A model generated the notes under the pieces. It ran no database searches. It saw nothing but the letters and a program-made list of their open reading frames with translations, and was not told the origin of the DNA. Source: a virus (taxonomy: Duplodnaviria > Caudoviricetes). From it: a stretch of 64,000 nt of DNA. The position numbers were made by a program, and so were the translations under genes. How positions within the stretch are numbered: the stretch's first letter is position 1; each line of letters begins with the position of its first letter. Shown piece by piece: positions 1-64,000 of the stretch. The stretch lies in IMG/VR virus record IMGVR_UViG_3300025867_000005. One strand, given 5' to 3'.

Positions 1-19
1 GTAAAGAAAGGAAGGTATT

Positions 20-337
20 ATGTTATATCCGTGTTTCGTCGCGAGGTTTATTCTTCGTTATCAAAAGTGGAAACAGCCATACGCGGAGTTAAAGCACAGG
101 CGTCGTTATAACCAAGGTGTTTATGTCGATGTTGTTAAAAAGATCAAGATGTCGGTAAGGGACGGGAAAACCTTTTGTTACGAAATCGGTCTTTCAGAAC
201 ATACGGTAAAATATCTTCGGAAGAAGCTTATGCGCAGGGGTTACGATGTCGGGATTTACGATATCAATGGCAAGTATCTTGTCGAAGGTGAAATCAAAAA
301 CACAGAAACATATTCTATTTGTGTCAATTGGGAGTAA
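20..337 (+). CDS. hypothetical protein
   Basis: ORF with GGAAGG RBS. Confidence 0.6.
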   Translation: MLYPCFVARFILRYQKWKQPYAELKHRRRYNQGVYVDVVKKIKMSVRDGKTFCYEIGLSEHTVKYLRKKLMRRGYDVGIYDINGKYLVEGEIKNTETYSICVNWE

Positions 338-354
338 GGAAAGAGGTAGAGATA

Positions 355-1140
355 ATGGAAACAGATTTGAAGAATCAGATTGTTACGTGGATCAAGGATT
401 GGTTTAAGACCAACGGAGACGGATGTCATGCTGTTATCGGGATCAGCGGAGGGAAAGATAGTAGTGTTGTAGCCGCTCTCTGTGTGGAAGCCTTGGGTAA
501 GGACAGGGTACTCGGTGTCTTGATGCCTAACCGCAGGCAGGATGATATTGATTGCAGTTATAAGCTGGTAGAACATTTGGGAATCCAACATCTGCTGGTG
601 GATATCGGGAATGCTTATGAAGCTTTGACGAACAGCATTGACAAGGCAATGATTGATGTCAATTACAGCAATGCGGTTCAAAACAATCCTTCCGCGAAAC
701 CGTATGATTTCAATTCCGTGTATTGGAACAACACACCGGCTAGATTGCGCATGACCACTCTTTACGGTATTGCCGCCTGTGTCAACGGACGTGTTGCGAA
801 TACCTGTAATTTGAGTGAAAACTTCATTTCATATAGCACTAAATTTGGAGATGCGGCCGGTGATTTCAGTCCCCTTAGCGATTTGACTGTTACCGAAGTC
901 AAGGCTTTGGGATATCAGTTGGGATTGCCCAAGGATTTGATTGAGAAGGTTCCTGCGGATGGAATGTGTGGGCAGACGGACGAAGACAGGCTTGGTTTTA
1001 CATATGCCGTTTTGGACAAGTATATCCGGACGGGAGAAATTGAAGACTTGGAAGTCAAGGTTAGGATTGACAACATGCACGTTGCTGGTTTGCACAAACT
1101 CAGGTATATGGACGGCTTTAAGAAGCCTGAAAGAATTTGA
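355..1140 (+). CDS. nadE: NH3-dependent NAD+ synthetase
   Basis: GISGGKDSS PP-loop, ARLRM, TCNLSE, YSTKFGD, QTDEDRLG motifs; start moved to ATG 355 after GAGG. Confidence 0.93.
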   Translation: METDLKNQIVTWIKDWFKTNGDGCHAVIGISGGKDSSVVAALCVEALGKDRVLGVLMPNRRQDDIDCSYKLVEHLGIQHLLVDIGNAYEALTNSIDKAMIDVNYSNAVQNNPSAKPYDFNSVYWNNTPARLRMTTLYGIAACVNGRVANTCNLSENFISYSTKFGDAAGDFSPLSDLTVTEVKALGYQLGLPKDLIEKVPADGMCGQTDEDRLGFTYAVLDKYIRTGEIEDLEVKVRIDNMHVAGLHKLRYMDGFKKPERI

Positions 1141-1157
1141 AAGCTTTTCGGACGAGT

Positions 1158-1189
1158 CTATTGACACCGTGTATCGCTTTTGATATGGT
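1158..1189 (+). promoter_or_regulatory. sigma70-like early promoter (representative of ~30 copies)
   Basis: CTA-TTGACA, 17 nt spacer, TATGGT; similar at ~3075, 5066, 7802, 9582, 10257, 14442, 15892, 17245, 18033, 21729, 22023, 28514, 28736, 33990, 36682, 39629, 47147, 50432, 51917, 54095, 60275, 60733, 63364, 63838. Confidence 0.75.
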
Positions 1190-1214
1190 GTTGGCATTGA
1201 AAGGATTTTTCGTT

Positions 1215-2108
1215 ATGGGATATATGCACATAAACCAGCTTTACAAGGACCAAACAATTCTTGAATTCAAGGAAGCCTTTGCAATGGAAAAGGTTCATGG
1301 GACTTCCTCGAACATTTCTTGGAATGGGACAGAGGTCAGCTTTTTCGCCGGTGGAGAAAGTCATGTAAATTTCGTCAATCTTTTTGACAAAGAAGCCCTG
1401 AAATCGGCTTTCCAGAAGGTTTTCGGTGACACTCCTGCTATTATCTACGGAGAAGCCCACGGAGGCAGCCAACAGAAGATGTCGAAGACGTATGGAGACC
1501 GTTTGCGCTTTATTGCCTTTGATGTCTTTTCTTCTGACAGGTTCTGGGATGTCGAGGATGCCTACCGTCTTGTTACAGAAGATTTTGGTTTGCTGTTCGT
1601 TCCATTCCAAAGGATTCCAGCGACAGTAGAGGCATTTGAAATTAAAAAAAACGCGCCTTCTGAGGTTGCGGCAATTTACGGTTGTCAAGGGAATACCGAC
1701 AGGTTCGGCTTCTGTCCTCCTATCAGGGAGGGAATTGTCATCCGCCCCATTCACGAGTTTACCGACAAGTGGGGAAAACGAGTGATTTGCAAACACAAAC
1801 GCCCTGAATTTCAGGAACGTCAAAATACCCCGGATGTCAAGGATTTCGATCCTGAGAAGATAAAACAGATGGAAGAGGCAGATGCTGTTGCTGAAGAATG
1901 GGTTGTTGTGGAAAGGCTTAATCATGTTTTGGACAAGCTAGGTAATCCTAAAGAATTGTCCATGACGGGGAAGGTTATAAGCGCTATGGTTGAAGATGTT
2001 CTTCGGGAAGCAGAAGGTGAAATCAATCTTGATGACAAATCAAGAATCGCCAAAGCAATCGGGAACAAGACGGTGAAGATGTACAAGGAATTTTGCAGAA
2101 AGGTTTGA
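1215..2108 (+). CDS. RNA ligase, Rnl2-like
   Basis: motif I EKVHGT, YGE, FIAFDV, REGIVIR, KHK nucleotidyltransferase motifs. Confidence 0.8.
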   Translation: MGYMHINQLYKDQTILEFKEAFAMEKVHGTSSNISWNGTEVSFFAGGESHVNFVNLFDKEALKSAFQKVFGDTPAIIYGEAHGGSQQKMSKTYGDRLRFIAFDVFSSDRFWDVEDAYRLVTEDFGLLFVPFQRIPATVEAFEIKKNAPSEVAAIYGCQGNTDRFGFCPPIREGIVIRPIHEFTDKWGKRVICKHKRPEFQERQNTPDVKDFDPEKIKQMEEADAVAEEWVVVERLNHVLDKLGNPKELSMTGKVISAMVEDVLREAEGEINLDDKSRIAKAIGNKTVKMYKEFCRKV

Positions 2109-2109
2109 T

Positions 2110-2334
2110 ATGAAATACTGCTATCATGTATACGGGGAAGTGAAAACGTTTTTTCAAACAGTTGATTACAGTGGTATCGTTACTTCAGATACCAAAATTT
2201 GCAGCGATGTGGATTTTAAACATCTTGAAGAGCAAATTGTCTCCACTTGTATTGAAGTAAAAGGCCTTAGCCAAGACACAAACGCAAGATGTTTGATTAA
2301 GTCTATGACCTTCTTGCATGAAATCGAGGACTGA
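2110..2334 (+). CDS. hypothetical protein
   Basis: coupled ORF in operon. Confidence 0.6.
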   Translation: MKYCYHVYGEVKTFFQTVDYSGIVTSDTKICSDVDFKHLEEQIVSTCIEVKGLSQDTNARCLIKSMTFLHEIED

Positions 2335-2335
2335 C

Positions 2336-2668
2336 ATGAAAATTATCAAATGGATTAAAGACTTGTTTTCGGAACCTGAATTCAGTGCGCAGAGCGCATA
2401 TGAATTGGCGAATGAACGCAAGAAACAAAAAGATGAAGATGAAGCCAAATATCTCATTAAAATGATTAAACGGAAGATTAGCGATGCGGCCTGGCTTCAG
2501 AATTTCCGTTTTGAATATGATTTCTATCGAGAAGGGGGAATTCCTCCGAATGACGAAACCGCTAAGATTATCTGTGATTACTTTAATGACAAAGGATTTT
2601 ACGTTTATCTCAAGAATGATATGTTGCTTATAAGCTGGTATCAGCCAAACAAGGAAAAACGTGTTTAA
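2336..2668 (+). CDS. hypothetical protein
   Basis: GAGG RBS, coupled ORF. Confidence 0.6.
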   Translation: MKIIKWIKDLFSEPEFSAQSAYELANERKKQKDEDEAKYLIKMIKRKISDAAWLQNFRFEYDFYREGGIPPNDETAKIICDYFNDKGFYVYLKNDMLLISWYQPNKEKRV

Positions 2669-2833
2669 AAGGTAAATTTTATGATGACTGAAAAAGACAA
2701 ACAAGAAATCGAAGAGATGATTAAGAAACAGTTATCAGAGAATTCATCTGATGATTCTGGATGTTTGACGATTCTGCTCATGTTTTTGTTTTTATCGGTT
2801 TTTATGGGTTGCTGATATCAAGGATGTAAAATT

Positions 2834-3055
2834 ATGGCTACAGATAGAAAAACAATGTCTATTGAAGACTACGAAATGCTCTTGAAATCTCAGGAGCGCA
2901 CAAATCTTTACAAGTTGATGGAACTTGCTCAGGCCGGTCTTGATAATTGCGGAATCTGTATATTCTGTCAGGATTGCCCGAGACTAGGGAATTGCATTAT
3001 CAAAAAGACGTGCGATGAAGTAGAAGCCAGGATTAAAAGCGGAGAACTTTCTTAG
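2834..3055 (+). CDS. hypothetical Cys-rich protein
   Basis: AAGGA RBS; CxxCxxCxxC. Confidence 0.6.
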   Translation: MATDRKTMSIEDYEMLLKSQERTNLYKLMELAQAGLDNCGICIFCQDCPRLGNCIIKKTCDEVEARIKSGELS

Positions 3056-3157
3056 AACTATAAATTTCAGCAGGCTATTGACAAAGCAAGAAGAAATATG
3101 CTATAGTTCCACCATCAAAAGAAACAATAGGGACAATCCCTAGAAAGGTAAGGAACT

Positions 3158-4012
3158 ATGAACGAGCTGGGTCTGTTGAACGTTTGGTGGATGGTTCGTG
3201 AGGATATTTCGATCGGCATCGTGCAGATGCATGACATCTTGCAAAAGTATGGCCTTGATCCTGATATGATGCGGGTCCCTAGTGACCGTGAGTGTGTGCG
3301 TCGCGGCATCGACAGTTTCCATAACCGTAGGGGTTATAAGCGCCGTGTCGTCGAGAAGATCAGTGAGACTCAGAACAAGGCGGTTTTCGGTATCCTCGGA
3401 ATCAGTCTTGACAAAGAGCACGAGAATTCCAGTTACATCCAGAACACAAAAGTCATTCTTGACAAGAATTCCGGAACTATCAGTGCGGAAGGCGCTTTGT
3501 CGGACGAGGTTCTTAACAAGGTTGACAATTGCCGTGGCACCTATAACAGCGAAGATCTTCGTACGCTTTGCAAGAATGTCGTGCGGAAGTGCTTCGGGGT
3601 CAGCAAGCGGCCTACTGGCGGTGTTTACATGGTTCCGTTCACTTTCAAGAGTAAGATCGATGCCTTGAATGCCGTTCTTGGTGAAGTCGCTGGCAAACGT
3701 GAAGCGTGTGTCTATGTCGAGCGTATTTTCGGCGGAGAAGAGGAGAAAGATACTGCCGCCGTCAGCGTCTTCGATGATCTGAACAAGCGGTTGTCGTTCC
3801 TGATGAACAGCGTCAAGAATGTCACGAAACAGGTTTGCCGACTGAAGGGCAAGAATGTTCAGATGGAAGAGATCAAGTATATCGCTGAAGTCTATCAGAA
3901 CATCCTTGGAAAGCGGGAAGCGATTGCGGAATTCAGTGATGTCTTTAAAACCGCATCTGAGAAGATTGAGGAAGCCATTTCCAATCTTACCATCGTTCCT
4001 GAGAAGGCATAA
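3158..4012 (+). CDS. hypothetical protein
   Basis: own promoter, AAGGA RBS, terminator follows. Confidence 0.75.
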   Translation: MNELGLLNVWWMVREDISIGIVQMHDILQKYGLDPDMMRVPSDRECVRRGIDSFHNRRGYKRRVVEKISETQNKAVFGILGISLDKEHENSSYIQNTKVILDKNSGTISAEGALSDEVLNKVDNCRGTYNSEDLRTLCKNVVRKCFGVSKRPTGGVYMVPFTFKSKIDALNAVLGEVAGKREACVYVERIFGGEEEKDTAAVSVFDDLNKRLSFLMNSVKNVTKQVCRLKGKNVQMEEIKYIAEVYQNILGKREAIAEFSDVFKTASEKIEEAISNLTIVPEKA

Positions 4013-4035
4013 CGGCAATCGGTGACATACAACAG

Positions 4036-4065
4036 AAGGGGATTGGAATTCCAATCCCCTTTTTC
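4036..4065. terminator. terminator between convergent genes
   Basis: perfect 26-nt palindrome AAGGGGATTGGAATTCCAATCCCCTT plus T tract. Confidence 0.8.
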
Positions 4066-4067
4066 CT

Positions 4068-5048
4068 TTATAGAAGCACTTCTTTTATCGCTGTAGCCAG
4101 CTCATACATAAGCGGTGGACAAACGCTGTTTCCGATTATCTGTCTGGCATGGTTTCTGCTTTTAAATTTGAACCCCTGTGGAAATCCTTGAATCGCCATC
4201 AATTCATTCTGACTTAAAACGCGTGGCTGATATGGGCTAAAGTGATCGCTGTTGCAAAGAATAGGACAGGACGGTTTTGAAGGGTCTATTTTCTTCGCGC
4301 TTTTTTGCCGTCCGACAGATTTTCCAGGAAGAGCTTGTTCCCAATACCCGACATACCTTTCTGTCAAAGGACGAAATTTCCCTTCTTCCAATATTTCTAG
4401 AACTTGCTGAGCTTGTACTTCTTGGTATTCAGGACATGGGAATGTGAATTCCTTATTCAAATCCTTACGTATTCCTACGATGAAAATTCTTTTTCTGACT
4501 GTCGGGATTCCGAAATCTTTAGCTGAAATCACCTTGTATTTGATGACATAACCTGCGTTTTCAAATCCTGCTTTTACTTCTTCAAAAATGTGTGAAAATC
4601 TCGCATTGGCCATTTGCGGAACGTTTTCCATTACAAAAGCACGAGGTTGTAAACCTTCAAGAATCCTTACCGCTGCTTTGAAAAGGAAATTTCTTTCATC
4701 TTCTGGATTCATTTTACCAGCAGGGCTGAATCCGCAGCATACCGGACTCATATCCAAGACATCGAGCATTCTTTCTTTCAAACCGGCGACAGACAGGATT
4801 TCACTTGAATCTACTGTCCTTATGTCTTTTGTTATCACAGGAAAACCGAAATTTTCATACAGGCATTCATATGCCGGTTTCCAGAATTCAACGGCACACA
4901 GTTCTCGGTATCCCGCCATAGAATATCCAAGACTGGAACCACCGCCGCCAGCGAAAAGGGAAACTACAGTCGGTGAATTTTCTGATTTCTGTTCTTGGTG
5001 TTTCTGCCAAAGGTAAGATAGGCGTTCGTAATAAGTTAAGTTTTTCAT
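4068..5048 (-). CDS. DNA (cytosine-5) methyltransferase
   Basis: LFAGGGG motif I, SPVCCGFS motif IV, ENV, RKRIF, QGFP, IGNSVCP. Confidence 0.9.
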   Translation of the reverse strand: MKNLTYYERLSYLWQKHQEQKSENSPTVVSLFAGGGGSSLGYSMAGYRELCAVEFWKPAYECLYENFGFPVITKDIRTVDSSEILSVAGLKERMLDVLDMSPVCCGFSPAGKMNPEDERNFLFKAAVRILEGLQPRAFVMENVPQMANARFSHIFEEVKAGFENAGYVIKYKVISAKDFGIPTVRKRIFIVGIRKDLNKEFTFPCPEYQEVQAQQVLEILEEGKFRPLTERYVGYWEQALPGKSVGRQKSAKKIDPSKPSCPILCNSDHFSPYQPRVLSQNELMAIQGFPQGFKFKSRNHARQIIGNSVCPPLMYELATAIKEVLL

Positions 5049-5159
5049 GTTTTAGAATAGAAATGCTATTGACAGATTTCAACATTTTTGGTAAATTACA
5101 CGCATCTAAAGAACAAAAGGCTTGTAAGCCTTAAAGAACAAATAAAAGGAAAAACAGAT

Positions 5160-6383
5160 ATGGGTAAGACTCTCGGAATCAAGATGAGCAAGGCGGAACG
5201 TGAACAGGCTATTTCAAAGTTCATGGTTAAACTTCTAAAGGAAAAGGAAAAGGCGGTTGTCTTTAAGACCCCCCATGAGGTAGTGAAGTCAGACATTACT
5301 GTCAAAGCATTGCTTGACAAGACGGCGACAAGCATGTGCGGACTGCCGGAAATCAATCTGAACCCGATTTTCCAGCGGGGATTCGTTTGGGGTCAGGACA
5401 AAGAAGACGCTTTGTTGAACACGATCCTTGAAGGCGGGCAGATCCCTAGCCTTACATTCGGTAAAGTGCGGGACAAGAACCCCAGCAGTTTTAATCGAAT
5501 CTGTTGTGTCGATGGAGGTAATCGGATTCAGACTCTTTTGCGTTTCATCAATAACAAACGCGCGATTGCCGGTCTGTTCTGTCGAGACGAAGACGACGGA
5601 AGTGTTTCTGTTGATTCTACCAAGACCGTGAATCTGTATATCGGAAAGAAGTTTAAGGATCTTCCCGTTGACGTTCAAAACAAGATTCTGAACTATAAGT
5701 TTTCTTTTATCATTGAAGAGGTTGAGAAGGAAAATGATTTGACCAATATTTTCTTGCGGTTGAATTGCGGCGGTGTGGATATGGATTTCGGGCAGATTCT
5801 TATTGCCAAGTATCGGGAAACGGAATTCGGAAAGGCAATCTTGAATTTTATCGAAACAGAAACAGGGCGTGTTCTTCTTGGTCGCAAACGTGTCGGCAAA
5901 GTCAGCATTCCGAGTCTTTTCCTCCGGTGTTCTGGAATCGTCGCGACGGCAAGTGACTTTATGCGGTTTGTCGGGCGTGGCGGTGCCGATCAGTTTCTTG
6001 GAGAAAGTTCTGCTACTTCTTCTAAGGAAGCCGACAACAGCATGCTTCATTTCAAGAAGGCGGTGGAAGTGTTCAACAAGTATTTCTCAGATTTCGAGTT
6101 TTATCAGCACGTCTTTGAAAAGAATGGCGCTAAGAAACTTGTTACCTGTACTTTCTCAAAACAAGAGAAGGTTAAGACGGCCATTATTTCCGTTCTTTGC
6201 GGAATCGATGATCTTGATTTTGTTATCAAGAATCACATGGCCATCGGAGAAAATCTTGTTCAAAAGCTTCTTCCGTCTACGGTGGCAGATTCAATTCTGT
6301 TGAACCTCCTTACCGTTCAAACGACCATGCGCGGTCGCCGTGAACAGGCAATGATGCAAATCCGTGAATGCTTTGGAATTTAA
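5160..6383 (+). CDS. DUF262 (ParB-like/GmrS-type) domain protein
   Basis: FQRGFVW, VDGGNRIQT, IFLRLN.GG motifs. Confidence 0.8.
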   Translation: MGKTLGIKMSKAEREQAISKFMVKLLKEKEKAVVFKTPHEVVKSDITVKALLDKTATSMCGLPEINLNPIFQRGFVWGQDKEDALLNTILEGGQIPSLTFGKVRDKNPSSFNRICCVDGGNRIQTLLRFINNKRAIAGLFCRDEDDGSVSVDSTKTVNLYIGKKFKDLPVDVQNKILNYKFSFIIEEVEKENDLTNIFLRLNCGGVDMDFGQILIAKYRETEFGKAILNFIETETGRVLLGRKRVGKVSIPSLFLRCSGIVATASDFMRFVGRGGADQFLGESSATSSKEADNSMLHFKKAVEVFNKYFSDFEFYQHVFEKNGAKKLVTCTFSKQEKVKTAIISVLCGIDDLDFVIKNHMAIGENLVQKLLPSTVADSILLNLLTVQTTMRGRREQAMMQIRECFGI

Positions 6384-6394
6384 GACATAACGGA

Positions 6395-6423
6395 AAAGGG
6401 TATATGTATTAGATATACCCTTT
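6395..6423 (+). terminator. stem-loop terminator
   Basis: AAAGGGTATAT / ATATACCCTTT inverted repeat. Confidence 0.6.
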
Positions 6424-6447
6424 GTCCGATTTCCATAAGGTGCTAAG

Positions 6448-6696
6448 ATGAAAAGAATAAGCTTCAAAGGAATTCCTGTAAAGTGTTTTGAAACCCCGAA
6501 GCCAATGAATGAAACCGTTAATCGGAGTCTCTGGATTTTGGAACAGTTCAAGGCAAAACACGGGAGACTTCCCAGACCCGAAGACAAAGCGTTTACAAAG
6601 CTTACAGAAGTCCAGCAGGTATTTGCCAATGGCTTACGCAAGACCGTAACTGAAGGGCTCTATAAGCGTTTCTTGGAGATTTCTAAACATGGCTAA
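6448..6696 (+). CDS. hypothetical protein
   Basis: ORF overlapping next start. Confidence 0.55.
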   Translation: MKRISFKGIPVKCFETPKPMNETVNRSLWILEQFKAKHGRLPRPEDKAFTKLTEVQQVFANGLRKTVTEGLYKRFLEISKHG

Positions 6697-7363
6697 GAAA
6701 GACTTTAATTATTGTCCGAAGAAAGCTGCATTTAGAAAAGAATGTATCTCCAAACCCATCCTTGAAATCTTCAGTGGACCTTTGCCAGAAGACAAAATCA
6801 TTGTGGATACAGCGGGGGAATACTCAAAGAACGTCAAGGCGACAGCATGTTATCAGCTTCTTAAAGCAGGGGCGATCACTTCGACTACCCAATTCATGGG
6901 CGTTGACAACGAATCGAAATCCGGAAGTGATGGCGTTGTCAAGACAAATACTTTACGGTATGGACAGGGTTGCCGCTGGCATATTCCTTGTGTCTGTGAT
7001 GAGATTCAAAATTTCTGTTTGAGTAACAGAGACAGAATCGGGTTTATCAGTCTTGACCTTCAGGCATTGGCCCCGAATTGTTTCTTTGTGTTCGAAAGAA
7101 CATTACAAGCGATGCAGGGAGCCAGTCATAAATTCGGAATTTGTTTCAACTCCATTTTCAGCTTGCCTTGGAATATGCAAGAGAACCTTGTCAAAAACGG
7201 GCTTGTGGAAGAGGCGATGGAAACGGAATTTCAACGCTATCAAGAAGCTAATCCTTTTTTCGTCGATCTTCTTCAAAGCTACATTCCGATGTCTTGGTTC
7301 TGGTATGAAGGATGTGGAAAATCTCAAACTATTTTGGGAAGTTTTGTTTTTGTAAAGGAGTAA
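6689..7363 (+). CDS. hypothetical protein, possible degenerate SAM-dependent methyltransferase fold
   Basis: IIVDTAG..FMGVD..ISLDL pattern; weak. Confidence 0.5.
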   Translation: MAKKDFNYCPKKAAFRKECISKPILEIFSGPLPEDKIIVDTAGEYSKNVKATACYQLLKAGAITSTTQFMGVDNESKSGSDGVVKTNTLRYGQGCRWHIPCVCDEIQNFCLSNRDRIGFISLDLQALAPNCFFVFERTLQAMQGASHKFGICFNSIFSLPWNMQENLVKNGLVEEAMETEFQRYQEANPFFVDLLQSYIPMSWFWYEGCGKSQTILGSFVFVKE

Positions 7364-7393
7364 AATTATGTCTCTTTTCGCCACTGTGTTTTC

Positions 7394-7663
7394 ATGGTCT
7401 TTTTCGTATTGTTTGTAAGCCTAATGATTAAATCGGCTACACTTGACAGGAAAAGGAAAATTGCTGTAGTCAAACCTGGAAGCATTTTTGTCCAAAGCAA
7501 TGAAGAACAGAATCCTTTCGCAAAAGACTATCATGAATATGTTATCCTTGAAGTGAAAAACGGTTATGTTTTATATCAAGACACAAAATCTTTGATAATT
7601 TATACTACAGATATCAACACCTTCATTTATCTGTATCGCCTTCAACAGGGAGTAAAATCATGA
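7394..7663 (+). CDS. hypothetical membrane-anchored protein
   Basis: hydrophobic N-terminus. Confidence 0.5.
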   Translation: MVFFVLFVSLMIKSATLDRKRKIAVVKPGSIFVQSNEEQNPFAKDYHEYVILEVKNGYVLYQDTKSLIIYTTDINTFIYLYRLQQGVKS

Positions 7664-7866
7664 AAAAGTTTCTCAAGTATCTGTTCACTCATGTAAGCCT
7701 TAAACCAAGTCATCCGGAAGAATCAGATCCGGGTTGGGAAGTCCGTTGGATTTTCTTCAAAATTCCGTTCCTGAAAAGAAATGTAAAAAAAGAAGACGAC
7801 CCTGTTGACAAGAACGGCAACATTTGATAATGTATTGTCATTGAAAGCAAACAAAGGAATTGAATT

Positions 7867-8067
7867 ATGAATGAAGTTCAGGACAAGACATTGCCGAAGA
7901 TCAAGAAACCTTCTGGTTGGAAACAAAAAGGAAGTTTCTGGGTTAAAAGTAGTAAGTATGGTTTGCGCTACATGTGTCCGGTTTGCGGGAAAAAGGCACT
8001 TGGCACGAATTTCAAAAGCGACATGCATCATCATTTAAAAACTTGTCCGTGTTTTACGGACAAGTAA
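7867..8067 (+). CDS. small zinc-finger protein
   Basis: CPVC...HxxxC; own promoter. Confidence 0.6.
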   Translation: MNEVQDKTLPKIKKPSGWKQKGSFWVKSSKYGLRYMCPVCGKKALGTNFKSDMHHHLKTCPCFTDK

Positions 8068-8112
8068 TCTCAAATCAGACAAAAGAAAAAACCAAGAAAG
8101 GTAAAAGAAACA

Positions 8113-8559
8113 ATGAATGTTGATCCGAAGAATCGTTACATCATGCAGTACATTAAGGTTAAGGACGAGACCGGCCGAATGGCCCCTATCGGCGTCCTTA
8201 CGTCAGGACTCGATAAGGACGGCAAGATCATCTATGCCTATTCCCTAACCAACACGAAGCCTACCAAGGCGCAGAAGGCCGCAGGTGTTAAGCCTGATAA
8301 GTTCGACATGGAGTTTGCAGTTAATCTCGCAATGAAGCGTCTTGATGATGGCGGGATGGATATTTCCAAGCTTCCTTCCCTTGTTTCGGGAATGATGAAG
8401 CCCAAGAATCTGCAAGTCAAGATTAACCAAGTCAAGACGCGCAAGGACGGGAACCTTCCTGAGAATTTCATCGGGTATCCCGGAACCAACCGTGGCTACA
8501 TCAAGATTCGCGGTTTTAAGGAGCGTTCTGAAGCCTATTTCAAGGATGCCACCAAGTAA
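8113..8559 (+). CDS. hypothetical protein
   Basis: ORF, biased codon usage. Confidence 0.7.
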   Translation: MNVDPKNRYIMQYIKVKDETGRMAPIGVLTSGLDKDGKIIYAYSLTNTKPTKAQKAAGVKPDKFDMEFAVNLAMKRLDDGGMDISKLPSLVSGMMKPKNLQVKINQVKTRKDGNLPENFIGYPGTNRGYIKIRGFKERSEAYFKDATK

Positions 8560-8684
8560 GGCATTGAAAATCTAGAACAGCGAATCTATTAAGAAACATC
8601 TTCCTTTGGCAGAAGGAAAAACAGAAAAAGAAACAGAAGAAGGTAACTGCTATTCCCTTCTTCAAAAAAAGAAAGACAAAAACA

Positions 8685-8897
8685 ATGAAGAATACCAAGA
8701 CTCAGATCACCAGTTCCACCATCGTCGGCTTTGCAGAGGCGCGCAAGATCGTCCGCAAGGCTGGTTTCAAGAGCCATCAGGCTTACTCATGGGCGAAGAT
8801 CGAGGGCCGCCTTCCCGCTGGCCTTCCCGAGACCCCGAAGACCGTGTATGCCCGTTATTGGAAGGGCTGGGATCAGTTTCTTAGCGTCACCAAGTAA
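8685..8897 (+). CDS. phage integrase-repeat (INT_rpt-like) single-unit protein
   Basis: FAEAR..LPETPKTVY..YWKGWDQFL pattern. Confidence 0.6.
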   Translation: MKNTKTQITSSTIVGFAEARKIVRKAGFKSHQAYSWAKIEGRLPAGLPETPKTVYARYWKGWDQFLSVTK

Positions 8898-8925
8898 TCT
8901 TGGATAGACGTTTGTGAAGAAAAAG

Positions 8926-8956
8926 AAAGAGAGGGTGAAAACCCTCTCTTTTTTTA
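8926..8956 (+). terminator. rho-independent terminator
   Basis: AAAGAGAGGGT GAAA ACCCTCTCTTT plus T run. Confidence 0.85.
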
Positions 8957-9244
8957 TTCCTTAAAATCAAATCCGATGCAATGAAAAGGTAGTCGTTCAG
9001 ATTCAAAGATTTCTATTGACTGTTCTCTGAAGTTCGGGCATGAAAGCGGGTCAATCATTATTCTGCTATAAAGACATCCTAGACAGGAGTGGAAGACTAA
9101 TTTTTGATTATTTGCATCATCCGCTTCAGAAATGGAAAGAACACAACTGTTATGTTTACAATTGCCAAGTTTTGTCACAAATTGTTTCATTTTGTTCGAT
9201 AATCCTCCGTAATGTCAAAGAATAGATTGCAAGGAGGAATTCTT

Positions 9245-9571
9245 ATGGGTCGCAAAAGAAAGTTCAATTCGATTCTCGTTCAGGATTCCAAAACAGATAA
9301 CCTTCTGTTGATTTCTTTCGAAAACGGAAAAATTGCAAACGAGGGCTTAAATCTAGATATCGATAAGGGTTTTCTCTCAGACAGACTGGTAAACGGAAGG
9401 TTGCCACCGAACAAGATTTTGTTGACAGATGTGATTAAAGACGGAGAAAATTCAAGCTTCGCCATAAAGGCTTGTGTCGATTTGATTCTTGAAGGGAAAT
9501 CCGTAAATTTTTGGGATATTGTAGAAAATCCCGATTATGTTTCCTACTTCTTACAAAAAGTTAAGATTTAG
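9245..9571 (+). CDS. hypothetical protein
   Basis: AGGAGG RBS. Confidence 0.65.
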   Translation: MGRKRKFNSILVQDSKTDNLLLISFENGKIANEGLNLDIDKGFLSDRLVNGRLPPNKILLTDVIKDGENSSFAIKACVDLILEGKSVNFWDIVENPDYVSYFLQKVKI

Positions 9572-9642
9572 TTTCCAAAATGTATTGACAACCTGGAACT
9601 AAAATGTTATCTTTCTTTTATCAAATGGGGAAGGAAGACTTT

Positions 9643-9900
9643 ATGTTCAAAGCGATTGTCAGAATCACCGAAGGAACAGGGGCGGGTTACGGCATGCCTG
9701 CACATCTCTATGTCAGTGGAGAAGGCATTGCTATGTCCAAGTCTCCGAAGAAAGCACTTACAGAAGCCAACAGGCTTGCAGAAGTAAGCCGTTCAGAAGA
9801 TTGTGTCAAGCAAGGATTACCTAAAGGTGTAGGGCTGATTCCTGTCTACGGAGAAACGATCCTTTTCAAGGATGAAAAGATTGTGATGGTGAAGGCATGA
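9643..9900 (+). CDS. hypothetical protein
   Basis: promoter plus RBS. Confidence 0.65.
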   Translation: MFKAIVRITEGTGAGYGMPAHLYVSGEGIAMSKSPKKALTEANRLAEVSRSEDCVKQGLPKGVGLIPVYGETILFKDEKIVMVKA

Positions 9901-10262
9901 AAAAAGAAAAATTCCATCCATTCTTCAGTTACAATAAAAATTGCCGCAAGACGGCATGGGATACACCGGAATATCTGACAGAAGAAGATTGGAGATTCCT
10001 CGCGGGTTTGATTCCTTTCCTTGAATCAGATGATATCGGTGGGGCTAGAAATTATTTGTTTCCTTTAGGGGAAAAGTGGAATCTTGCTGATGATTTCTTT
10101 AATCGGACAATCGGTTGGCCAGAAGGATATTCATATTGCCCGAATATTGAAATCTGGTGCAAAGACATTGAAAAAACCTATTTCTATCAGTTAGGATTCC
10201 TAGCAATTAAGAAATACTGTTGTAAGATGAAAGAAGCTCTTAAAAAGCATCTGGATACTTGA
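9897..10262 (+). CDS. hypothetical protein
   Basis: ATGA coupling. Confidence 0.65.
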   Translation: MKKEKFHPFFSYNKNCRKTAWDTPEYLTEEDWRFLAGLIPFLESDDIGGARNYLFPLGEKWNLADDFFNRTIGWPEGYSYCPNIEIWCKDIEKTYFYQLGFLAIKKYCCKMKEALKKHLDT

Positions 10263-10319
10263 CAACCGAGATTAGTCTATGATATATTGACGGCATTCCA
10301 ACAGGAAAGGACTTACAAC

Positions 10320-10892
10320 ATGAAAATTGACAGATTTCCGACAGCAGAAGAAGGTTTTAAATTGACTCCGTGCGTTATCGCCGGTGTTGATTGTTTTCTC
10401 ATTGGACCCTTGGACATCAAAACAAAATTCAATGAGAGTAACAAGATTTTCCGTTCCAGCATTTGGACGGCTGACGGCTATCCCGTAAGTCTGGGTTTCC
10501 GCAAGTTTACGAATTACGGCGAAGCCCCTGCCTTCGAACCGTTTGATGTCAACAAAGATGACATGACATTCGTCACGAAGAAAGACGGAACATGTTGTGA
10601 TGGCAACACCAGAATTGAAACAGAAGATGGTATAAAAACCATTCAAGAAATCTGCGAAGGTCGGTATTTGGGTCGGGTTTTAGGATATGATCATTCCAAT
10701 AACCAGATTAAGTTTACGAAGGTTGTTGCACATTCCGTTAAGTCGAACAAAAACGACTGGTTCCTTTTAACCTTAGAGGATGGGACAGAAGTAAAACTAA
10801 CTGGCTCACACTTGGTTTGGCTTCCTGAGTTATCTTGTTATCGTCGGGTTGATCAGCTTAAAGGCGATGAAGAAATTCTGATGTCAAAATAG
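10320..10892 (+). CDS. Rnl1-like RNA ligase N-extein + split intein N half (IntN 10593-10889)
   Basis: SLGFRKFTNYGE and motif I KKDGT, then intein block A CCDGNTRIETEDG and block B LTGSHLVW; ends at stop. Confidence 0.88.
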   Translation: MKIDRFPTAEEGFKLTPCVIAGVDCFLIGPLDIKTKFNESNKIFRSSIWTADGYPVSLGFRKFTNYGEAPAFEPFDVNKDDMTFVTKKDGTCCDGNTRIETEDGIKTIQEICEGRYLGRVLGYDHSNNQIKFTKVVAHSVKSNKNDWFLLTLEDGTEVKLTGSHLVWLPELSCYRRVDQLKGDEEILMSK

Positions 10893-10942
10893 ACTTCATC
10901 TATTTTTGTTGATATTTCCCTTACATAAAGGAGGATATCAAC

Positions 10943-11845
10943 ATGTTAGAAAAAACTGTAATGAATGCGCTTGCTACTCATAATATCGCCAAAGAGGATT
11001 TGTTCAAGATGTATTGTGAGCAAGAAATGAGCTTAACTAAAATAAAGGAAGTCACTGGACTTCAATTCCATCAAACTCTGGGAATTCTAAGGTTCTTTGG
11101 AATCCGCACCAGAGGAATAAGTGAATCACAAAAAACGAAAACTTACCGTAAAGAATTCGAAGAAACCATTGAAAAAAGATTCGGTCAAGGAATCAAAAAC
11201 CCGTCACAAGCAGAATGTGTAAAAGAAAAGAAACGCCAAACTTTTCTTAAAAATTATGGGGTTGATAACATCTGGAAAAGTCCAAGCTTTAAGGAGTTCC
11301 TTGACGGAAGAATGTTGGAACTTTATGGACAGAAAAGAGTTTCTGAAAATTACGCAGAGATGGGAGAAGAAGAACAAAGAAAGGCCTCTGAACGAAGAAG
11401 TCTTTCGGCTCGGACTGCTTGGGAAAATAAAAGTGAGGAATCTAAATCTCAACAAATAAAAAGAATCCACAAAGGAGGGTCTTCGGAGATTGAAAAGGCT
11501 TTCGGGAAACATCTTGATTTTCTAGGGATTGAATATGAAACCTCTTTCTATCTCGGAGTGAATCAGTTTGATTATCGACTATCTGGGACTAACATTCTGA
11601 TCGAAATAAATGGAGACTTCTGGCATGGGAATCCATCCTTATATGTCAGCGGAGACGTTATCCGCTTCCCAGTAAAGAGCGTGTTGGTTGATAAGTTGTG
11701 GGAGAAAGATGAAAAGAAGCGGCAAAAAGCAATAGGAAAAGGGTTTGTTGTCATCACTTTTTGGGAAAGGTTCCTAAAAAAAGCAACAGAAGAAGAAATT
11801 AGGAAGAAGGTATATGATGAAATTAAAGTCCATTCAAAGGATTGA
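10943..11845 (+). CDS. free-standing Vsr/DUF559-like homing endonuclease between intein halves
   Basis: FDYRL..ILIEINGDFWHGNP..D.KK...A...G....FWE; KNYGVDN repeat; GGAGG RBS. Confidence 0.8.
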   Translation: MLEKTVMNALATHNIAKEDLFKMYCEQEMSLTKIKEVTGLQFHQTLGILRFFGIRTRGISESQKTKTYRKEFEETIEKRFGQGIKNPSQAECVKEKKRQTFLKNYGVDNIWKSPSFKEFLDGRMLELYGQKRVSENYAEMGEEEQRKASERRSLSARTAWENKSEESKSQQIKRIHKGGSSEIEKAFGKHLDFLGIEYETSFYLGVNQFDYRLSGTNILIEINGDFWHGNPSLYVSGDVIRFPVKSVLVDKLWEKDEKKRQKAIGKGFVVITFWERFLKKATEEEIRKKVYDEIKVHSKD

Positions 11846-12740
11846 AAACAATTCTAAGCGTTATGATATCCAAACTGAAACTGGGAATTTCTTTGCTAAT
11901 GGAATTTTAGTACACAACTGTTTGATTGTCAGCAAGTTCAACGGTCAGCTTATCGTCAGGACTCGCGGCACCATTGATGCCCGAGGGATGCCTAACGGCC
12001 AAGAAATTGACGAATTGATTGCCAAGTATCCAAAGGCTTTTGATAATGACTGGTTGGACAAAGGATTCAGCATTTGTTATGAGTGGACTACCCCTAGTAA
12101 CATCATTGTTCTGGCCGAATCCACAGAACCGGAACTTTGGCTTACGGGGATTATTGATCACAAAGATTATTCCTATGCCCCGCAGAAAATCCTTGATGCT
12201 GCCGTTACCTTCCTTGGTGGCGTCAAGCGTCCGAAGACGTATAAATTCAACAGCTTTGAAGAAATGGTTGCGGCGGTTGAAGCTTTCCGTGGCATTGAAG
12301 GAGTAGTCGTTTATGCCTGTAACGGTCAAATTTTGAAGAAGGTTAAGAGTGTCGCTTATTTGGCGTTGCACCGTATGAAAAGCCATCTTGGGAGCACTGA
12401 GAACGTTGTTGATTATTTTCTTGCCAACGGTTGCAAAACGTCCGAAGACCTGATTGCGAAAGTGACGGCTGACAGCGATTTCGAAATCGCGAAAGTCATC
12501 AGTCTTTCTGCTCCGATGGTTGCGGAAGCCTATCGCCGCACGGTGGAACAGCTAGATACGGCTTATTCGTTTGTTGAACAAAACGTCAAGGTTCTTGTAA
12601 ACCGTAAAGACATGGCGACGGCGATCCTTGGTCACAATAAGGAATTGTCGGGCTTTATGTTTCAAATGCTTGACGGGAAAATCAAACAGCCTTGGAATGA
12701 TGTTGTTTTGAAGAAAATCATGATGGCCTATGTTAAGTAG
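11814..12740 (+). CDS. split intein C half (35 aa) + RNA ligase C-extein
   Basis: YDIQTETGNFFANGILVHN/C splice junction; LIVSKFNG..RTRG, YEW, EGVV, KKVK ligase motifs. Confidence 0.88.
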   Translation: MMKLKSIQRIENNSKRYDIQTETGNFFANGILVHNCLIVSKFNGQLIVRTRGTIDARGMPNGQEIDELIAKYPKAFDNDWLDKGFSICYEWTTPSNIIVLAESTEPELWLTGIIDHKDYSYAPQKILDAAVTFLGGVKRPKTYKFNSFEEMVAAVEAFRGIEGVVVYACNGQILKKVKSVAYLALHRMKSHLGSTENVVDYFLANGCKTSEDLIAKVTADSDFEIAKVISLSAPMVAEAYRRTVEQLDTAYSFVEQNVKVLVNRKDMATAILGHNKELSGFMFQMLDGKIKQPWNDVVLKKIMMAYVK

Positions 12741-12780
12741 AATTTTTTGATATTCAATTACAAGGTAGGAGAACTAAACG

Positions 12781-13284
12781 ATGAATGATGGGTTTTGGAT
12801 TAATTACGCCAACGGTAAAACTGTACGGATTCACGAGCATGAGACGGATATCAGGAATCCCAGTGTCTTTAAGAAGTTAGGCTTCAATGTCAAAGAAATG
12901 GAAGCCTTCAAACCGTTTAAGCTTGGCGTGGATCGTGAAAAGTTCATGTTGTGGTTGATGCACAAATATCCACTTATGCGGGTACGCGGGCATGGTATTT
13001 CCACGACTTTTGAATTTGATTCCAGGTCACGTCAATCCCCTTTGGATGCTGTTTTTGAGTTTGCTGAAAACAACTTGGGTCAATTTTCCATGTTGACTAT
13101 CAACAACTTTGCAACCAAAGAATCTGTTGACATTTCTTTCGGTGCGTTTAAAGATTTGATGGACTCCGATGGGGCAGAAGGAGTTTTGCGTTACGGTTCG
13201 ACGATTAGAATAAATTCGAACGTTCTAAAAGAGCTTCGTAAAATCTCCCGTGTGCTAAAAACCACTGACATGTTGAAAAAGTAA
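12781..13284 (+). CDS. hypothetical protein
   Basis: AGGAG RBS. Confidence 0.7.
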   Translation: MNDGFWINYANGKTVRIHEHETDIRNPSVFKKLGFNVKEMEAFKPFKLGVDREKFMLWLMHKYPLMRVRGHGISTTFEFDSRSRQSPLDAVFEFAENNLGQFSMLTINNFATKESVDISFGAFKDLMDSDGAEGVLRYGSTIRINSNVLKELRKISRVLKTTDMLKK

Positions 13285-13424
13285 AGGATGGTGAAAAATG
13301 AATTGGATTTTAAAAATGCTTAAACGGTACAATGCTTGGCTGACGACCGACCCGATTATTTGGAAGGCAATGAAAACCGCCAAAAAGAACGGGAATAAAT
13401 GCAACTTAGTCGCAAGGTGGAAAA

Positions 13425-14423
13425 ATGGAATCTGATTATAGCTATGTTTATGATCCGGAACATAAGAAGAACCCAGGAAGCGGATTTTCTAAAACAGAAA
13501 AGGGCTGGTCTAAAACAGACTATCAAGAAGACATACAAAAGCCAGAAGTGCAGGATAAGTTTGTTTTTGAACACAATGCCGTCTTTAAGTTCGGTAGCAA
13601 ACTAAATGTAAATTTTCACGGAACGACGGAAGCATCAAAATCATTTCCTTCAAGATTTCGTGATGCTTTAAAAAGATTTATCGGTAAGAAAAACCAATAC
13701 AAAGAATTTCAGCAGAAGTATTCGGAATTACTTGATTCAGTCGTTGAAAAAACCAAAGGTTCTGAAAACCCTTTGGTTATTTACGGTTGGTCTGTCAGAA
13801 GCGGGCAGGATAATGGTCAATTTGATGTTGAAATGCTTGGTGTTGACCCCGTACATACAGCAATGATAGGCGAAGAAATCGCCAAAGAATTCGGAAGAGT
13901 AGAAATTGCAACTGATACCCCGACACAAGAAACGAAATCCATCATCATTGATAAAAATGGGAATGCTTCTTCTTTTCTTGGTTTACCGGCTGTACACCAG
14001 GGTAAAACAAGGTTTACGTTTTCCACGAATGTAACTGTAGACATTGATAATACGGAACCGAAAGATTTTATAGACGGACTTAAGAAGGCCTTTCGGAACA
14101 AACTCGTTTCTATTAGAAATGACGTGATGACAAGAAACAATGAAAAGAATTTCATCAAGAAGGTAAAGGCGGCGTTTGAAGAGTCTGGGGCAACGTTTAC
14201 TCCGCAACAAATATCCATATCTCCCGTTTTCGGAGGTTATCGCGATCAAAAAACACATGAAGTAGGAACGGAAATTTCATATGACATCCATTTTAAACAA
14301 ATAGATCCAGAACAAGCCGTTCTTATTTCGAAAGCATTGAATAAACAATTTCACCAACAATCCACTCTTCTAACAGGGTACGGAAATAACAAGAGAGCGG
14401 CATTTTATATTTCAGGAATCTGA
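13425..14423 (+). CDS. hypothetical protein (paralog of 44721-45581)
   Basis: YVYDPEHKKNPGSGFSKTEKGWS motif; HQQSTL. Confidence 0.75.
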   Translation: MESDYSYVYDPEHKKNPGSGFSKTEKGWSKTDYQEDIQKPEVQDKFVFEHNAVFKFGSKLNVNFHGTTEASKSFPSRFRDALKRFIGKKNQYKEFQQKYSELLDSVVEKTKGSENPLVIYGWSVRSGQDNGQFDVEMLGVDPVHTAMIGEEIAKEFGRVEIATDTPTQETKSIIIDKNGNASSFLGLPAVHQGKTRFTFSTNVTVDIDNTEPKDFIDGLKKAFRNKLVSIRNDVMTRNNEKNFIKKVKAAFEESGATFTPQQISISPVFGGYRDQKTHEVGTEISYDIHFKQIDPEQAVLISKALNKQFHQQSTLLTGYGNNKRAAFYISGI

Positions 14424-14530
14424 CAAATCTTTTTATGGAAGCCATTGACAAGCCCGAATGGTTTTGATATTGTATCTATATCGAAGCCACTTTAGGATTT
14501 ATTGAAGAGAATTGAAGAAAGGGTTTAGAC

Positions 14531-15097
14531 ATGAAAACTCAAAAGTTGAAACAGTTGGTTCAGGAATGTGGTAAGGTTACAGTCCGATTGACGGATGAAC
14601 TTTGGGATGAATCTTGTGGACAGAAAGGAATGCTTGCGGATGTCATCCAATATATTGATGAGGATGATGGTTGCAGATTCGTTTTCGATTACCAACGCTA
14701 TTTGGCGAATGATCTTCCGCTGCAAACTCGAAACTACTACATCGATACCGGTCTCGGAACGGCATTCGAAGCGGGTCTGATGTCGATGAATCGGGTTCAG
14801 GAAGATATCTATGCGGAGAAAGAGGGAGAAATCTCTTGTGAAATCGTGGATGAACTTCTTAACAAATATCTTTCAAGCGGTAGCCAGCTTTCTTATGTGG
14901 AATGGATGGAAGCCCGCCTGAAGGCTACAACTTCGGAAGACTTAGCCGTTGCGGAAATCAAAGCGTTGGACGGCATGAAGATTGATGAAGTTCACCAAAA
15001 GGCAGATGAAGTCCTTTTGAAGGTTCTGAAATCCGCTGGTTTTTCTAAGCTTGTCGCCGCATATCGCGAAGCAAGTGTTGATTTCTATTACATCTAA
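14531..15097 (+). CDS. hypothetical protein
   Basis: promoter plus RBS. Confidence 0.7.
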   Translation: MKTQKLKQLVQECGKVTVRLTDELWDESCGQKGMLADVIQYIDEDDGCRFVFDYQRYLANDLPLQTRNYYIDTGLGTAFEAGLMSMNRVQEDIYAEKEGEISCEIVDELLNKYLSSGSQLSYVEWMEARLKATTSEDLAVAEIKALDGMKIDEVHQKADEVLLKVLKSAGFSKLVAAYREASVDFYYI

Positions 15098-15139
15098 TGA
15101 AGAAATATGTCGAATTCTAGGAATCGAAGGGATTAGATT

Positions 15140-15370
15140 ATGGTAAGCAGTGGAATGAAAAATCCGATTTATATTGAATACTATTCCCATTCGGGAGAAG
15201 GTTTCTATAAGATCGATATTCCTTGGAGTCGGTTTCATAAATATACGGTGGTTCTTTGTCCCGTAAATGAAGGAATTGAAAAAGCAAAGCTGGTCGCTGA
15301 AAAGGCGATTAAAGAGGCGCTGGCTTTAGCACTTGAAAACCCAATTGAGAAGGAGCAAAACGATGAATGA
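15140..15370 (+). CDS. hypothetical protein
   Basis: ORF in operon. Confidence 0.55.
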   Translation: MVSSGMKNPIYIEYYSHSGEGFYKIDIPWSRFHKYTVVLCPVNEGIEKAKLVAEKAIKEALALALENPIEKEQNDE

Positions 15371-15884
15371 ACGTGTGTATGATGGATACTTGAAGGTTGA
15401 TCGTGTTGATGTTGATTTGGGAGACGGCAAACTTGTCAAGCGGGAAGTGGTCAGGGTCAGGGATGCCGTTGCGGTTCTCTGTTACTGTCCTGGAACTGAC
15501 AAATTCTTGTTCACTAAGCAATTCCGTATTGGGGCCAATGCAGAAACTTTTGAGGTCCCTGCCGGTTGCATTGACAAGGGCGAAAATCCAGTCGATGCCG
15601 CTATTCGTGAAACGAAAGAAGAGACAGGCCGTGAAGTCTTGTACATCCGTAAAGCCGGGGAATTTTTCCTGAGTCCGGGATATACGACAGAGAAGATGTA
15701 TCTGTATATCGCCTGTGTGGGAGAAGACAATCTCGGTCAGCATCTTGATGGTGATGAATTCCTTACGATTGTTGAAATGAGCCCTCGTGATCTGGTCAAG
15801 TATACATTTAAAGACATCAAGACGCAATACCTTGTCAATAGTTTTGCTTTAAAACAGACACCTTTGATCTCTGAAGAAAATTGA
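15363..15884 (+). CDS. Nudix hydrolase (ADP-ribose pyrophosphatase-like)
   Basis: EVPAG..DKGE..AAIRETKEETG Nudix box; KQFR; SPG. Confidence 0.9.
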   Translation: MNERVYDGYLKVDRVDVDLGDGKLVKREVVRVRDAVAVLCYCPGTDKFLFTKQFRIGANAETFEVPAGCIDKGENPVDAAIRETKEETGREVLYIRKAGEFFLSPGYTTEKMYLYIACVGEDNLGQHLDGDEFLTIVEMSPRDLVKYTFKDIKTQYLVNSFALKQTPLISEEN

Positions 15885-15977
15885 TTTCACCCTATTGACA
15901 TCATAGGCTCGTTGTGGTATATTGTCTTCATTCAAGAGACCCAAGGGGGTCTTTTAAAGAAATCAGAGGAGACAGAT

Positions 15978-16151
15978 ATGAACCCAAACCGAGAGAATGA
16001 GAAGAAAGTGATGCGGCAAGAAATCATGAATGTCATTCGTGCCAATGGCGTTCCTATCACTGGTGATTTGTGGTTTTCTTTGATCTTCCGTACACATTCA
16101 GAACTCAAAAAGATTTGTAATGAACTTCACATCGTCACGAAAGGTATCTGA
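15978..16151 (+). CDS. hypothetical protein
   Basis: GAGGAG RBS after promoter. Confidence 0.6.
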   Translation: MNPNRENEKKVMRQEIMNVIRANGVPITGDLWFSLIFRTHSELKKICNELHIVTKGI

Positions 16152-16153
16152 AA

Positions 16154-16600
16154 ATGATGACAAAGCCCGTTGTTAAGAATGCCAAGCAGACCGACGTTAT
16201 TGAAGTCCTCCCTATCCTTAAGAAGTTCATGAGCCCCGGCCAGCTCTGTGCCGTCGCTGATATGACTCGCGGGGAAGAGGGTCAGTTTTTCCGCAACAAG
16301 ATGGTTGAGATGGCGGAAATCTTCAAGATGATGCCCAAGACCTACGAAACTGATGGTGAGGGGAAAAACGCGGTTGCCTACCTCCACTTCTTCAAGAATG
16401 ATTGTGATTGGTACATTACCGAGAAGGATGTTGACAGCGACAATGAAGGTCAGATTCAGGCCTTCGGTTTGGCAAAGATTTGGGAAGCCGAACTTGGCTA
16501 TATCAACATCAAGGAACTTCAGGCTTGCGGTGTTGAAGTTGACCTGTATTGGACGCCCAAGACCATCGGCGAAATCCGTAAGGAAATCGAAAACAATTAA
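16154..16600 (+). CDS. DUF2958-like protein
   Basis: DWYITE..AFGL...EAELGYI...EL..VEVDLYWTP. Confidence 0.75.
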   Translation: MMTKPVVKNAKQTDVIEVLPILKKFMSPGQLCAVADMTRGEEGQFFRNKMVEMAEIFKMMPKTYETDGEGKNAVAYLHFFKNDCDWYITEKDVDSDNEGQIQAFGLAKIWEAELGYINIKELQACGVEVDLYWTPKTIGEIRKEIENN

Positions 16601-16618
16601 AGACAGAAAGGTTGTTTT

Positions 16619-16816
16619 ATGAAATACCTTCGGCCTAAGACTCGCGGAGAATTGCGGGATGCCCTTAAGAAAGGCATTCCTTGTGAAATCATTGCTAGTA
16701 ATCAGGAGATCACCGATATCTGCTTGAAATGGTGGCTGAATTTCAGTGATTATACAGTAGTGGAATCTGAAAATAAAGGATGGTGCCTTTACGTCCCGAA
16801 AGACATGGATCAATAA
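16619..16816 (+). CDS. hypothetical protein
   Basis: ORF in operon. Confidence 0.55.
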   Translation: MKYLRPKTRGELRDALKKGIPCEIIASNQEITDICLKWWLNFSDYTVVESENKGWCLYVPKDMDQ

Positions 16817-16817
16817 A

Positions 16818-17123
16818 ATGGCTAGGACTATCGTAAAACTAAGAGACTACTACTTCGAATATTCTTCCGTTGTTGATGCTCCCGTAACTTGGGGTATGAA
16901 AAAGAAGGACTTCGAAGCCTACTATAGAGAAGAATACGGAAGGTCTTCTCTTGAAGATTTTCAAGACAGGATGAAAAGGGTTGATAAAAACGGAACATCT
17001 TCAGTGTCGGGTTCTTCTGTCGAAGAAGTTTTGGATGGGAATTGCGCGGGTCCAAACGGGAAAGAATTGACGGTAGAGGAAATTTACAAATTCTATTGCC
17101 TTCATGAACCTTTTTCTAAATGA
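16818..17123 (+). CDS. hypothetical protein
   Basis: ORF in operon. Confidence 0.65.
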   Translation: MARTIVKLRDYYFEYSSVVDAPVTWGMKKKDFEAYYREEYGRSSLEDFQDRMKRVDKNGTSSVSGSSVEEVLDGNCAGPNGKELTVEEIYKFYCLHEPFSK

Positions 17124-17306
17124 AAGGGTGAAAATGACAACTTGGGAAAAATTTAAGTAGTCATTTGAAAAATGTTGGATGGCATTTAGGGACAGGCAAG
17201 ATGAATGCAGGACCTACAAGATTATTGTAGAAAACCGTTAGACTCTATTGACATTCCTGAAATGATATGGTATCTTGCTGTTATCAATTGAAAGGAACAG
17301 AAGACA

Positions 17307-18014
17307 ATGGCTAAACGTTTTTGGACAGCAGACCCTCATTATGGAAATCCGAACATTTCCCTGTATTGCGGTAGACCTTGGGTAAAACCCTGTCATCTCA
17401 ATGCGCAGGGTCAATGGATCAGTCCTGAAGCCGCTCTTGAAGTCGCGGAAGCCAATAACCGCATTCTGTTGAAGAATCACAACAGCCGAGTAAAACAAGA
17501 AGACACGACCATCTGTGTCGGGGACTATGCCTGTAAGGGGAATGAAAAGGGTGTCGCCGGTTTCAGAGACAAACCCGCCGATCTCATTTCTAAGCAGAAT
17601 GGAACCTATATTATCATCGAAGGAAACCATGACTTTTGCAATGGCGTTAAAACCGTTGCGGAATTTATGACGGTTTCCATCGGAAGGTATCATGCAGGGG
17701 TTCAGCATATTCCTCTTCTTGACGAGAAAGTCTATAACGATTATATGGCATTGTCTCCGGAAGCAAAGGCGAAATCCGGATTCAAGAACACCATGAGCCA
17801 GTCTATGCGTGATTTTTGTTTCAGGCATGCCAAGTATTGTCGAGAGAATCTTGACTTCATCATTTGCGGACATGTGCATAACAAATGGCGGGTTAAGAAA
17901 ATCGCGGGTATCTGGCATATCAATGTCGGTGTGGATGTCTGCCGCTATATGCCGATTGATGATCAGGAAGTCTTGACCATCTACGAGAAGACGATTCGTG
18001 AATATGGGAAATAA
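17307..18014 (+). CDS. calcineurin-like metallophosphoesterase
   Basis: ADPH, GD, GNHD, H, GHVH, NVGVD motifs. Confidence 0.88.
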   Translation: MAKRFWTADPHYGNPNISLYCGRPWVKPCHLNAQGQWISPEAALEVAEANNRILLKNHNSRVKQEDTTICVGDYACKGNEKGVAGFRDKPADLISKQNGTYIIIEGNHDFCNGVKTVAEFMTVSIGRYHAGVQHIPLLDEKVYNDYMALSPEAKAKSGFKNTMSQSMRDFCFRHAKYCRENLDFIICGHVHNKWRVKKIAGIWHINVGVDVCRYMPIDDQEVLTIYEKTIREYGK

Positions 18015-18097
18015 AGAGAAGGTGTCAGGGAGACTTGACACCTTTTCTTTTTTATGGTATCTTGTGTTTATCAAATCGATACGAAAGGGCTTAAACC

Positions 18098-18370
18098 ATG
18101 AATAACATGACTGAAATCGTTGGAATCTGCGTTCCTGAAATCACTGTTTTTAAAGATGGTGATGAAATCATTATCCTTCACAAGAATCAGGATTCTCTCT
18201 TGAAGTTCACTCTTCCTCCGGATTTTAACCCTATGGCTTCTGAAATCAGCGCGGCGGTAAACCGTGCGTGTTCTGGTTTGGATTGGGACAAGAATTTCGA
18301 TGAAGTGTTTAACCATCGTGCGTATCGGGATGCCGTTATGAACATCCCTTCTTATTTGATTGGAGAATAA
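18098..18370 (+). CDS. hypothetical protein
   Basis: promoter plus ORF. Confidence 0.6.
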   Translation: MNNMTEIVGICVPEITVFKDGDEIIILHKNQDSLLKFTLPPDFNPMASEISAAVNRACSGLDWDKNFDEVFNHRAYRDAVMNIPSYLIGE

Positions 18371-19365
18371 TGAACAAATTCCTAACCGGCAAGATCCCGG
18401 AAGATATCACGGTCTATCTGAAACCCGCTGAAAAAGTTTCACAGGCTGTCAGTGATGAAGATATTCTTAAAGTCGATGCAGTTCCAGGTTTCGTTTTTGA
18501 AACGGGAAATAAAAAGACAGAAGAGACTGCAAAGTCTTGGGCTTTTGGATATTGTAACGATGATTTTAACAAGGAAAGTTTCGCAAACAGAATTGTTGTA
18601 AAGAAGAATGTCCCTGTCAGTGGCTATCACCTTATCGGTTTGGAAATCCGAAGTGAAGGCGGTAGGGCTTGGAAGGTCTTAGATAGTAACGGGCATCTTT
18701 TCGATCTTCGTGAAGATGTTTTGTTGGACATCCTTCAATACGCAGGTGTTGAAAACGGCATCATTAAGGCGGATCTAATCTGGGCTGTTGTCGGGTCACA
18801 GATGAAACTTATCAGGGTAGGATCTGAATTGCACAAGAGAATCCTTGCCTACACTGTAGAAAAGGGGAAACAAAGCATTAAAGATCTTGTCATCGGGCAC
18901 GTTTATTCAACGCCTAAAGGTCAAGACAATTATGTCTTTATTGGGAGATACGATGCTGTTGCCTTTTCTAAAGAAAAGGCGATCAAATATCACAAAGGTT
19001 TCGTCTTCTACAAAATCAAAGAATACAGCTATGATGGTTTTTCATACCAAAAAGAAATTGATGAATGTAACTACTTTAAAGTTGTTATTCTGAAGACATA
19101 CAATCTCGTCAAAGATGTCGGAACGGTTATTGTCCCTGACAACTTCTTAGATAGAGTCCGTAAAAACTATTTGGATCGAGATTCTTTAAAAGATTATCCG
19201 AGATTGCAATTCTTAGGATATGAAAATTACAAGAAACCTAATTATTGGATTTCAGATTCTTCCTTCCTGTTCAATATGGAAGGTTTCACAGACAAACCGA
19301 TTGAAGACATTGATGAATGGAACAGGGATTGGTATTCTATCTTGACTTCGCAAAAGAAAGGCTGA
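18370..19365 (+). CDS. hypothetical protein
   Basis: long ORF, TAATG coupling. Confidence 0.75.
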   Translation: MNKFLTGKIPEDITVYLKPAEKVSQAVSDEDILKVDAVPGFVFETGNKKTEETAKSWAFGYCNDDFNKESFANRIVVKKNVPVSGYHLIGLEIRSEGGRAWKVLDSNGHLFDLREDVLLDILQYAGVENGIIKADLIWAVVGSQMKLIRVGSELHKRILAYTVEKGKQSIKDLVIGHVYSTPKGQDNYVFIGRYDAVAFSKEKAIKYHKGFVFYKIKEYSYDGFSYQKEIDECNYFKVVILKTYNLVKDVGTVIVPDNFLDRVRKNYLDRDSLKDYPRLQFLGYENYKKPNYWISDSSFLFNMEGFTDKPIEDIDEWNRDWYSILTSQKKG

Positions 19366-19368
19366 AAA

Positions 19369-20982
19369 ATGAATTTGCTTAAACAGGTCAAAGACAACGA
19401 TCAGGATTTCGAGTGGTATCCGACTACTAATGAAATGATTTCTGTCGTTTCTAAAAAACTCAATGAACTTTATGAATTTAATATGTTTTCCTGCCTTGAT
19501 GTCGGTGCAGGTGACGGACGTGTCTTGACCAAAATCAATGAACATTTTATTGAAGGTTACGAAGAGTATGAACGTAGATTTCACGGTATCAGCCAGAAAT
19601 TCGCTATCGAAAAGTCGCAGATCCTGTTGCAAAATCTTCCTGAAGACGTGATTGTTTTGGGAACCGAATTCAACAATCAAACCCTGATTGATAAAAATGT
19701 TGATGTCATCTTTTCCAATCCGCCTTATAGTGAGTATGAAGCATGGGCAAGCCGCATCATTCTTGAATCCAATTGTAAACACATTTTTCTTGTCATCCCT
19801 CAAAGGTGGAAAGACAGCCAAAGAGTCAAGACGGCGCTTGAAAAGCGGAAGTCAGAAGCTGAAGTTCTTTTCAGCGGGGATTTTCAAAATGCTGAACGGC
19901 AGGCAAGGGCTAAGATTGATGTCCTTTATATCGACTTGCAGGGCCGTAGTGGAAAAGAAAGTGTTGACCCGTTTGACATTTGGTTTAATGATAATTTCAA
20001 GTTCTCTGCCCCCGAAGTCACCCCTGAAGTTGCCACCGAAGTTAAAAAAGATGAATTGGTAGGTGGCAGGAATCAGATTGAAGTCATGGTTGAACTCTAT
20101 TTGAACGGGTTGTCGAAGCTGATTGATAATTATCAAAATGTCAGTAAGATCGATCCTGAAATCCTACGGGAAATCGGAGTTAATATCGCCAACGTAAAAA
20201 CCGCATTGAAGGAGAAGGTTCGCGGACTTAAAAAACTATACTGGGAAGAACTCTTTGCAAGACTGGAAACCGTTACCAAGCGTCTGACTTCAAAGACCAG
20301 GTATGAAATGCTTCAAAAGATGAACCAATATACAGGGATTGATTTTACAACTGAAAACGTCTATGCAATCGTAATGTGGGCTTTGAAAAATGCCAACAAG
20401 TATATTGATTCTCAGCTCCTTGATGTCTACAAAGACATGACGCGGGAAGAAAATGCCCAAGCATATAAGAGTAATGTACACATGACAAAAGATACTTGGC
20501 GGTATTGCCGTTCCGGTGATGAAAGTGTTTCGCATTACAGCCTTGATTATCGTATTGTTCTTTGTCATTGGAGCGCCTTGGAAAGCTATAGCCGTCAGCG
20601 GCATCTTTCCACGCGTACAGCCGGTATGATTAACGACATCTTCACGATCGCCAACAATCTCGGGTTTGATGTCATTAATGACAGTTATGAGCGGGATTGG
20701 GAATATGGTCAGCTTGAAACCTTCTACTTCAAAACTGAGAAGAAGGGAACTGATTTTAAGGAAGAAATCTTCTGTACATTCAGAATTTACAAAAACGGGA
20801 ACATTCATATCAAGTTCAATCAGAAATTCATGAAAGCGATGAATATCGAAGCCGGTAGGCTTTTGGGATGGCTTAAATCTTCTAAACAGGCAAGCGAAGA
20901 AATGGGGATTGAAGAAGAAGAAGCCGAATCCCTGTTCCTGACGAATATCCAAATCAAAACAATCCCCTTACTTACGGCGTGA
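19369..20982 (+). CDS. amino-methyltransferase with DUF4942-like C-terminus
   Basis: EWYPT, LDVGAGDG, NPPY; C-terminal YKNGNIHIKFN. Confidence 0.85.
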   Translation: MNLLKQVKDNDQDFEWYPTTNEMISVVSKKLNELYEFNMFSCLDVGAGDGRVLTKINEHFIEGYEEYERRFHGISQKFAIEKSQILLQNLPEDVIVLGTEFNNQTLIDKNVDVIFSNPPYSEYEAWASRIILESNCKHIFLVIPQRWKDSQRVKTALEKRKSEAEVLFSGDFQNAERQARAKIDVLYIDLQGRSGKESVDPFDIWFNDNFKFSAPEVTPEVATEVKKDELVGGRNQIEVMVELYLNGLSKLIDNYQNVSKIDPEILREIGVNIANVKTALKEKVRGLKKLYWEELFARLETVTKRLTSKTRYEMLQKMNQYTGIDFTTENVYAIVMWALKNANKYIDSQLLDVYKDMTREENAQAYKSNVHMTKDTWRYCRSGDESVSHYSLDYRIVLCHWSALESYSRQRHLSTRTAGMINDIFTIANNLGFDVINDSYERDWEYGQLETFYFKTEKKGTDFKEEIFCTFRIYKNGNIHIKFNQKFMKAMNIEAGRLLGWLKSSKQASEEMGIEEEEAESLFLTNIQIKTIPLLTA

Positions 20983-20986
20983 AATC

Positions 20987-21229
20987 ATGACAACTAAAAA
21001 AGTGGAAGACTTCCTTAAAAGCGTAGAAGCACAGAAAAAAGACAAAGATCTGTTTTTAAGAGATGGGGCATACTGTTGTCAAAAGCTAACTGAACATTAT
21101 CATGAAGCCAAGGGCGATCTTATGGTGATGGAACATAGCGGGATGTTTGATGATTCTGAAATTGGAGAAGAAAAGAAACGGATTACCACAGTGGAAGCTG
21201 CGCTTCGATTCTATGGTTCTTCTCTTTAG
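20987..21229 (+). CDS. hypothetical protein
   Basis: ORF in operon. Confidence 0.55.
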   Translation: MTTKKVEDFLKSVEAQKKDKDLFLRDGAYCCQKLTEHYHEAKGDLMVMEHSGMFDDSEIGEEKKRITTVEAALRFYGSSL

Positions 21230-21267
21230 CTGTTGACGACATGGAATCGGTTTGATATCTTCTTTCT

Positions 21268-21753
21268 ATGAAAAGTTCTCACGCAATCCGAAACCTTACG
21301 GAAGCCTTAAAGCTCCCTCTCGGGCATTATGACAGAATCAATGCCCAGAAAACTGTTTCGAAAATTTATTCAAAAGTCAGGGATAATGAGAAGATTCTGA
21401 GGGAGAAGATGAGGAAAAGTAGGATTCCGATCTACTTCGAGAAACCTGAATATTTCGACATCTGCCAATCCATTTGTCATTCTTTGTTTCTGCCAGGCAT
21501 AAAGAAGATCGTCTTTCAGAGTCCAGATGTTGATCCTAGTGCCGGTGGGCACTATATTCTCGGAGAAATTCACATCAAATACTGTAATACTGATGTCTTG
21601 ACAATTCTCCATGAATTGACCCATCATATCGAACGGTGTGAAAAAATGAAAGATGATCACGGTGACATCTTCGTTGAATTCGAAAACCTTGCATTCGAAG
21701 CTTTTATTTCTTGGTATCGCCTTCAGACACTTGACAACAATCCGAGTTTTTGA
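21268..21753 (+). CDS. HEXXH zinc metallopeptidase-like protein
   Basis: ILHELTHH...HG..F. Confidence 0.65.
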   Translation: MKSSHAIRNLTEALKLPLGHYDRINAQKTVSKIYSKVRDNEKILREKMRKSRIPIYFEKPEYFDICQSICHSLFLPGIKKIVFQSPDVDPSAGGHYILGEIHIKYCNTDVLTILHELTHHIERCEKMKDDHGDIFVEFENLAFEAFISWYRLQTLDNNPSF

Positions 21754-21788
21754 TACTGTATCAGTATTGAAAGAAAGGAAGTGTTGAT

Positions 21789-22016
21789 ATGGATAAAATC
21801 GTAAACGCCATCAACGAAATTCAGAAGATTGATATGCAGGTTCTTTGCAAGGACATTATCGATATCAGTGTCTATAGAAAAAATCCGCAAGAAATGAACA
21901 TCATGAAGATTTCCGAGAAAGTCGGGTTGCCAGTAGAGGACGTTATCCGTATCGTTACGGACCTCGCCGTTTCTGGCTTTGCAAACGGTCTATATGTAGA
22001 TAAATACAAAATGTAA
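21789..22016 (+). CDS. hypothetical protein
   Basis: promoter plus RBS. Confidence 0.6.
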   Translation: MDKIVNAINEIQKIDMQVLCKDIIDISVYRKNPQEMNIMKISEKVGLPVEDVIRIVTDLAVSGFANGLYVDKYKM

Positions 22017-22261
22017 GTATTCCTATTGACAGATTACTGAAGTTTTGATAATGTATCTTCATCGAATCAAGGAAAGGCAGGCGAAACATGAAAAAAGGTT
22101 TTCAGACTTTTCTATCGGCGAAAGACGAAGCTGACAAGATGAAGGATTTGTTTAAAACTCCTTTTAGCGTTTTCTTTGATTGGGCTTGGGACGGCATCAA
22201 CAATTGGCGGATTGCTGTCGGAGATTACAGGACGGCAGAATACACAGCAAAGGATTAAGAC

Positions 22262-22621
22262 ATGAATGTTTCAGATATCAACATCGGTGATTATTTCATT
22301 ACTTCGGCCATTCCGGAAAATCGGGCGTTCCGATACGGAATTTTTTGTAAAGCAAAGGAAGACCTTAAGGTGGTTTTCGAACGCTTTACCAACGGAGAAG
22401 AATTTCCACTTTTTGTCAAAGACGGACAAGTGGATATGGGAAACTGGGTAAAGACTTGTCTTAGCGGCGAAGAGAAAGTAAAGGCGGTAATTTGCATTCT
22501 TGATCGCGGACAAGAGACGGAAGAACAGCTTCGTTGGCAGATTGATTCCGCGACTAATGACATCATTGCCACCAAGAAGGTGACAGACGACGTTTTTAAA
22601 TCGGTTATGGTAAGGGAGTAA
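22262..22621 (+). CDS. hypothetical protein
   Basis: RBS. Confidence 0.6.
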   Translation: MNVSDINIGDYFITSAIPENRAFRYGIFCKAKEDLKVVFERFTNGEEFPLFVKDGQVDMGNWVKTCLSGEEKVKAVICILDRGQETEEQLRWQIDSATNDIIATKKVTDDVFKSVMVRE

Positions 22622-22622
22622 T

Positions 22623-22895
22623 ATGAAAAAGATCATGTTTTTGGTTGCCCTGTTGGCGGTATTCGTCCTTTCAGGTTGTATTGAAAGAAAGATTGTACAG
22701 GTTGTCGATAAAGATGGCAAAGTGATAGAAGAGTATGATCGACCATTTCCCTCTATGCATCTTAATCCAAAATGTGTATCATTTGTTGAAGGATGTGAAT
22801 ACTTTATCGTGTATGCTGATGCTTCACGCACTTATGTTCACAAGGGAAATTGCAAGAATCCCATTCATATCCACAACGGCGGGAATCACGAGTAA
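22623..22895 (+). CDS. putative lipoprotein
   Basis: MKK + hydrophobic stretch + LSGC lipobox. Confidence 0.7.
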   Translation: MKKIMFLVALLAVFVLSGCIERKIVQVVDKDGKVIEEYDRPFPSMHLNPKCVSFVEGCEYFIVYADASRTYVHKGNCKNPIHIHNGGNHE

Positions 22896-22910
22896 GAAAG
22901 GAATACTACA

Positions 22911-23162
22911 ATGCTAGAAATCAAGTTTAATGGAAAGTTGGAATCGGTGCGGTCAGTCAAGGATGTGAACATGTTTCCATGTCTTGGTAAGTATAAAAAA
23001 GAAAAAGTTATTGTAGCGTTTTTCAACAGTACATGCGGAATTGTTGTTAGCAGTGATGATCCAGATAATAAACCGGGAGAGTTTTACACGAATTGGAGTC
23101 CAGAAAGCTTCATCTATATAAATTCTGGTGCATCAGTTAGTTTCACGGTTACAAACAAGTAA
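22911..23162 (+). CDS. hypothetical protein
   Basis: RBS. Confidence 0.6.
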   Translation: MLEIKFNGKLESVRSVKDVNMFPCLGKYKKEKVIVAFFNSTCGIVVSSDDPDNKPGEFYTNWSPESFIYINSGASVSFTVTNK

Positions 23163-23171
23163 GGAACAAAA

Positions 23172-23363
23172 ATGAAAATTGAAGACTTACAGAATGTAGA
23201 TCGGGATGTATTGATCAGCCGCATTATTGAACTGGAATGCGCTATCAAGTGGCTTGTGAATGACAGGATGAAAAATTTTGATGACAGACAGTACGGCAAA
23301 GGCAACATGCGGAATATCCTAGAAAACGGCAGCCTTCCGGTAATTGAAGTGGAGAATGTTTAA
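23172..23363 (+). CDS. hypothetical protein
   Basis: RBS. Confidence 0.55.
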   Translation: MKIEDLQNVDRDVLISRIIELECAIKWLVNDRMKNFDDRQYGKGNMRNILENGSLPVIEVENV

Positions 23364-23365
23364 AA

Positions 23366-23623
23366 ATGAAAAACGCATTTTCCTTATTGTTTGTCGGATG
23401 CGCTATAATGCTGTTCAGTCTGGCATTAGGAATCTGTGGAGTTACAGTCTTTAGGCTTTTTATGTCTTCTAATTCCGTTACCCCTTCACAGTGGACACAG
23501 ACACTTGAAACATTGGAACGAAGCAGCAACGGAAAAACCAGTTGTGATGTCAAATGGGAAGATAAGAAGATGACCCTTACTTTTCACTTCAATGACATTA
23601 CCAATTCCTTCTTTCGAAACTGA
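23366..23623 (+). CDS. hypothetical membrane protein
   Basis: N-terminal TM segment. Confidence 0.55.
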   Translation: MKNAFSLLFVGCAIMLFSLALGICGVTVFRLFMSSNSVTPSQWTQTLETLERSSNGKTSCDVKWEDKKMTLTFHFNDITNSFFRN

Positions 23624-23711
23624 AATTTATGAGAGTAAAACTGTAAATGATGTTTTTGTCGTCGAAGTGTAGGGTGATGATATTGTTACCAAGAGGGTGC
23701 TTTTCAACTAA

Positions 23712-24026
23712 ATGAAAGCTTACAAACTCATAAGAATCAGGGAAAATGGAAGTTTAGGTCCTCTGTTTATCAACAGGAAACAGGTAATCGAATTCGGGAA
23801 ATGGATACCTTCCAAATGCATACCCACAAAAGGATTCGCTGTAAGACCGGGTTGGCACTGTACATCTAAACCCTGTGCCCCTCATCTTAAAACAACCCTG
23901 TCTAACGGTGAACAGCGGGTTTGGTGTCGGGTTGAAATCAAAGGCGTGACGGAAATCAAAAGACCTATCAGCCAAGGCGGGATCTGGTATCTTGCTAAAG
24001 AGATCAAGTTCTTGAATTTACTGTAA
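23712..24026 (+). CDS. hypothetical protein
   Basis: ORF with PLFIN..RPGWHC..PHL..GGIWYLA. Confidence 0.65.
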   Translation: MKAYKLIRIRENGSLGPLFINRKQVIEFGKWIPSKCIPTKGFAVRPGWHCTSKPCAPHLKTTLSNGEQRVWCRVEIKGVTEIKRPISQGGIWYLAKEIKFLNLL

Positions 24027-24047
24027 GGTTTCCTGAAAAATAAAAAA

Positions 24048-24700
24048 CGGTTGTCTATATCCGGACTGTACGCAAGTATAGGGTTCGGCTATTGCCTTGA
24101 TAACATAATGGCTAGTGTAACCTCTGGACATCGTAAAACCTCTTTAAACAGGGTCTAGGCGAGCCACAGGCGAAGGTCCGGAGCAAGACAGTGGATAACA
24201 CCCCCTTGCTTAAAGATTGACAGAAACGTATTTCTGAGGCTATGCGATCCTTGTGAGAGAACACAGGGAACTAAAAAGGCTTGAGAAGTACGGAATTGCC
24301 CGCGACGGTAGATTTGAGACACTTCTATCGTGGGGATCTGTCGGGACTATTTCCAGGCCACTTAAGTCAGCTAAGTCTAGGCGCGAACGGGGTTTCGCCG
24401 GAGGACGAGGGAAATAGGGAATACAGTGAAATTCTGTATTCAGCTTGTGACACGACGGAACTGAGTAGACCTCTGCATCCTGGCTTTATTTTCGGGATAA
24501 ATACCTGAACTAGCGTAGGACATTGTTGAAAACCTTCCCCTAAGCTTATACGAATTAGGTATCAAGCATGTGTCGGTTTTCAGAAGATATCAGTATTTTC
24601 TGAATACAGGAGAATATGGTTTCATTCTTTATCTTTACTTTGGATAAGGGGTGGAACCGTGTTCTCCAACCTGTCCTTGCTTGCCGAATGTCAATATCAG
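24048..24700 (+). ncRNA. large structured non-coding RNA candidate
   Basis: ~650 nt with no credible ORF; many hairpins including G-U-rich stem 24609-24667. Confidence 0.6.
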
Positions 24701-24875
24701 ACTGGGAAATGATGATTCTCTTCCTTTTCCTTTCGGCAATATGTTTCCTTTTTCTTTCTTTTGGGTATTGGTTTTAAAGCCTTCTCCATATATCCAAGAT
24801 ACATTCTTTAAGAATAGGATTGGAAAATAAGAAATGGAAAAGATATAAAACATATACACAGGAAGGAGGAAAAGG

Positions 24876-25268
24876 ATGATAGAAGAATATGTAATCGGGA
24901 AAATATTAGAAATCAGAGAGAAAGAAGAAAACACATCTAGAAGCATTGTCAGTATTTGTGTCGAAGGAAGAACAGAGACTTCGGAACATTTTAAAGAATA
25001 TGCCAAGATGTTCAAATCAGGAGACGAAGTTATTTGTGTTTGGAGACCTGAATTCAAAAAGATTACGAATATGTGGTTTCCTAATTTATGGACAAAGATA
25101 GCCAAACAGATAGAGCCATATCCAACCGTCTTGTTAAAGACAACAAGTAAAAAAGGGAAAACATATTGGAGAAAAGCAAGGGTAGATTTATTAGAAAAGA
25201 AGAAACAAAAGAAAACCATTGAAAACCCTTCGATTGTAAAATCAGGGAAAAACTTGATAATGTATTGA
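24876..25268 (+). CDS. hypothetical protein
   Basis: GGAGG RBS. Confidence 0.55.
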   Translation: MIEEYVIGKILEIREKEENTSRSIVSICVEGRTETSEHFKEYAKMFKSGDEVICVWRPEFKKITNMWFPNLWTKIAKQIEPYPTVLLKTTSKKGKTYWRKARVDLLEKKKQKKTIENPSIVKSGKNLIMY

Positions 25269-25327
25269 AATCCCTATTTACAGAAAACCGCAAATCTGTT
25301 ATTTTATAAAAAAGGAAGCAAAAGGAA

Positions 25328-25657
25328 ATGATTGAAAACGAACTGAAGATTCTTAGACACAGCTTGGGAACGGATTGGGAAGGGGATCTTACTTGGCATA
25401 GGAATTATTTTGATCCCGGCGGAGAAGACATCAAAATTTGTGAAAGCCTTCTTGCTAGAGGATTGATGACAAAGGCAAAGACGGCCTTTATCGGGAATAA
25501 TTTGTATTATGTGACAGAAGCTGGAAAACAGTTTGTCAGGGAAAATATCATCCAGAAACCTAAGTTGTCTCGAAGCAAGGAACGGTATCGGAAATATCTT
25601 CAGGAAGACAGTTGTTTGGATTTTGGAGAATGGTTAAAGAAAGGTCGGTATAAGTGA
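25328..25657 (+). CDS. hypothetical protein
   Basis: RBS. Confidence 0.65.
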   Translation: MIENELKILRHSLGTDWEGDLTWHRNYFDPGGEDIKICESLLARGLMTKAKTAFIGNNLYYVTEAGKQFVRENIIQKPKLSRSKERYRKYLQEDSCLDFGEWLKKGRYK

Positions 25658-26715
25658 AATTTTTCATCTACGGTGGAACGATTGACGGAGAACACAGCAG
25701 GACTTCGGGTATTGTCAACAAAATCAAAACCTGTTTGTTGGATTACGGAGGCGGAATGTCGATGAACGGACATCCATTGGATACACCGTCATTGGTACAG
25801 GATTTATACAATTCAAACCGGTGGATAGACACTATGATTTGGATGCCGGATATCAGGAACGAAGAACCAAAACATTATCCTATCAAGAAGGTAGGGGATG
25901 TTTTGATTTGTTCCAAAGTTATGCGGGAAGGCTATACCCGATTGGATGCCGTCAGCCGTATTTTTAAAATGCAGGGTAATGCCGTCATCTGCATTTACAA
26001 AGACGAAACTCCTTTCCGTTTCGAGTTGATAGATGCTCTCGGGAATATTTGGTGTTCGACCACCGAAATCAGCGTTCTGTGCAAGGCTATCAATGACCTA
26101 TACAAACAGACGCGGGAAAGTGTACGACTCGGCTCAGTGCACGTCAATAGGCTTGACGGTTATCCTAGAGACAGAGACAGCATTCGGTATCTGATTCGTG
26201 CGAATCAAGCTTTGAAAGACAAAATCATGGAAAGCTGCGGAAACCGGTTTTTCGGAAATATAAGCACAAGATGTCAGAACCTATTCCCGAGTTGTTCCGG
26301 TACCGGCGTTGTTTTTGTCAGTCCGAGGAATTGTGACAAAACCGGCTTGACGGCTGAAGATATGGTTCCCTGTTATCTTGAAGACAGTTTGGTTTGTTAC
26401 GGTGGACAGATGAAACCGAGTGTCGATACTCCGATACAGATTGCCCTGTATAACCAATTGCCTGGAATCAAATACATGATTCATGGACATGCATTTCTAA
26501 AACCAGGCAGTTATTCTTTTGATGTTTCAGAGACAAATGAATACCGGTTTTGCGGGGACTACAGGGAAAAAGATTTGATTTTGAAAGTAATACCAGAAGG
26601 ATCGGAATACGGTGTCGTAAATTTAAAAAATCACGGATTCCTTATCTATTCTTCGAATGAAGACCAACTGAAAGAAATCTTAACTTCTTCAGACTGGGAA
26701 ATGAAAAGATGGTAG
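25654..26715 (+). CDS. class II aldolase/adducin-domain protein
   Basis: FGNISTR, KPSVDTPIQ, IHGH, LKNHG motifs. Confidence 0.75.
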   Translation: MKFFIYGGTIDGEHSRTSGIVNKIKTCLLDYGGGMSMNGHPLDTPSLVQDLYNSNRWIDTMIWMPDIRNEEPKHYPIKKVGDVLICSKVMREGYTRLDAVSRIFKMQGNAVICIYKDETPFRFELIDALGNIWCSTTEISVLCKAINDLYKQTRESVRLGSVHVNRLDGYPRDRDSIRYLIRANQALKDKIMESCGNRFFGNISTRCQNLFPSCSGTGVVFVSPRNCDKTGLTAEDMVPCYLEDSLVCYGGQMKPSVDTPIQIALYNQLPGIKYMIHGHAFLKPGSYSFDVSETNEYRFCGDYREKDLILKVIPEGSEYGVVNLKNHGFLIYSSNEDQLKEILTSSDWEMKRW

Positions 26716-26799
26716 AAGAAAAACAAGAAGAAATTGTCGAAATCATACGTGGATTACCGAAGGATGCTAAGTTACACGTCTTCAACAAGGAGAAAGAAA

Positions 26800-27246
26800 A
26801 TGAATGAATCGAATATGGGATGGATATGTCCGAAGTGTGGAAGAGTAAACGCTCCTTGGGTAAGCAGTTGCCCTTGTTATTGCGAAAAGACCGATCAACA
26901 AGGAAACCGATATCCTATTTATCCGAATACTACACCTTATCCCTTTCCAAGTTTCCCTTATCCTACTTATCCAATCGTAACTTGTGAAGGGAATACTACG
27001 GTGTCAGAAACCAAGGATACCGTAAGGTTCGAAACTTCTACAGAAGGTATCATCGCCGGAATTATTGAAAGTCCTATTCCGTTGGAAGTATTTCCGAACA
27101 AAATGGGAATAAACGTTTGTTCCGTAGAAAAACTTTCTTGGGAACGGCAGAGCGACGGGCAGCTTAGAAGCTTGTCTATACGTTTTATCCCGGATACTGA
27201 AGATCAAAAGGAATCTTTAAATGATCCGGAAAGAACAGTAAAATGA
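26800..27246 (+). CDS. zinc-ribbon protein
   Basis: GWICPKCGRVNAPWVSSCPC. Confidence 0.65.
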   Translation: MNESNMGWICPKCGRVNAPWVSSCPCYCEKTDQQGNRYPIYPNTTPYPFPSFPYPTYPIVTCEGNTTVSETKDTVRFETSTEGIIAGIIESPIPLEVFPNKMGINVCSVEKLSWERQSDGQLRSLSIRFIPDTEDQKESLNDPERTVK

Positions 27247-27493
27247 ATTTATTTTGATATTTGTGAAATGTTTGCGCGAAGAATCTATAATGTGTTAGGA
27301 GACGGAATGAAAGAAACGACAAATAGGATAAACTTGATTACAGGGCGAAAACCCTATAGTCGTTTTTTGTCTAATGGAGGCAAACGAAACTAACCGTTAA
27401 GAGAAAGTTTTAGATTTTTAATGGAAGACACTTGACGGGAGTTAAAGAAACTGTTAAAGTGTCTTTTGTTTTCTACGAGAAGAAGTTGTTTTT

Positions 27494-27583
27494 GGAGAGT
27501 TGGCAGAATTGGTAAATGCGCGGGCCTGGAAAGCCTGCGGGAATCAAAAACCCACGAGGGTTCGAACCCCTCACTCTCCTCCA
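27494..27583 (+). tRNA. tRNA-Ser(GGA)
   Basis: cloverleaf, long V arm, CCA. Confidence 0.92.
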
Positions 27584-27604
27584 GTTTTTGAAATTTGAGA
27601 TTAA

Positions 27605-27697
27605 GGAGGGTTGGGGGAATTGGTTGAACCCGGATGTCTCGAAAACATCTGAATCGGCTAACACCCGGTTCTGTCAGTTCGAATCTGACACCCTCTT
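27605..27697 (+). tRNA. tRNA-Ser(CGA), no encoded CCA
   Basis: GATGT-CT-CGA-AA-ACATC; TTCGAAT. Confidence 0.88.
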
Positions 27698-27767
27698 GCT
27701 GGATAAGTTGAAGTACCTTTACGTGGTTTCTGGTATAGGGTCGCTTGCGATTCTCGAAATCTTCAAC
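27698..27767 (+). ncRNA. HDV-like (theta) self-cleaving ribozyme
   Basis: P1 GCTGGA/TCTGGT, P2 GTTGAAG/CTTCAAC, P3 ACC/GGT, L3 TTTACGT, P4 hairpin, J4/2 CGAAAT; G1 directly after tRNA discriminator. Confidence 0.75.
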
Positions 27768-27788
27768 AGTGTTCTTTAAAATTAGAAT

Positions 27789-27876
27789 CGGAGTTTAGCT
27801 CAGTTGGTAGAGCACCGCACTTTTAATGCGGGGGTAGCGTAAGCAATCACGGGTTCGAACCCCGTAACTCCGGCCA
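27789..27876 (+). tRNA. tRNA-Lys(TTT), long variable arm
   Basis: cloverleaf, CCA. Confidence 0.9.
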
Positions 27877-27892
27877 TTAAAGGGAAACAAAA

Positions 27893-27924
27893 GTTGCGTC
27901 CCCTGCGGGCGCATGAATTGAAAC
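27893..27924 (+). CRISPR. solitary type I-C-like CRISPR repeat unit 1
   Basis: GTTGCGTCCCCTGCGGGCGCATGAATTGAAAC, 32 nt, hairpin plus ATTGAAAC end. Confidence 0.75.
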
Positions 27925-28034
27925 CGACGCAGACTAAGAATCTGTGGCTGCCGAAAGGCAGCGGTTAATTTTGACAATTGAATAAGTTCTTGAATTCACA
28001 CAGGTTCCCTTAAATGGATTCTTGTGTGAAATTT

Positions 28035-28109
28035 GCGGGTGTATCTCAAAGGCTAGAGACTCAGTTTACCAAACTGATTATGAGAGTTCAATTCTCTTCT
28101 CCCGCTCCA
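28035..28109 (+). tRNA. tRNA-Gly(ACC)
   Basis: TCAGT-TT-ACC-AA-ACTGA; U73; CCA. Confidence 0.85.
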
Positions 28110-28284
28110 GATGGGTCCAATCGCCCCATGATTGGTAGCCAGTTCACATGACTGGTTTGCAGCGATATCAGATGTATGGATTTCAGTAGGAGCCTCAGTG
28201 TGACCGCAATGAAATCCAGGCATTGAAGTATTGGAATCTGTTTTAGAAAAAATCATGGCAGTAACCTCTGTGTAAAAGGTAAAT

Positions 28285-28383
28285 AGTAGAATAGGCCAAA
28301 TTGGTAGGGCAGTTGACTGTTACTCAACCCAAGACAATCTTAACCGATTGTGTGTGCAGGTTCGAATCCTGCTTCTACTGCCA
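28285..28383 (+). tRNA. tRNA-Asn(GTT), very long variable arm
   Basis: cloverleaf, CCA. Confidence 0.88.
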
Positions 28384-28392
28384 TTTTAAGAA

Positions 28393-28469
28393 CGGCGCGT
28401 GGGTCAACTTGGTAGACCGCTTGATTCGGGTTCAAGAATTTGCTGGTTCAAATCCAGTCGCGCCGACCA
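28393..28469 (+). tRNA. tRNA-Pro(CGG)
   Basis: cloverleaf, CCA. Confidence 0.92.
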
Positions 28470-28872
28470 TGTTTGAACGGGTTTGAAGAAAATGAAAAAA
28501 ATCTTCAGTATCCCTATTGACAACATGCCGTGGATTTAGTAAGATGTGCGGCGTTGAAAGGACAAGTAGGGAAACCAAAAATCCTGACAACAAATGTTCT
28601 TTGAGAGATGAAATGATGGTTCTGAATAGGTCAGAAGGAAGCGATGCTATGACGGTGGCAACCCAATGGCTAAAACGCGGCCAGATACGGTTCGATTCCG
28701 TGATTCAGAAAAATCAGAAAAATTTTTCGAAGACCACTTGACAGACGGCGGCGGTTTTGCTAAAGTCTGCGGTGTTGAAGAGAAAAAGGCAAAAAGCGGT
28801 TTGACGCCGCGCCCTGCGGAAAAGTTCAGAAATGAACTGGGGTAAAAATTGACAACTGAATACGATTTGAAA

Positions 28873-29250
28873 AAGAGTCTCTGAAGACCGGCCTGAATGA
28901 AAAGCTCAGGAAATGGGAACAAATCCCGCCCGGAAAAAAGAGACTTATCGCCATGCCGCCTTAAAACGGTATGGACTGGTTGATGAATCCAAGATTCCGT
29001 TCCCTTAAAGGAATGTTGAGTCAAGTGAAGTCAATCAAGAATTTCTGAAAACAGGCGGTGTCTGCCTGACCCTATTTAATAGTAGGGTGAAAGGACTCGG
29101 GCGTTAGTTCTGTGTTCAATCCGTAGCGCTTCCTTGAGAAGTGTATAACGTGTTGAAAGGTGTTAATCTTAGAAATCAGATTCACAGGGTCTGATGGAGA
29201 TGTCGGTTGCCAGACTTGTGTGGCAATTAAAAAGCACCGCTGAACGCCAA
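28873..29250 (+). ncRNA. structured RNA candidate
   Basis: ORF-free, consecutive hairpins (AGTCTCT/AGAGACT, CCATGCCG/CGGTATGG, CAGGC/GCCTG, TTGCCA/TGGCAA). Confidence 0.45.
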
Positions 29251-29255
29251 ATCTT

Positions 29256-29344
29256 GAGGGTATGGAGTAATTGGTTAACTCGCCAGGTTTTCATCCTGGA
29301 AACGCACTGCGCTTGTGCGGGTTCGAATCCCGCTACCCTTGCCA
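29256..29344 (+). tRNA. tRNA-Glu(TTC), long variable region
   Basis: cloverleaf, CCA. Confidence 0.9.
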
Positions 29345-29581
29345 TCTTTCGATGCGAATATCGGACAGACAATTTTGAAAATCTTAAGAAGGTAGATTCA
29401 TGGTTCGACGGAATTGTGAATCCTGACCTAACAGGGATAGATTCTACGTGGTGTATGGTGCACACTGGCCCCCTCAAACGGGCCGGGGGACAACGTTCAA
29501 GTCGTTGACGGAAGAACAAGTTTGTGTCTGCAAAGACGCATAAGTGAAATCCCCTACAACTTTACCCCTGAACAGGGGAAT

Positions 29582-29657
29582 GCATCGGTAGTTCAATTGG
29601 TAGAACGATGGACTTCCACTCCGTAGGTTGCCGGTTCAAGCCCGGTCCGATGCTCCA
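29582..29657 (+). tRNA. tRNA-Gly(TCC)
   Basis: cloverleaf, CCA. Confidence 0.92.
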
Positions 29658-29658
29658 T

Positions 29659-29687
29659 GTTGCACAAGTTTGTGTATGAATTGAAAT
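29659..29687 (+). CRISPR. solitary I-C-like repeat unit 2 (shortened)
   Basis: GTTGCACAAGTTTGTGTATGAATTGAAAT. Confidence 0.6.
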
Positions 29688-29731
29688 AAATAGCGGTATA
29701 TCAGTTAGTAGATAGTTTCCATGATTTTTAT

Positions 29732-29807
29732 AGGAGTGTCGTATAGATGGTTTTTACGGATGTCTGATAAACATCTTAAGAGGGTTCGACTCCCTCCACT
29801 CCTACCA
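29732..29807 (+). tRNA. tRNA-Ile(GAT)
   Basis: cloverleaf, CCA. Confidence 0.92.
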
Positions 29808-29918
29808 TTTGTCGGAATTAGAACTGTCGTGAAATTCACATTGATCAGTGAAAAGTAATTCTGGAGCCGCATAGACAGTTATATACCCCCTCGGTCAAAG
29901 GGTACGACAATTAATTTT

Positions 29919-29994
29919 GGGGCTGTCGTCTAAGAGGAAGGACATAGGGCTGAAAATCCTACGGTGATGGTTTCGAGTACCTCTGGCCCCACCA
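29919..29994 (+). tRNA. tRNA-Phe(GAA)
   Basis: cloverleaf, CCA. Confidence 0.88.
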
Positions 29995-30092
29995 ATTTAA
30001 AGCTGAATAGCAACGTATCCAAGCCGTTGTGCCCGTCCCTTCTTTTGGAAGGTAATGATATGCGGTTGAAATCCGAAGCTTGGCCGATTTAC

Positions 30093-30212
30093 GGGGATGT
30101 GGCGCAATGGCAAACACGGGTTGTATCCTAACAGCTTAGGTCGTGCGGAACAGCCTGTTGTCTAAATCCAAATTACGACAACTTGTATGTTCGAATCCTG
30201 CCTTCCCCATCA
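30093..30212 (+). ncRNA. tRNA-like RNA with extra arms
   Basis: acceptor GGGGATG/CTTCCCC, D-loop-like TGGCAA, TTCGAAT; two extra helices. Confidence 0.5.
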
Positions 30213-30219
30213 TTTTTTA

Positions 30220-30383
30220 CGGGACGAAGTAAAACGGAAAGGTCTCGGATCAATTGATCCCGAACACATGTCAGACTGGTAAGCGCAACCGAATTGACTT
30301 CGGGTTTATTTTCCGATAAAAGACTATAACACCAAGGAATGGTGCCTTGGAAATATTTGGTTCGACTCCAAAAGTCCCGACCA
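30220..30383 (+). ncRNA. tRNA-like RNA with giant D-domain (type A)
   Basis: CGGGAC/GTCCCG-A-CCA, T arm TTTGG-TTCGACT-CCAAA, ~100-nt D insertion. Confidence 0.65.
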
Positions 30384-30495
30384 ACATCTGTTTCTAATTA
30401 ATTCAGAGAAAACATTGAACAGCCGTGGGCTCTGTTTAATCTCAATCGGTGAGTTTACCTAATGCGGTAAAAGTCCGTGGCCTCCTCCGTTTTAT

Positions 30496-30584
30496 TGATA
30501 GGTGCGGAGAATGGTATTCCAGTTGGCTGTTAACCAACCGTCCCGCAAGGGCAATCGCTGGTTCGAATCCAGTCCTATCAGCCA
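30496..30584 (+). tRNA. tRNA-Asn(GTT), long variable arm
   Basis: cloverleaf, CCA. Confidence 0.88.
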
Positions 30585-30592
30585 TTTTTTAT

Positions 30593-30725
30593 GCAGTAGG
30601 AGTAAAACGTAAAGTCGGTTCTGGAAACCTCTGGGTTCGTTCGATGTCGTGCCCAGTCAAGGAACTGATATAACACCTCCAAACGAAGGAGGAGATATCT
30701 GGTTAGACTCCAGTCTACTGTACCA
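30593..30725 (+). ncRNA. tRNA-like RNA with giant D-domain (type A)
   Basis: GCAGTAG/CTACTGT-A-CCA; shares AGTAAAACG and TATAACACC with 30220-30383. Confidence 0.65.
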
Positions 30726-30972
30726 TTGCTGCGACTTGTAGCATAAGAATTTCTGGCGTAGCTTAAGCCTTACCCAAACAAAACAGTCCCTATGTCAGGG
30801 ATATGATGTTTGTAAAACAAGGGATAGACCTTGGGTTTAAATTGAAAGGGTGTGGCCACATCTTTTTAAGGAAAACCCAAATAAGGGAACGTGTTTGAAA
30901 TCCCCTTGGGGAAAAAACAACTGCGATGATGCAGTAAGATGATAAGGAAGAAGAGATAGACGGTTTGCATTT

Positions 30973-31047
30973 GACATACTGGTGTAATCTGGTTAGCACG
31001 GCCCTGATAGAGGGGGAGGTCCGGGTTCAAATCCCTAGTGTCGCTAG
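30973..31047 (+). pseudogene. degenerate tRNA
   Basis: D arm TGGTGTAATCTGGTTAGCAC and GGGTTCAAATCCC, but poor anticodon arm and acceptor stem. Confidence 0.5.
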
Positions 31048-31398
31048 ATGCGGGCTGGAACAAGATTGAAATCCTCTGAAGGTACTTATCCGCCAGACCA
31101 ATTTTACCTGCTTCTCAGAAGTTATAGGGTTCTGTTTTGAAACATAAGAATATCAATTTGTTTAGCGGATATCCCTTATGAAAAGGAAGTCTTATGATTC
31201 TGAGGATATTCATTCCCATTTCGTTTATGGAGAGTGCTGGTGAAAGACGCATAGGAAAGGACAATTGGAAGGGATTCACGACTTGCGATATGCCTATGCG
31301 CCTTAAAGTGAATATGCGTTGTCATTCAGTCGGATGTCAATGTGAACTATTTACGGCTCATATCCTTTGGCGGATGCCTTAATCCGTGGAAGGTAAAT

Positions 31399-31472
31399 GG
31401 GGATGTATCTCAATTGGACAGAGTGTGTGGCTTCTAACCACAAGGTTGCGGGTTCGACTCCCGCTTTCCCCA
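31399..31472 (+). tRNA. tRNA-Arg(TCT), no encoded CCA
   Basis: TGTGG-CT-TCT-AA-CCACA. Confidence 0.9.
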
Positions 31473-31473
31473 C

Positions 31474-31543
31474 GGGTGATAAGTTGAAGTACCTTTACGT
31501 GGTTTCACCTATAGAGTCACTTGCGATTCTCGAAATCTTCAAC
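31474..31543 (+). ncRNA. HDV-like (theta) self-cleaving ribozyme
   Basis: P1 GGGTGA/TCACCT (covaries with copy at 27698), identical P2/P3/L3/J4-2. Confidence 0.8.
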
Positions 31544-32190
31544 AAAATGATATCTTGGATAATTTTTAAGAATTTCATAGCTTTCCCTTCTTTAAAGTGT
31601 TGGAAAGTTGAAACATCAATAATACAAAGTTCTATATTTCGTTCGTGACAAGCTTGGCATTTCCTGTTGTCATTGTTTTGAATTTTGGAAAGCTTATCTT
31701 CACCGTAGATAGGTTCGTAATGAAAGATACCATTTAGTTCGAAAGCAAGTTTCAAAGAAGGAATGTAGATATCTAGTTCTGAATTGATAGCGTCCTTCCT
31801 ATTGAAGTGGAATTCAAGATTTGGGTAAAGGATCGGCAACTTCGTTTCCAACCACCTTTCAAGCTTAGATATTTTTGTTCCTTTTGTTTTATGCATGTTA
31901 TTATAGGTTGCTGAACAAGATTGACTGCAAAAATGGTGTTTGGATTTCTTGATGCGCGAAATTTGTATCTTAAATTTTTTACTACATTGTTCGCAGTTGA
32001 TAAAAATTGGAGGATGAACAGATTGACCGAAACAGATAAGAGAACAATATTCAGAAGTTTCACCTTTTTTTGTATTTTGAATCCTGTGTTTTTCTTTGTA
32101 GAAAGTTTTACCGCAATGTTTACATTGTAACGGTAGTAGTTGACGTGATTTAGCTGCTTGGAATTCTTCTTCGGTAAAAAGTGGTATCAT
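31495..32190 (-). CDS. zinc-finger + Vsr-like homing endonuclease
   Basis: CxxC..FCSxSC repeats; ELDIYIPSLKLAFELNGIFHY. Confidence 0.8.
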   Translation of the reverse strand: MIPLFTEEEFQAAKSRQLLPLQCKHCGKTFYKEKHRIQNTKKGETSEYCSLICFGQSVHPPIFINCEQCSKKFKIQISRIKKSKHHFCSQSCSATYNNMHKTKGTKISKLERWLETKLPILYPNLEFHFNRKDAINSELDIYIPSLKLAFELNGIFHYEPIYGEDKLSKIQNNDNRKCQACHERNIELCIIDVSTFQHFKEGKAMKFLKIIQDIILLKISRIASDSIGETT

Positions 32191-32233
32191 AATCTATTCC
32201 TCCTACATATGGAATGAATATCGAAGAACAATT

Positions 32234-32256
32234 TTCGACTCTCGCCTTCCCCACCA
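32234..32256 (+). repeat. displaced duplicate of tRNA-Arg(TCT) 3' end
   Basis: TTCGACTCTCGCCTTCCCCACCA vs TTCGACTCCCGCTTTCCCCA at 31453-31472. Confidence 0.8.
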
Positions 32257-32536
32257 ATAACCGAGAAGGGTCAGCAAACTTCAAAATAATGAAGGCTGGA
32301 AAAAATAGACGGCATAGGACATGGTTCGATTCCCTTAGCCTTGGTAGGATGTCCGGATTGCTGGAACTTATGTGAAATCACCTTCTCGATGCTTTCAAAC
32401 ATCCCCTTTGAGTCAGAAAAATCAGCGGGATGTTTTCAAATAAGCCTTGTGACTTCTACAAATTTATCTGACAAGTTTCTGTTTGTCACAGGGAAGATCG
32501 GAAACTTCCGACACGGGGATGAAAAGCCCCGAATAT

Positions 32537-32613
32537 GCTTGTGTAGCGCAACTGGATAACGCATCTGGCTCTTACCCAGAGGATTGCGGGATCGTTCCCC
32601 GCCACAAGTACCA
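32537..32613 (+). tRNA. tRNA-Lys(CTT)
   Basis: cloverleaf, CCA. Confidence 0.9.
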
Positions 32614-32625
32614 TTTTTTTTAAGA

Positions 32626-32715
32626 GGGGGTTGTTCTTTACGGAGGTCTGTAAAACCTTTGCCGTTATTATGTAAAGCGGTTCGGCAGATAGTTCGACTC
32701 TATCAGCCCCCACCA
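32626..32715 (+). tRNA. tRNA-Tyr(GTA), D-arm-less
   Basis: acceptor, anticodon, long V and T arms, CCA; D arm replaced by 10-nt linker. Confidence 0.75.
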
Positions 32716-32829
32716 ATTTTGCCGAGTTCCTACCTGAAACCTGCCGCTTCAACAACCGGTTACAGAAAACCTTGATTTTCGCACGTCAAGGATTTTGTGA
32801 AGGGAAAGCGTTAGGGAAAACGGTGAATC

Positions 32830-32906
32830 GCCCCTGTAACTCAATTGGCTAGAGGCTCTGACTCGTAATCAGAAAGTTGTCAGATCATACCTGACCGGGG
32901 GCTCCA
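32830..32906 (+). tRNA. tRNA-Thr(CGT)
   Basis: cloverleaf, CCA. Confidence 0.9.
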
Positions 32907-32922
32907 TTTTTAGGATTAACAT

Positions 32923-32993
32923 TGCGAGAGGTTTAAATCACGCCGGACACATGTTCCGGAGTTGTCGGTATCCAATCCGTTTTCCCGCAAACA
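32923..32993 (+). pseudogene. degenerate tRNA(CAT)-like
   Basis: CCGGA-CA-CAT-GT-TCCGG arm, TGCG/CGCA ends, no D arm. Confidence 0.35.
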
Positions 32994-33003
32994 CTTTAGA
33001 ATG

Positions 33004-33078
33004 GGGGGTATAGCTCAATGGCTAGAGCTCCACGCTTACATCGTGGCTATAGGAGTTCGATTCTCTTTACCCCCACCA
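33004..33078 (+). tRNA. tRNA-Val(TAC)
   Basis: cloverleaf, CCA. Confidence 0.92.
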
Positions 33079-33396
33079 TGTTTAAGAATGCTTTAGAATG
33101 GGAGAAAGGTCGGGTAGAAAAGTCCCAAGTCTCACAGCCAATTTCGGTTAGATTCCTATTTGAATGTGCTTTTGAAAAAGTGATTCAGGATATGGATCTT
33201 TCCGACCAGTTTGACAGACAAGAGATGTTGAAAAACACGCCTATGGAATAGACCTACTACGAGAACGGCTATTATGTAGGAAGGAAGAAACCCCGTGAAG
33301 CAACATGGGGATAGTGCCTGGTGGCTTAACCACCATCCCCGTAAAGGGTATAACGTAGATAAGCGGCACCACTTGTTTTTGTCTGTCAGATTTTAT

Positions 33397-33519
33397 GGGG
33401 TCCCTGTTTTCCAAACACTGGTACTGATTAAACACTAATTATCAGGAAACGGCTTGCGGATGGTAACGCAGGTGTTCTACGGAACTAGAGAATGGTGAAA
33501 ATCCGTTCGGTCCCCACCA
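33397..33519 (+). ncRNA. CCA-ended tRNA-like RNA with enlarged D region
   Basis: GGGGTCC/GGTCCCC-A-CCA, T-like arm GAATGG/CCGTTC. Confidence 0.55.
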
Positions 33520-33540
33520 CTTTTAAGGTTTATTTTTCAT

Positions 33541-33615
33541 GCCTGCGTCGTCTACTGGCTAGGACATTAGATTCTCAATCTAATAAAGACGGATCGATAC
33601 CGTTCGCAGGTGCCA
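33541..33615 (+). tRNA. tRNA-Glu(CTC)
   Basis: cloverleaf, CCA. Confidence 0.9.
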
Positions 33616-33646
33616 GAGGGGGAAGATTTTGGTTTTGAAGACGAAT

Positions 33647-33736
33647 GAGAGTTTGGGTGAAATGAATTAGCCAACGGTCTGCAAAACCGTAAAACACAGA
33701 AATGTGATGAGGGTTTAAGTCCCTCAACTCTCTCCA
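33647..33736 (+). tRNA. tRNA-Cys(GCA), long variable arm
   Basis: cloverleaf, U73, CCA. Confidence 0.85.
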
Positions 33737-33746
33737 TTTTTTAGAT

Positions 33747-33821
33747 AGGGATATGATGTAACTAGTAGCATGAAAATCTCCAAAATTTTCTGTCCAGACG
33801 CGAATTCTGGTATCCCTGCCA
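33747..33821 (+). tRNA. tRNA-Trp(CCA)
   Basis: AAAAT-CT-CCA-AA-ATTTT; CCA end. Confidence 0.85.
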
Positions 33822-34113
33822 CACAAAGGAAACTACGACGCGCTACAAACTGAAGCCGAGAAGCCTAAGATGCGCTAAGTACGATCAAGGGGTGAGACGA
33901 TTCTTGATTTGCGCAAGAGATAGAAAAGTCAACGTACCCTAGTTTCCCTGATTTACTAAAAAAAGATTAGCGGAAAACTATCAAGAACCACTTGACACAG
34001 AAGCAGAGGTTTGATACAGTGTTTGTGTTTGAGAAATTCTAGGTGCTGTAAGCAAGTCCTTATTAGGACTGTGAAGCCCGAATAGACCTTTGAAAACTGA
34101 ATGTGATTTAAAT

Positions 34114-34193
34114 GGTGGAATGGCCGGAAACTCTTTTTCGGGGCTCCGATTTAATGGGGCTTAATGTTGGGGAAGATCCAATATCCACTACCA
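34114..34193 (+). ncRNA. degenerate CCA-ended tRNA-like RNA
   Basis: GGTGGA/TCCACT-A-CCA with three internal hairpins. Confidence 0.45.
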
Positions 34194-34230
34194 ATTTATG
34201 TCGATTTATGTTAATTTATGTCGATTTATT
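34194..34230 (+). repeat. 10-nt tandem repeat (~3.7 copies)
   Basis: ATTTATGTCG ATTTATGTTA ATTTATGTCG ATTTATT. Confidence 0.8.
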
Positions 34231-34309
34231 GCGGTAGGGATTAAGGTAAGGTTTACCTAATGAGGCTCATAACCTTGTAACCAGAGATCGTTCCTCTGCG
34301 CCGCATCCA
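34230..34309 (+). tRNA. tRNA-Met(CAT)
   Basis: TGAGG-CT-CAT-AA-CCTTG; CCA. Confidence 0.75.
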
Positions 34310-34316
34310 ATTTTAA

Positions 34317-34349
34317 GTTGTGCTATTCGAATAGCACATGAATTGAAAC
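34317..34349 (+). CRISPR. solitary I-C-like repeat unit 3
   Basis: GTTGTGCTATTCGAATAGCACATGAATTGAAAC. Confidence 0.7.
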
Positions 34350-34362
34350 ATCACGGGACAAT

Positions 34363-35366
34363 GGGAATATGGAATAACGGCTAGTTCACCTCACTTAACC
34401 ATTTCAATAGTTAAATATTCTGCCATTTTGTTTGATAATTATAATCCGTGTAGAGGAGACGTATGATACCACTTTACACCGAAGAAGAATTTAACAAGGC
34501 TAAATCAAGAGATTTACTTCCCAACCAATGTAAAAATTGCGGGAAGATTTTCTTTAGAGAAAAACACAATATAATGTTTTACATTAATAATGGAGGTGGA
34601 GATTTTTGTTCAATTTCTTGTTCTTTTAAATTCAATAACCCACTGATTGAAGTTGTTTGTCATACATGTGGAAAATCATTTAAGAAGAAAAAACTTGATG
34701 CAGATAAAGAAGAACGGCATTTTTGTAGTAGAAGTTGTGCTAATAAATATTCTTCAAATATCAATAAAGAACAAAAGACTTTAAACCAAAAGAAATGGGC
34801 AAATTCAGAAGAAGGAAAAAATTTTTTAACTAAAACAAGCAAATTGGCATGTATTAAAAGTATAGAAATTAGAAAACTTAAATGGAAAATGAATAAATGT
34901 CCGGTTTGTGGTAAAGAGTTTAGGGTAATGTTTAAACATAAGAAATACTGTTCGGCAACTTGTTATAATAAAATATCTGGTGGTATAAAAAGGGGGTCTA
35001 GTAGAGGTAAGCATGGTTGGTATAAGGGATACTGGTGTGATTCTTCTTGGGAACTTGCTTGGGTGATTTACAACCTTGATCATGGGATTAAGTTTGAAAG
35101 GAATCATCAAGGTTTTGAATACGAATTTGAAGGAAAGAAACATAAATACTATCCAGATTTCATTTTAGAAGATGGAACTTACGTTGAAATTAAATCTGTT
35201 ATGGATGAAAAGAACAAAGCTAAAATTGCTTCGTTCCCAACTTCAATTAAAGTTTTACAGCATAAAGAGATTAAAATATTCATAGACCATGCGATTAAAA
35301 TCTATGGTAAAAATTTCATCTCATTATATGAGGAAGGTCTGGGTTCGAATCCCGGTATTCTCGCCA
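34363..35366 (+). tRNA. tRNA (probably Asp) split at the anticodon by an endonuclease gene; halves 34363-34395 and 35327-35366
   Basis: GGGAATA/TATTCTC acceptor, CCTCA/TGAGG anticodon stem, G73, CCA. Confidence 0.75.
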
Positions 35367-35380
35367 ACGCCTTGACATAG
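34463..35380 (+). CDS. zinc-finger + TnsA-like PD-(D/E)xK homing endonuclease
   Basis: CxxC..FCS repeats; CDSSWE, YYPDF..YVEIK. Confidence 0.82.
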   Translation: MIPLYTEEEFNKAKSRDLLPNQCKNCGKIFFREKHNIMFYINNGGGDFCSISCSFKFNNPLIEVVCHTCGKSFKKKKLDADKEERHFCSRSCANKYSSNINKEQKTLNQKKWANSEEGKNFLTKTSKLACIKSIEIRKLKWKMNKCPVCGKEFRVMFKHKKYCSATCYNKISGGIKRGSSRGKHGWYKGYWCDSSWELAWVIYNLDHGIKFERNHQGFEYEFEGKKHKYYPDFILEDGTYVEIKSVMDEKNKAKIASFPTSIKVLQHKEIKIFIDHAIKIYGKNFISLYEEGLGSNPGILANALT

Positions 35381-35445
35381 CTTAAGCGTAAAGCCCCGAC
35401 ATTGTAGTCGGGAGATGAAGCCTAACGAACTTCTGACTCGGCCAA
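35369..35445 (+). pseudogene. degenerate tRNA-Thr(TGT)-like
   Basis: TAGCTTAAGCGTAAAGC D arm, CCCGAC/GTCGGG stem with TGT, poor T arm. Confidence 0.4.
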
Positions 35446-35588
35446 TTTGTCCCATGTCCTGAACAAAGGGATAACAGGACTTAATTACGTTTCTGCTGGC
35501 AGAGCCGATAAAGATCCACCCCGGAAGTGCAGAAAGTAAGGGACAAACTTTTTGATATCAGATTCTATTAATGTAACAAGGGTTTTAT

Positions 35589-36077
35589 ATGTCTAGGAAA
35601 AGAACATGGACTGATGAAGATTTTACTAAGGCGGCTTCTGTTTCTACTTCTGTTCGAGATCTTCTAAAAAAGATAGGATTACATCCAACTGGAGCAAACT
35701 ATAAAACGGTTTGGGCAACTGTCAGGCGTTTAGGAATAAATACCAAACATTGGGTCGGGAGTGGCCATCTTAAAGGTAAAACACATAATTGGTCTAAGTG
35801 TCTACCTTTCGAAGAGATTTTGATAAAAGATTCGCATTATAGAGGTAGTACTTCTCGGTTAAAATCTAGACTAATAAAAAACGGAAAGCTTTTAAATAAG
35901 TGTTATGAATGTGGACAAGAACCTTTATGGAAAGGAAAGATTTTAGTTCACGTTCTTGACCATATTAATGGCGACAATACAGATAATAGAATCGAAAACC
36001 TTAGATTGTTGTGTCCGAATTGTAATAGTCAAACAGAAACTTTTGCTGGGAAGAATAGAAAGTTTGTTCATTGTTAA
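35589..36077 (+). CDS. HNH endonuclease
   Basis: CYEC..LDHINGDNTDNRIENLRLLCPNC. Confidence 0.9.
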   Translation: MSRKRTWTDEDFTKAASVSTSVRDLLKKIGLHPTGANYKTVWATVRRLGINTKHWVGSGHLKGKTHNWSKCLPFEEILIKDSHYRGSTSRLKSRLIKNGKLLNKCYECGQEPLWKGKILVHVLDHINGDNTDNRIENLRLLCPNCNSQTETFAGKNRKFVHC

Positions 36078-36079
36078 TA

Positions 36080-36169
36080 CGTGCCGTATCCCAACTGGCT
36101 GGAGGAGCGGGACTCAAAATCCCGTGGACGGAAGTCCCACTGTGGGTTCGAATCCCACCGGCACGACCA
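36080..36169 (+). tRNA. tRNA-Leu(CAA)
   Basis: cloverleaf, CCA. Confidence 0.9.
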
Positions 36170-36176
36170 TTTTAAA

Positions 36177-36213
36177 CAGGGTGTAGCTCAATCTGGCTAG
36201 AGCGCGTGATTTT
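36177..36213 (+). pseudogene. 5' half of a tRNA (Pro-like)
   Basis: CAGGGTGTAGCTCAATCTGGCTAGAGCGCGTGATT, no 3' half. Confidence 0.55.
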
Positions 36214-36245
36214 TATCATTCCTAAATCTTAAGGGCAGTATTTAT

Positions 36246-36331
36246 CTGTGTGTAGTCCGTAATTTGGTAGCGGGTCGGCTTTGGGAGCCGGAGCGAAAGT
36301 CTTGTAGGTTCAAATCCTATCACACAGACCA
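36246..36331 (+). tRNA. tRNA-Pro(TGG)
   Basis: cloverleaf, extended V, CCA. Confidence 0.88.
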
Positions 36332-36400
36332 CTGTCGGCTATGGATAAGCTTCCTTCTATACTTTTATGGAAAAACCAGCTTTCCGCTTTCCGACACTTT

Positions 36401-36477
36401 CGAGGTATATTTCAATTGGTTAGAAGAACGGTCTCATAATCCGTTAGTTGAAGGTTCGACTCCTTCTACCTCGACCA
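36401..36477 (+). tRNA. tRNA-Met/Ile2(CAT)
   Basis: cloverleaf, CCA. Confidence 0.88.
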
Positions 36478-36543
36478 ATTTTCACTTCAACTTAGTAACG
36501 CCAAAAGAAGAAATGTACGGCTTCTTGAGAAGAAGTGAATTAT

Positions 36544-36620
36544 GCTCCTGTGGCGCAATTGGCAGTCGCGTCTGGCTAAGGACCAGATTGTTGGGGATTC
36601 GAATTCCTCCAGGAGCACCA
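36544..36620 (+). tRNA. tRNA-Leu(AAG), short variable arm
   Basis: TCTGG-CT-AAG-GA-CCAGA; CCA. Confidence 0.85.
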
Positions 36621-36745
36621 TTTTTATTACAGGTAGTGAGAAATAGGAATCTCCATAAACCAATGAATAATTTTTCAAGACCTGTTGACGGAAGTAATCC
36701 GTTGTGGTATTTTATCTTTATCGAAAGCAAGAAAGGGATAAAACC

Positions 36746-37147
36746 ATGACAGTTAAACAGCTAGTTAGTCGTTTCAAAAAGATCAAGAAACTTGATTTGT
36801 CGAAGATTGCTTTTGAACAGCACACAAAGAGTGAGCTCGATGTATGTTTCGTTATTGACGGAAGCATTAAACGTCTGAGGATTTTCTATGTTGGTGAATA
36901 TCAGTTTGATTGGTGGAAACCACAATTCGAAGAATTTGTGAAGACGGGTAAATTTGATTTTTCAACGTATCACGAAATCTATGGAAATGGGACTCACCCA
37001 TCAGATGTCGGTGTCGCGATTCGGGTTCCGATGATTCTTGAAAACGGTGTTTATGTTGAAGATTCGAAGAAAACGTTGGAATTGGTTGGTGAATATCGCA
37101 GAACGATTAACTATGAAGTCGGTATTCGTCGCATCGCAAAAAAGTAA
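36746..37147 (+). CDS. hypothetical protein
   Basis: promoter cassette plus RBS. Confidence 0.7.
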   Translation: MTVKQLVSRFKKIKKLDLSKIAFEQHTKSELDVCFVIDGSIKRLRIFYVGEYQFDWWKPQFEEFVKTGKFDFSTYHEIYGNGTHPSDVGVAIRVPMILENGVYVEDSKKTLELVGEYRRTINYEVGIRRIAKK

Positions 37148-37235
37148 AGAGAAACCTTGTGATAGCGGTTTCTGGAAACGTGGTCGTAGCCTAATTGGAT
37201 AGGCAACAGCTTGTTCTTTGAAAAGTTAATTTTAT

Positions 37236-37310
37236 GGGGGTATACTATAATGGCTATTACGCCACACCTGCACTGTGGCAATCTCGGTTCGATTCCGAGT
37301 ACCTCCACCA
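37236..37310 (+). tRNA. tRNA-Ala(TGC)
   Basis: G3:U70, CCA. Confidence 0.9.
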
Positions 37311-37338
37311 GTTTGGTTAACCCGTAAGGGTTTGTGAA

Positions 37339-37370
37339 GTTGCGCCATTTACGGGCGCATGAATTGAAAC
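37339..37370 (+). CRISPR. solitary I-C-like repeat unit 4
   Basis: GTTGCGCCATTTACGGGCGCATGAATTGAAAC, 32 nt. Confidence 0.75.
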
Positions 37371-37412
37371 ACGCGGCTCCATTCCTCTGTTACACTACGC
37401 GTATACACTAAT

Positions 37413-37488
37413 GTCCCTGTAGCTCAATTGGAAGAGCGTTACACTACGAATGTAAAGGTTGCAGTTTCGAATACTGTCAGGGATGCCA
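37413..37488 (+). tRNA. tRNA-Arg(ACG)
   Basis: cloverleaf, CCA. Confidence 0.9.
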
Positions 37489-37493
37489 AAAAG

Positions 37494-37582
37494 GGAAGAC
37501 GAATCAGTAAGGTTGCTGACACTGTTTGCTAAACAGATGGCTCCCTAAAAAGAGTGAGAATCGTGTTCTCCGTCTTCCGCCA
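37494..37582 (+). tRNA. tRNA-Ser(GCT)
   Basis: cloverleaf, G73, CCA. Confidence 0.85.
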
Positions 37583-37809
37583 TTTTCTGTGTGTTAGCGC
37601 GTCAAGTTGAGGGCGTGTCGCGGTTCAATTGTAAAAACTTGCGGTTTCCGGACTTTACTCCCGGACGAATGGAAGTTGCGTTCCAGACACACAGGATGTT
37701 TTAGAGGTTTGTTGGTCGAAAAACCATCCCCTGTGTTTATGTAAAGGCTGGGCATCTTTATTCCTTAAACCAGCGTGTCCCCTTGGGGAGCGCATAAAAG
37801 GAGAAAAGT

Positions 37810-38244
37810 ATGAACAATATGTTGCCGAATCTGTTTACAGACAGGGTGTTTAACGAGATGATGGAAGCTTTGGAAAGAAGCCCAAGCATTTATCATCAGG
37901 ATAGTTCGGGGTATCCCGTGGATATCGCCGAAAGAACTTCAGAAGAAGGAGTCGTCTTGTCATATGAGATTATCGTCGCCCTTGCCGGGATCAGGAAAGA
38001 AAATCTTGATGTCAGCATTGACGGTGATGAACTTACAATAATTGTCAGGAAGGCTTCTGAAACTGAAAGCAAGACAAGGAAAATCATTCAGAAGGGAATC
38101 AGCAGCCGTGCTATGGAATTGCGTTACAAGCTGAACGGAATAGACAAAGCAGGGATTAAGTCGTGCTTTAAAGACGGCTTGCTGAAAATCGAGCTTCCTC
38201 TTCAGGAAGAAGCGAAAGCTCAGAAAATCACAATCGAAGACTAA
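37810..38244 (+). CDS. small heat shock protein (Hsp20/alpha-crystallin)
   Basis: YPVDI, ALAGIRKENLDV, KGISSR, FKDGLLKIELP. Confidence 0.9.
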   Translation: MNNMLPNLFTDRVFNEMMEALERSPSIYHQDSSGYPVDIAERTSEEGVVLSYEIIVALAGIRKENLDVSIDGDELTIIVRKASETESKTRKIIQKGISSRAMELRYKLNGIDKAGIKSCFKDGLLKIELPLQEEAKAQKITIED

Positions 38245-38304
38245 AAACCCGGAATGAAGATGTGCCGTTAAGGTCTTTGCTTTTTAGACACAAGGGATGG
38301 TTTT

Positions 38305-38381
38305 GGCGGTGTGTCGCAATTGGCAGTCGAGGAACACTCAGAATGTTCTTGTTGTGGGTTCAAATCCCGCCACCGTCACCA
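38305..38381 (+). tRNA. tRNA-Leu(CAG), short variable arm
   Basis: cloverleaf, CCA. Confidence 0.88.
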
Positions 38382-38404
38382 CTTTTAAAACGGAAAGGAA
38401 AAAT

Positions 38405-38710
38405 ATGAAGAAACTAATTATTCTTTTGGTTCTGTTGTTAGGTCAGATGTCTGTTAGGGCTGATACGAACAGTACGGAAACCATTAACAATTACGGCATT
38501 ATCGCGACGAACCTGATAGATTTTTCGTATCTGTCTGTTACGAATGCATCTTTCAGTGGTGTTTATTATGATAGCCGAACGACTTTTACGAATGTGGAAT
38601 TCGTTGCCATAGATAATCGTTTCATGCTGAACCTGAATAGCAATCAGATGGAAATTGTCAAGGAAAGATTCCCTGGAAAAGTCTTTACGAATTCCATAAC
38701 CATCTATTGA
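38405..38710 (+). CDS. secreted hypothetical protein
   Basis: signal peptide MKKLIILLVLLLGQMSVRA. Confidence 0.65.
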   Translation: MKKLIILLVLLLGQMSVRADTNSTETINNYGIIATNLIDFSYLSVTNASFSGVYYDSRTTFTNVEFVAIDNRFMLNLNSNQMEIVKERFPGKVFTNSITIY

Positions 38711-38759
38711 ATGTGTGCCTCGACGGCTTCAAATCGTATTCAGAGAAATGATTTCAAAT

Positions 38760-38834
38760 GTTGGTATTAGCACAACGGTAGTGTGTCTGACTGTGAATCA
38801 GAAGAAGAGGGATCAGCACCCTCATGCCAACCCA
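38760..38834 (+). tRNA. tRNA-His(GTG)
   Basis: G-1:C73 8-bp acceptor, CCA. Confidence 0.88.
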
Positions 38835-38976
38835 ACAAATACGTCACAACACCTGTTAGACGTTAAAAAACAGAGTAAGCAAATAAACAGAAGACCTGTG
38901 CGCCTTAGGCTTAACGAATTCCGACGTTTTCTTCGTCGAAAATTCTGAACCATTCAAGAAATGAGGTTATAAATTC

Positions 38977-39573
38977 ATGGTTAAGTTCATTGATGATAAT
39001 GGAAAGGAATTCTTTTCCTGTTCTAGCGCAGAAGCCAGATTCGCGATTCAGTCGGTTAAAGAAAAGAGGGAAAAGATAGACCCTGCCGAAAGGGAATCGC
39101 AAAGAATAATTAGAGAAAGGGAATTCATTCTTTCCAAATATGCAGAAACCCCGGTAGAGAAAATTTCTTGTGAAAAGCCGTATATGGATGTAAACTTCTT
39201 TATTGACTGTAAGGTAGAGATCGAAAGTTTAGACAAGATAGTGACACAAATATTTATGCACCCATTTCAATATGCCAATCTTCTGAAGCGGGAAAGAGAT
39301 ATTTTAGAACTAGAGCGCCAAATAGATTTCACAAGAACAGGGATGGTGGCGAAACTTTGGAATTCGGAAATATATATTTCCCCAAAAATTCAAGAAGATG
39401 AACTTTACCTGGTTTCACTAGAGCCGGAAGAAGAATTCTTCGGAAAGAGATTCAAGATTGACAGGACAGAAGAAGTTGAAACCATTTCTTCGATTGAAGA
39501 CTATCTTGGAAAGGTAATCGAAGAATTAGAAGACAAGAGAAATGAAATCATGGCTTCTAAGTTAAATCGCTAA
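38977..39573 (+). CDS. hypothetical protein with major-capsid-like segment
   Basis: IFMHP..YA....RDILE.E.Q....TG..AKLW..EIYIS..EPE pattern. Confidence 0.55.
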   Translation: MVKFIDDNGKEFFSCSSAEARFAIQSVKEKREKIDPAERESQRIIREREFILSKYAETPVEKISCEKPYMDVNFFIDCKVEIESLDKIVTQIFMHPFQYANLLKRERDILELERQIDFTRTGMVAKLWNSEIYISPKIQEDELYLVSLEPEEEFFGKRFKIDRTEEVETISSIEDYLGKVIEELEDKRNEIMASKLNR

Positions 39574-39582
39574 ATCTTTACA

Positions 39583-39622
39583 AGAGCGGGGATTCCTTAC
39601 AGGGGTCTCCGCTTTTTTCTTT
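39583..39622 (+). terminator. rho-independent terminator
   Basis: AGCGGGGATTCC/GGGGTCTCCGCT plus T run. Confidence 0.75.
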
Positions 39623-39860
39623 TCCACCCTGTTGACAATCTGGGATGATTATGGTAAAGTGTCTGTATTGAAAGGAAGAAAAGGATGAACTTCAAATACA
39701 GAGTTGTTAAGGTCGGTGGCTTTCAGATCGGTTCTTATAAGACGAAGAAGGACGCAAAGAAAGCTATCCGTGGTTCAGAATACGGATTTTACCAGATCAT
39801 CAACAAGCTTTCGGGTCTTGCGGTTTGGGAAGGTTGGAACTGAAAAGAAAGGGAACCATT

Positions 39861-40115
39861 ATGTACGAAGATTATTCTGAAGCTGAAAGTCACGGTGGGA
39901 CGATGCACGGTGGCCTTTTTATTTCGGCAGACGAAATCCAGTGGATGGAAGAACTTGACAAACAGGAAATGGAAGATGATTTGAAACAGTGGGCTATCGA
40001 TAGCGCTAGGCGTGACATGCTTGCGCCGACTGTGTATGCATTGAACGGAAAGAAAATCTTCCGGAACATCTATACCGGAGACCTGTGTTTCGAGGATGGT
40101 TCGGAAGTAAATTAA
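39861..40115 (+). CDS. hypothetical protein
   Basis: RBS. Confidence 0.55.
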   Translation: MYEDYSEAESHGGTMHGGLFISADEIQWMEELDKQEMEDDLKQWAIDSARRDMLAPTVYALNGKKIFRNIYTGDLCFEDGSEVN

Positions 40116-40133
40116 AAAGAAAGTATGTAAGAA

Positions 40134-40325
40134 ATGTTTAAGTTTGTTCGTGGATTCATCGCGTTTGTTTTTGTCATGATTATTCTGACGTTCCTTGCAT
40201 ATGGCATCATCTTCTTCGGGGCGATCAGAATTATGTCTCCCGTAGTCAAGGATGCACAGCAGAACGGCCTTAAGGCGGTTGTCGATAAGGTTTGGTACGG
40301 AGAGGCTGGGAATACCAACCGGTAA
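40134..40325 (+). CDS. small membrane protein
   Basis: single TM segment. Confidence 0.6.
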   Translation: MFKFVRGFIAFVFVMIILTFLAYGIIFFGAIRIMSPVVKDAQQNGLKAVVDKVWYGEAGNTNR

Positions 40326-40356
40326 TTTTGATGGGCATGAGGTGTAACGGTTGCAT

Positions 40357-43300
40357 TGCGAGGAAAAGGGAGGCTAAAAAATCGTGACGAAAACTGTAAG
40401 GCTGACAGCGCCGCCCCGCTTTGGTACGCTTTGCCTATCAAAATATGCCGCAATGCGCTTGCGGTATCGAGTTTCAGGAATGCTTGAAGGCTTGACCGTC
40501 AAGGCAAGGGAGCGACATGAATCCGGTTGAACAGTATTTGAGTGACATGGGGGCGATTCGCTCGACTGGCGCGGGAACCGTGGAAACGTCCTACTACACC
40601 GCGCTTTCCACGCTCTTGAACGAGATCGGCAAGAAGCCAAGCCCGAAAGTCCGTTGCGTTATCCAGCTTCAGAACAAAGGCGCGGGCATGCCTGACGGCG
40701 GCATGTTCACCGCCGACCAGTTCAGAGGCAAAGCCGCCAAAGAGGACGCCGGGGCGAACCCGCTCAAAACCCTCCCGCCTTCCCGTGGCGTGATCGAAGT
40801 CAAATCCCCCGCCGAGGACATGGCGGACATCATCGAAAGCGAGCAAATCGCCCGCTATTGGGATCACTACGGCCTTGTTCTGGTCACGAATTACCGCGCT
40901 TTCACGCTGATCGGGCGCACGGCCACAGGTCACGCCGTGGAACTGGAAAGTTTCACGCTGGCCGCGACCGAGGCGGAATTCTGGAAACTGGCCGCGCACC
41001 CGCGCACCTGCCCCGCCGCCCTGCGCGAACGGTTCGCCGAATACCTATACCGCGCGATGACCCATAACGCCCCGCTGGCCTCGCCGCAGGACGTGGCCGC
41101 TATCCTCGCCTCCTATGCCCGTGACGCCAAGGCACGCATCGAACACGCCGACTTGCCCGCGCTGGCCGGATTGCGTGAAGCCCTGGAGCACGCCCTTGGT
41201 CTCAAATTCGAGGGCGATAAGGGCGAGCACTTCTTCCGCTCCACGCTGATTCAAACTCTCTTCTATGGCATTTTCTCAGCATGGGTGCTTTGGGCAAGGA
41301 AACGCAAGCCTGCCCCCGCCGCATCCGTCAAGGAAAAGAGCCTCAAATATGCGTTGAAAGAAACGGCAGCATCCTACCGCACGAACGCCAAGCAGTTTGA
41401 ATGGCGTTCAGCCGTGTGGCTCCTGCGCGTGCCGATGATCCGCGCACTATTCGGGCAGATTGCCACGCCGGAACGTCTCGGCCCCTTGGGGCTGGAAGAA
41501 GTCCTCGACTGGGCCGCGTCCGCCCTGAACCGCGTGGACGGCGACGCGTTCTTCACCGCCTTTGACGAGGGGCACGCCGTCCAGTACTTCTATGAGCCGT
41601 TCCTGCAAGAGTTTGACCCCGAGTTGCGCAAAGACCTTGGCGTATGGTACACGCCGACCGAGATCGTTGAATATCAGGTTGAGCGCGTGGATACCGTCCT
41701 GCGCGAAGAGCTGCACATTGCCGACGGGCTGGCCGACCCGCGCGTGATCGTCCTTGACCCGTGCTGCGGCACCGGGGCCTATGTGCGTGCTGTGCTGAAC
41801 CGCATCGCCAAGACGCTAGACGCCAAAGGCGGCGACGCGTTGAACGCGCAAGAAGTAAAAACCGCAGCGCTTGAACGCGTGTTTGGCTTCGAGATCCTGC
41901 CCGCGCCGTTCGTTATCGCCCATCTGCAAATCGGTCTGTTGCTGGAAACGCTCGGCGCACCGCTCATAGAGTCAAAAGAGCCCGACAAGAAGGCTGAACG
42001 CGTCGGCGTATACCTGACCAACTCCCTGACCGGCTGGGAGCCGCCCAAGGAGAAGCCCAAGCAACTGCTCCTCATGCCCGAACTCGAACAGGAGCGCGAC
42101 GCGGCCAACAACGTGAAACAGGGGAAGAAAATCATAGTCGTAATCGGCAACCCACCCTATAACGGTTTTGCGGGTGTCAGCCCCGAAGAGGAGAACGGGC
42201 TTGTAAATGCATATAAAGAAGGACTGAGTGATTGGGGCATAACCCGAAATTACCTCGATGACTTGTATGTGAGATTTTTCCGTTTGGCCGAAAAGCGTAT
42301 TACCGAGCACAGTGGTTTGGGAGTTGTGTCCTTCATTTCAAACTTCTCCTACCTCTCTGAACAGTCTTATGTGATTATGCGTCGTCGTTTCCTTGAAGAG
42401 TTCGACACACTCCGGTTCGACTGCCTTAACGGTGACAGTCGCGAGACTGGCAAACTGACACCGGATGGGAACCCCGACCCTTCAGTCTTCTCGACTCAAT
42501 GGAATCGTGAAGGTATTCGCGTTGGCACTGCCATCGGACTGATGGTCAAACACGATAATCGAAGTCAAAGCAAAGACAAGGCGAAAGTCTCGACTGAGCA
42601 TGGGACGGTTCGCTTCCGGCAATTCTGGGGAACGAAGAAACGCGAAGAACTACTTGCGAGCCTTGCATCCTCAAATTTTGATGCTCAATACGACATTTCA
42701 AGCCCCTCGCTTTCAAATCGTTGGAGTTTTCGACCGTCTGACGTTTCGGCCACATATTTGCAATGGTCCAACGTCGTTGATTTGAGTGCCGAGAAGCCTT
42801 TTCTTGGCTTAAACGAAAATAGAGGCGGCGATCTTCAGTGTATTGATAAGGATGCTTTACGGGCTAAGATTCAAGTCTACCTTGACCAAAATTTGTTGTG
42901 GGATGAATATGTTTCACCTTCTGCTGCGCTAACAAAGCCTGCCGCTGGGTTCAAACCTGAAAGTGTAAGGAAAAAAGTTCAGGCAGAAGAGCCTTTCTCG
43001 GAGGATCGCATTCAACGTTACTTGCGTAGACCATTCGATACTGTTTGGGCTTACATTTCGGACGTGAGCCCACTGTGGAATCGCTCTCGCCCCGAGTTGC
43101 GCACACACTTGGCGGGCAGCCAGAAGTGTTTCATAACACGTCCCTCATGTCCCGCTAATCCCGAGGGTATCCCAGTGCATATGACAAGGCTCGCAGGGGA
43201 GCAGGATTCAATACGTGGTCATGCGTACTATTTCCCTGTCAGACTGAAAAAGACCCAAAAGAAAAAAGTAGCCATGATGGGTGTGGAATCTGAAGAAGTG

Positions 43301-43633
43301 AAGCCCCGAAATGCGGAAGAGAAGTCTGACGAGTCCGCCAGAAGAGTATACCATAAACAGGAGGTACTCTTTGATGATGATGTTTCAACAGCCAACCTTT
43401 CCCCCGCCACGCTCTACTACCTCCCCGGCACATCCGGTTGGGACGCTCCCGCCGAACCGCTCCTCACATACGAACTCGTAAACGGAGAAATGACGATCAC
43501 GGGCGTAGACTCCTTCTTCACAGGCAATTCTTTGCCTATCCCGGAAAATCTTGCAGGCTACCCCGTTACCTCCATCGGCGACTACGCATTTTCCGACTGT
43601 GCATCCCTCACCTCTGTCAACATCCCCAGCGGC
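40357..43633 (+). mobile_element. GC-rich foreign (host-like) DNA insert
   Basis: abrupt GC and codon-usage shift; left edge truncates a tRNA-like 5' half (40333-40356). Confidence 0.7.
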
Positions 43634-43804
43634 GGATATAGTGACAATATGGGATGGCATAAAACTCAGAGTCATAATGCCCTATACAGGATTAAAAAGG
43701 GTTCATGGTACGGTAGTTGCCGGCCTCTTGTAGAATATCGTGGTGGCGTCAGTAGGAAACAAATGCTTGCGGATATCGAAAAGTTTTCAAAGAAAGGAAA
43801 TTAA
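40517..43804 (+). CDS. chimeric ORF: truncated type IIG/ISP-like RM enzyme (N6-adenine MTase) + BspA-type LRR fragment + phage C-terminus
   Basis: PDG..IEVK nuclease, WYTP, LDPCCGTG, GNPPY; then PVTSIGDYAFSDCASLTSVNIP. Confidence 0.8.
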   Translation: MNPVEQYLSDMGAIRSTGAGTVETSYYTALSTLLNEIGKKPSPKVRCVIQLQNKGAGMPDGGMFTADQFRGKAAKEDAGANPLKTLPPSRGVIEVKSPAEDMADIIESEQIARYWDHYGLVLVTNYRAFTLIGRTATGHAVELESFTLAATEAEFWKLAAHPRTCPAALRERFAEYLYRAMTHNAPLASPQDVAAILASYARDAKARIEHADLPALAGLREALEHALGLKFEGDKGEHFFRSTLIQTLFYGIFSAWVLWARKRKPAPAASVKEKSLKYALKETAASYRTNAKQFEWRSAVWLLRVPMIRALFGQIATPERLGPLGLEEVLDWAASALNRVDGDAFFTAFDEGHAVQYFYEPFLQEFDPELRKDLGVWYTPTEIVEYQVERVDTVLREELHIADGLADPRVIVLDPCCGTGAYVRAVLNRIAKTLDAKGGDALNAQEVKTAALERVFGFEILPAPFVIAHLQIGLLLETLGAPLIESKEPDKKAERVGVYLTNSLTGWEPPKEKPKQLLLMPELEQERDAANNVKQGKKIIVVIGNPPYNGFAGVSPEEENGLVNAYKEGLSDWGITRNYLDDLYVRFFRLAEKRITEHSGLGVVSFISNFSYLSEQSYVIMRRRFLEEFDTLRFDCLNGDSRETGKLTPDGNPDPSVFSTQWNREGIRVGTAIGLMVKHDNRSQSKDKAKVSTEHGTVRFRQFWGTKKREELLASLASSNFDAQYDISSPSLSNRWSFRPSDVSATYLQWSNVVDLSAEKPFLGLNENRGGDLQCIDKDALRAKIQVYLDQNLLWDEYVSPSAALTKPAAGFKPESVRKKVQAEEPFSEDRIQRYLRRPFDTVWAYISDVSPLWNRSRPELRTHLAGSQKCFITRPSCPANPEGIPVHMTRLAGEQDSIRGHAYYFPVRLKKTQKKKVAMMGVESEEVKPRNAEEKSDESARRVYHKQEVLFDDDVSTANLSPATLYYLPGTSGWDAPAEPLLTYELVNGEMTITGVDSFFTGNSLPIPENLAGYPVTSIGDYAFSDCASLTSVNIPSGGYSDNMGWHKTQSHNALYRIKKGSWYGSCRPLVEYRGGVSRKQMLADIEKFSKKGN

Positions 43805-43806
43805 AA

Positions 43807-44226
43807 ATGAAGATTACTCTTCTTCCAGATCAGCTTTTTGCACTTAGAATCTTGGGAAAAAACGGATACCGTCCCCATTTTTATTGGGATGTCGCTTCCC
43901 TTAACAAATGTCAGGAAGAAGTAGCAGTGCTTATTGTTGCTCTTCTCAGGAAACGGACTCTTAATTATTTCGGATTGAAATCGGAAGGTCTTGACTTTGA
44001 TATTGACGGAAATCCGATGGAAGAAACTTTCCAGAGATGGATGTCGGCTAGCAATTCCAAAAAATCAGTAGGAGTTCCAGACAAGGGATGGGATTTGTTT
44101 GTTAATTCCTTGCTGAATTCCGTGCCGAATCAACCCATGACTTCTTGGGTCGGAAGTGATAAGGAATTTCTTGCCGCTATTCAAAGCGTATGGGATGATA
44201 TTTTCTTTAACAAGAGAAGTCGGTAA
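43807..44226 (+). CDS. hypothetical protein
   Basis: RBS. Confidence 0.65.
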   Translation: MKITLLPDQLFALRILGKNGYRPHFYWDVASLNKCQEEVAVLIVALLRKRTLNYFGLKSEGLDFDIDGNPMEETFQRWMSASNSKKSVGVPDKGWDLFVNSLLNSVPNQPMTSWVGSDKEFLAAIQSVWDDIFFNKRSR

Positions 44227-44262
44227 TAAAACTTTATCTGATAGTCTTGTCAACTATCAGAT

Positions 44263-44724
44263 ATGCGCAAGAACTTCATCAGGTGTGACGGCGGCAGACG
44301 GGCAGCTGGGTTTAAAGGCATAACATGCGATTGTGTATGCCGCAGTATCGCTATCGTTACCGGTCGGCCTTATCTTGAAGTCTACAATGAGCTGAAAGTC
44401 CTTTGCAAAAAAGAACGAAGGCTTAAAACGAAACGTCGGTCTAGTCATAGGACAGGGATTCATACCGGGCATAAATGGTTTCGAGATTGGATGGTTTCTA
44501 AAGGTTTCATTTGGGTTAAATCAAGAAGGGGAAAACTTAATTTCAGCCAAAATAATCTTCCGATGGGAAGACTAATCGTGTTTATTGCGGTTCATGTACA
44601 TTACGCAGCGGTTATCGACGGAATCGTGTATGACACATGGAATCAATATATGGATGATGATAACACCATCTCAGGATATTGGGAATTTGATAGAAAAGAC
44701 GTATGTAAAGGAGTTGATAAATGA
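44263..44724 (+). CDS. hypothetical protein (papain-like C..H..D pattern)
   Basis: CDCVCRSIA..HYAAVIDG..YDTW. Confidence 0.65.
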   Translation: MRKNFIRCDGGRRAAGFKGITCDCVCRSIAIVTGRPYLEVYNELKVLCKKERRLKTKRRSSHRTGIHTGHKWFRDWMVSKGFIWVKSRRGKLNFSQNNLPMGRLIVFIAVHVHYAAVIDGIVYDTWNQYMDDDNTISGYWEFDRKDVCKGVDK

Positions 44725-45581
44725 ACTTTTCAATTGTGCCCGTACAAGAACAAAAACAAGGAAGGACAGATTTCTATCTGATCGCGGTTTCTCAAATAAA
44801 CAGAAGAACGGCTTATCAGTATGTCCACGATCCTTTACACAAAAACAAACCTGAAGGAAGTGGTTGGGAATCTACCGATTCCGGATGGAGCAAAGACAAA
44901 GGAGATCCTTCAGGCGCGAAAATGACATTCAGCCCGGAAGTAAATGTGCCGGTCTTCAACAAAGAAAAGACAGAAGAGAATATTAAAAACATGTCAGTCC
45001 ACATTTCTTCTGCGATTAAAGAAGTGCTCGGTAAAGAAGTAGGACACCGGCTTTCTTCACGTAAATCGGGTAGATATATGGAAGCGGGTGTTATTTATAA
45101 GGAAGCAAGTTTTTCTGTAGACATCAAAGACATTAATGAAGAACAGGCGGAGAAGATAGCTAGGAAAATAGCGGACAAGATGCAACAAAGTTCAGTCCTT
45201 GTTTTCAACAATGACACAAGAAAGGCGAATCTCGTATTCGCTTCCGGAAGAGAAAATGAAGATTTTGAGTTGACGCCGCAAAGCAAAGAATTTTTCCTAA
45301 AGTCTACCGGGAATAACAAACAGACGATTGATAAAATAGACGAAAGTGTCAGAGCTGCAATGGAAGGCAAGGTAACGGGTTGGACAACAAGGAAAATAAA
45401 ACAGACTAGCATCAGAATCGGGAAAGACAGTTACATCAATACAAGTCATGCCGTTTCTCTTCATGGAATTGAAGAAGAAGATGCAGAAAAAATTGCCAAG
45501 CACTTGACAACAACCTTTGGAACTGATATCCTTTGTGTTGATTTGAAAAACAGATCGAAGAAGATAATCAAGAAAGGTTAA
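44721..45581 (+). CDS. hypothetical protein (paralog of 13425-14423)
   Basis: YVHDPLHKNKPEGSGWESTDSGWS; MQQSSVL. Confidence 0.72.
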   Translation: MNFSIVPVQEQKQGRTDFYLIAVSQINRRTAYQYVHDPLHKNKPEGSGWESTDSGWSKDKGDPSGAKMTFSPEVNVPVFNKEKTEENIKNMSVHISSAIKEVLGKEVGHRLSSRKSGRYMEAGVIYKEASFSVDIKDINEEQAEKIARKIADKMQQSSVLVFNNDTRKANLVFASGRENEDFELTPQSKEFFLKSTGNNKQTIDKIDESVRAAMEGKVTGWTTRKIKQTSIRIGKDSYINTSHAVSLHGIEEEDAEKIAKHLTTTFGTDILCVDLKNRSKKIIKKG

Positions 45582-45586
45582 GACAC

Positions 45587-45826
45587 ATGAGAATTGTGAA
45601 AATTGGCGGCAAGTGGTATGTCAACCGCTGTGGAGGGGTTGGGATTCAGGGGAAAGAAGCACGAGATTCAGAATTCCGTGAATTTTGCCATTTGCGGCAG
45701 AATAAAGAAGGGTGTAATTGTCCACTTCTTAATGACAAGTTAGGAACCAAGTACTTTGGCAAAGAAGAAGATGTCATTGAAATTGAAGAAGATGTCGCGA
45801 TGGCATTGTTGCGAAATTGCCGATAG
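45587..45826 (+). CDS. hypothetical protein
   Basis: RBS. Confidence 0.55.
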   Translation: MRIVKIGGKWYVNRCGGVGIQGKEARDSEFREFCHLRQNKEGCNCPLLNDKLGTKYFGKEEDVIEIEEDVAMALLRNCR

Positions 45827-45899
45827 CTGATTCTATCTTGTGTCGCCGTGATTGATTTAGATAAGAAAAAGTTTTTATAATTAATTCTATTAGACACAT

Positions 45900-45975
45900 G
45901 CCCCTGTAGCTCAGTTGGAAGAGCGCGACGGTCCTAACGTTGAGGTCGCTGGTTCGAGCCCAGTCAGGGGTGCCA
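45900..45975 (+). tRNA. tRNA-Arg(CCT)
   Basis: cloverleaf, CCA. Confidence 0.9.
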
Positions 45976-45983
45976 ATTCAGAT

Positions 45984-46059
45984 GGAGATTTAGTTTAACT
46001 GGAAAAAACCGGAGAATCATAATCTCTTAATATCGGTTCGAGTCCGGTAGTCTCCACCA
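45984..46059 (+). tRNA. tRNA-Ile2/Met(CAT)
   Basis: cloverleaf, CCA. Confidence 0.85.
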
Positions 46060-46113
46060 GATCCACTGCTGGGAACAAAATGACAGCGCCTGTCTTGCGA
46101 TAGTAGGCAATAT

Positions 46114-46188
46114 TGCCCTATGGTGTAATTGGTAGCACGAAACGCTCTGGACGTTTAGGACTGGGATCGTACCCTGGTAGGGCAACCA
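46114..46188 (+). tRNA. tRNA-Gln(CTG)
   Basis: U1-A72, cloverleaf, CCA. Confidence 0.9.
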
Positions 46189-46195
46189 ACGCTAT

Positions 46196-46271
46196 GGCCC
46201 TGTGGTGTAATCGGCAAGCACATGACTCTTTGAAAGTCAAAGACAGAGATCGTACCTCTGCGGGGCTACCA
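46196..46271 (+). tRNA. tRNA-Gln(TTG)
   Basis: TGACT-CT-TTG-AA-AGTCA; CCA. Confidence 0.85.
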
Positions 46272-46496
46272 ATCGAGTATCACGCGGACTCATGAATAGA
46301 AAAGGAAGATATGAACACAGAAATACGTAAAGCATATGTCGAAGGCTGTGTAGACGAAATGAGTTTCTTTAAGCGCTTGGAAAAAGCAATGAAGGAAGAT
46401 TCTCAACCAGAAGAATATGAATTGGGTACAGATATCCATGATTTAGATATCAATCCAGATACGCTTAAGTTTTGATTTGAAAGGAAACAAAACAGA

Positions 46497-46694
46497 ATGT
46501 TCAAACAAAACGAAGCAGTGAAGTATACCTGTGGAAGTTTTTGCGGAGAAGGGATTATTGTCGGAATCTGCGCAATTGAACAGCCAGTGATCGGAGCCAA
46601 TTACATCATTCAGGATTTGTCTGAAAACTTTCCTAATGATGTATATCCGTATAGTCACATCTCTTGTTCCGAATGTTGGCTAACAAAGGTCTGA
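46497..46694 (+). CDS. hypothetical protein
   Basis: RBS. Confidence 0.55.
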   Translation: MFKQNEAVKYTCGSFCGEGIIVGICAIEQPVIGANYIIQDLSENFPNDVYPYSHISCSECWLTKV

Positions 46695-46695
46695 A

Positions 46696-47145
46696 ATGAA
46701 CATCAGTCTTAAAAATGACGCCGAAGCTTGGAAATTCCTTATTGAAATGGGTGGGGACTTCCGTATTCACACCAATAGAAACGGATTGAAGGTTTACATC
46801 TGTGTTTTAAACAGGAAGTATTCTGGCTACTACAAGTACTTCAGAAGGCGCTGGGATCTTTCGTCAAAACCAGACAAAAATAGTTGTGCCACTAGACCGG
46901 CATATATCCATCAAGAAGATATTGTTGAATTTCCGAATGGATATCAAAATTCTATTTCTGGGAAGACTCTTGTTGAAATCGTAAATGCACACATTAAGAA
47001 CATGTCGGGAAATATTTATGTCCCAGAAGGCGATTTTGAAGATTTTGAAAAACAGATTCAAGAAGACAAAGCCCGTCATGACTGGACACTTGAATTTAAA
47101 GGGTCTTTAGAAGATTTTAAAAAGCTAAGCGAAACTTGTTCTTGA
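46696..47145 (+). CDS. hypothetical protein
   Basis: coupled ORF. Confidence 0.65.
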   Translation: MNISLKNDAEAWKFLIEMGGDFRIHTNRNGLKVYICVLNRKYSGYYKYFRRRWDLSSKPDKNSCATRPAYIHQEDIVEFPNGYQNSISGKTLVEIVNAHIKNMSGNIYVPEGDFEDFEKQIQEDKARHDWTLEFKGSLEDFKKLSETCS

Positions 47146-47209
47146 CCTATTGACATCCTAACCCGTATTTGCTATATTGTCTTCATTCAAGGAAGCAAAG
47201 GAGTAGACG

Positions 47210-47500
47210 ATGGCGAAGAAACTTTCAGACAAGACTTATCGCAACTGTTTGGACGCAAAAGGCAATTGTCTGAACTTGAAAGCCAAACAACCTAAGACCG
47301 TATCTGTCTTCTGTTGCGAAGCCACGGGAGAAGAATTCTCCTGTGTCGTATTAAATACCGACAGAGGCCTTTTAAGGGCTGCTGTTATAACGGATGAAAA
47401 TGACTTTGTTAAATGGATAGGAAACAAATGTATAGGAGCAGTTGTTCCTAGAAGAAATGCGCAAAACAAGGCAGTAGAAATGGGAATGTTGAGTTGTTAA
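47210..47500 (+). CDS. hypothetical protein
   Basis: promoter plus AGGAG. Confidence 0.65.
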   Translation: MAKKLSDKTYRNCLDAKGNCLNLKAKQPKTVSVFCCEATGEEFSCVVLNTDRGLLRAAVITDENDFVKWIGNKCIGAVVPRRNAQNKAVEMGMLSC

Positions 47501-48010
47501 ATGGCACATACTAGAAAAGACAGTTACGTAAAATGCAATGACATGTGGGATCATCTCCGTCCAGAAAATAAGAGATTCGTGGCGAAAAGGGAACGGATAG
47601 AAGCTAAAAAAATGATTCGCGATGAAATCGAATCTCCGGATGAAGTTGCAGAGAAAGGTCTTGGGCTTACCAAAGCCATTTCTACAATGCGAAAACTAAT
47701 TTTCGAAAAGGGAATATCTGTAATCCCTAAAGGTGATTATTGTTATAGAGGTAAATGTTGTTGTCCGTATTGGGACAGTGCTTCCAATGTAGAGGAACAG
47801 AGCAATGGGTTTTGTTGGTTTCTAGGCAAGGGAGACTGGATGCCTCCGGAAGAAGGTGGGACATTCCTCCTTTGGGATCAATGTAAAGAATGTGGGGAAA
47901 ATGAATGGGATGAAGACTGTTTTGCATCAAGACTTGAAGAACATCGTGTCAGTCTTGATTTGTCAGTAATTCAGAAAAATAAGAAGGATGAAGATTATGA
48001 AAATCTATAA
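47501..48010 (+). CDS. Cys-rich hypothetical protein
   Basis: IPKGDYCY..CPYW..C..LLWDQCKECG. Confidence 0.65.
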   Translation: MAHTRKDSYVKCNDMWDHLRPENKRFVAKRERIEAKKMIRDEIESPDEVAEKGLGLTKAISTMRKLIFEKGISVIPKGDYCYRGKCCCPYWDSASNVEEQSNGFCWFLGKGDWMPPEEGGTFLLWDQCKECGENEWDEDCFASRLEEHRVSLDLSVIQKNKKDEDYENL

Positions 48011-48833
48011 GTGTATAAAGGTTGATTCTGAAAATGGTAGTCATGCTATCGGAAAGAAGTTTTTCATTTATGACGGGATTCTTTATCCTTGGAAAACGAC
48101 GAATGGAGTAGGGATTGAATTGAACGAAGTTGGTTTGGAAAGTTCAGAGAAATTCGAAGAATACTTTGAAGTCTGTGAGGAAGTCGGGCTGGATCAAATC
48201 CCGATGCTCAGGATACACAAGGAAAATCTTATCAAGAAAAGAGATTCTTTAAAAAAGGAAGTTTCTGACATCGAAGAGGAACTTGCGGAACTGGAAGCGT
48301 CAGAATCAAAAATACAAAACCCGAAAGAGCTTACTGATGCAGAACTTTTTACAGAATTCTTTAACTTGGAGAAGAAACCGTTTCGTCTGATGTCCGAATC
48401 GGCCAAGAAAGTCCTTTTGCAACATAGTAAATGGGTAGAATGGTATAGTAAAGATGCTCAAATTTGGGTTCCGGTGTTTACTCGTTGGGACGCGTGGAAT
48501 GATGAAGCTTATCGGTTGCCTTTAGCTGTCATTTCTTTTTTTGCTGAAGGATATCGGGTTAAGAAACTTAGCGGAAAGCCCTTTAAATCAGGGAACAAAA
48601 TCGGTACAATTAAGGCTATCGTTGTAAACGAACAATGTCCGAATAAGCGTCTTGCATATACGTTTGAAGAAGATAATTCTTGTGTAAACATTGGAATGTG
48701 CGAGGTTATTAAAGAACATCATCATCCCTTCTGTAATTTTTGGAACGGACCGGTAAGCAAATGTAAACAATGCAAAGGTCTTTATGAAAGATACGGGGAC
48801 AAAACGCCGAATGAAATCATCGAAGAAATCTGA
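47988..48833 (+). CDS. hypothetical multidomain protein
   Basis: long ORF, coiled coil. Confidence 0.7.
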   Translation: MKIMKIYKCIKVDSENGSHAIGKKFFIYDGILYPWKTTNGVGIELNEVGLESSEKFEEYFEVCEEVGLDQIPMLRIHKENLIKKRDSLKKEVSDIEEELAELEASESKIQNPKELTDAELFTEFFNLEKKPFRLMSESAKKVLLQHSKWVEWYSKDAQIWVPVFTRWDAWNDEAYRLPLAVISFFAEGYRVKKLSGKPFKSGNKIGTIKAIVVNEQCPNKRLAYTFEEDNSCVNIGMCEVIKEHHHPFCNFWNGPVSKCKQCKGLYERYGDKTPNEIIEEI

Positions 48834-49128
48834 TTTTGAAAAGATGTTCAAGATAGATTGGCCAAAGATTTGGGAAAAGATAGGCGCTAATTGCTTGCAC
48901 ACTGTGGAGCGTGACGACGCCGAAGGTTACATGAACGTAGGTGCAACTTGTGACGGGGACTTTCATCTTAGTCTTGAAAAAGGAAGGAATCAATACGGGA
49001 TTTCTCCTTCTTTCAGTGCTCGTACTTTTAACGGCGGTGGAATGAATGAAAAAGTCAGAACGGCTTTAGCACTGCTTGCACTTGCCATAGTCGAAGATGC
49101 GGAGGAGAATAATCATGGACAAATCTGA
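48784..49128 (+). CDS. hypothetical protein
   Basis: ORF in operon. Confidence 0.55.
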   Translation: MKDTGTKRRMKSSKKSDFEKMFKIDWPKIWEKIGANCLHTVERDDAEGYMNVGATCDGDFHLSLEKGRNQYGISPSFSARTFNGGGMNEKVRTALALLALAIVEDAEENNHGQI

Positions 49129-49308
49129 AAAAATTGTTAAGGCATTAATTTCTGATCTGACAGATAGAAGTGGATTCGGAAATGTGTGGGATTCATTGGA
49201 TGATGAAATCCAAACTGAAATCAAACGAGAATGGAAGAACATCATTAATTCAGTTTCGGATAGGGATTAATTCTTGATATCCGTCTTTCCTTTTAGGAGG
49301 TAACGCAT

Positions 49309-49698
49309 ATGTTTACTGAACTAAAAAAGATAGCAAAGCTTCTTGTCGCCACTGACGGGAAAGACATTGACGGAACGATTATCGACTTCTTCATAAAGAA
49401 TGAGAAGGTTGATGACAATGACATCCACGCTCTTGCAGAGAAATTAGGATTGGACCCACATGAATTTGAAGGTAGGATTTATGGCATTCTGTCGGGTTTC
49501 CTTCATCAGGGGAAGAGTAAGGGGAAAACGGTGGATATTGAATCCAATCCGGATTTGCTGAGCAAGGCCATTCAAATTGAAATGGAACACACGACGATTC
49601 CAGCCCTTGCCAAGAAAATCGTAATGGATCATGTCGCGGAAGCCGGTTGGGGATATTACACCGCATTGATAGAAATGGAAAAGACGTTGAAGGGATAG
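49309..49698 (+). CDS. DUF5661-like protein
   Basis: IQIEMEHT....AKKIVMDH..E...YY. Confidence 0.65.
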   Translation: MFTELKKIAKLLVATDGKDIDGTIIDFFIKNEKVDDNDIHALAEKLGLDPHEFEGRIYGILSGFLHQGKSKGKTVDIESNPDLLSKAIQIEMEHTTIPALAKKIVMDHVAEAGWGYYTALIEMEKTLKG

Positions 49699-49749
49699 GT
49701 TCTCAACCTTTTTTGATACAACTGTTTAAAGGCATATAAGGAATGTCTG

Positions 49750-50124
49750 ATGTCTATTTTAAACAGTTGGAATATCAGCGCAGGAAGCAGGCACAAACAC
49801 AATTTCAGAAGGATGATAAAATCTCTGCTGGTTCAATCTTTCGGCGGTAGATGTTGCTGCTGTGGATATGAAAAAAGCTTGTGCAGTTTGACATTCCATC
49901 ATCTTCAGCCAGAAGAAAAAGAATTCACTATCGGGAAAATCAGATTAACGGAAGAAGACATGGACAAGCTTATTGCGGAAGCCAAAAAATGTGTAATGGT
50001 ATGCAATAACTGTCATGCGGAAATCGAATCTGGAATCACGCAGGTTCCAGAAATCCATTATGAATTCAATGAAAAAATGTTCAGAAAATCTCTAAAAGAA
50101 CATTTGAAAAGCAAAGACGAATAA
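49750..50124 (+). CDS. HNH endonuclease
   Basis: CCCCGY..LTFHH..P..K..EAKKCVMVCNNCHAE. Confidence 0.85.
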   Translation: MSILNSWNISAGSRHKHNFRRMIKSLLVQSFGGRCCCCGYEKSLCSLTFHHLQPEEKEFTIGKIRLTEEDMDKLIAEAKKCVMVCNNCHAEIESGITQVPEIHYEFNEKMFRKSLKEHLKSKDE

Positions 50125-50138
50125 TCTATTTCATTTCA

Positions 50139-50420
50139 GAACGTGGTAGTAGGGCTCTAATAAAGCCCGAAATCCCGGAAAGACGTAAAACTTCCGGACT
50201 GTTGGGGATGTCCCTAAACAAGATGTCCTAGTTTCGGTGCAGATTAGGCCGAAATGGTCCTGACTAGAGTTGTGAACTTTACGCAGGCGGTGAAGCGGAA
50301 AATGACAGAATTAAACGACTGTCTTACCGTGAGGGTTAAATACCTTGGGCCAATATACCTTGGGACACAAAGCGACGGCTCTACCCTTCAACTGTTGAAA
50401 AACAGAGAAACAGCACGTTC
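50139..50420 (+). ncRNA. structured RNA candidate
   Basis: closed by GAACGTG/CACGTTC and GTAGGGCT/GGCTCTAC; multiple internal hairpins. Confidence 0.55.
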
Positions 50421-50490
50421 TCCCCTTTCCCCTGTTGACAAATTCAGAAATAAGAAGTATATTCAATGTCGAAAAAAGAAAGGTATTCTT

Positions 50491-50763
50491 ATGGAAATGC
50501 CGCTTAGGGTTACAGGGGTACAGCTTATCGGGCACAGTTATGAATATCGCACAGGGTTCCGCATGCCAGGAACCAACATCGCTATTCTTTCAGATGGAAC
50601 AAAAATCTGTGTAGAAGAAGAAAAGAGTGAAGGGATTACCGGATTGCTTGATTATATTGACAAGGATGTCAAAAGAGATATCGATACGTCTGTTTTCAGG
50701 AAGAGAATTGATAGATGGGTTAAGACAGGGAGACTACCTGAAGAAAAGGAAGTGATGGGTTGA
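50491..50763 (+). CDS. hypothetical protein
   Basis: promoter plus RBS. Confidence 0.6.
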   Translation: MEMPLRVTGVQLIGHSYEYRTGFRMPGTNIAILSDGTKICVEEEKSEGITGLLDYIDKDVKRDIDTSVFRKRIDRWVKTGRLPEEKEVMG

Positions 50764-51608
50764 AAACAAAAACAGAAGCTATTTGGCCGATTCTCGGTTG
50801 CCTTGCTAAGGCTCAGGAATTTCTCAAGACAGAAGAAGAATATGCGTGTCAAGACAACATTCAAGAGAAATTCTTAGAAACGTTTTGGAGATGGAAGAAA
50901 GATTTGGTAAAAGTTCCTGTCGAATCAAGAGCAGACTTCAGCGTAGATCCGATTAATTCATGGTTGAAAGAAAGAGGGTTCGAGATCAGTCTTGATCCTG
51001 TTTGTTCTCCGGAATTCGCCGTCGCTTCTATCTTAGATGCTCTTGTCGAGTGGAAAGAAGAAGGGAGTTCTTGTAAGGTTAAGGATTTTACCGGCAAGCT
51101 GTATGACGGTGTTCGAATGGATTCCGGATATCAGATCCTTTATAGTCCAGAAGTCGGAAAGTATTTACAGGTCTACACCAAAACGGGTGAAGAAGTAAAC
51201 ATGGCTGTTTGTGACCCGGTTGGCCGTTTGGACAATTTCGGACTTACACGTCTGGCAATGGAAATCAACGATACAATGACCCATGATTCGTTTTCCCCGT
51301 CTTATGTCAGTTTCCCTATGATCGATTGTGATGAAAAACCAGACATTTCGTTTTTGAAGGGATTGAGCATTGAAGGATTCCGAATCGGAGAAGCATTACA
51401 GCAAACCCGTTTTAGGATGAATGAAAAGGGTGCTAGGGCGCAAAGCGCCGTCGCAATGGGATTCCGTTGCCTGTGTATGATACAGCCTACAAGTTTTGAT
51501 ATTGACAGTCCTTTCCTTCTTTGGATTAATTCTCCGAAAACCAGATATCCGATTTTTGCCGGATATTTTATGACTGAAACATGGAAACAACCGAAAGATC
51601 TGAAATGA
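50760..51608 (+). CDS. serpin-like protein
   Basis: INSW; QQTRFRMNEKGARAQSAVAM hinge; FDIDSPFLLWI; PIFAG. Confidence 0.6.
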   Translation: MKTKTEAIWPILGCLAKAQEFLKTEEEYACQDNIQEKFLETFWRWKKDLVKVPVESRADFSVDPINSWLKERGFEISLDPVCSPEFAVASILDALVEWKEEGSSCKVKDFTGKLYDGVRMDSGYQILYSPEVGKYLQVYTKTGEEVNMAVCDPVGRLDNFGLTRLAMEINDTMTHDSFSPSYVSFPMIDCDEKPDISFLKGLSIEGFRIGEALQQTRFRMNEKGARAQSAVAMGFRCLCMIQPTSFDIDSPFLLWINSPKTRYPIFAGYFMTETWKQPKDLK

Positions 51609-51892
51609 ATAACGAAGAGTTTATAGAATCTGCATTCAAAAAGCACGAAGAACTTGCTTCCCTGCTTCCGAAAGAACCGAATGCTGGAAGACACGGATAC
51701 CTATGTACATGCATTTTATGTCGAAGGGACAGGGAAAAAAGCGAGGAATTTCAGAATTGGCTTTTGGAAAGAAGGGATGTTGAAATTTTCAAAGCACATA
51801 TCGTCGGATTACGCGCCATTATAAAAGAAAACGCGACACCTGAAGAAATTGAAGCCAAAAAGAACATTCTACAAAGATGGTTAAATGATTGA
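51605..51892 (+). CDS. hypothetical protein
   Basis: coupled ORF. Confidence 0.55.
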   Translation: MNNEEFIESAFKKHEELASLLPKEPNAGRHGYLCTCILCRRDREKSEEFQNWLLERRDVEIFKAHIVGLRAIIKENATPEEIEAKKNILQRWLND

Positions 51893-51971
51893 ATTCCAGT
51901 AACTTCGTTTCGGCTGACTTGACAAAGAATCACGTATTTGTTATGTTGTCAACAACTGAAAGGAATAGGAT

Positions 51972-52748
51972 ATGTTTTTTTGGGAAAAAGAGAATAAGAA
52001 AATCGCGGTTCTGATTGACGGAGAGAACGCAAGACCGAAAAGCCTTAGACAAGTTTTAAAAACGGTGAACGGGCTTGGTAAGATTGACATCTTGCGTCTT
52101 TATGCTGATTTTTCAAGTCCTTTAACTTCAGGATGGAAATCGACTGTCATTGAGAATGACATTGAAATCAAGCATCAGTTTTGCCTTGTAAAGGGGAAAA
52201 ACACGATTGATATTGAAATCGTCATGGATGCTATGGAAATGATGGCCAATGGTATTGTTGACGCCATTTGCATTGTAAGTTCAGACAGCGACTACAGAGG
52301 ACTTGCAATCAGGCTTAAAAAGGGCGGCATTGAAGTTTATGGTTTCGGCGAGGGAAATACCGTGCCATATTTCCAGCAAGCCTGCACGAAGTTTTACGTC
52401 ATTTCTGAAGAAAAGAAAACCATGACAGAAGAAAATGTCAAAATTATCAGCAATGCGTTGGAAACACTTGCTACAGATGAAAGCCGATACGTGTATATCG
52501 CCCATATCGGAGAATGGTTGAAGAAAAACGTCAATGATTTTAACTTCAAGGATTTCGGATATAAGACCGCTCGTTCTTTCTTCGAAAGCCGTCCGGACAT
52601 TTTTGAAGTCCAGCTTCGTCCCGCAGGACTCACACAACAGGTTTATGTCAGAAACAAGGTTGCGGTTGAAAAGCCTACTGTTGTTACAATGTCAACAGAT
52701 TATGAACGTGATATCATGGCATCTGCTTTGTCAGACAGAATGGATTGA
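51972..52748 (+). CDS. NYN/LabA-DUF88 domain protein with OST-HTH
   Basis: LIDGEN, GKNTID, IVSSDSDY, FGYKT motifs. Confidence 0.88.
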   Translation: MFFWEKENKKIAVLIDGENARPKSLRQVLKTVNGLGKIDILRLYADFSSPLTSGWKSTVIENDIEIKHQFCLVKGKNTIDIEIVMDAMEMMANGIVDAICIVSSDSDYRGLAIRLKKGGIEVYGFGEGNTVPYFQQACTKFYVISEEKKTMTEENVKIISNALETLATDESRYVYIAHIGEWLKKNVNDFNFKDFGYKTARSFFESRPDIFEVQLRPAGLTQQVYVRNKVAVEKPTVVTMSTDYERDIMASALSDRMD

Positions 52749-53476
52749 TACAAATGAAACTCTCATCTCTTGGATTTGATGAACATACAGGTAAATATGC
52801 AGGGGAAGAATATGTTTTATCTTATCCTGACAAAGAACGTTCTGATAAGCTTACGAAGGCGCTTGGGTGGCCAGCAGGTTTGTCGGAGAAAATCGGAATA
52901 TTGAAAGAATTGGCAAACCCGAAAGACTTTAATTCTGAGTGGGAAAACATACTAAAAGTCTTTTCCAATCTTGGTCTTGAAATGAAGAACCTTAAGACAA
53001 GAGAAGATAAGGTTCTTTTGAAAATGGCCGAAGTTGTTTTTGAAGGTTCAAATCTTAATTTCGGTATTCAGTTGATGAACAAGAAACTCTTCGGATTGGT
53101 AAATGGAAAAATTTCATCCAAATGGGAACCTATTCCTCGAAAAGAATACGGTGAAACCGTAACCATTCATCAGATTTCTCCTCATACAGAAGGAGAATGC
53201 CTTTATGACCTTCAGTGCGGAAATGAAGCCTGTTATACCTGCTATCAGCATGTCACGATGAACGGCAACAGAATCCTTTGTTTCTATGGAAACGGATGGA
53301 TAGATGAAGGATTCCCTTATGATGAAGAAAAGGGTTATCCTGGGATTATCGGCAAGACGGCTGAAAATTTGAGGAAGTGCTTCAAAGAAGATAGTATTCC
53401 TATGTTTCATGAAATCTATAGTGGAGACATTCGGGATTTTGTAGATTATCATGAAGATCATGTTGACAACGCATAG
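52745..53476 (+). CDS. hypothetical protein
   Basis: long ORF. Confidence 0.7.
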   Translation: MIQMKLSSLGFDEHTGKYAGEEYVLSYPDKERSDKLTKALGWPAGLSEKIGILKELANPKDFNSEWENILKVFSNLGLEMKNLKTREDKVLLKMAEVVFEGSNLNFGIQLMNKKLFGLVNGKISSKWEPIPRKEYGETVTIHQISPHTEGECLYDLQCGNEACYTCYQHVTMNGNRILCFYGNGWIDEGFPYDEEKGYPGIIGKTAENLRKCFKEDSIPMFHEIYSGDIRDFVDYHEDHVDNA

Positions 53477-53514
53477 GAAATGTAATATCTTATAGACATT
53501 GAAAGGAAAATCGT

Positions 53515-53796
53515 ATGGTAAACGTCCAAGACTTTAAGAACTATTACTGGTATAAGTATGTTGTCTTTGCCGATGGACAAATCTTATTCGGTGAAGTAGA
53601 TCGCCCTCATACTAGTATCCGTAACGGAAATGTTACGGCTATCGGAGCCGGTAAGATCAAGTATAATGACGGATGTTTCAGCTTCGATGAAAAGGGAAGT
53701 TTCACCCTTAATTTAAAAGAAGCTTGTCAAGAAGAAGTCCGGGCTTTTCTTGTAGGTTTGGGAATCCAAGAGGCAGAAGGGGAAGCCTTTTATTAA
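53515..53796 (+). CDS. hypothetical protein
   Basis: promoter plus RBS. Confidence 0.6.
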   Translation: MVNVQDFKNYYWYKYVVFADGQILFGEVDRPHTSIRNGNVTAIGAGKIKYNDGCFSFDEKGSFTLNLKEACQEEVRAFLVGLGIQEAEGEAFY

Positions 53797-53806
53797 GGAA
53801 ACAAGA

Positions 53807-54085
53807 ATGAAAGAGTTTTCTTATAGTGTTTGTCGCGGGAGATACCTTCTCGGGGAATTGAATCCAGACAGAATTGAAGCCTTTTATGTCAGAGGTAAGA
53901 CGAAGAAACGCTGTATCGAAATCCTGAAGACTTATGGGAAATGCCATGTAAGCTACAACCTCTTGTCAAATTACGGTGGTCTTTGGGGAAATTACATAAA
54001 TAAACCTTCTTTTGAAGGTGAGGGGCTTTGGATGACGAGAGATTTTTGTTCCAAAGAACTTATTCCCGTCTGGACAGAAGAATAA
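53807..54085 (+). CDS. hypothetical protein
   Basis: RBS. Confidence 0.6.
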   Translation: MKEFSYSVCRGRYLLGELNPDRIEAFYVRGKTKKRCIEILKTYGKCHVSYNLLSNYGGLWGNYINKPSFEGEGLWMTRDFCSKELIPVWTEE

Positions 54086-54158
54086 TATCATGTCCTATTG
54101 ACATCTGACAACAGTTGTGCTATATTGTCTTCATTCTAAGCAACCAAAGGAGACGATT

Positions 54159-55130
54159 ATGGAAACTATTGAAGAGGTTCTCGGTAAGGCGGATGTCGTT
54201 CGCGATTCTAAGGCCCGCAGGGTTCTGAATGTCAGTGATAAGGATAGCGGCATCACTCTTAAGGAAATCGAAACACAGGGCGTTACGATTGAGCGCCTTC
54301 TCAGTCTCGATGTCCCCGTGTTCACCTATGGCGGTCAAGTCACGATTCACGGAAGGTTTCAGGACGACATTCAGGACAACCTTCGCGTTGCCGGTTACAA
54401 GTCGGTTTTCAAGAACGGAAACGGTAGCCTTGGCGTCCGGTATGTCGCTGTTGACGGGGAAAAGAAACGTCGGCTTGAAGACATTTGCAGTCTCGGCGGC
54501 ATGTGGTGGGTGTCGATTGACAGCAAGGGTTGTCAGGCATCCCGTTCCTTTAGTGACAAGCAGGCTTGCTTGGATTGCTACAACAGCGCCCCGACTGATT
54601 ACATCGGAACCAAGTATGCCTTCCGTGGTATCTACGGACGGTTTTATGTGGTTCTGGAGATCGGTGCCGTCTACGAGAAAGACTTTTGGAAGCTCGCAGA
54701 ATCACTTAGCGGGCTAAATGAAGACGGTTATAAAAATGCTTGTGCGGAACGGGAAGCAAAGCGGGAAGCCGATAGGTTGGAATATGAGAAAAGGCTAAAA
54801 GAACAGGAAGCCAAAAACGCAGAAATCAAAGCCAACCAAGCCGTGATTCGTGCCGGTATGGATAAAGCCCTTGAAGACAGTGGCTTCGTTAAGACGGCGT
54901 ATAAAGGTCCGGGCACCTATGTTTATTCCTTCATTTCCCGATACTATTCCGACAAGGTTGGATATATGGTTGTTGAAGTCAAGAAGGGCGGTTTCGGGAG
55001 GACGCTTCGGCGTAGCGTCTTAGTCAAAGACATCGTGGCAATTAAGTCGGTTGTCTTCAGCGGCAAGGCTAAAGTGATTGATGAGCTGAACCTGAAAAGC
55101 ATGGAGAAAAAGACGATGTTCCTTGTCTAA
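54159..55130 (+). CDS. hypothetical protein
   Basis: promoter cassette, AGGAG, terminator at 55135-55169. Confidence 0.75.
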   Translation: METIEEVLGKADVVRDSKARRVLNVSDKDSGITLKEIETQGVTIERLLSLDVPVFTYGGQVTIHGRFQDDIQDNLRVAGYKSVFKNGNGSLGVRYVAVDGEKKRRLEDICSLGGMWWVSIDSKGCQASRSFSDKQACLDCYNSAPTDYIGTKYAFRGIYGRFYVVLEIGAVYEKDFWKLAESLSGLNEDGYKNACAEREAKREADRLEYEKRLKEQEAKNAEIKANQAVIRAGMDKALEDSGFVKTAYKGPGTYVYSFISRYYSDKVGYMVVEVKKGGFGRTLRRSVLVKDIVAIKSVVFSGKAKVIDELNLKSMEKKTMFLV

Positions 55131-55242
55131 AAAAGATCCCCTTGCCTCTTGACAGGCAGGGGGATTTTTAGTATAGTACGGGTATCAAAAGAACCAAAGG
55201 GTTTTGTAAACCCAAAGAGGTTCTAAAGAAAGGTTCTGAAAA

Positions 55243-55515
55243 ATGATCAAAGCAACTGAAACCAAGCCCGGCGTTTTCGTTTTGGAGAATGAAAAGACCT
55301 ATGTCGAATACGATACCAATGAAAAGGTTATCTTCGGCAGGGATAAAGTTGACAGGAATAATGAACCCGCTTTCCTTACGACTTCTAAGCGTGGTTTAAA
55401 GAAAGTTTGGCCGATGATCGAATTTTCCTTTACGGAAGAGACGCGCATGGGTGGAATTCAGCAACAGTGTATGGGACAGGGCATCCGCACTCATCGTTGG
55501 TGCATGATGGACTAG
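55243..55515 (+). CDS. hypothetical protein
   Basis: promoter plus RBS. Confidence 0.6.
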   Translation: MIKATETKPGVFVLENEKTYVEYDTNEKVIFGRDKVDRNNEPAFLTTSKRGLKKVWPMIEFSFTEETRMGGIQQQCMGQGIRTHRWCMMD

Positions 55516-55538
55516 TCTGATGGATTCGAAAGGGCGAT

Positions 55539-55763
55539 ATGAAAACCAAAAACGAAGTCAGACAGGAATTTCTTTCCAAATTTCAAGCCTTGCTCAATGA
55601 GTATGACGCTGAAATTGAAGCTGACGATTATTATCCCGGATATCCGGAATGTGGTGAAGATATTCGGATGGTTGTAACAATTCCTTGTCTTTTTAAAAAC
55701 AATGAACTTGTTCGTGAAGGTGTGGAAATTCAGCTTGGGAAACACGTTTGGCCCCAATCTTAA
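55539..55763 (+). CDS. hypothetical protein
   Basis: RBS. Confidence 0.6.
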   Translation: MKTKNEVRQEFLSKFQALLNEYDAEIEADDYYPGYPECGEDIRMVVTIPCLFKNNELVREGVEIQLGKHVWPQS

Positions 55764-55767
55764 TAAA

Positions 55768-56376
55768 ATGCATATCCTCGGAAATATTCCTAAAGAACCA
55801 TTCTATATCGCCTGTAGCGGCGGTGTAGACAGCATGTTTATGTTGGATTTCCTCAGCCGATATCCACAAAACCATTTTGAACTCTTGTTCTTTAATCACG
55901 GGACTTCTGATTGTCATAATGCAGAGGCTTTCCTCCGCAGGTTCTGTGCTAACAAGAATTTCATTTTGCATGTAGGAAATGCGAATCGTGTTAAAGACAA
56001 GAAAGAAAGTCAAGAAGAATACTGGAGATGTATCCGGTATGATTTCTTGAATCGGTATATTGATCGTCCTATTTTGATGGCGCATAATCTTGATGACGCT
56101 GTTGAATCTTGGGTCATGTCTTCTATCAAGGGTGGAAATCCTATTCTTTTGCCGTATAGGAGAAACAACATCATCCGTCCGTTTCTGACTGTCAGCAAAA
56201 AAGAAATTATGTCTTGGGCTCTTAGGAGCCATTTGGAATGGTCACAGGACCAAAGCAATGAAGACACCGTACATCTCAGGAATTATATCAGGCATGTCGC
56301 AATGCCGATGATTTTACACATGAATCCTGGGATTCATTCTATGATCAGAAGGAAAATTATTGAAAGAGGGGTTTAG
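55768..56376 (+). CDS. tilS: tRNA(Ile)-lysidine synthetase, catalytic domain only
   Basis: ACSGGVDSM, NHG, RY, AHNLDD..E, IRPFL, DQSN, RNYIRH. Confidence 0.88.
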   Translation: MHILGNIPKEPFYIACSGGVDSMFMLDFLSRYPQNHFELLFFNHGTSDCHNAEAFLRRFCANKNFILHVGNANRVKDKKESQEEYWRCIRYDFLNRYIDRPILMAHNLDDAVESWVMSSIKGGNPILLPYRRNNIIRPFLTVSKKEIMSWALRSHLEWSQDQSNEDTVHLRNYIRHVAMPMILHMNPGIHSMIRRKIIERGV

Positions 56377-56377
56377 T

Positions 56378-57328
56378 ATGATTAAGGTTTTCTATTCCGG
56401 AAGTTTCAATCCATTTCATTACGGGCATGAATACGTTTATGACTTGGTTTGTAAGATGTTCGGTAAGGAAAATGTATGGCTTGGTATCGGACAGAACAAC
56501 AACAAGAACACACAGAACGGTGATCATCTTCGAAGGTCTCTTGTCCCTATCACAAAAAATGTCATCGCCTATGACGGACTTACGGCAGATGTCGTAAGGA
56601 AGCACGGCTTCAATCTGTTGATTCGTGGAATCCGTCCCGGAAGAAGTTTGGAAGACGAACAGGATTTGATGTATTGGAACCACAGGCTTTGCGGTGTCAA
56701 TACGATTTTCATCCCGACTCCGCCCGAAGTTAATCAAATCAGCAGTAGTGCGATTCGTGTTTTGGAAGAATATCATCAAGAAGACGAAATCAAGAAGCTG
56801 ATGAACTTTGACGTTTATCTTCGTTGGAAGAATAAACTTCCTCTTATCCCCGTTGTCTATGGCCGTTGTTGTTCAGGGAAGTCAACGATGGTCAAGAAAG
56901 AATATTCATCTGTGTGGGAATTTGACAAGGGATTCACGGATTATCTCCGTAATGATTGGTCTGAAAACCAATTACTTGAAATCAAGAATCTCTTCTATCA
57001 AAAGTCTCCTTACTTCTTAGATAGGATTGAAGAACTTTCTCTTTCAGCGGATTGGGAAAGATTATTTAAGGATCTATTGCTATCTCGTAGTAGAGGGAAA
57101 GATTTGTGTCTTGATATCCCGATGCTTGGAATGTACTGGGAATATCTTCCTGATGCCCTTAAAGGTTGTCTTGACATTTGCAGATTTGAAGCGGATATGG
57201 AAACGAGGAAACGGTTCTCTAGTCTACGAGAAGCCAATCCAAAGCTGATAGAATGTAGTGACCATTTCTATAAAGAAATGCCGTTTTGGGATACGAAAAT
57301 CGAACAAAAGAAGGAAAACATATGTTAG
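56378..57328 (+). CDS. phosphopantetheine adenylyltransferase (CoaD-like) fused to P-loop kinase
   Basis: SGSFNPFHYGH, YDGLTAD, LIRGIR, ISSS; then GRCCSGKST. Confidence 0.75.
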   Translation: MIKVFYSGSFNPFHYGHEYVYDLVCKMFGKENVWLGIGQNNNKNTQNGDHLRRSLVPITKNVIAYDGLTADVVRKHGFNLLIRGIRPGRSLEDEQDLMYWNHRLCGVNTIFIPTPPEVNQISSSAIRVLEEYHQEDEIKKLMNFDVYLRWKNKLPLIPVVYGRCCSGKSTMVKKEYSSVWEFDKGFTDYLRNDWSENQLLEIKNLFYQKSPYFLDRIEELSLSADWERLFKDLLLSRSRGKDLCLDIPMLGMYWEYLPDALKGCLDICRFEADMETRKRFSSLREANPKLIECSDHFYKEMPFWDTKIEQKKENIC

Positions 57329-57603
57329 ATTTGAACTGTTCTGTTGCAACAACGGTGGAATTAGACGTTTCCGATCTTATCAGATTGATGGATGTGGAAA
57401 TTATTCTTGGTTTGATATCTGAGATTCAAGATCCTTCTTCTGTTTCGAATACCGTTGTACCTTGGCTTCGCAATGAAGGTTTGTCTACGATCTATGTCGG
57501 ATTCAAGACAAAAACGACTGACGCAGAAACTATCAGGATTTTGGTCTATAACATCAAAAGGAAAATCAATGATAAAGCCAAAGAAATGGGCATACAGATT
57601 TGA
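57322..57603 (+). CDS. hypothetical protein
   Basis: RBS. Confidence 0.55.
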   Translation: MLDLNCSVATTVELDVSDLIRLMDVEIILGLISEIQDPSSVSNTVVPWLRNEGLSTIYVGFKTKTTDAETIRILVYNIKRKINDKAKEMGIQI

Positions 57604-57800
57604 AGAGAATGGTGGGTATGATTGCCTGTACAGTGCCTATTTCATAGAAGAAAACGGTAGGTTCAGAATATCGATAGACGCTGTGAATTTTTATGATCCG
57701 AATGATGAACCGACTTGGGAAGAACGTCACTCAAAAAACGCAGAGGCAGAAGCTTTGGCAAAAAGAATTGTTAATCTGTTAAACAAAGAAGAGGAAGAAA

Positions 57801-58724
57801 ATGGAAACTAAAGAACCGGACTATAAGATTCAAATGATTATAAAATCAGATGATTGTGTTTACATCAAGGTGTTAGGTGTCGGATTCGGTACATATCATA
57901 GCACCATTATTTTAAACCCAGGATATCTGATTGATGGCGTTGTGGCAGAACCGACTTCAGAAGAACACTGGTTCAAAGTCAAGGCTATCCCTAAACGTTT
58001 TCAGGTAAAAGAGAGTAGCAAACGGGTGAATATCAGATTTGTTCTCCGTAATGGGAACCCCGCTTTGAATAAACTTCCTGAATCCATTCCCGCAACTTCA
58101 TCAGGATGTCTTCCGGAAGAATATAAAATGGTTTCAGGGTGTTATGAATTGAAGTACGACAAAGTGGAAGGAGAATGGAAAGACCTTAGTTTTGAGACTG
58201 AAATCATTTATAAGAGCAATGATTTTGAATGGCTGTGCAGTAAATATCCGCACCAAAGTTCTTTGATTGACAGGATTGAATTTAACCATGACATCTTGGA
58301 TTCGGTCAGACCATGTATGGCGGATAGCAAGCAAATGTATAAGATTATCCGAAACCACATAAAGAAGAATATTAATCCTGCCGTTGCTACGATTACAAGT
58401 GATTATGACTTTGTATTTTCGGTTTCGCGGGATGTAAAACTTGTCGTTCCTGAACGCATAACACTAAATGTCGGAACGTCCCGCCGTCCTAGAGTTATTA
58501 ACAGATTTAATGAGAAGAAGTCTGTTGTAATCTATAGCATCACTACAGAGTCCTCTTATTTGAAGGAGGGTTGTGTATATCCCGATCCTGTTGTCGGTAA
58601 AAATGCGAAAGACCTAGATGAAAAAATCGACAAGGTGTTGGAAGAAATTATGGAAGAAATCAATAAGGAATTTTGTGAATGTCCGCATTGTAACGGGTAT
58701 GGATATGTTGAGGTAAAGAAATGA
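57801..58724 (+). CDS. hypothetical protein, C-terminal CxxCxGxG
   Basis: long ORF, GAGG RBS. Confidence 0.75.
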   Translation: METKEPDYKIQMIIKSDDCVYIKVLGVGFGTYHSTIILNPGYLIDGVVAEPTSEEHWFKVKAIPKRFQVKESSKRVNIRFVLRNGNPALNKLPESIPATSSGCLPEEYKMVSGCYELKYDKVEGEWKDLSFETEIIYKSNDFEWLCSKYPHQSSLIDRIEFNHDILDSVRPCMADSKQMYKIIRNHIKKNINPAVATITSDYDFVFSVSRDVKLVVPERITLNVGTSRRPRVINRFNEKKSVVIYSITTESSYLKEGCVYPDPVVGKNAKDLDEKIDKVLEEIMEEINKEFCECPHCNGYGYVEVKK

Positions 58725-58990
58725 AGAGACTTTTTAAGAAAGAAGAGTTACTGAATCTTGGCTTGCCTTATGACAACTGCATTTATGACGAAATCGTCGA
58801 TCAGACACGTTGGTCAACTATTCACGAAATCGTTTTCCCTTATGAAGGAAGTTTTTACAAGGCCCACTATCAAGTAGGTTCTACTGAATGCCAAGAAGAA
58901 CGGCCTTGGGAATTCCTTAAAGAAGTTGAATGTTTGGAAGTCGAACCGAAAGAGAAGACGGTCATCTGCTGGGTAGAAAAGAAAGGTTGA
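58721..58990 (+). CDS. hypothetical protein
   Basis: ATGA coupling; RW...E..GSTECQE. Confidence 0.65.
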   Translation: MKRLFKKEELLNLGLPYDNCIYDEIVDQTRWSTIHEIVFPYEGSFYKAHYQVGSTECQEERPWEFLKEVECLEVEPKEKTVICWVEKKG

Positions 58991-59204
58991 TATGTGTAAA
59001 TTTTGCGGACATGAACATCACATGTGCAATGATTATAAGACAGTTACTGTCCCTATTCCGGGAACGACTCAGACGCGATATGAAATCTGGTATTGAACAA
59101 GGGAACGTAACCATTTGGGTCCTCATGTCGCCTGTCCTCCTGATCCAAAAAATATGACATCAGGCCCATGTTTGGGTTAGTGACACAGAGGAGAAAAAAG
59201 ATAA

Positions 59205-59756
59205 ATGAAAAAGACTTTGGTGGTTAATCTTTACGGAGGTCCCGGAAGTGGTAAGAGCACTATGCGGGCTGGTCTCTTTGAACGCCTGAAAAACCTCGGG
59301 TATAACGTAGAAGAGGCAACGGAATACGCGAAAGATAAGACGTGGGAACAGAATCAGGTTGTTCTAAGAAATCAGATTTATGTCTTCGGGAAACAGCATT
59401 TCCGAATTTCCAGGCTTCTCGGTAATGTTCAAGTCATTGTAACGGATTCTCCGTTGCTTCTTAGCCTTTACTACGGGCGGAACTTGGGCAAAGAATTCGA
59501 CAATCTTGTAGTGTCCGAATACAGGAAGATGTGGAATTTAGATATCTTTGTAAAACGCACGAAGCCATACAATCCCGCAGGTCGCGGGCAGACAGAAGAA
59601 GAAGCAAAGGAAATTGACAAGTGGATTAAGGAAGTCCTTCCTGATTACGGGATTGATTTCGTGGAATTCGATGGAGACCAGAAAGAATACGATACAGTTG
59701 TTTCTTTTGTCCTAGGGTTTTTAGAATCAGAAAATCTGAAACGTATAGAAGACTGA
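59205..59756 (+). CDS. P-loop kinase, NadR/Ttd14 AAA-like
   Basis: GGPGSGKST, EYAK, TDSPL, GRGQTEEEA. Confidence 0.82.
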   Translation: MKKTLVVNLYGGPGSGKSTMRAGLFERLKNLGYNVEEATEYAKDKTWEQNQVVLRNQIYVFGKQHFRISRLLGNVQVIVTDSPLLLSLYYGRNLGKEFDNLVVSEYRKMWNLDIFVKRTKPYNPAGRGQTEEEAKEIDKWIKEVLPDYGIDFVEFDGDQKEYDTVVSFVLGFLESENLKRIED

Positions 59757-59766
59757 AAAGGAAATT

Positions 59767-60288
59767 ATGATCCCTCGTAGAAACAGACTTGATCTAAATA
59801 AACCCGTTGAACTGAAAATATTATCCCTTTTGAAAGAAATAGAAAGACTTGGTTGTCACGCCCTGATTACTGAAGCAATTTCCCTAATAGAACAGGCAAA
59901 GGAAAAGGTTTCAGATTTTATAGATGAAGAAAGCAGTAAGAGTTTGTCACAAATAGCTCATGCGGCTATCCTTCATGAAGAAGACAGAAAGGCATTTGCC
60001 GAAATAGATAGGCTGTCTTTCGAGCTTACGAAAGAAAACGAATCCCTTATGCAGTGGGGATATGAAGAATATTTGTACCAGCTACCTCTTTGTATGTGTG
60101 GAGGAAAACCAATTTATTCTTCCGTTGACTTTTTTATTAGAAGCCAAAAACCGCATATACTAGAATGTGACAAATGCCATAAGATAGTAGGGAACCAGAG
60201 TTCTATACGTTGCATGGAAATATGGTTATCAGGAAGCGTCAATCCGTCTTTTAAGATTCAAACTTATGGAACCGCTATTGACAGCTGA
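59767..60288 (+). CDS. hypothetical protein with Lar-like zinc ribbon
   Basis: LCMCGGKP..ECDKC..W. Confidence 0.6.
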   Translation: MIPRRNRLDLNKPVELKILSLLKEIERLGCHALITEAISLIEQAKEKVSDFIDEESSKSLSQIAHAAILHEEDRKAFAEIDRLSFELTKENESLMQWGYEEYLYQLPLCMCGGKPIYSSVDFFIRSQKPHILECDKCHKIVGNQSSIRCMEIWLSGSVNPSFKIQTYGTAIDS

Positions 60289-60335
60289 TTAAGTTTATGG
60301 TATCCTTTCTTTGTCAATTGGAAAGGATACTTGTT

Positions 60336-60725
60336 ATGAAACTCAGAATCATTCGAGGATTGCCAGGTAGCGGAAAATCTACGTTTGCCAAAACTTTCGG
60401 CTGCCTGCATATCGAGAATGACATGTTCAGGATGCGTGATGGGAAGTATCATTTCGATTGTCGTTCTTCAACCGTCAAGAACCAGTGTAAAAGGTTTGTT
60501 GAGGAAGCGCTGAGGCTCGGGATTGATGTCTGTGTCTCCAATGTCTTTTGCCTTTATGACATTGTCGATGAATATGTTGAACTTGGAAAACATTACGGTG
60601 CGGATGTCGAAGTCTACAAAATGGTTGGCCATTTCAAGAACGTTCATAGCGTCCCAGACCACGTAATTAGTCATTTCAAAAATGAGTGGGAAGATTATCA
60701 CGGAGAAAAAATCATCAAGAAGTAA
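60336..60725 (+). CDS. small P-loop kinase (polynucleotide kinase/AAA_33-like)
   Basis: IRGLPGSGKSTFA, END, VSN, NVHSVP. Confidence 0.85.
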   Translation: MKLRIIRGLPGSGKSTFAKTFGCLHIENDMFRMRDGKYHFDCRSSTVKNQCKRFVEEALRLGIDVCVSNVFCLYDIVDEYVELGKHYGADVEVYKMVGHFKNVHSVPDHVISHFKNEWEDYHGEKIIKK

Positions 60726-60792
60726 AACCGACAGTTGACAGAATCTGAAGAAAGTGTTATCTTATTGCCAAACAAAAGGAAGGAATCCCGAT

Positions 60793-61038
60793 ATGAACAG
60801 AAATCGTCTTGAAGTCGGAATCAATGAAGTGATGAATCGTTGGTGTCAGGAAGCCATGATCTGTGCGGCGATTGCCTTTAAGAAGGGTGTTAAAACCGTT
60901 CTTATTACCTATCCGACAGGTAAGCAGATGATGCGTTTCTGTCAGCCGTACTCATGCGGAATGCATTATGAAGTCGAACCTGAAGGTTGGGACTATATCG
61001 TCCGGAATAACGGAATCTTGAAAGAAGGAGAATATTGA
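60793..61038 (+). CDS. hypothetical protein
   Basis: promoter plus RBS. Confidence 0.55.
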   Translation: MNRNRLEVGINEVMNRWCQEAMICAAIAFKKGVKTVLITYPTGKQMMRFCQPYSCGMHYEVEPEGWDYIVRNNGILKEGEY

Positions 61039-61228
61039 AATGAGAAAACTGATTTCAGGTGTTTTGATTGTATTGTTCGCATATTTTGCACTTGCTGGGA
61101 TTACCTTTAAAATCCGACACCCTTGGGCGACAGATGCTCAGACTTGGGCAAGAATCGGAAACGTAATTCGGTTTGAGACACTGCAGAAATCGGATTTCGA
61201 ATAGTTTCAGAAGGAATAGGAAACACTT

Positions 61229-61642
61229 ATGAATAATGAATTTTCTTTGAAGCTATATGTCGTTAGAAATTCCGCCGGTAAATACTTCCGGAACAAGGGT
61301 TTTGGGGGATATGGAGATGTCTGGGTAGATGACATCAACAGGGCAAAAATCTATCCGCGTATCGGTCCCGCCAAGTCTGTCGTTACCTTTTGGGCAGGAC
61401 ACTATCCCAAATACGGAATTCCTGAGATTATTGAGTTGAAGGTTACGGAATCTGTAGTTCTTAATCAAGAAGTTCGTTTTGGCAAGCTTGTGACAGCAAA
61501 CGAAAAGCGGGAAGCGAAGAAAGAAGAACAGGATCGTAAACAAAAACTCTCGAAAGCAAAGAAGGATTACGAGAGAGCTCTTAAGGAATTGGAAAGGTTT
61601 AACAATGAACCCGAAACTGGTAAAAACCAGCAAATTCATTAG
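61229..61642 (+). CDS. hypothetical protein
   Basis: RBS. Confidence 0.65.
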   Translation: MNNEFSLKLYVVRNSAGKYFRNKGFGGYGDVWVDDINRAKIYPRIGPAKSVVTFWAGHYPKYGIPEIIELKVTESVVLNQEVRFGKLVTANEKREAKKEEQDRKQKLSKAKKDYERALKELERFNNEPETGKNQQIH

Positions 61643-62147
61643 TCTTGTCCTACGTCACAGACCAGACAAGATCGGCCTTGAAATAGATGCCAATGGATGG
61701 GCTAAAGTGGGAGAACTACTTGAAAAGGCTTCGATTAGCTTTGAAGACCTTTGTGAAGTCGTGGATACAAACGAAAAGAAGCGCTTTGCATTTAATGCGG
61801 ACAAGACTTTAATCCGTGCTTCTCAGGGACATTCTATCAATGTAGACCTCGAAATGAAAGCCGTTCAACCTCTGGATGTCTTGTATCACGGAACCGCAGA
61901 AAAGAATCTAAAATCCATCATGGATGGCGGGTTGAAGAAGATGAGTCGAAACCATGTCCACCTTTCTCCGGACTGGCAGACAGCATATAATGTTGGAATT
62001 CGACACGGGAAACCAGTTATCTTGATAGTTGACAGCAAAACGATGTATTCCAAGGGATACAAATTCTATCTATCAGAAAACGGAGTGTGGCTGACTGACA
62101 GTGTTCCTGTTGAATTTATCAAAGAAAGGCATATAGATTACCCATGA
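61605..62147 (+). CDS. kptA: RNA 2'-phosphotransferase (Tpt1/KptA)
   Basis: SKFISLVLRH, KKRF, IRASQGHS, YHGT, RNHVHLS, NGVWL. Confidence 0.93.
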   Translation: MNPKLVKTSKFISLVLRHRPDKIGLEIDANGWAKVGELLEKASISFEDLCEVVDTNEKKRFAFNADKTLIRASQGHSINVDLEMKAVQPLDVLYHGTAEKNLKSIMDGGLKKMSRNHVHLSPDWQTAYNVGIRHGKPVILIVDSKTMYSKGYKFYLSENGVWLTDSVPVEFIKERHIDYP

Positions 62148-62377
62148 ATCTTAAACGTGACAACTGGACAAATGATGAAGTAATCAATCTTCTTAAATCA
62201 AGAAGGGTTGATACATCTCCATCAGATGAATTCAAAGCAGATTGGAATAACACAGTGAATCAATGCATTTATCTTTTCTATGACATGAAGGCAGATCCAA
62301 AGATTACAGCAGGGGCGAAGGCCCTAGATACCGATACCGGTAATATTGTTTGCATAGGTAGGAGACTACCGCAATAA
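62144..62377 (+). CDS. hypothetical protein
   Basis: ATGA coupling. Confidence 0.6.
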   Translation: MNLKRDNWTNDEVINLLKSRRVDTSPSDEFKADWNNTVNQCIYLFYDMKADPKITAGAKALDTDTGNIVCIGRRLPQ

Positions 62378-62564
62378 GGGAAAAATATGGAGAAAACAAA
62401 ACAAGAATCTGGTCCTATTCCATTGCCGGTGGTCGGTGAAATGGAAATAATCGTGAAACAGCGTTACGGCATTTGTGAGGGGTGTAAGTGGCATCCCAAT
62501 GTCTGTGAATACTGTGAGCAAAACTATTCCGAAGAAAATTTCTTCGGAGAAGGAAACGTATAAA

Positions 62565-62837
62565 ATGATTAATGTTGGTATCGAACAAATTGGGAATGAC
62601 CTTCCACTTTATGACAAGGTTCCGGGGAAAAGTGTCATTTTGGCGATGTGTGACGAAGACAGATATAATTCTGCCGTTATTGTTTCAATAGCTTCAAAGT
62701 TTCTCGTGCCTTTAGGAGAACCCACTCCTGAATGGCTGAAGACCATTGCGGAAGCCATCAGTGTCGCAGAAAAGAACGGCAACAAGACTGCCAAGATTTT
62801 GATTCAGGGTAATAAAATCGGTGTTTACTCAGTGTAG
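62565..62837 (+). CDS. hypothetical protein
   Basis: RBS. Confidence 0.55.
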   Translation: MINVGIEQIGNDLPLYDKVPGKSVILAMCDEDRYNSAVIVSIASKFLVPLGEPTPEWLKTIAEAISVAEKNGNKTAKILIQGNKIGVYSV

Positions 62838-62874
62838 AACTAACTGACAATTTCTTTCTTAAAGTATAAAACAC

Positions 62875-63342
62875 ATGAGAAATGCAACTGAAATCCGCTC
62901 CGAACTTAAGAAGCTAAATGATTTCTCTACCCTTATTTTTGATCCTAGGGTTAGGAAGTTTATCTCTTCTATTATCGAAGAGAACCAGCCTAGAATCAAG
63001 GAACTAGAAAAAGAGCTGGAAGTTTGTCTTGCTTCCAAGAAGGCTTCTAAACCAAGATTTCCAGAAGGTGTTCCAGAAGAAGTTTTCAGCGCCTGTGAAA
63101 AATATTGGAAAGGCTGTGAGGAATATCATATCTACAGAATTCATTGCTGGAATAACAAAGCTGTTTGGACAAGCTATCCGACACATGCTTGGTATTGTCA
63201 AGGAGCTAGATATCAGGCAAAAGCAACATTCTATCTTCTGGACCTTACTCTTTGGGAAATGGGTAGTCCAAAGGTTTTGAGAATCGAAGACGGTAGGTTA
63301 TCCGACAAGGCAATGAAGAAGATTTTGGATGGAATCAAATAA
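62875..63342 (+). CDS. hypothetical protein
   Basis: ORF. Confidence 0.65.
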   Translation: MRNATEIRSELKKLNDFSTLIFDPRVRKFISSIIEENQPRIKELEKELEVCLASKKASKPRFPEGVPEEVFSACEKYWKGCEEYHIYRIHCWNNKAVWTSYPTHAWYCQGARYQAKATFYLLDLTLWEMGSPKVLRIEDGRLSDKAMKKILDGIK

Positions 63343-63428
63343 TCTTCTAAAAGATTACAAACCCTATTGACAATTTTCAATAGGGAATGGTATCTTATCT
63401 TTATCGAAAGCAAGAAAGGGACGATGCC

Positions 63429-63833
63429 ATGATGAAACTTGGAACAGATACAGGAAGCCTTATCAATCATGCTATGAGTCGTGAAATTGCCGTTACTGAA
63501 GACGGAAAACCCTTCGTTCCGCAAGCCGGAATGCCCGCGACTATCCTTCTGTGGAGTGACCGCAACCCCGCTACTGTCATTTCTTTTGACGGCAAGATTC
63601 TCCAGGTTCAGGAAGACAATGCCGTCCGGATTGATGGCAACGGAATGTCTGACTGCCAGAACTATGAGTATTCGGAAAACAAGGAAGGGAGTATCTACTG
63701 CTATCGTCAAGACAAGCGTGGATTCTGGAAAGAGGTTGTTTTGAATCCGGAAACTAACCGTTATAACAAGGCATGCGGAGGCAGTGGATTGCGACTTGGA
63801 GACCGCGAGAAGTATTACGATTTTAGTTTCTAA
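63429..63833 (+). CDS. hypothetical protein
   Basis: promoter cassette; C-terminal GDREKYYDFSF. Confidence 0.7.
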   Translation: MMKLGTDTGSLINHAMSREIAVTEDGKPFVPQAGMPATILLWSDRNPATVISFDGKILQVQEDNAVRIDGNGMSDCQNYEYSENKEGSIYCYRQDKRGFWKEVVLNPETNRYNKACGGSGLRLGDREKYYDFSF

Positions 63834-64000
63834 TACTACTTGACAGTTCAACAAGTCTATGATAAAGTATTGGCATTGAAAGAAAGGGTTTAAAAGATGA
63901 AAACTGTTTACGGACATGAATTGCGTGATATCGGTGGTATGTGGCTTCAGGCAGCGCGTGAGTGGATTCAATGGCGTTGTTTCAACGGAAGCGATGTGAT

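Follow-up and report, generated by a model that had tools for sequence, protein, structure and literature searches.

Two HDV-like ribozymes at the 3′ ends of CCA-less tRNAs in a jumbo phage, one of them inside an insert with a candidate homing-endonuclease gene

The window analysed here is a 64,000-nucleotide stretch of phage DNA, and the genome to which it belongs is that of a 304-kb jumbo phage from activated sewage sludge. Sequencing runs containing the whole stretch derive from activated sludge, and one wastewater run holds a relative. A megablast of positions 27400-31800 against 50,697 phage records returned only a 40-nt tRNA match, so there is no cultured relative. Alternative genetic codes were considered and rejected, since removal of stop codons raises ORF cover only through added, shorter ORFs and no tRNA of the suppressor type is present; the standard code, which the preliminary description had judged apparent, therefore stands. 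The features relevant to this report are as follows.

27605-27697, + strand: tRNA-Ser(CGA), class II, no encoded CCA (Rfam tRNA model, 48 bits; ARAGORN, 27604-27699)
27698-27767, + strand: ribozyme 1, HDV-like, solo, no nuclease gene (parse, covariation)
31399-31473, + strand: tRNA-Arg(UCU), no CCA, discriminator A31472 followed by C31473 (Rfam, 62 bits, 31399-31472; ARAGORN)
31453-32233, no strand: whole insert, 781 bp, consisting of a spare tRNA 3′ end (T54-C74), ribozyme, antisense nuclease gene and spacer (insert-free joint)
31474-31543, + strand: ribozyme 2, HDV-like (parse, covariation)
31495-32190, - strand: zinc-finger protein of 231 aa and candidate homing endonuclease, its nuclease domain Vsr/EDxHD-like (ORF, PHROG, fold matches)
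32234-32256, + strand: displaced original tRNA-Arg 3′ end, T54-A76, with encoded CCA (repeat of 31452-31473)

The segments 27698-27767 and 31474-31543 are identical at 62 of 70 positions, and both fit the nested double pseudoknot of HDV. Ribozyme 1 is parsed as follows, and adding 3776 to its coordinates gives ribozyme 2, whose candidate catalytic J4/2 cytosine is at 31531.

P1: 27698-27704 with 27728-27734, G1.U base pair, six pairs, seventh position U.U
J1/2: AA
P2: 27707-27714 with 27760-27767, GTTGAAG/CTTCAAC, end position U.U
P3: ACC/GGT, with L3 TTTACGT
P1.1 partner: AT at 27735-27736
P4: 27737-27754, 7-bp stem and tetraloop
J4/2: CGAAA, candidate catalytic C at 27755

The preliminary description had proposed this near-identical pair from the same elements (G1.U in P1, P2, P3/L3, P4 and the J4/2 cytosine), and identity, parse and covariation all agree with it. 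Its remark that most differences between the copies are compensatory in P1 also holds: six of the eight differing positions form three fully compensated P1 pairs, with C-G, U.G and G.U in one copy replaced by G-C, G-C and U-A in the other. In both ribozymes P1.1 comprises one U-A pair and a U.U. By fold position only, cuts are predicted at 27697/27698 for ribozyme 1 and at 31473/31474 for ribozyme 2.

In a covariation alignment of ten sequences, eight of metagenome origin, 95.6% of 250 proposed pair cells are paired, compared with 34-52% in a control in which partners were slid by 1-3 columns. Seven pair changes are two-sided (three in P1, two in P2 and two in P4). The search pattern left P1, P2 and inner P4 free; P3, L3 and the opening bases of P4 were part of it, and that these do not vary is therefore no evidence. 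Constant in all ten sequences are G1.U, the J4/2 cytosine and the L3 U...G, the last being set by the search pattern. P1.1 was compared across sibling ribozymes with the same nuclease gene, to which two from the wider phage subclass were added: position 22-38 reads U-A, U-A, U-A, U.G and C-G, and position 21-39 reads U.U, G-C, C-G, C-G and U.U. Two relatives, L149 and L150, have an A.A mismatch within P1.

A duplicated spacer that resembles the HDV fold by chance has only the shortness of the motif in its favor, and its probability is negligible. Chance is excluded because two occurrences of the 13-nt P3/L3 core compare with about 0.5 expected, even with one mismatch allowed, because only two credible sites, ribozymes 1 and 2, emerge when all 304 kb of the genome are scanned with a descriptor, and because the helices covary; recurrence of the motif behind unrelated tRNAs also refutes it. 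The descriptor also matched at genome positions 196346, which lies within the nuclease ORF, and 271593, but both fold poorly and were discarded. Chance matches were many in pattern scans of IMG/VR, where 121 of 155 cores lacked the fold, and 2 of 11 metagenome pattern matches were chance. Rfam HDV-type families gave no match in 27400-31800 at gathering score or at E <= 10, only tRNAs and noise; Rfam covariance models cannot encode pseudoknots. A descriptor or covariance-model search had been suggested alongside the preliminary description, and of these the descriptor singles out both ribozymes genome-wide and the Rfam HDV models do not detect them.

The ribozymes stand in a precise relation to their tRNAs. 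By the Rfam tRNA model, tRNA-Ser(CGA) stops at 27697 and tRNA-Arg(UCU) at 31472, which places G1 directly after the Ser discriminator and after the Arg discriminator plus C, as had been described, with cleavage-site offsets from the tRNA 3′ end of 0 (Ser) and +1 (Arg). In the ARAGORN drawing, the acceptor stem of tRNA-Ser has 8 bp and the discriminator is G27698; we favor the 7-bp acceptor reading with U27697 as discriminator, on the covariance model and the T-stem/acceptor junction. A wastewater contig carries a perfect tRNA-Ser(CGA) match whose fit stops exactly at 27697/27698, an observation left out of the evidence.

CCA is encoded at the end of 26 of 29 ARAGORN tRNAs and of a tRNA-Phe found by Rfam only. 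The exceptions are tRNA-Ser(CGA), tRNA-Arg(UCU) and a doubtful tRNA-like call at 29442-29517. The statement that only two intact tRNAs lack CCA is thus borne out, as all 27 other credible tRNAs encode it. The two ribozyme-linked tRNAs are exactly the two CCA-less ones among 29, an outcome that a random pick of two would give once in 406.

We propose that each ribozyme folds as a nested double pseudoknot in which the J4/2 cytosine and Mg2+ would cut the bond 5′ of G1, although cleavage may be slow, given the single Watson-Crick pair in P1.1 and the U.U mismatches that end P1 and P2. The products would be a tRNA-Ser ending at U73 and a tRNA-Arg ending at C74, each with a 2′,3′-cyclic phosphate. 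One phage protein, of 494 aa, combines PolyA_pol, RNA-binding and HD domains and is a CCA-adding enzyme; the phage also encodes two RNA ligases, one DRB0094-type and one Rnl2-like. Genes of these classes are enriched in theta-bearing phages (PMC10879173). In E. coli the HD domain of the CCA enzyme removes 2′,3′-cyclic phosphate (PMC6961547), and the phage enzyme, with an HD domain of the phosphate-removing type, or the host enzyme could heal the end and add CCA or CA. PF13563 (2′,5′ RNA ligase/cyclic phosphodiesterase) has no match in the phage genome. Three activated-sludge metatranscriptomes hold no contig spanning either ribozyme; Logan contigs cannot show RNA ends.

The same RNA might instead be a conserved pseudoknot that has lost cleavage activity or never possessed it, such as a stabilizer or terminator of the antisense nuclease mRNA, or a processing signal for a protein nuclease. 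The weak P1.1 (U-A plus U.U), the mismatched helix ends, the absence of an Rfam match and the overlap of the 3′ third of the ribozyme with the coding end of the nuclease gene would all suit such a role. However, every catalytic landmark is kept in 10 of 10 sequences, the full fold persists in solo copies that have no overlapping gene, G1 lies at most one base from the tRNA end in every case examined, and CPEB3 is active with the same style of P1.1; we consider a non-cleaving RNA very improbable.

Ribozyme 2 belongs to a larger unit. From T54 (31453) onward, the 3′ part of tRNA-Arg(UCU) is insert sequence, and the displaced end beyond the insert matches 31452-31473 at 19 of 22 positions and continues into CCA. 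The nuclease gene has an AGGAGG 9 nt upstream of its ATG, and its last 16 codons are antisense to ribozyme 2. Membership of ribozyme 2 in this cassette is new relative to the ribozyme entry of the preliminary description, in which the cassette was noted separately. The 231-aa protein has 4461 homologues and matches PHROG homing/HNH endonuclease families (E 1e-13 to 1e-6). In structure comparisons it matches I-Bth0305I, Vsr and PvuRts1I, weakly but coherently (Foldseek E 0.003-0.02), with I-Bth0305I at E 0.012. Pfam gave no nuclease match to the protein, only sub-threshold zinc-finger noise, and a PDB sequence search likewise only sub-threshold zinc-finger matches.

Homologous alleles with and without the insert differ at sharp boundaries. 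In a wastewater contig with an insert-free tRNA-Arg allele, the base before 31453 is joined directly to 32234 (31452/32234), and the 3′ end displaced in the window is contiguous with the tRNA body. At tRNA-Leu(CAA) the same architecture is present in L149 and absent in the window. The insert-free alleles of both tRNAs are without ribozyme and nuclease gene together and keep their encoded CCA. CCA-bearing displaced tRNA 3′ ends are found in the window, L149, L164 and L154. Six loci were also picked by the nuclease protein alone: in all six a tRNA 3′ end abuts the 3′ end of the nuclease gene, and in four an HDV-like ribozyme lies between them, one of the four repeating L149.

These comparisons bear on whether the ribozyme is cargo or target. 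Resident tRNA 3′ processors of the theta kind could have been there before an endonuclease gene that arrived later and independently, landing at the tRNA/ribozyme junction. Solo ribozymes are indeed as common as nuclease-linked ones (the window tRNA-Ser, L148, L150, L152, L153 and L154), and the nuclease-selected loci L165 and L167 abut tRNAs without a recognizable ribozyme. Against independent arrival stand the insert-free tRNA-Leu(CAA) and tRNA-Arg(UCU) alleles, which miss ribozyme and nuclease gene jointly while keeping CCA, and the placement of the ribozyme, always with the spare tRNA 3′ end on one side and the displaced one on the other. In L157 and L154, moreover, the nuclease gene has decayed and the ribozyme is retained, which explains solo copies. 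We therefore regard resident ribozymes with a late-coming nuclease as unlikely, although less so than a non-cleaving RNA.

Our preferred explanation, which we hold to be highly probable, is that the two RNAs are true self-cleaving ribozymes of the HDV type, that they are transcribed as part of the tRNA operon, and that in this lineage they constitute the RNA module of a mobile endonuclease cassette. A homing-type endonuclease gene would enter tRNA genes at the T loop (G53/T54), the cassette supplying a spare CCA-less tRNA 3′ end and a ribozyme while the original CCA-bearing end is pushed downstream. Self-splicing renders the insertion of intron-borne endonucleases harmless; here the ribozyme would do so by giving the rebuilt tRNA a defined 3′ end, and most likely it keeps the invaded tRNA usable. 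Ribozyme 2 would sit in an intact cassette and ribozyme 1 in a copy without the nuclease gene, which it lost or never had. This reading of ribozyme 1 is less secure than that of ribozyme 2 and draws on its homologue in L162, where tRNA-Ser(CGA) and ribozyme are still accompanied by the nuclease gene; within 1.6 kb of ribozyme 1 itself there is neither a displaced tRNA-Ser 3′ end nor a nuclease gene.

There are several implications. The link to a cassette suggests why ribozymes accompany some phage tRNAs: thanks to the ribozyme, a selfish gene may be able to interrupt a tRNA gene and leave it functional, and, if true, this would explain the movement of ribozymes between unrelated tRNAs. We lean towards seeing here a third lifestyle for a homing endonuclease inside an essential gene, beside introns and inteins, based on a CCA-less 3′ end, an HDV-like ribozyme and an enzyme-finished tRNA. 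With more than 4000 unnamed nuclease homologues, and every sampled member tail-to-tail with a tRNA gene, the data suggest a large undescribed mobile class that spreads ribozymes among phage tRNA genes. To our knowledge, tRNA-3′-trimming ribozymes have been published only from gut phages and with a minimal motif. The same tRNA-trimming job is now seen in an activated-sludge jumbo phage with a different core (CPEB3-like P1.1, full P4), and since the published descriptor and Rfam both miss these ribozymes, the family is wider than databases show.

Among the closest known systems are the theta ribozymes, minimal ribozymes of the HDV type that accompany tRNAs in gut Caudoviricetes (Kienbeck et al. 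2024, PMC10879173). Shared with them are the cut site at most 1 nt from the tRNA 3′ end (the theta criterion being +/-5 nt), associated tRNAs without CCA, a nearly identical P3/L3 (ACC-U-NN-ACGU-GGU), a J4/2 of the form CNRA(N), here CGAAA, and a phage-borne CCA-adding enzyme and DRB0094-type RNA ligase. The preliminary description had used the theta label, but the published motif, as read from the authors' match lists, does not cover these ribozymes: P4 is a real 7-bp stem-loop of 18 nt, compared with 4-8 nt for P4/L4 in the authors' delimited match lists, and P1.1 is UU/AU, compared with two pairs of the form NC/GN, with no UU/AU among the roughly 130 theta matches listed or in the portion of the supplementary text covered. 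Nor does that portion contain, as plain text, cores with TT, TC or CT in L3. Also unlike theta ribozymes, the phage ribozymes have U.U at the ends of P1 and P2, come from activated sludge rather than the gut (Caudoviricetes of Bacteroidota or Bacillota), and show a link to an endonuclease cassette, none being described in PMC10879173. That theta ribozymes occur mainly with suppressor tRNAs in recoded phages was a misreading: suppressors make up only 20% of theta-associated tRNAs, all amino-acid types are present, and of the phages with tRNA-associated theta ribozymes 53% + 6% are recoded and ~41% use the standard code (PMC10879173). The novelty earlier seen in sense tRNAs of a standard-code phage is thus already in the published set.

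CPEB3, an active mammalian HDV-like ribozyme, resembles the phage ribozymes in its P1.1 of one Watson-Crick pair plus U.U, in a 7-nt L3 ending in ACGU and in having no J1.1/4 linker; its Watson-Crick P1.1 pair is C-G rather than U-A, and it is intronic in a mammalian gene, without a tRNA link. In the predicted structure of the 231-aa protein, the C-terminal domain superposes on I-Bth0305I/EDxHD and Vsr (TM by target 0.71 and 0.44), in contrast to its N-terminal zinc-finger array and to the sequence level, where similarity is undetectable by Pfam and PDB searches. Integrase-driven islands and prophages in tRNA genes likewise bring a replacement tRNA 3′ end, cross over in the T loop and leave the old 3′ end as a direct repeat on the far side; here, by contrast, there is no integrase, the insert is just 781 bp, and the replacement end lacks CCA and would be finished by a ribozyme. 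Homing endonucleases of self-splicing group I introns and inteins, and the free-standing SegB of the T4 tRNA cluster (PMC2330249), are also encoded by selfish genes that lie within essential genes or beside them; as with this cassette, related phages differ in having them, and some device preserves the function of the host gene. SegB differs in lying between tRNA genes without a ribozyme (PMC2330249), and the intron and intein endonucleases differ in their splicing, in place of which the cassette duplicates the 3′ end of the gene and a self-cleaving ribozyme would end the functional copy.

Both 70-nt stretches, ribozyme 1 behind tRNA-Ser(CGA) (27698-27767) and ribozyme 2 behind tRNA-Arg(UCU) (31474-31543), have the sequences given in the preliminary description, and the same HDV-like pseudoknot can be laid out for the two of them:

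P1: seven positions (G1.U at the base, six pairs, terminal U.U)
J1/2: AA
P2: eight positions with a terminal U.U, its 3′ strand coming after J4/2
P3 and L3: ACC/GGT; UUUACGU
P1.1 partner: two bases, AU
P4: 18 nt
J4/2: CGAAA

Their differences are, as had been proposed, mostly compensatory in P1: 8 of 70 bases differ, and 6 of these form three compensated P1 pairs. No match to Rfam HDV-type families was found in 27400-31800, even at E <= 10, and relatives were therefore sought by pattern. This search found the same ribozyme type on one IMG/VR contig (L003) and at nine metagenome loci, each time preceded by a tRNA-like 3′ end. In a MAFFT alignment of 10 distinct sequences, 95.6% of cells are paired in the pseudoknotted structure, compared with 34-52% in a control in which the 3′ partners were slid by 1-3 columns. 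Both partners are altered in seven pairs, of which P1 has three and P2 and P4 two each; since the first bases of P4, like P3 and L3, were set by the search pattern, independent evidence comes only from P1, P2 and inner P4. Scanning the complete genome with a descriptor revealed no further credible copy. Self-cleavage is predicted, and the weak P1.1 and mismatched helix ends may make it slow.

By the Rfam tRNA model, the last base is 27697 in tRNA-Ser(CGA) and 31472 in tRNA-Arg(UCU), and therefore G1 directly follows the discriminator in the former and discriminator plus C in the latter, in agreement with the original placement. The statement that these are the only two intact tRNAs lacking CCA also stands, as CCA is encoded by the 26 other ARAGORN calls and by tRNA-Phe(GAA) (29919-29994), which is seen by Rfam only. 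The remaining ARAGORN call, ‘tRNA-Leu(CAA)’ at 29442-29517, is probably a pseudo-tRNA, as its acceptor stem is poor, CCA is missing and Rfam does not match it. Several tRNAs in the window have a length that is unusual for tRNAs other than those for Leu, Ser and Tyr; the extra 10-25 nt apparently lie in the variable region, as directly seen for tRNA-Lys only:

27789-27876, 28285-28383, 29256-29344, 30496-30584, 33647-33736, 36246-36331: tRNAs of 86-99 nt (Lys, two Asn, Glu, Cys, Pro)

Ribozyme 2 belongs to a 781-bp insert (31453-32233) in the tRNA-Arg gene, which also includes or adjoins the following:

31495-32190, minus strand: 231-aa ORF, overlapping the 3′-terminal 49 nt of ribozyme 2
32234-32256: tRNA-Arg 3′ end present a second time, T54 onwards and with CCA, behind the ORF

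A wastewater contig, in which the tRNA body is directly joined to 32234, is the allele without the insert. The ORF has matches among the homing/HNH endonuclease families of PHROG, and the superpositions of its protein model (mean pLDDT 80) on I-Bth0305I, Vsr and PvuRts1I are weak but coherent. The same arrangement is found at the related locus L149, where a ribozyme, a nuclease gene of 65% identity and a displaced, CCA-bearing 3′ end follow tRNA-Leu(CAA); the window tRNA-Leu(CAA), 97% identical to that of L149, has CCA and no insert. Two other loci are decay stages of the cassette, L157 retaining the nuclease gene in truncated form and L154 the displaced end only. To sample loci independently of the ribozyme, we fetched those of 6 out of 4461 nuclease homologues. 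The nuclease gene stands tail-to-tail with a tRNA gene in 6/6, and an HDV-like ribozyme lies between the two genes in four, one of which repeats L149 and one of which has a tRNA-Ser(CGA) with a P1 identical to that of ribozyme 1. A displaced 3′ end with CCA was seen at one further nuclease-selected locus. Near ribozyme 1 itself, neither a nuclease gene nor a displaced tRNA end was seen (1.6 kb checked for the latter). No description of a ribozyme-nuclease cassette in tRNA genes was found in the literature searched.

Additional copies were observed in the window and at related loci. A second, partial homologue of the nuclease (residues 1-105, 45% identity) is encoded at 34463-34780 (+) and shares its strand with the tRNAs. 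L149 carries a second cassette behind tRNA-Pro(UGG) (7064-7136 and 7094-7792), with a second nuclease gene copy and a different HDV-like core (P3 GCC/GGC, P1.1 GU/AC). At L157, a window-type ribozyme stands behind tRNA-Pro (5303-5372), with the nuclease gene intact. The ribozymes L149:6186-6255 and L150:3556-3628 both carry an A.A mismatch where the fourth P1 pair would be and may be weakened copies; at L157:5303-5372, an identical 5′ strand faces a matching U.

The window corresponds to bases 164667-228666 of a 304,025-bp IMG/VR virus record that is rated complete, with a G+C content of 41.5%, and holds 29/29 of the ARAGORN tRNAs of the genome. The whole stretch is present in public activated-sludge metagenome runs, and megablast of 27400-31800 against 50,697 phage records found no close cultured phage. 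A standard genetic code is supported.

We propose that, in the tRNA operon transcript, the ribozyme would fold behind the rebuilt tRNA and cut 5′ of G1, which would detach about 700 nt of antisense nuclease RNA from the tRNA and leave a 2′,3′-cyclic phosphate for the phage CCA enzyme to heal before adding CCA. The nuclease presumably cuts tRNA genes without the insert, and repair from an insert-bearing genome would copy all that separates the tRNA body from the displaced end. A 494-aa phage protein (whole-genome positions 53719-55203) has PolyA_pol head, RNA-binding and HD domains. As the HD domain of the E. coli CCA enzyme removes 2′,3′-cyclic phosphates (PMC6961547), the phage enzyme could, by analogy, both heal the end and add CCA. 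DRB0094-type and Rnl2-like RNA ligases are also encoded, and the same gene classes are enriched in theta-bearing phages (PMC10879173). The Rnl2-like ligase gene (1137-2108, +) follows a NAD synthase gene (319-1140, +) in the window, and two further RNA_ligase-family genes lie elsewhere in the genome (whole-genome positions 234844-235500 and 25246-26403).

Separately, the ORF-poor gap upstream of tRNA-Arg holds a conserved structured RNA of roughly 351 nt (30750-31100) without an Rfam family match. Its ends form a 7-bp stem, then CCA, and a T-arm-like GGGTTCAAATCCC lies inside; identity to L149:1971-2329 is 78%, and 14 pairs are compensated. Contigs of 100% identity occur in three sludge metatranscriptome runs, and one of 381 nt (351 + k - 1) runs from 31099 back to 30749, a wrap as expected of a circular or tandem molecule.

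A wider ribozyme subclass, with the core followed by AUAAGUA, a variable-length P4 and GAAAC(U/C)AA, was found on many IMG/VR contigs, with several copies at tRNA 3′ ends. Loci L005, L088, L097, L104, L126, L131, L136 and others have L3 UUUACGU, P1.1 partner AU, AAGUA...GAAAC around P4 and J4/2 CUAA; the tRNAs are those for Lys, Ala, Tyr, Pro, Leu and His. P1.1 is GU/AC, CU/AG or CU/GG in sibling ribozymes linked to the nuclease family found with ribozyme 2 and UC/GU in the wider phage subclass; the two positions therefore behave as pairs.

In the hits delimited by its authors, the theta motif has segment lengths of 6-7 nt (P1), 1-3 nt (J1/2), 7 nt (P2), 3 nt (P3) and 4-8 nt (P4 region), with L3 U-NC-NCGY, GN as the P1.1 partner and J4/2 CNRA(N) (PMC10879173). 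Theta ribozymes accompany tRNAs for every amino acid; suppressors make up only 20% of these tRNAs and only 4.5% have encoded CCA, and recoding applies to 53% + 6% of the phages in which theta ribozymes are associated with tRNAs (PMC10879173). The association with sense tRNAs under a standard code, presented as a novelty in the preliminary description, is therefore not new. P3/L3 is almost letter-for-letter equal in theta and the window ribozymes, and J4/2 is common to both, whereas the window ribozymes differ in having a true P4 stem-loop and a UU/AU P1.1. The active CPEB3 ribozyme likewise has a P1.1 of one Watson-Crick pair plus U.U, and an L3 that ends in ACGU.

Follow-up and report, generated by a model that had tools for sequence, protein, structure and literature searches.

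What are single CRISPR repeats doing among the tRNA genes of a phage without cas genes? The window, by which we mean the whole stretch of 64,000 nucleotides that was analysed, is part of a 304,025-bp virus record rated complete by CheckV. Four solitary repeat units had been predicted in it, and all four were verified in position, sequence and plus-strand orientation (Table 1); they are identical across three independent assemblies. Each unit consists of GTTG, a hairpin of 6–8 bp and ATGAATTGAAAY. The expectation that the stems differ in sequence yet retain their pairing is borne out, with 11 nt left single-stranded. Across the 304-kb genome there are 11 occurrences of the 12-mer ATGAATTGAAAY (chance expectation ~0.07), all on the plus strand, namely in the four units and in the seven repeats of an array located elsewhere. 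A covariance model, proposed earlier as a check, matches these four units in the window and nothing else. Relaxing the hairpin-plus-handle scan of the genome gave 57 matches beyond the 11 perfect ones, versus 36–45 in shuffles; none of the 57 starts with GTTG or fits the covariance model. In the window, the tRNA cluster and the array, tRNAs were the only Rfam matches; CRISPR repeat families gave none. A doubtful candidate for a further, decayed copy has a weak hairpin, is missed by the covariance model and has no counterpart in the sister phage lineage B.

The units are solitary in the sense that no full or partial second repeat is found within 120 nt on either side, local alignment scores being no better than those of shuffles. 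Nor do they form a mini-CRISPR array, which would comprise at least two repeats at spacer distance, since they lie 1.7–4.7 kb apart. All are intergenic, on a virus record without cas genes, which is the location described for Racrs and viral solitary repeats.

Their assignment to type I-C is supported by cellular repeats. A type I-C repeat is ~32 nt long, with an internal palindrome and an 11-nt 3' tail ending in ATTGAAAC/T, and the units, at 29–33 nt, have this form. In Oscillospirales, repeats with identical 5' and 3' ends accompany a complete I-C operon: locus L137 carries cas3-cas5-cas8c-cas7-cas4-cas1-cas2 beside an array with the same GTTG and ATGAATTGAAAC ends, although the stem sequences differ. 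Among species-representative genomes, matching repeat ends are found only in Oscillospirales I-C arrays, and no array has the GCGC-type stem of the phage. A search of 401 Oscillospirales genomes for the phage stem type gave two chance matches and no array. The stems of the phage units are AT-rich, whereas those of bacterial repeats with the same ends are GC-rich, suggesting that the units have been in the phage for a long time, with selection acting on their structure.

The original prediction that the window contains neither cas genes nor a regular array is true of the window, but a regular array is present elsewhere in the genome. This orphan I-C array, overlooked in the first reading, has seven repeats and six spacers (G000:256036-256463) and lies 54 kb downstream of the last unit; its repeat ends, GTTG and ATGAATTGAAAY, are identical to those of the units. 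Cas5, Cas7 and Cas8c were not found in the phage by a six-frame Pfam search, nor were cas genes by tblastn, which we count as dependence on the host. Neither a relative of the tRNA cluster nor a target of the array turned up among GenBank phages. When IMG/VR was scanned for the repeat ends, all matches were attributable to chance except L161, an unrelated array; a search of the same database based on Hsp20 yielded no relative.

The units lie on the same strand as the tRNAs in all copies. They had been described as following a tRNA by 1–28 nt, which holds for unit 1 (16 nt after tRNA-Lys(ttt)), unit 2 (1 nt after tRNA-Gly(tcc)) and unit 4 (28 nt after tRNA-Ala(tgc)), but unit 3 follows merely a tRNA-like element, at 7 nt, that neither ARAGORN nor Rfam calls as a tRNA. 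Overlooked in the first reading was the nature of the segments 3' of the units, which are tRNA remnants of 3–110 nt without a regular spacer length. The terminator-like hairpin downstream of unit 1 can also be interpreted as part of a tRNA-Leu-like remnant, namely its anticodon arm and long variable arm. The tRNA-Ile(gat) remnant behind unit 2 is followed by a complete tRNA-Ile (29732-29807); in lineage B, tRNA-Ile(gat) is intact and begins 2 nt past the unit. The interrupted tRNA beyond unit 3 contains a 928-nt intervening sequence with an endonuclease-like ORF (34463-35380; weak matches to Phage_endo_I and zinc-finger). By alignment, the tRNA-Thr(cgt) whose end is fused to unit 4 has been deleted here and is whole in lineage B. 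Pairing of the 5' ends of units 1 and 4 with downstream bases into an acceptor-like stem was considered and dropped, because this stem is absent from units 2 and 3 and incompatible with the repeat hairpin.

Table 1. Repeat units and associated features, in positions of the window
Feature	Coordinates	Strand	Remarks
Solitary repeat unit 1	27893..27924	+	32 nt, 7-bp stem; covariance model 45.3 bits
Terminator-like hairpin and T-run	27947..27972	+	22 nt after unit 1; consensus scan alone
Solitary repeat unit 2	29659..29687	+	29 nt, 6-bp stem; found by covariance model
tRNA-Ile(gat) remnant, 5' half	29691..29731	+	directly after unit 2; alignment with lineage B
Solitary repeat unit 3	34317..34349	+	33 nt, 8-bp stem; found by covariance model
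Interrupted tRNA	34363..35366	+	13 nt after unit 3; ARAGORN, introns allowed
TTC and stretch matching the sequence after sister-phage unit b4	35491..35528	+	no unit here
Solitary repeat unit 4	37339..37370	+	32 nt, 6-bp stem; covariance model 46.6 bits
tRNA-Thr(cgt) remnant	37371..37381	+	last 11 nt (3' acceptor strand and CCA), fused to unit 4
Possible decayed copy	46272..46303	+	directly 3' of tRNA-Gln(ttg); 65% identity to unit 1; doubtful

Two sister phage lineages each carry 6–7 such units in their tRNA clusters. Comparison reveals a turnover of units that the first reading had overlooked: some are orthologous to those of the present phage, others have decayed in either lineage. At the unit 1 locus the whole tRNA-Lys / unit / tRNA-Gly module is missing from this place in lineage B. 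Unit 2 has an orthologue in lineage B, with a stem change from G-U to G-C. Unit 3 has one as well, and the two stems are set apart by a 2-bp insertion placed symmetrically in both strands. Of unit 4, lineage B has a decayed 3' part alone (first 17 bases 15/17 identical), placed before the intact tRNA-Thr. Orthologous units in lineages A/B and B/C show compensatory stem differences. The hairpin persists in at least nine stem versions, and the anchored stem averages 5.4 bp, versus 1.7 bp in shuffled sequences (0/5000 shuffles as good); 91.5% of pair cells are paired, with double changes at five of seven pairs (0/500 shuffles). Ten of the 12 solitary phage units have the handle conserved at 12/12 positions, the other two end in A or G instead of C/T, and decayed copies lose it. 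These sequence comparisons support the view that the units are under selection for both hairpin and handle. Gain and loss of units between lineages suggest that no single copy is essential.

From the presence, conservation and context of the units, we infer that they may be Racr-type RNAs, co-transcribed with the tRNAs, bound and cut by host Cas5c and competing with host crRNAs, a reading to which we give roughly even chances. The units would be transcribed along with the phage tRNAs, and RNase P together with 3' tRNA processing would release them from the adjacent tRNAs. In a sister phage, one unit is separated by 1 nt from the preceding tRNA and by 2 nt from the following one, an arrangement compatible with such a release. 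Host Cas5c would then recognise the hairpin and 11-nt tail and cleave at the hairpin base, and the handle-bearing product would nucleate Cas5c/Cas7 assembly on a phage-made RNA. Type I-C Cascade assembles on the 5' handle without Cas6 and needs no holder for a 3' hairpin (PMC7684278). Together with the six-spacer array of the phage, the units would displace host crRNAs from the host I-C proteins, amounting to a Racr-type competitive anti-CRISPR produced in bulk by the tRNA operon. Since the array itself needs a working host Cascade, it would be undercut by a pure blocker, and displacement is easier than blockade to reconcile with a phage that has its own array. No dedicated promoter is found immediately upstream of the units, unlike in described Racrs, which counts against this reading. 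Also counted against it are the lack of phage-type stems among the bacterial arrays searched and the gain and loss of units between lineages.

In another reading, possible but unlikely in our estimate, the units are guide-only: after the Cas5c cut, ~35 nt downstream of a unit would be loaded as a spacer. The carrier would be safe, with the repeat end at the PAM position, and unit-less siblings, which keep the PAM, would be open to host Cascade-Cas3; repair from the carrier genome could copy the unit across in a homing-like manner. We only tentatively entertain the corollary that such a lone I-C repeat is selfish: consisting of a guide only and protecting itself, it would be nature's counterpart of a guide-only gene drive, and the tRNA cluster would give it strong transcription as well as processing. 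The best case comes from unit b4 of lineage B (L181:3890-3965, with 40 nt downstream included), where the 36 nt past the unit match the present phage at 35494-35525 (31/32 aligned bases), right after TTC, a canonical PAM; at this site the flanks are homologous on both sides and 17 nt here replace the 34-nt unit. Unit-less alleles at two other sites have CTC and TCC, so that a functional I-C PAM (set taken from 10.1101/137067) is found at 3/4 sites, against a background of 8–14% (P ~0.002–0.009), but the events number only four and were assessed post hoc. Of the three PAM-flanked matches, two are of low quality, one with 5 mismatches in 34 and the other with merely 14 contiguous bases, and homology alone suffices to give downstream matches. 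The requirement of I-C Cascade for a 5' handle only (PMC7684278) and the co-occurrence of lineages B and C in one sample agree with guide function. Against it, 3–110 nt separate a unit from the next tRNA, and RNase P would remove the handle from the adjoining tRNA; the guides of units 1–3 of this phage gave no match, and the array spacers of lineages A and B match none of the sibling phage sequences collected.

The same PAMs at unit-less alleles are also compatible with capture at former protospacers. Units could be relics that no longer function, having been taken up from host arrays through spacer-protospacer recombination or another illegitimate event, and would have served at most once, by erasing a PAM. 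Decayed copies in both lineages and a cluster full of tRNA fragments and endonuclease genes agree with this, but a perfect 12-nt handle and a stem kept paired by compensatory changes in orthologues are not expected of relics, nor are the shared strand of all copies and AT-rich stems against GC-rich bacterial ones, making this reading decidedly improbable. The placement of units between tRNAs is in keeping with the alternative that host Cas5c serves the phage in cleaving its tRNA polycistron. While I-C mimicry, the solitary state, the tRNA strand and selection stand from the original interpretation, this part is without support: RNase P and 3' processing separate the tRNAs anyway, most tRNA junctions of the cluster carry no unit, the upstream tRNA would be left with a structured 3' trailer after cleavage at the hairpin base, and the phage would rely on an accessory host system. 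We consider it very unlikely. Equally unlikely are regulatory crRNA-like RNAs of the Cracr type, whose downstream sequence would be a partial match to a host cas promoter or toxin gene. Phage Cracrs against I-C systems are on record (10.1101/2024.10.29.618823), but these consist of pseudo-repeat, pseudo-spacer and pseudo-repeat, and the units have no second pseudo-repeat; their downstream segments are tRNA remnants, with no match to the I-C loci examined, which may not include that of the host.

Lone repeats of phages are known RNA anti-CRISPRs, described as small genes with their own promoter, whereas here a multi-copy, diversified family resides inside the tRNA operon of a huge phage that carries a guide array itself and depends entirely on the host for Cas proteins. 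If the Racr-type reading is true, tRNA clusters of huge phages would double as factories of RNAs that take over the host CRISPR machinery, and searches restricted to promoter-proximal units may overlook such repeats. Type I-C, with its handle-only Cascade assembly, would then allow a direct test of whether a single repeat serves as decoy, as guide or in both roles, for which the PAM-flanked sister-phage match offers a concrete sequence pair.

Counter-defence by lone repeats is known, and the tRNA-cluster setting is not known to have been reported. Polycistronic tRNA-guide RNA arrays are a laboratory design in which Cas9 guides are freed by tRNA processing enzymes. Here, too, CRISPR RNA between tRNAs would be released by such enzymes, but as a putative natural type I-C counterpart. 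Compact orphan CRISPR arrays of huge phages have a median of six repeats (Al-Shayeb et al. 2020, PMC7162821); the present array, with seven bacteria-like repeats, no cas genes and presumed use of host Cas proteins, is similar, but the finding here is single repeats scattered 54–64 kb from it. Cracrs (Liu et al., 10.1101/2024.10.29.618823) are RNAs of phages as well; they, too, have features of CRISPR repeats and compete for Cas proteins, I-C examples included, a competition that we propose here from sequence. They are repeat-spacer-repeat units whose spacer matches a cas or toxin promoter, unlike the single repeats described here, which have no such match. The closest relatives are RacrIC1, a lone I-C repeat that inhibits type I-C interference (Camara-Wilpert et al. 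2023, PMC10651486), and the viral solitary repeat units of Faure et al. 2019, as cited in that paper. The word tRNA appears in neither the Racr paper (PMC10651486) nor the Cracr paper (10.1101/2024.10.29.618823). The present units share with these relatives the form of a lone intergenic repeat in a phage without cas genes, and with RacrIC1 the subtype I-C, but they occur in 4–7 diversified copies per genome, between tRNA genes rather than behind their own promoter or an acr gene, and alongside an orphan array of the same repeat type.

Each of the four units opens with GTTG, continues into a hairpin of 6-8 bp and ends in a shared 12-mer, ATGAATTGAAAY, whose final 11 bases are left single-stranded in the fold of every unit. 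Reading of the sequence bore out exactly the positions claimed in the original prediction, with all four units on the plus strand (Table). With each prokaryotic species represented by one genome, a scan found regular arrays with both repeat ends only in Clostridia, mostly Oscillospirales, the carriers being Anaerotruncus, Provencibacterium, Caproicibacter and unnamed bins. An array with such ends in sequence L137 adjoins cas3, cas5, cas8c, cas7, cas4, cas1 and cas2, a canonical type I-C operon, so that, judged by sequence context and beyond mere resemblance, the repeat class of the units is type I-C. Arrays with the GCGC-type stem of the phage were not found in the species representatives or in 401 further Oscillospirales genomes. 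Two Oscillospirales genomes carry, apart from their main arrays, a single I-C repeat followed by a degenerate repeat at spacer distance; these lone repeats may be mini-arrays or regulatory crRNA-like genes. The phage genome contains no cas genes anywhere. Since a six-frame Pfam search returned no Cas5, Cas7 or Cas8c, and tblastn no homologs of the seven Cas proteins of L137, any Cas-dependent role would require host proteins.

The window corresponds to bases 164667-228666 of its 304,025-bp IMG/VR source record, which is rated complete by CheckV. The 12-mer ATGAATTGAAAY occurs in this genome 11 times, always on the plus strand (~0.07 copies expected), and these copies correspond to the four units and the seven repeats of a regular array. 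The array lies 54 kb beyond unit 4 and escaped the original prediction because it is outside the window. Its six spacers measure 33-35 nt, and both of its repeat ends are those of the units; the last two repeats are mutated. None of the spacers matched GenBank phages or sibling sequences. A covariance model made from all repeat copies gave no match in the window other than the four units; in another 57 kb of the genome searched with it, the sole match was the array. Nothing resembling a second repeat was found within 120 nt of any unit, and thus each is solitary.

Table. Coordinates of the units and associated features
Feature	Position	Upstream neighbour	Downstream neighbour	Remark
Unit 1	window 27893-27924 (+)	tRNA end, 16 nt	next tRNA, 110 nt	
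Unit 2	window 29659-29687 (+)	tRNA end, 1 nt	tRNA remnant, ~3 nt; complete tRNA, 44 nt	
Unit 3	window 34317-34349 (+)	tRNA-like element only, 7 nt	interrupted tRNA, 13 nt	
Unit 4	window 37339-37370 (+)	tRNA end, 28 nt	tRNA-Thr remnant, 0 nt; tRNA-Arg, 42 nt	
Orphan type I-C array, seven repeats	G000:256036-256463 (= L009:10037-10464)			outside window; whole-genome 12-mer search
Half and complete tRNA-Ile(gat)	window 29691-29807			
Interrupted tRNA	window 34363-35366			928-nt insert in anticodon loop; lineage B lacks tRNA and insert
Match to sequence after b4	window 35494-35525			
67-nt element, two copies	window 27702-27768, 31478-31544			
(Counter-)defence genes	window 40517-43804, 5088-6383, 44721-45581			near cluster
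Lineage B lone repeat	L168:1480-1512			GTCG start; outside tRNA cluster
Partial handle copies	L183:1249-1266			lineage C
Single I-C repeats, Oscillospirales	L138:1369-1400, L150:5097-5128			

Three lineages in total were compared. Contigs of our phage (~303 kb) are present in at least ten assemblies, and the four units are identical across the three assemblies compared. Lineage B, a sister phage, was recovered in pieces, from metagenomic bin G001, which is labelled Paludibacteraceae, and from several metagenome contigs (L147, L168-L178, L179-L182, L197-L200), and lineage C is represented by two short contigs (L183, L193). Lineage B has a mini-array of three repeats at the position matching our array, six units in the tRNA cluster and one elsewhere. 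Some units have orthologues in another lineage, and their stems change in ways that preserve pairing. Between our phage and lineage B, unit 2 shows a change from G-U to G-C, and unit 3 has two bases inserted symmetrically in each of the two stem strands; a T-A pair of unit b5 in lineage B is C-G in lineage C. Across all 23 distinct sequences, a wide variety of pairs maintains the stem, and at one position G-C, C-G, A-T and T-A are all present. Mean anchored stem length in 12 phage units is 5.4 bp versus 1.7 bp in shuffles, none of 5000 being as good. In a model-based alignment, which is fitted to structure and hence favours pairing, 91.5% of cells pair; the alignment-free stem count agrees. 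Both-side changes affect five of the seven pairs of this alignment, its score was reached by none of 500 shuffles, and slid registers drop to 32-75%. Two partial handle copies lie just upstream of an intact lineage C unit, the handle being the 3' tail of the repeat.

All four units are located within the tRNA cluster, on the tRNA strand. In lineage B, tRNA-Gly lies 1 nt upstream of one unit and tRNA-Ile 2 nt downstream, so close that tRNA end-processing alone would free an RNA little longer than the repeat. The cluster has sites that resemble promoters and terminators, with no enrichment over shuffles, and co-transcription of the units with the tRNAs is therefore inferred from spacing. The cluster also contains two copies of a 67-nt element (93% identical); each follows a tRNA (Ser-cga, Arg-tct) at a distance of 2-4 nt, and a weak Rfam match to YrlA (Y RNA-like; 19.8 bits, E 2.9) overlaps the second copy. 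Genes of defence or counter-defence near the cluster encode a methyltransferase of 1095 aa whose C-terminus is Type ISP-like, a GmrSD-like nuclease and, by precomputed hits on L194, an S-adenosylmethionine lyase (PF23780).

Units have been both gained and lost between lineages. The module of tRNA-Lys, unit 1 and tRNA-Gly is wholly missing at the corresponding place in lineage B. Unit 4 ancestrally stood between tRNA-Ala and tRNA-Thr, with tRNA-Arg next in order. In our phage, deletion has reduced tRNA-Thr to its last 11 bases, which are now fused to the unit; in lineage B, tRNA-Thr is retained, the 5' half of the unit is deleted and the handle has decayed. Only doubtful remnants mark the sites of b1, b5 and the out-of-cluster lineage B unit in our phage; for the last of these, the lone repeat on L168, the homologous place (G000 ~283.8 kb, minus strand) retains a decayed trace, 9 of 17 bases. 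The segments following the units are tRNA pieces. For instance, half a tRNA-Ile(gat), its 5' part up to the anticodon loop, precedes a second, complete tRNA-Ile(gat); the first is intact in one lineage B contig, and another contig resembles our phage. The insert of the interrupted tRNA encodes an endonuclease-like protein of 305 aa, for which matches to endonuclease I and zinc fingers are weak. Handles are perfect or nearly so in intact units and soon lost in decayed ones, a pattern expected of elements that are singly dispensable and selected while working.

The sequence after a unit could be a guide directed against siblings without that unit, for targeting or homing. Of 32 bases aligned between our phage and the 36 nt that follow unit b4 of lineage B, 31 are identical; both flanks of the site are homologous, and our phage has 17 nt where the 34-nt unit stands in lineage B. 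The last three of these 17 nt are TTC, the canonical I-C PAM (10.1101/2022.06.15.496202, PMC8406640), and unit-less alleles at two other sites show CTC and TCC, both reported as functional I-C PAMs (10.1101/137067); a fourth site has none. PAMs at three of four sites have P ~0.002-0.009 given the trinucleotide frequencies of the cluster, in a tiny sample assessed post hoc. Two of the three PAM-flanked matches are poor, and downstream matches arise from homology alone. We regard a guide or homing function as unlikely. PAMs at unit-less alleles would likewise be expected had repeats been captured at former protospacers; by itself, such capture would leave the compensatory evolution of the stems unexplained.

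The units conserve the hairpin, the sequence of the tail and the exact spacing between the two, features that, going by Cas5d processing, Cas5c recognition and handle binding would need. RacrIC1, a lone type I-C repeat, inhibits type I-C interference (PMC10651486). For these reasons, we put at about even the chance that the units are Racr-type RNAs, i.e., lone-repeat RNA anti-CRISPRs. Such RNAs would derive from the tRNA operons and, after cleavage by host Cas5c, be loaded onto host Cas proteins. In type I-C complexes, the 5' handle is clamped by Cas5c and one Cas7, the rest is coated by seven Cas7, and there is no Cas6 on a 3' hairpin (PMC7684278). Displacement of host crRNAs would fit better than blockade of the system, since the phage also carries a real array.

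The units have the structure that defines solitary repeat units, and qualify neither as mini-arrays nor as Cracr RNAs, crRNA-like regulatory RNAs with pseudo-repeats. Full-text literature searches returned nothing on lone repeats within tRNA clusters of phages, and neither the Racr paper (PMC10651486) nor the Cracr paper (10.1101/2024.10.29.618823) mentions tRNA. Compared with this literature, the position inside a tRNA operon, the diversified multicopy family, the orphan array alongside lone units, and the conservation combined with turnover among sister phages are new.

What the first reader, a model, noticed from the sequence alone, without database searches (positions are those of the whole stretch)
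30220..30725. Family of CCA-ended tRNA-like RNAs with a giant structured D-domain
Seen: 30220-30383 and 30593-30725 each have an acceptor stem, A73-CCA, a T arm (TGG-TTcGACT-CCA / TGG-TTaGACT-CCA) and an anticodon-like hairpin whose loop starts AA rather than CU (AATGGTG; AAACGAA). The D arm is replaced by 70-100 nt of nested helices flanked by shared AGTAAAACG.AAAG and TATAACACC motifs. Conserved flanks around divergent interiors argue against random decay. Inference: non-decoding tRNA mimics (decoys for nucleases or synthetases, Y-RNA-like scaffolds) or tRNAs with a new removable insertion.
Basis: partly seen in the sequence, partly recalled or inferred. Interest (0 to 1): 0.7.

Follow-up and report, generated by a model that had tools for sequence, protein, structure and literature searches.

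The report
Phage tRNA look-alikes with extra arm
A 304-kb phage and its close relatives encode a small family of RNAs built like transfer RNAs, each with a long, fast-changing extra hairpin where the D arm sits. They are real, conserved RNA genes of unknown job that probably do not read codons, and they resemble the long-unexplained "RNA C" of phage T4.

Summary

**What is there**
- el1 (30220-30383) and el2 (30593-30725) each have a 7-bp acceptor stem, A73-CCA, a T arm and a 7-nt-loop anticodon-like hairpin.
- Each also has a discrete 83- or 54-nt hairpin between two shared joiners (RAGUAAAACGNAAAG and UAUAACA).
- ARAGORN and Rfam 15 call neither.

**Relatives**
- I found three more distinct members and one variant in related phage contigs. 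One set is binned in a Paludibacteraceae MAG.
- Across the five, 92% of 22 proposed pairs form and 12 pairs show compensatory changes (0 of 2000 shuffles match).
- The joiners, V loop and T loop are conserved. The inserted hairpin is hypervariable but always stable.

**What it probably is**
- With the hairpin deleted, one relative is called tRNA-Ile(GAU) at default settings, so the family derives from tRNA.
- Four of five members lack U33, position 56 varies, and two orthologues differ in the "anticodon". Ordinary decoding is therefore unlikely.
- The closest known analogue is T4 RNA C (same architecture, no sequence match, function unknown).
- A removable D-loop insert and a Y-RNA-like role both remain possible. 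The phage encodes a divergent Ro60-like protein.

**Earlier notes of this scan**
- The scan noted this same stretch twice.
- It also noted other tRNA mimics with extra hairpins in other jumbo phages.

The parts
30220..30383 (+). el1, whole tRNA-like RNA gene (164 nt)
   Evidence: Parsed. Covarying helices. CM R1 gives 60.2 bits. Not called by ARAGORN or Rfam.
30220..30226 (+). el1 acceptor 5' strand (C1-G72, as in bacterial tRNA-Pro)
   Evidence: Pairs with 30373-30379, 6 of 7.
30227..30241 (+). el1 joiner J1 (AAGUAAAACGGAAAG). It holds the possible D-stem 5' strand GUAA and the D-loop-like part.
   Evidence: Conserved in all five members.
30242..30324 (+). el1 inserted hairpin domain (83 nt)
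   Evidence: Folds on its own at -21.4 kcal/mol, z -1.9.
30325..30331 (+). el1 joiner J2 (UAUAACA). It holds the possible D-stem 3' strand UAAC and position 26.
   Evidence: Conserved as YAUAACN in all members.
30332..30350 (+). el1 anticodon-like arm: 6-bp stem, loop AAUGGUG (UGG at 34-36, A33)
30356..30372 (+). el1 T arm, loop UUCGACU
30373..30383 (+). el1 acceptor 3' strand, A73, encoded CCA
30496..30584 (+). tRNA-Asn(GUU) with a long variable arm, lying between el1 and el2 (context). In relatives the family members follow this gene.
30593..30725 (+). el2, whole tRNA-like RNA gene (133 nt)
   Evidence: Parsed. CM R1 gives 69.3 bits. Not called by ARAGORN or Rfam.
30593..30599 (+). el2 acceptor 5' strand (G1.U72)
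   Evidence: Pairs 7 of 7 with 30715-30721.
30600..30614 (+). el2 joiner J1 (GAGUAAAACGUAAAG)
30615..30668 (+). el2 inserted hairpin domain (54 nt)
   Evidence: Folds on its own at -20.1 kcal/mol, z -2.4.
30669..30675 (+). el2 joiner J2 (UAUAACA)
30676..30692 (+). el2 anticodon-like arm: 5-bp stem, loop AAACGAA. Positions 34-38 are identical to the array's canonical tRNA-Arg(ACG) loop CUACGAA.
30698..30714 (+). el2 T arm, loop UUAGACU (A at position 56)
30715..30725 (+). el2 acceptor 3' strand, A73, encoded CCA

Best explanation
el1 and el2 are genes for stable, tRNA-derived RNAs of a small, lineage-restricted family.

**Structure.** Each folds as a cloverleaf whose D region carries a long extra arm, giving a five-arm tRNA look-alike. 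The order of parts is:
- acceptor stem with encoded N73-CCA
- a conserved A-rich joiner
- a 54-83-nt stable hairpin of hypervariable sequence
- a second conserved joiner
- an anticodon-like arm
- a conserved 5-nt V loop
- a T arm with loop UUNGACU

**Shown here.** The family exists in at least three related phage genotypes. Its helices covary. Its core is conserved while the hairpin turns over.

**Inferred.**
- The genes sit in register within the tRNA array, with 1-10-nt spacers, so they are probably co-transcribed with the tRNAs.
- They are probably cut out by RNase P and 3' processing, like T4 RNA C.
- They persist at full length (133-164 nt).
- They do not serve as ordinary decoders, because most lack U33, C56 and G19.

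**Most likely role (inference only).** They act as tRNA mimics on proteins that recognise tRNA. Their anticodon loops copy positions 34-38 of particular tRNAs: Arg-ACG, Arg-UCU, Ile-GAU, and Pro-UGG for the anticodon triplet only (3 of 5 positions). Positions 32-33 are changed to purines in four of five members. This fits decoys or competitive inhibitors for enzymes directed at the anticodon loop or the CCA end, or handles for the phage's own RNA-repair proteins.
For: **Anatomy and uniqueness.**

**Not known tRNA, tmRNA or any Rfam family.**

**Further members.**
- relA and relB lie in L204.
- relC lies in L208.
- The same elements occur in a Paludibacteraceae-binned MAG.

**Covariation.**
- 92% of cells are paired.
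- 12 of 22 pairs show double-sided changes.
- Slid controls give 42-47% paired and 1-5 such pairs.
- 0 of 2000 shuffles reach the observed values.
- RNAalifold on the hairpin-deleted core recovers the acceptor, anticodon-like and T helices. Full-length MFE folds of relA, relB and relC give the same four-way junction.

**Specificity of the model.** CM R1 scores members at 60-77 bits and canonical tRNAs at 39 bits or less.

**Core against hairpin.**
- relA and relC are 92% identical in the core but 57% in the hairpin.
- All hairpins fold better than shuffles (z -1.9 to -5.5).

**tRNA descent.** Hairpin-deleted relB2 is called tRNA-Ile(GAU) at ARAGORN default, and el1 is called Pro(UGG) at -ps85.

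**Against decoding.**
- Loops are AAUGGUG, AAACGAA, AGGCUAA, AGUCUAA and CUGAUAA.
- Canonical tRNAs with UGG, ACG, UCU and GAU already stand in the array, all with U33.

**Precedent.**
- T4 RNA C has the same layout: acceptor-like stem, about 60-nt hairpin in the D position, anticodon-like hairpin, T arm.
- It is made from the tRNA operon transcript (PMC2330249).
- Its role is unknown (PMC3014915 and PMC9697503).
Against: - No transcript, processing, modification or aminoacylation data exist.
- The family has only five distinct members from one phage lineage, so relatedness inflates the covariation counts.
- relB keeps a fully canonical CU-GAU-AA loop and a perfect D stem. At least that member could decode, especially if the hairpin is removed.
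- The proposed D stem shows no compensatory change and is not predicted by energy.
- The 19/56 tertiary pair is Watson-Crick in only 3 of 5 members.
- The decoy role is pure inference. No target enzyme has been identified.
Confidence: 0.6

Rival explanations
1. They are true tRNAs (Pro, Arg, Ile and others) interrupted by a removable insert in the D loop. The hairpin would be excised and the halves rejoined by phage or host enzymes to give working tRNAs of about 80 nt.
For: - The hairpin is a discrete module whose first and last bases pair, flush with conserved joiners.
- Hairpin-deleted relB2 is called tRNA-Ile(GAU) at ARAGORN default, relB at -ps95 and el1 at -ps85.
- Loop positions 34-38 follow canonical rules.
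- The phage encodes Tpt1/KptA.
- By unchecked earlier notes, it also encodes RNA ligases and kinases.
- The hairpin sequence is free to vary, as expected of an intron.
Against: - Four of five members lack U33, and three of five lack C56.
- Four of five hairpin-deleted cores fail ARAGORN at default.
- No EndA-type splicing endonuclease is detectable.
- No bulge-helix-bulge motif is seen at the junctions by eye.
- The insert is far too short for a group I or II intron, and Rfam finds none.
- Canonical tRNAs with the same anticodons already exist in the array.
- Orthologues relA and relC share one body but carry GCU against UCU.
- Protein-spliced D-loop introns are, to my knowledge, unknown in bacteria and phages.
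Confidence: 0.2
2. They are Y-RNA-like partners of the phage's divergent Ro60-like protein. The tRNA-like body or the extra hairpin would tether that ring protein to another factor, as YrlA does in bacteria.
For: - The 702-aa ORF at genome 242434-244542 models well (pLDDT 84).
- It aligns to three Ro60 structures at Z 12.3, 12.1 and 11.2 over about 300 residues. The next helical match is at Z 5.7.
- It has a C-terminal TerD domain (Z 15.8).
- Bacterial and phage Y RNAs mimic tRNA, and one is cut by RNase P and given CCA (PMC4201824).
- Unchecked notes of this scan describe tRNA mimics with extra arms beside Ro60-like genes in other jumbo phages.
Against: - The genes lie 47 kb from the Ro60-like gene, which has its own adjacent structured non-coding region.
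- Pfam TROVE does not match.
- There is no YrlA or other Rfam match, either in the elements or beside the Ro60-like gene.
- The extra hairpin is hypervariable, whereas Ro-binding helices are conserved.
- The 5' and 3' ends form an acceptor stem with CCA, not a Ro-binding stem.
- Z of 11-12 is borderline for helical repeat proteins.
Confidence: 0.12
3. They are decaying tRNA pseudogenes disrupted by insertion of a palindromic element, with no function as RNA.
For: - tRNA finders do not call them.
- They have non-canonical positions 33, 56 and 19.
- Presence and position vary between related phages. The el1 site is empty in L204.
- Many homing endonuclease genes disturb this array.
Against: - Twelve pairs carry compensatory changes, and 92% pairing is kept across members whose stems differ completely.
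- Joiners, V loop and T loop are conserved while the stems change.
- Hairpins differ in sequence yet stay stable.
- All members keep an encoded CCA and a 7-bp acceptor stem.
- The region is identical in independently assembled genomes from other samples.
Confidence: 0.05

Closest known systems
Bacteriophage T4 RNA C (species 1 / species I RNA, rnaC; AF158101 70908-71046)
   Same: - It is encoded inside a phage tRNA gene cluster and made from the same precursor as the tRNAs (PMC2330249).
- It is about 140 nt.
- It folds as a four-way junction: an acceptor-like stem, a roughly 60-nt hairpin in the D-arm position, an anticodon-like hairpin and a canonical T arm (CCGGG-UUCGAAU-CCCGG).
- Its function is unknown after 50 years.
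- In a distant T4-like phage only the 3' tRNA-like half is conserved. This parallels the variable hairpin here.
   Different: - There is no sequence similarity. blastn of the region against phages finds nothing, and CM R1 does not hit rnaC.
- T4 RNA C has no J1/J2 joiner motifs.
- Its anticodon-like hairpin has an 8-bp stem and a 6-nt loop.
- CCA is not encoded at its annotated 3' end.
- Its acceptor-like stem is imperfect.
- It is an analogue, not a demonstrated homologue.
YrlA-type bacterial and phage Y RNAs (Chen et al. 2014, PMC4201824)
   Same: - They are non-coding RNAs with a tRNA-like domain (T arm, D arm, acceptor-like stem) plus a long helical module.
- They are recognised by tRNA enzymes.
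- They are found in phages.
- This phage encodes a Ro60-like protein.
   Different: - In YrlA the RNA ends form the Ro60-binding stem, and the tRNA-like part is internal. Here the ends form an acceptor stem with encoded CCA.
- Here the long helix leaves from the D region.
- Here a full anticodon-like arm is kept.
- There is no Rfam match.
- The genes are not next to the Ro60-like gene.
Canonical tRNA (Rfam RF00005), including phage tRNA variants with altered anticodon loops
   Same: - Shared parts are a 7-bp acceptor stem, N73-CCA, a 5-bp T stem with a 7-nt loop starting UU, a 5-bp anticodon-like stem with a 7-nt loop, and a 5-nt V loop.
- One hairpin-deleted member is called tRNA-Ile at default settings.
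   Different: - They are 133-164 nt because of a 54-83-nt arm in the D region.
- A purine sits at position 33 in four of five members.
- Position 56 is C, A or G.
- Only one invariant G stands in the D-loop-like joiner.
- There is no RF00005 hit even at E of 10 or less.
Archaeal tRNAs with non-canonical-position introns (bulge-helix-bulge, cut by EndA)
   Same: An insert interrupts the D region of an otherwise tRNA-like gene.
   Different: - No EndA homologue is present.
- No bulge-helix-bulge motif is seen at the junctions.
- The setting is a bacterial phage.
- Most cores are not canonical even after the insert is removed.

Membership tests
Canonical tRNA (RF00005) | 7-bp acceptor stem, discriminator base, CCA end | tested here: met
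   6-7 of 7 pairs in all members, with compensatory changes. N73 plus encoded CCA is present in all.
Canonical tRNA (RF00005) | T arm: 5-bp stem and 7-nt loop U54-U55-C56-R57-A58 | tested here: inconclusive
   The stem has 4-5 pairs and covaries. The loop is UUNGACU, with U54, U55, G57 and A58 kept, but position 56 is C, A, G, G, C.
Canonical tRNA (RF00005) | D arm of normal size with G18-G19 | tested here: not met
   A 54-83-nt hairpin lies in the D region. Only a weak GUWA/UAAC stem is possible, and energy does not predict it. One G is invariant, and the next base is G, U, G, C or A.
Canonical tRNA (RF00005) | 7-nt anticodon loop with U33 and purine 37 | tested here: not met
   U33 is present only in relB/relB2. 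The others have A or G at position 33. Purine 37 is present in four of five.
Canonical tRNA (RF00005) | Scores above the thresholds of tRNA models | tested here: not met
   There is no ARAGORN call and no RF00005 hit, even at E of 10 or less. Hairpin-deleted cores pass ARAGORN default only for relB2.
T4 RNA C (species 1 RNA) | Stable RNA of about 140 nt encoded in a phage tRNA cluster | tested here: inconclusive
   Location and size are met.
T4 RNA C (species 1 RNA) | Four-way junction with a long hairpin in the D position, an anticodon-like hairpin and a T arm | tested here: met
   Compare the fold of rnaC with the folds of the members.
T4 RNA C (species 1 RNA) | Sequence homology to rnaC | tested here: not met
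   blastn of the region against phages finds no match. CM R1 does not hit rnaC in L003. rnaC homologues are confined to T4-like phages.
YrlA / Y RNA | Encoded next to a Ro60 (TROVE) gene | tested here: not met
   The Ro60-like ORF lies at genome 242434-244542, and the elements at 194886-195391. Pfam TROVE finds nothing.
YrlA / Y RNA | 5' and 3' ends form a conserved Ro60-binding helix, and the RNA matches the Rfam model | tested here: not met
   The ends form an acceptor stem with CCA. There is no Rfam hit at gathering score or at E of 10 or less. The long hairpin is hypervariable.
YrlA / Y RNA | Binds Ro60 | not testable with these tools
   This needs a pull-down or gel shift with the 702-aa protein.
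tmRNA | tRNA-like domain plus a tag reading frame and pseudoknots | tested here: not met
   ARAGORN -m finds no tmRNA in the genome. At 133-164 nt there is no room for a tag frame.
Intron-containing tRNA (archaeal bulge-helix-bulge type) | EndA-type endonuclease available and a bulge-helix-bulge motif at the junctions | tested here: inconclusive
   PF01974 is absent from the phage at E of 0.1 or less. No bulge-helix-bulge motif is seen by eye. The host genome is unknown, and other nucleases cannot be excluded.
Self-splicing intron in tRNA (group I/II) | Intron core of more than 200 nt that matches Rfam models | tested here: not met
   The inserts are 54-83 nt. No intron family is hit.

The most novel reading that the evidence does not exclude
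These are five-arm tRNA mimics that can be processed and perhaps aminoacylated.
- Their anticodon loops copy particular tRNAs (Arg, Ile, Pro).
- The scissile or U-turn position 33 is replaced by a purine.
- They would therefore work as uncleavable competitive inhibitors of host tRNA-targeting defence enzymes.
- The hypervariable extra arm would keep them off the ribosome and would evolve in an arms race.
This would also give the first functional model for T4 RNA C-type RNAs.
Probability: 0.15. Interest if true: 0.85.

Novelty: new variant of a known kind. Interest (0 to 1): 0.6.

Why it matters
- Phage tRNA clusters have been known since the 1970s to encode extra stable RNAs (T4 RNA C and RNA D) whose roles remain unknown.
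- This family offers a second, independent example of the same architecture. It has a clear tRNA ancestry and enough natural variation to show which parts are constrained (core, joiners, CCA) and which are free (the extra arm, the 'anticodon').
- It gives concrete, testable RNAs for asking whether phages use tRNA look-alikes against tRNA-directed host defences, or as partners of phage RNA-repair or Ro60-like proteins.
- It also shows that standard tRNA and Rfam annotation misses such genes in jumbo-phage tRNA arrays.

Tried and rejected
**Collection scans**
- Exact joiner-motif scans of IMG/VR and of the metagenome contigs gave only chance or coding matches, none with a T arm.
- Exact scans for the el2 T arm/acceptor and for the neighbouring tRNA-Asn in IMG/VR found nothing.
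- A relaxed joiner scan of IMG/VR gave 118 chance matches, none passing a T-stem/CCA/acceptor filter.
- blastn of the region against 50,697 GenBank phages found no match.
- CM R1 over 150 further Bacteroidales genomes found no member.

**Routes to relatives that failed**
- TerL relatives in IMG/VR are fragments without tRNAs.
- More distant homologues of the aldolase-like gene are not next to tRNA arrays.
- The ORF at 35589-36077 turned out to be a mobile HNH endonuclease, so that protein search was wasted.
- Same-phage genomes from other samples are identical in the region and therefore uninformative.

**Ideas dropped**
- A G19-C56 / U19-A56 covariation between el1 and el2 looked striking. 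It holds in only 3 of 5 members: (G,C), (U,A), (C,G), (G,G), (A,C). It is only suggestive.
- The apparent Pro (C1-G72, A73, G35, G36) and Arg (C35, G/U36) identity sets are noted but not claimed. C1-G72 also occurs in five other tRNAs of the array, and the anticodons vary between orthologues.

**Absent or unmatched**
- No phage ArgRS, and no class II tRNA-synt_2b core such as ProRS would carry.
- No Pfam TROVE match.
- No EndA.
- No YrlA match beside the Ro60-like gene.
- No Rfam family for T4 rnaC.

Full report
**Setting.** The window is bases 164667-228666 of a 304,025-bp IMG/VR phage record rated complete.
- It is almost wholly transcribed on one strand.
- All 29 ARAGORN tRNA genes of the genome lie at window 27.4-46.3 kb.
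- A neighbouring gene has an 86%-identical homologue that NCBI names under a Paludibacteraceae MAG. Two contigs of that MAG carry members of the family described here. This hints at a Bacteroidales host, but it rests on binning only.
- Near-identical genomes of 303-304 kb were assembled from other samples.

**The observation.**
- el1 is 30220-30383 (164 nt) and el2 is 30593-30725 (133 nt). They flank a tRNA-Asn gene.
- The order of parts in each is:
  - 7-nt acceptor strand
  - 15-nt joiner J1 (RAGUAAAACGKAAAG)
  - a hairpin of 83 or 54 nt whose terminal bases pair
  - 7-nt joiner J2 (UAUAACA)
  - a stem of 5-6 pairs with a 7-nt loop (AAUGGUG or AAACGAA)
  - a 5-nt loop (AAAUA or AGAUA)
  - a T arm (loop UUCGACU or UUAGACU)
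  - the complementary acceptor strand, then A73 and CCA
- The exact 9-mers AGTAAAACG and TATAACACC occur nowhere else in the window.
- The joined pattern occurs only at these two places in the genome.
- ARAGORN, Rfam at gathering score and Rfam at E of 10 or less give nothing for either element.

**Finding relatives.**
- Exact-motif scans of IMG/VR and of the metagenome contigs returned only chance matches. blastn against GenBank phages returned nothing.
- Protein neighbours opened the way. Contigs carrying the 86% homologue of the aldolase-like gene end inside the array, before el1.
- Contigs carrying a 74% homologue of the array's HSP20 gene hold the rest of a related array.
  - There, two elements of the same design follow directly after tRNA-Asn: relA (L204:1677-1824) and relB (L204:1826-1968).
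  - The position of el1 is empty in that array.
- A pattern built from what all four share found a third genotype with one element, relC (L208:493-643).
- In the GTDB genomes the same pattern found only the Paludibacteraceae MAG. That MAG holds relA, relC and a one-base variant of relB (relB2). Two further hits were chance matches in coding DNA.
- A covariance model of the 3' domain (R1) scores members at 60-77 bits and the best canonical tRNAs at 39 bits or less.
- R1 finds no further member in this genome, in L204, or in 150 other sampled Bacteroidales genomes.
- On present evidence the family is confined to one phage lineage.

**Structure.**
- On a hand-made alignment of the hairpin-deleted cores, 22 proposed pairs are 92% paired and 12 show double-sided changes.
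  - With the 3' partners slid by 1-3 columns, pairing is 42-47% and 1-5 pairs show such changes.
  - None of 2000 column shuffles reaches the observed pairing or compensatory count.
  - The sequences are few and related, so these figures overstate independence. Even so, the acceptor stems, anticodon-like stems and T stems are entirely different sequences in el1, el2, relA/C and relB, and all pair.
- RNAalifold recovers the same three helices. Full-length minimum-energy folds of relA, relB and relC give acceptor, long hairpin, anticodon-like arm and T arm as a four-way junction.
- A D stem (GUWA with UAAC) is possible. It is perfect in relB (U12-A23) but has an A.A mismatch in the others, it shows no compensatory change, and energy does not predict it. 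I treat it as unproven.
- A 19/56 pair that covaries between el1 (G-C), el2 (U-A) and relC (C-G) fails in relA (G,G) and relB (A,C). It is suggestive at best.

**What is constrained.**
- J1, J2, the V loop, the T loop (UUNGACU), N73 and CCA are conserved.
- The inserted hairpin is not. relA and relC are 92% identical in the core but 57% in the hairpin, which is close to unrelated pairs at 42-53%.
- Every hairpin still folds better than its shuffles, with z from -1.9 to -5.5.
- The apical stem of relA and relC keeps pairing through U-A to C-G changes.
- The arm is therefore selected as a stable helix, not as a sequence.

**Descent and decoding.**
- With the hairpin deleted in silico, ARAGORN calls are:
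  - relB2: tRNA-Ile(GAU) at the default threshold
  - relB: at -ps95
  - el1: tRNA-Pro(UGG) at -ps85
  - el2, relA and relC: not called at default or near-default thresholds
- The family therefore descends from tRNA.
- Loop positions 34-38 equal those of canonical tRNAs in the same array:
  - ACGAA as in Arg-ACG
  - UCUAA as in Arg-UCU
  - GAUAA as in Ile-GAU
- Positions 32-33 are AA, AA, AG and AG in four members, and CU only in relB.
- Every canonical tRNA of the array has U33, and tRNAs with UGG, ACG, UCU and GAU anticodons are already present.
- relA and relC share one body but differ at position 34 (GCU against UCU).
- Together with the variable position 56, this argues against ordinary decoding for most members.

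**Insert or permanent arm?**
- The phage has Tpt1/KptA, but no EndA-type endonuclease is detectable.
- The inserts are far too short for self-splicing introns, and I see no bulge-helix-bulge motif at the junctions.
- I could not obtain RNA data.
- I rate a removable insert at about 0.2.

**Closest known.**
- T4 rnaC (species 1 RNA) lies at the end of the T4 tRNA cluster.
- It folds with the same layout: an acceptor-like stem, a hairpin of about 60 nt in the D position, an anticodon-like hairpin and a canonical T arm (z -4.6).
- It is part of the tRNA operon precursor (PMC2330249).
- Its role is still unknown (PMC3014915, PMC9697503).
- It has no Rfam family and is conserved in 740 T4-like phage records.
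- It shares no detectable sequence with the present family. I call it an analogue.

**The Y-RNA lead.**
- Pfam finds no TROVE domain in the genome.
- Notes of this scan pointed to a 702-aa ORF at genome 242434-244542. It has no Pfam hit but 2712 homologues.
- An AlphaFold model (pLDDT 84) has a C-terminal TerD domain (Z 15.8).
- The model aligns over about 300 residues to three Ro60 structures: Thermus phage phiLo (Z 12.3), human (Z 12.1) and Deinococcus (Z 11.2). The next helical match is at Z 5.7.
- This is borderline for helical repeats, but the three matches are consistent.
- YrlA-type Y RNAs mimic tRNA (PMC4201824).
- Against a link:
  - The gene is 47 kb away and has its own structured upstream region, which has no YrlA match.
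  - The extra arm here is hypervariable.
  - The RNA ends form an acceptor stem with CCA.
- I rate this reading at about 0.12.

**Verdict.**
- This is a real, covarying, tRNA-derived RNA family with a large extra arm in the D region. Current tools do not annotate it, and it is restricted to one jumbo-phage lineage.
- The mechanism is inferred: the RNAs are processed like tRNAs, kept at full length, and act as mimics on tRNA-recognising proteins.
- This is a new variant of a known but unexplained kind (T4 RNA C; tRNA-like Y RNAs).
- The scan had noted this same stretch in another window, and it had noted other tRNA mimics with extra hairpins in other jumbo phages. I did not test those.

Noticed in passing
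window 30093-30209; L204:1320-1432; L208:283-395: A third odd tRNA-like gene of about 115 nt lies just upstream of el1 and is conserved in both relatives. Rfam tRNA scores only 17 bits. The acceptor and T arm are present. It ends TCA here and in L204 but CCA in L208. In L204 the loop begins CUGUUAU, like an Asn anticodon loop followed by about 15 extra nt.
   Followed up: partly
window 32624-32714: A CCA-ended tRNA-like gene (acceptor GGGGGUU/AGCCCCC, T loop UUCGACU) that ARAGORN and Rfam do not call. It has almost no D arm and a long variable arm.
   Followed up: no
window 34463-35380 and 35339-35369: The last codons of a 305-aa zinc-finger/endonuclease ORF run into a tRNA 3' half (T arm CUGGG-UUCGAAU-CCCGG, then acceptor strand, G, CCA). 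This suggests a tRNA gene split by a homing-endonuclease gene. GC content drops to 35% here.
   Followed up: no
window 32537-32613, 32830-32906, 33541-33615, 38761-38834, 46114-46271: Six otherwise normal tRNAs have T loops beginning AUC instead of UUC, that is A at position 54. They are Lys-CUU, Thr-CGU, Glu-CUC, His and both Gln. This is unusual for elongator tRNAs.
   Followed up: no
window 27789-27876, 28285-28383, 29256-29344, 30496-30584, 33647-33736, 36246-36331: Long variable arms occur on tRNAs that are normally class I: Lys-UUU, both Asn, Glu-UUC, Cys and Pro-UGG.
   Followed up: no
genome 249893-250042 (L192:1394-1543): Another CCA-ended tRNA-like RNA of 150 nt lies outside the array and has a different design. 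It has a normal-looking D arm, a very long anticodon arm, a variable arm of about 35 nt and T loop UGCGAAU. CM R1 and Rfam do not hit it.
   Followed up: partly
genome 242434-244542 (L222:2435-4540): A 702-aa protein with no Pfam match models as a Ro60-like helical ring plus a TerD domain (Z 11-12 to three Ro60 structures, Z 15.8 to TerD). It has 2712 homologues in metagenomes. It is preceded by a structured non-coding stretch of about 430 nt with no Rfam match.
   Followed up: partly
window 40517-43804: A 1095-aa type IIG/ISP-like methyltransferase-restriction gene has 49-58% GC in a genome of about 41% GC. It is likely a recent acquisition.
   Followed up: no
window 61617-62099: A Tpt1/KptA RNA 2'-phosphotransferase homologue (Pfam PTS_2-RNA, E 2e-55) lies in the same window as the tRNA array.
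   Followed up: partly
window 31495-32190 (-), 34463-35380 (+), 35589-36077 (+): At least three endonuclease genes are inserted in the tRNA array (two zinc-finger-FCS types and one HNH_3). Their number and positions differ in the related array L204.
   Followed up: partly
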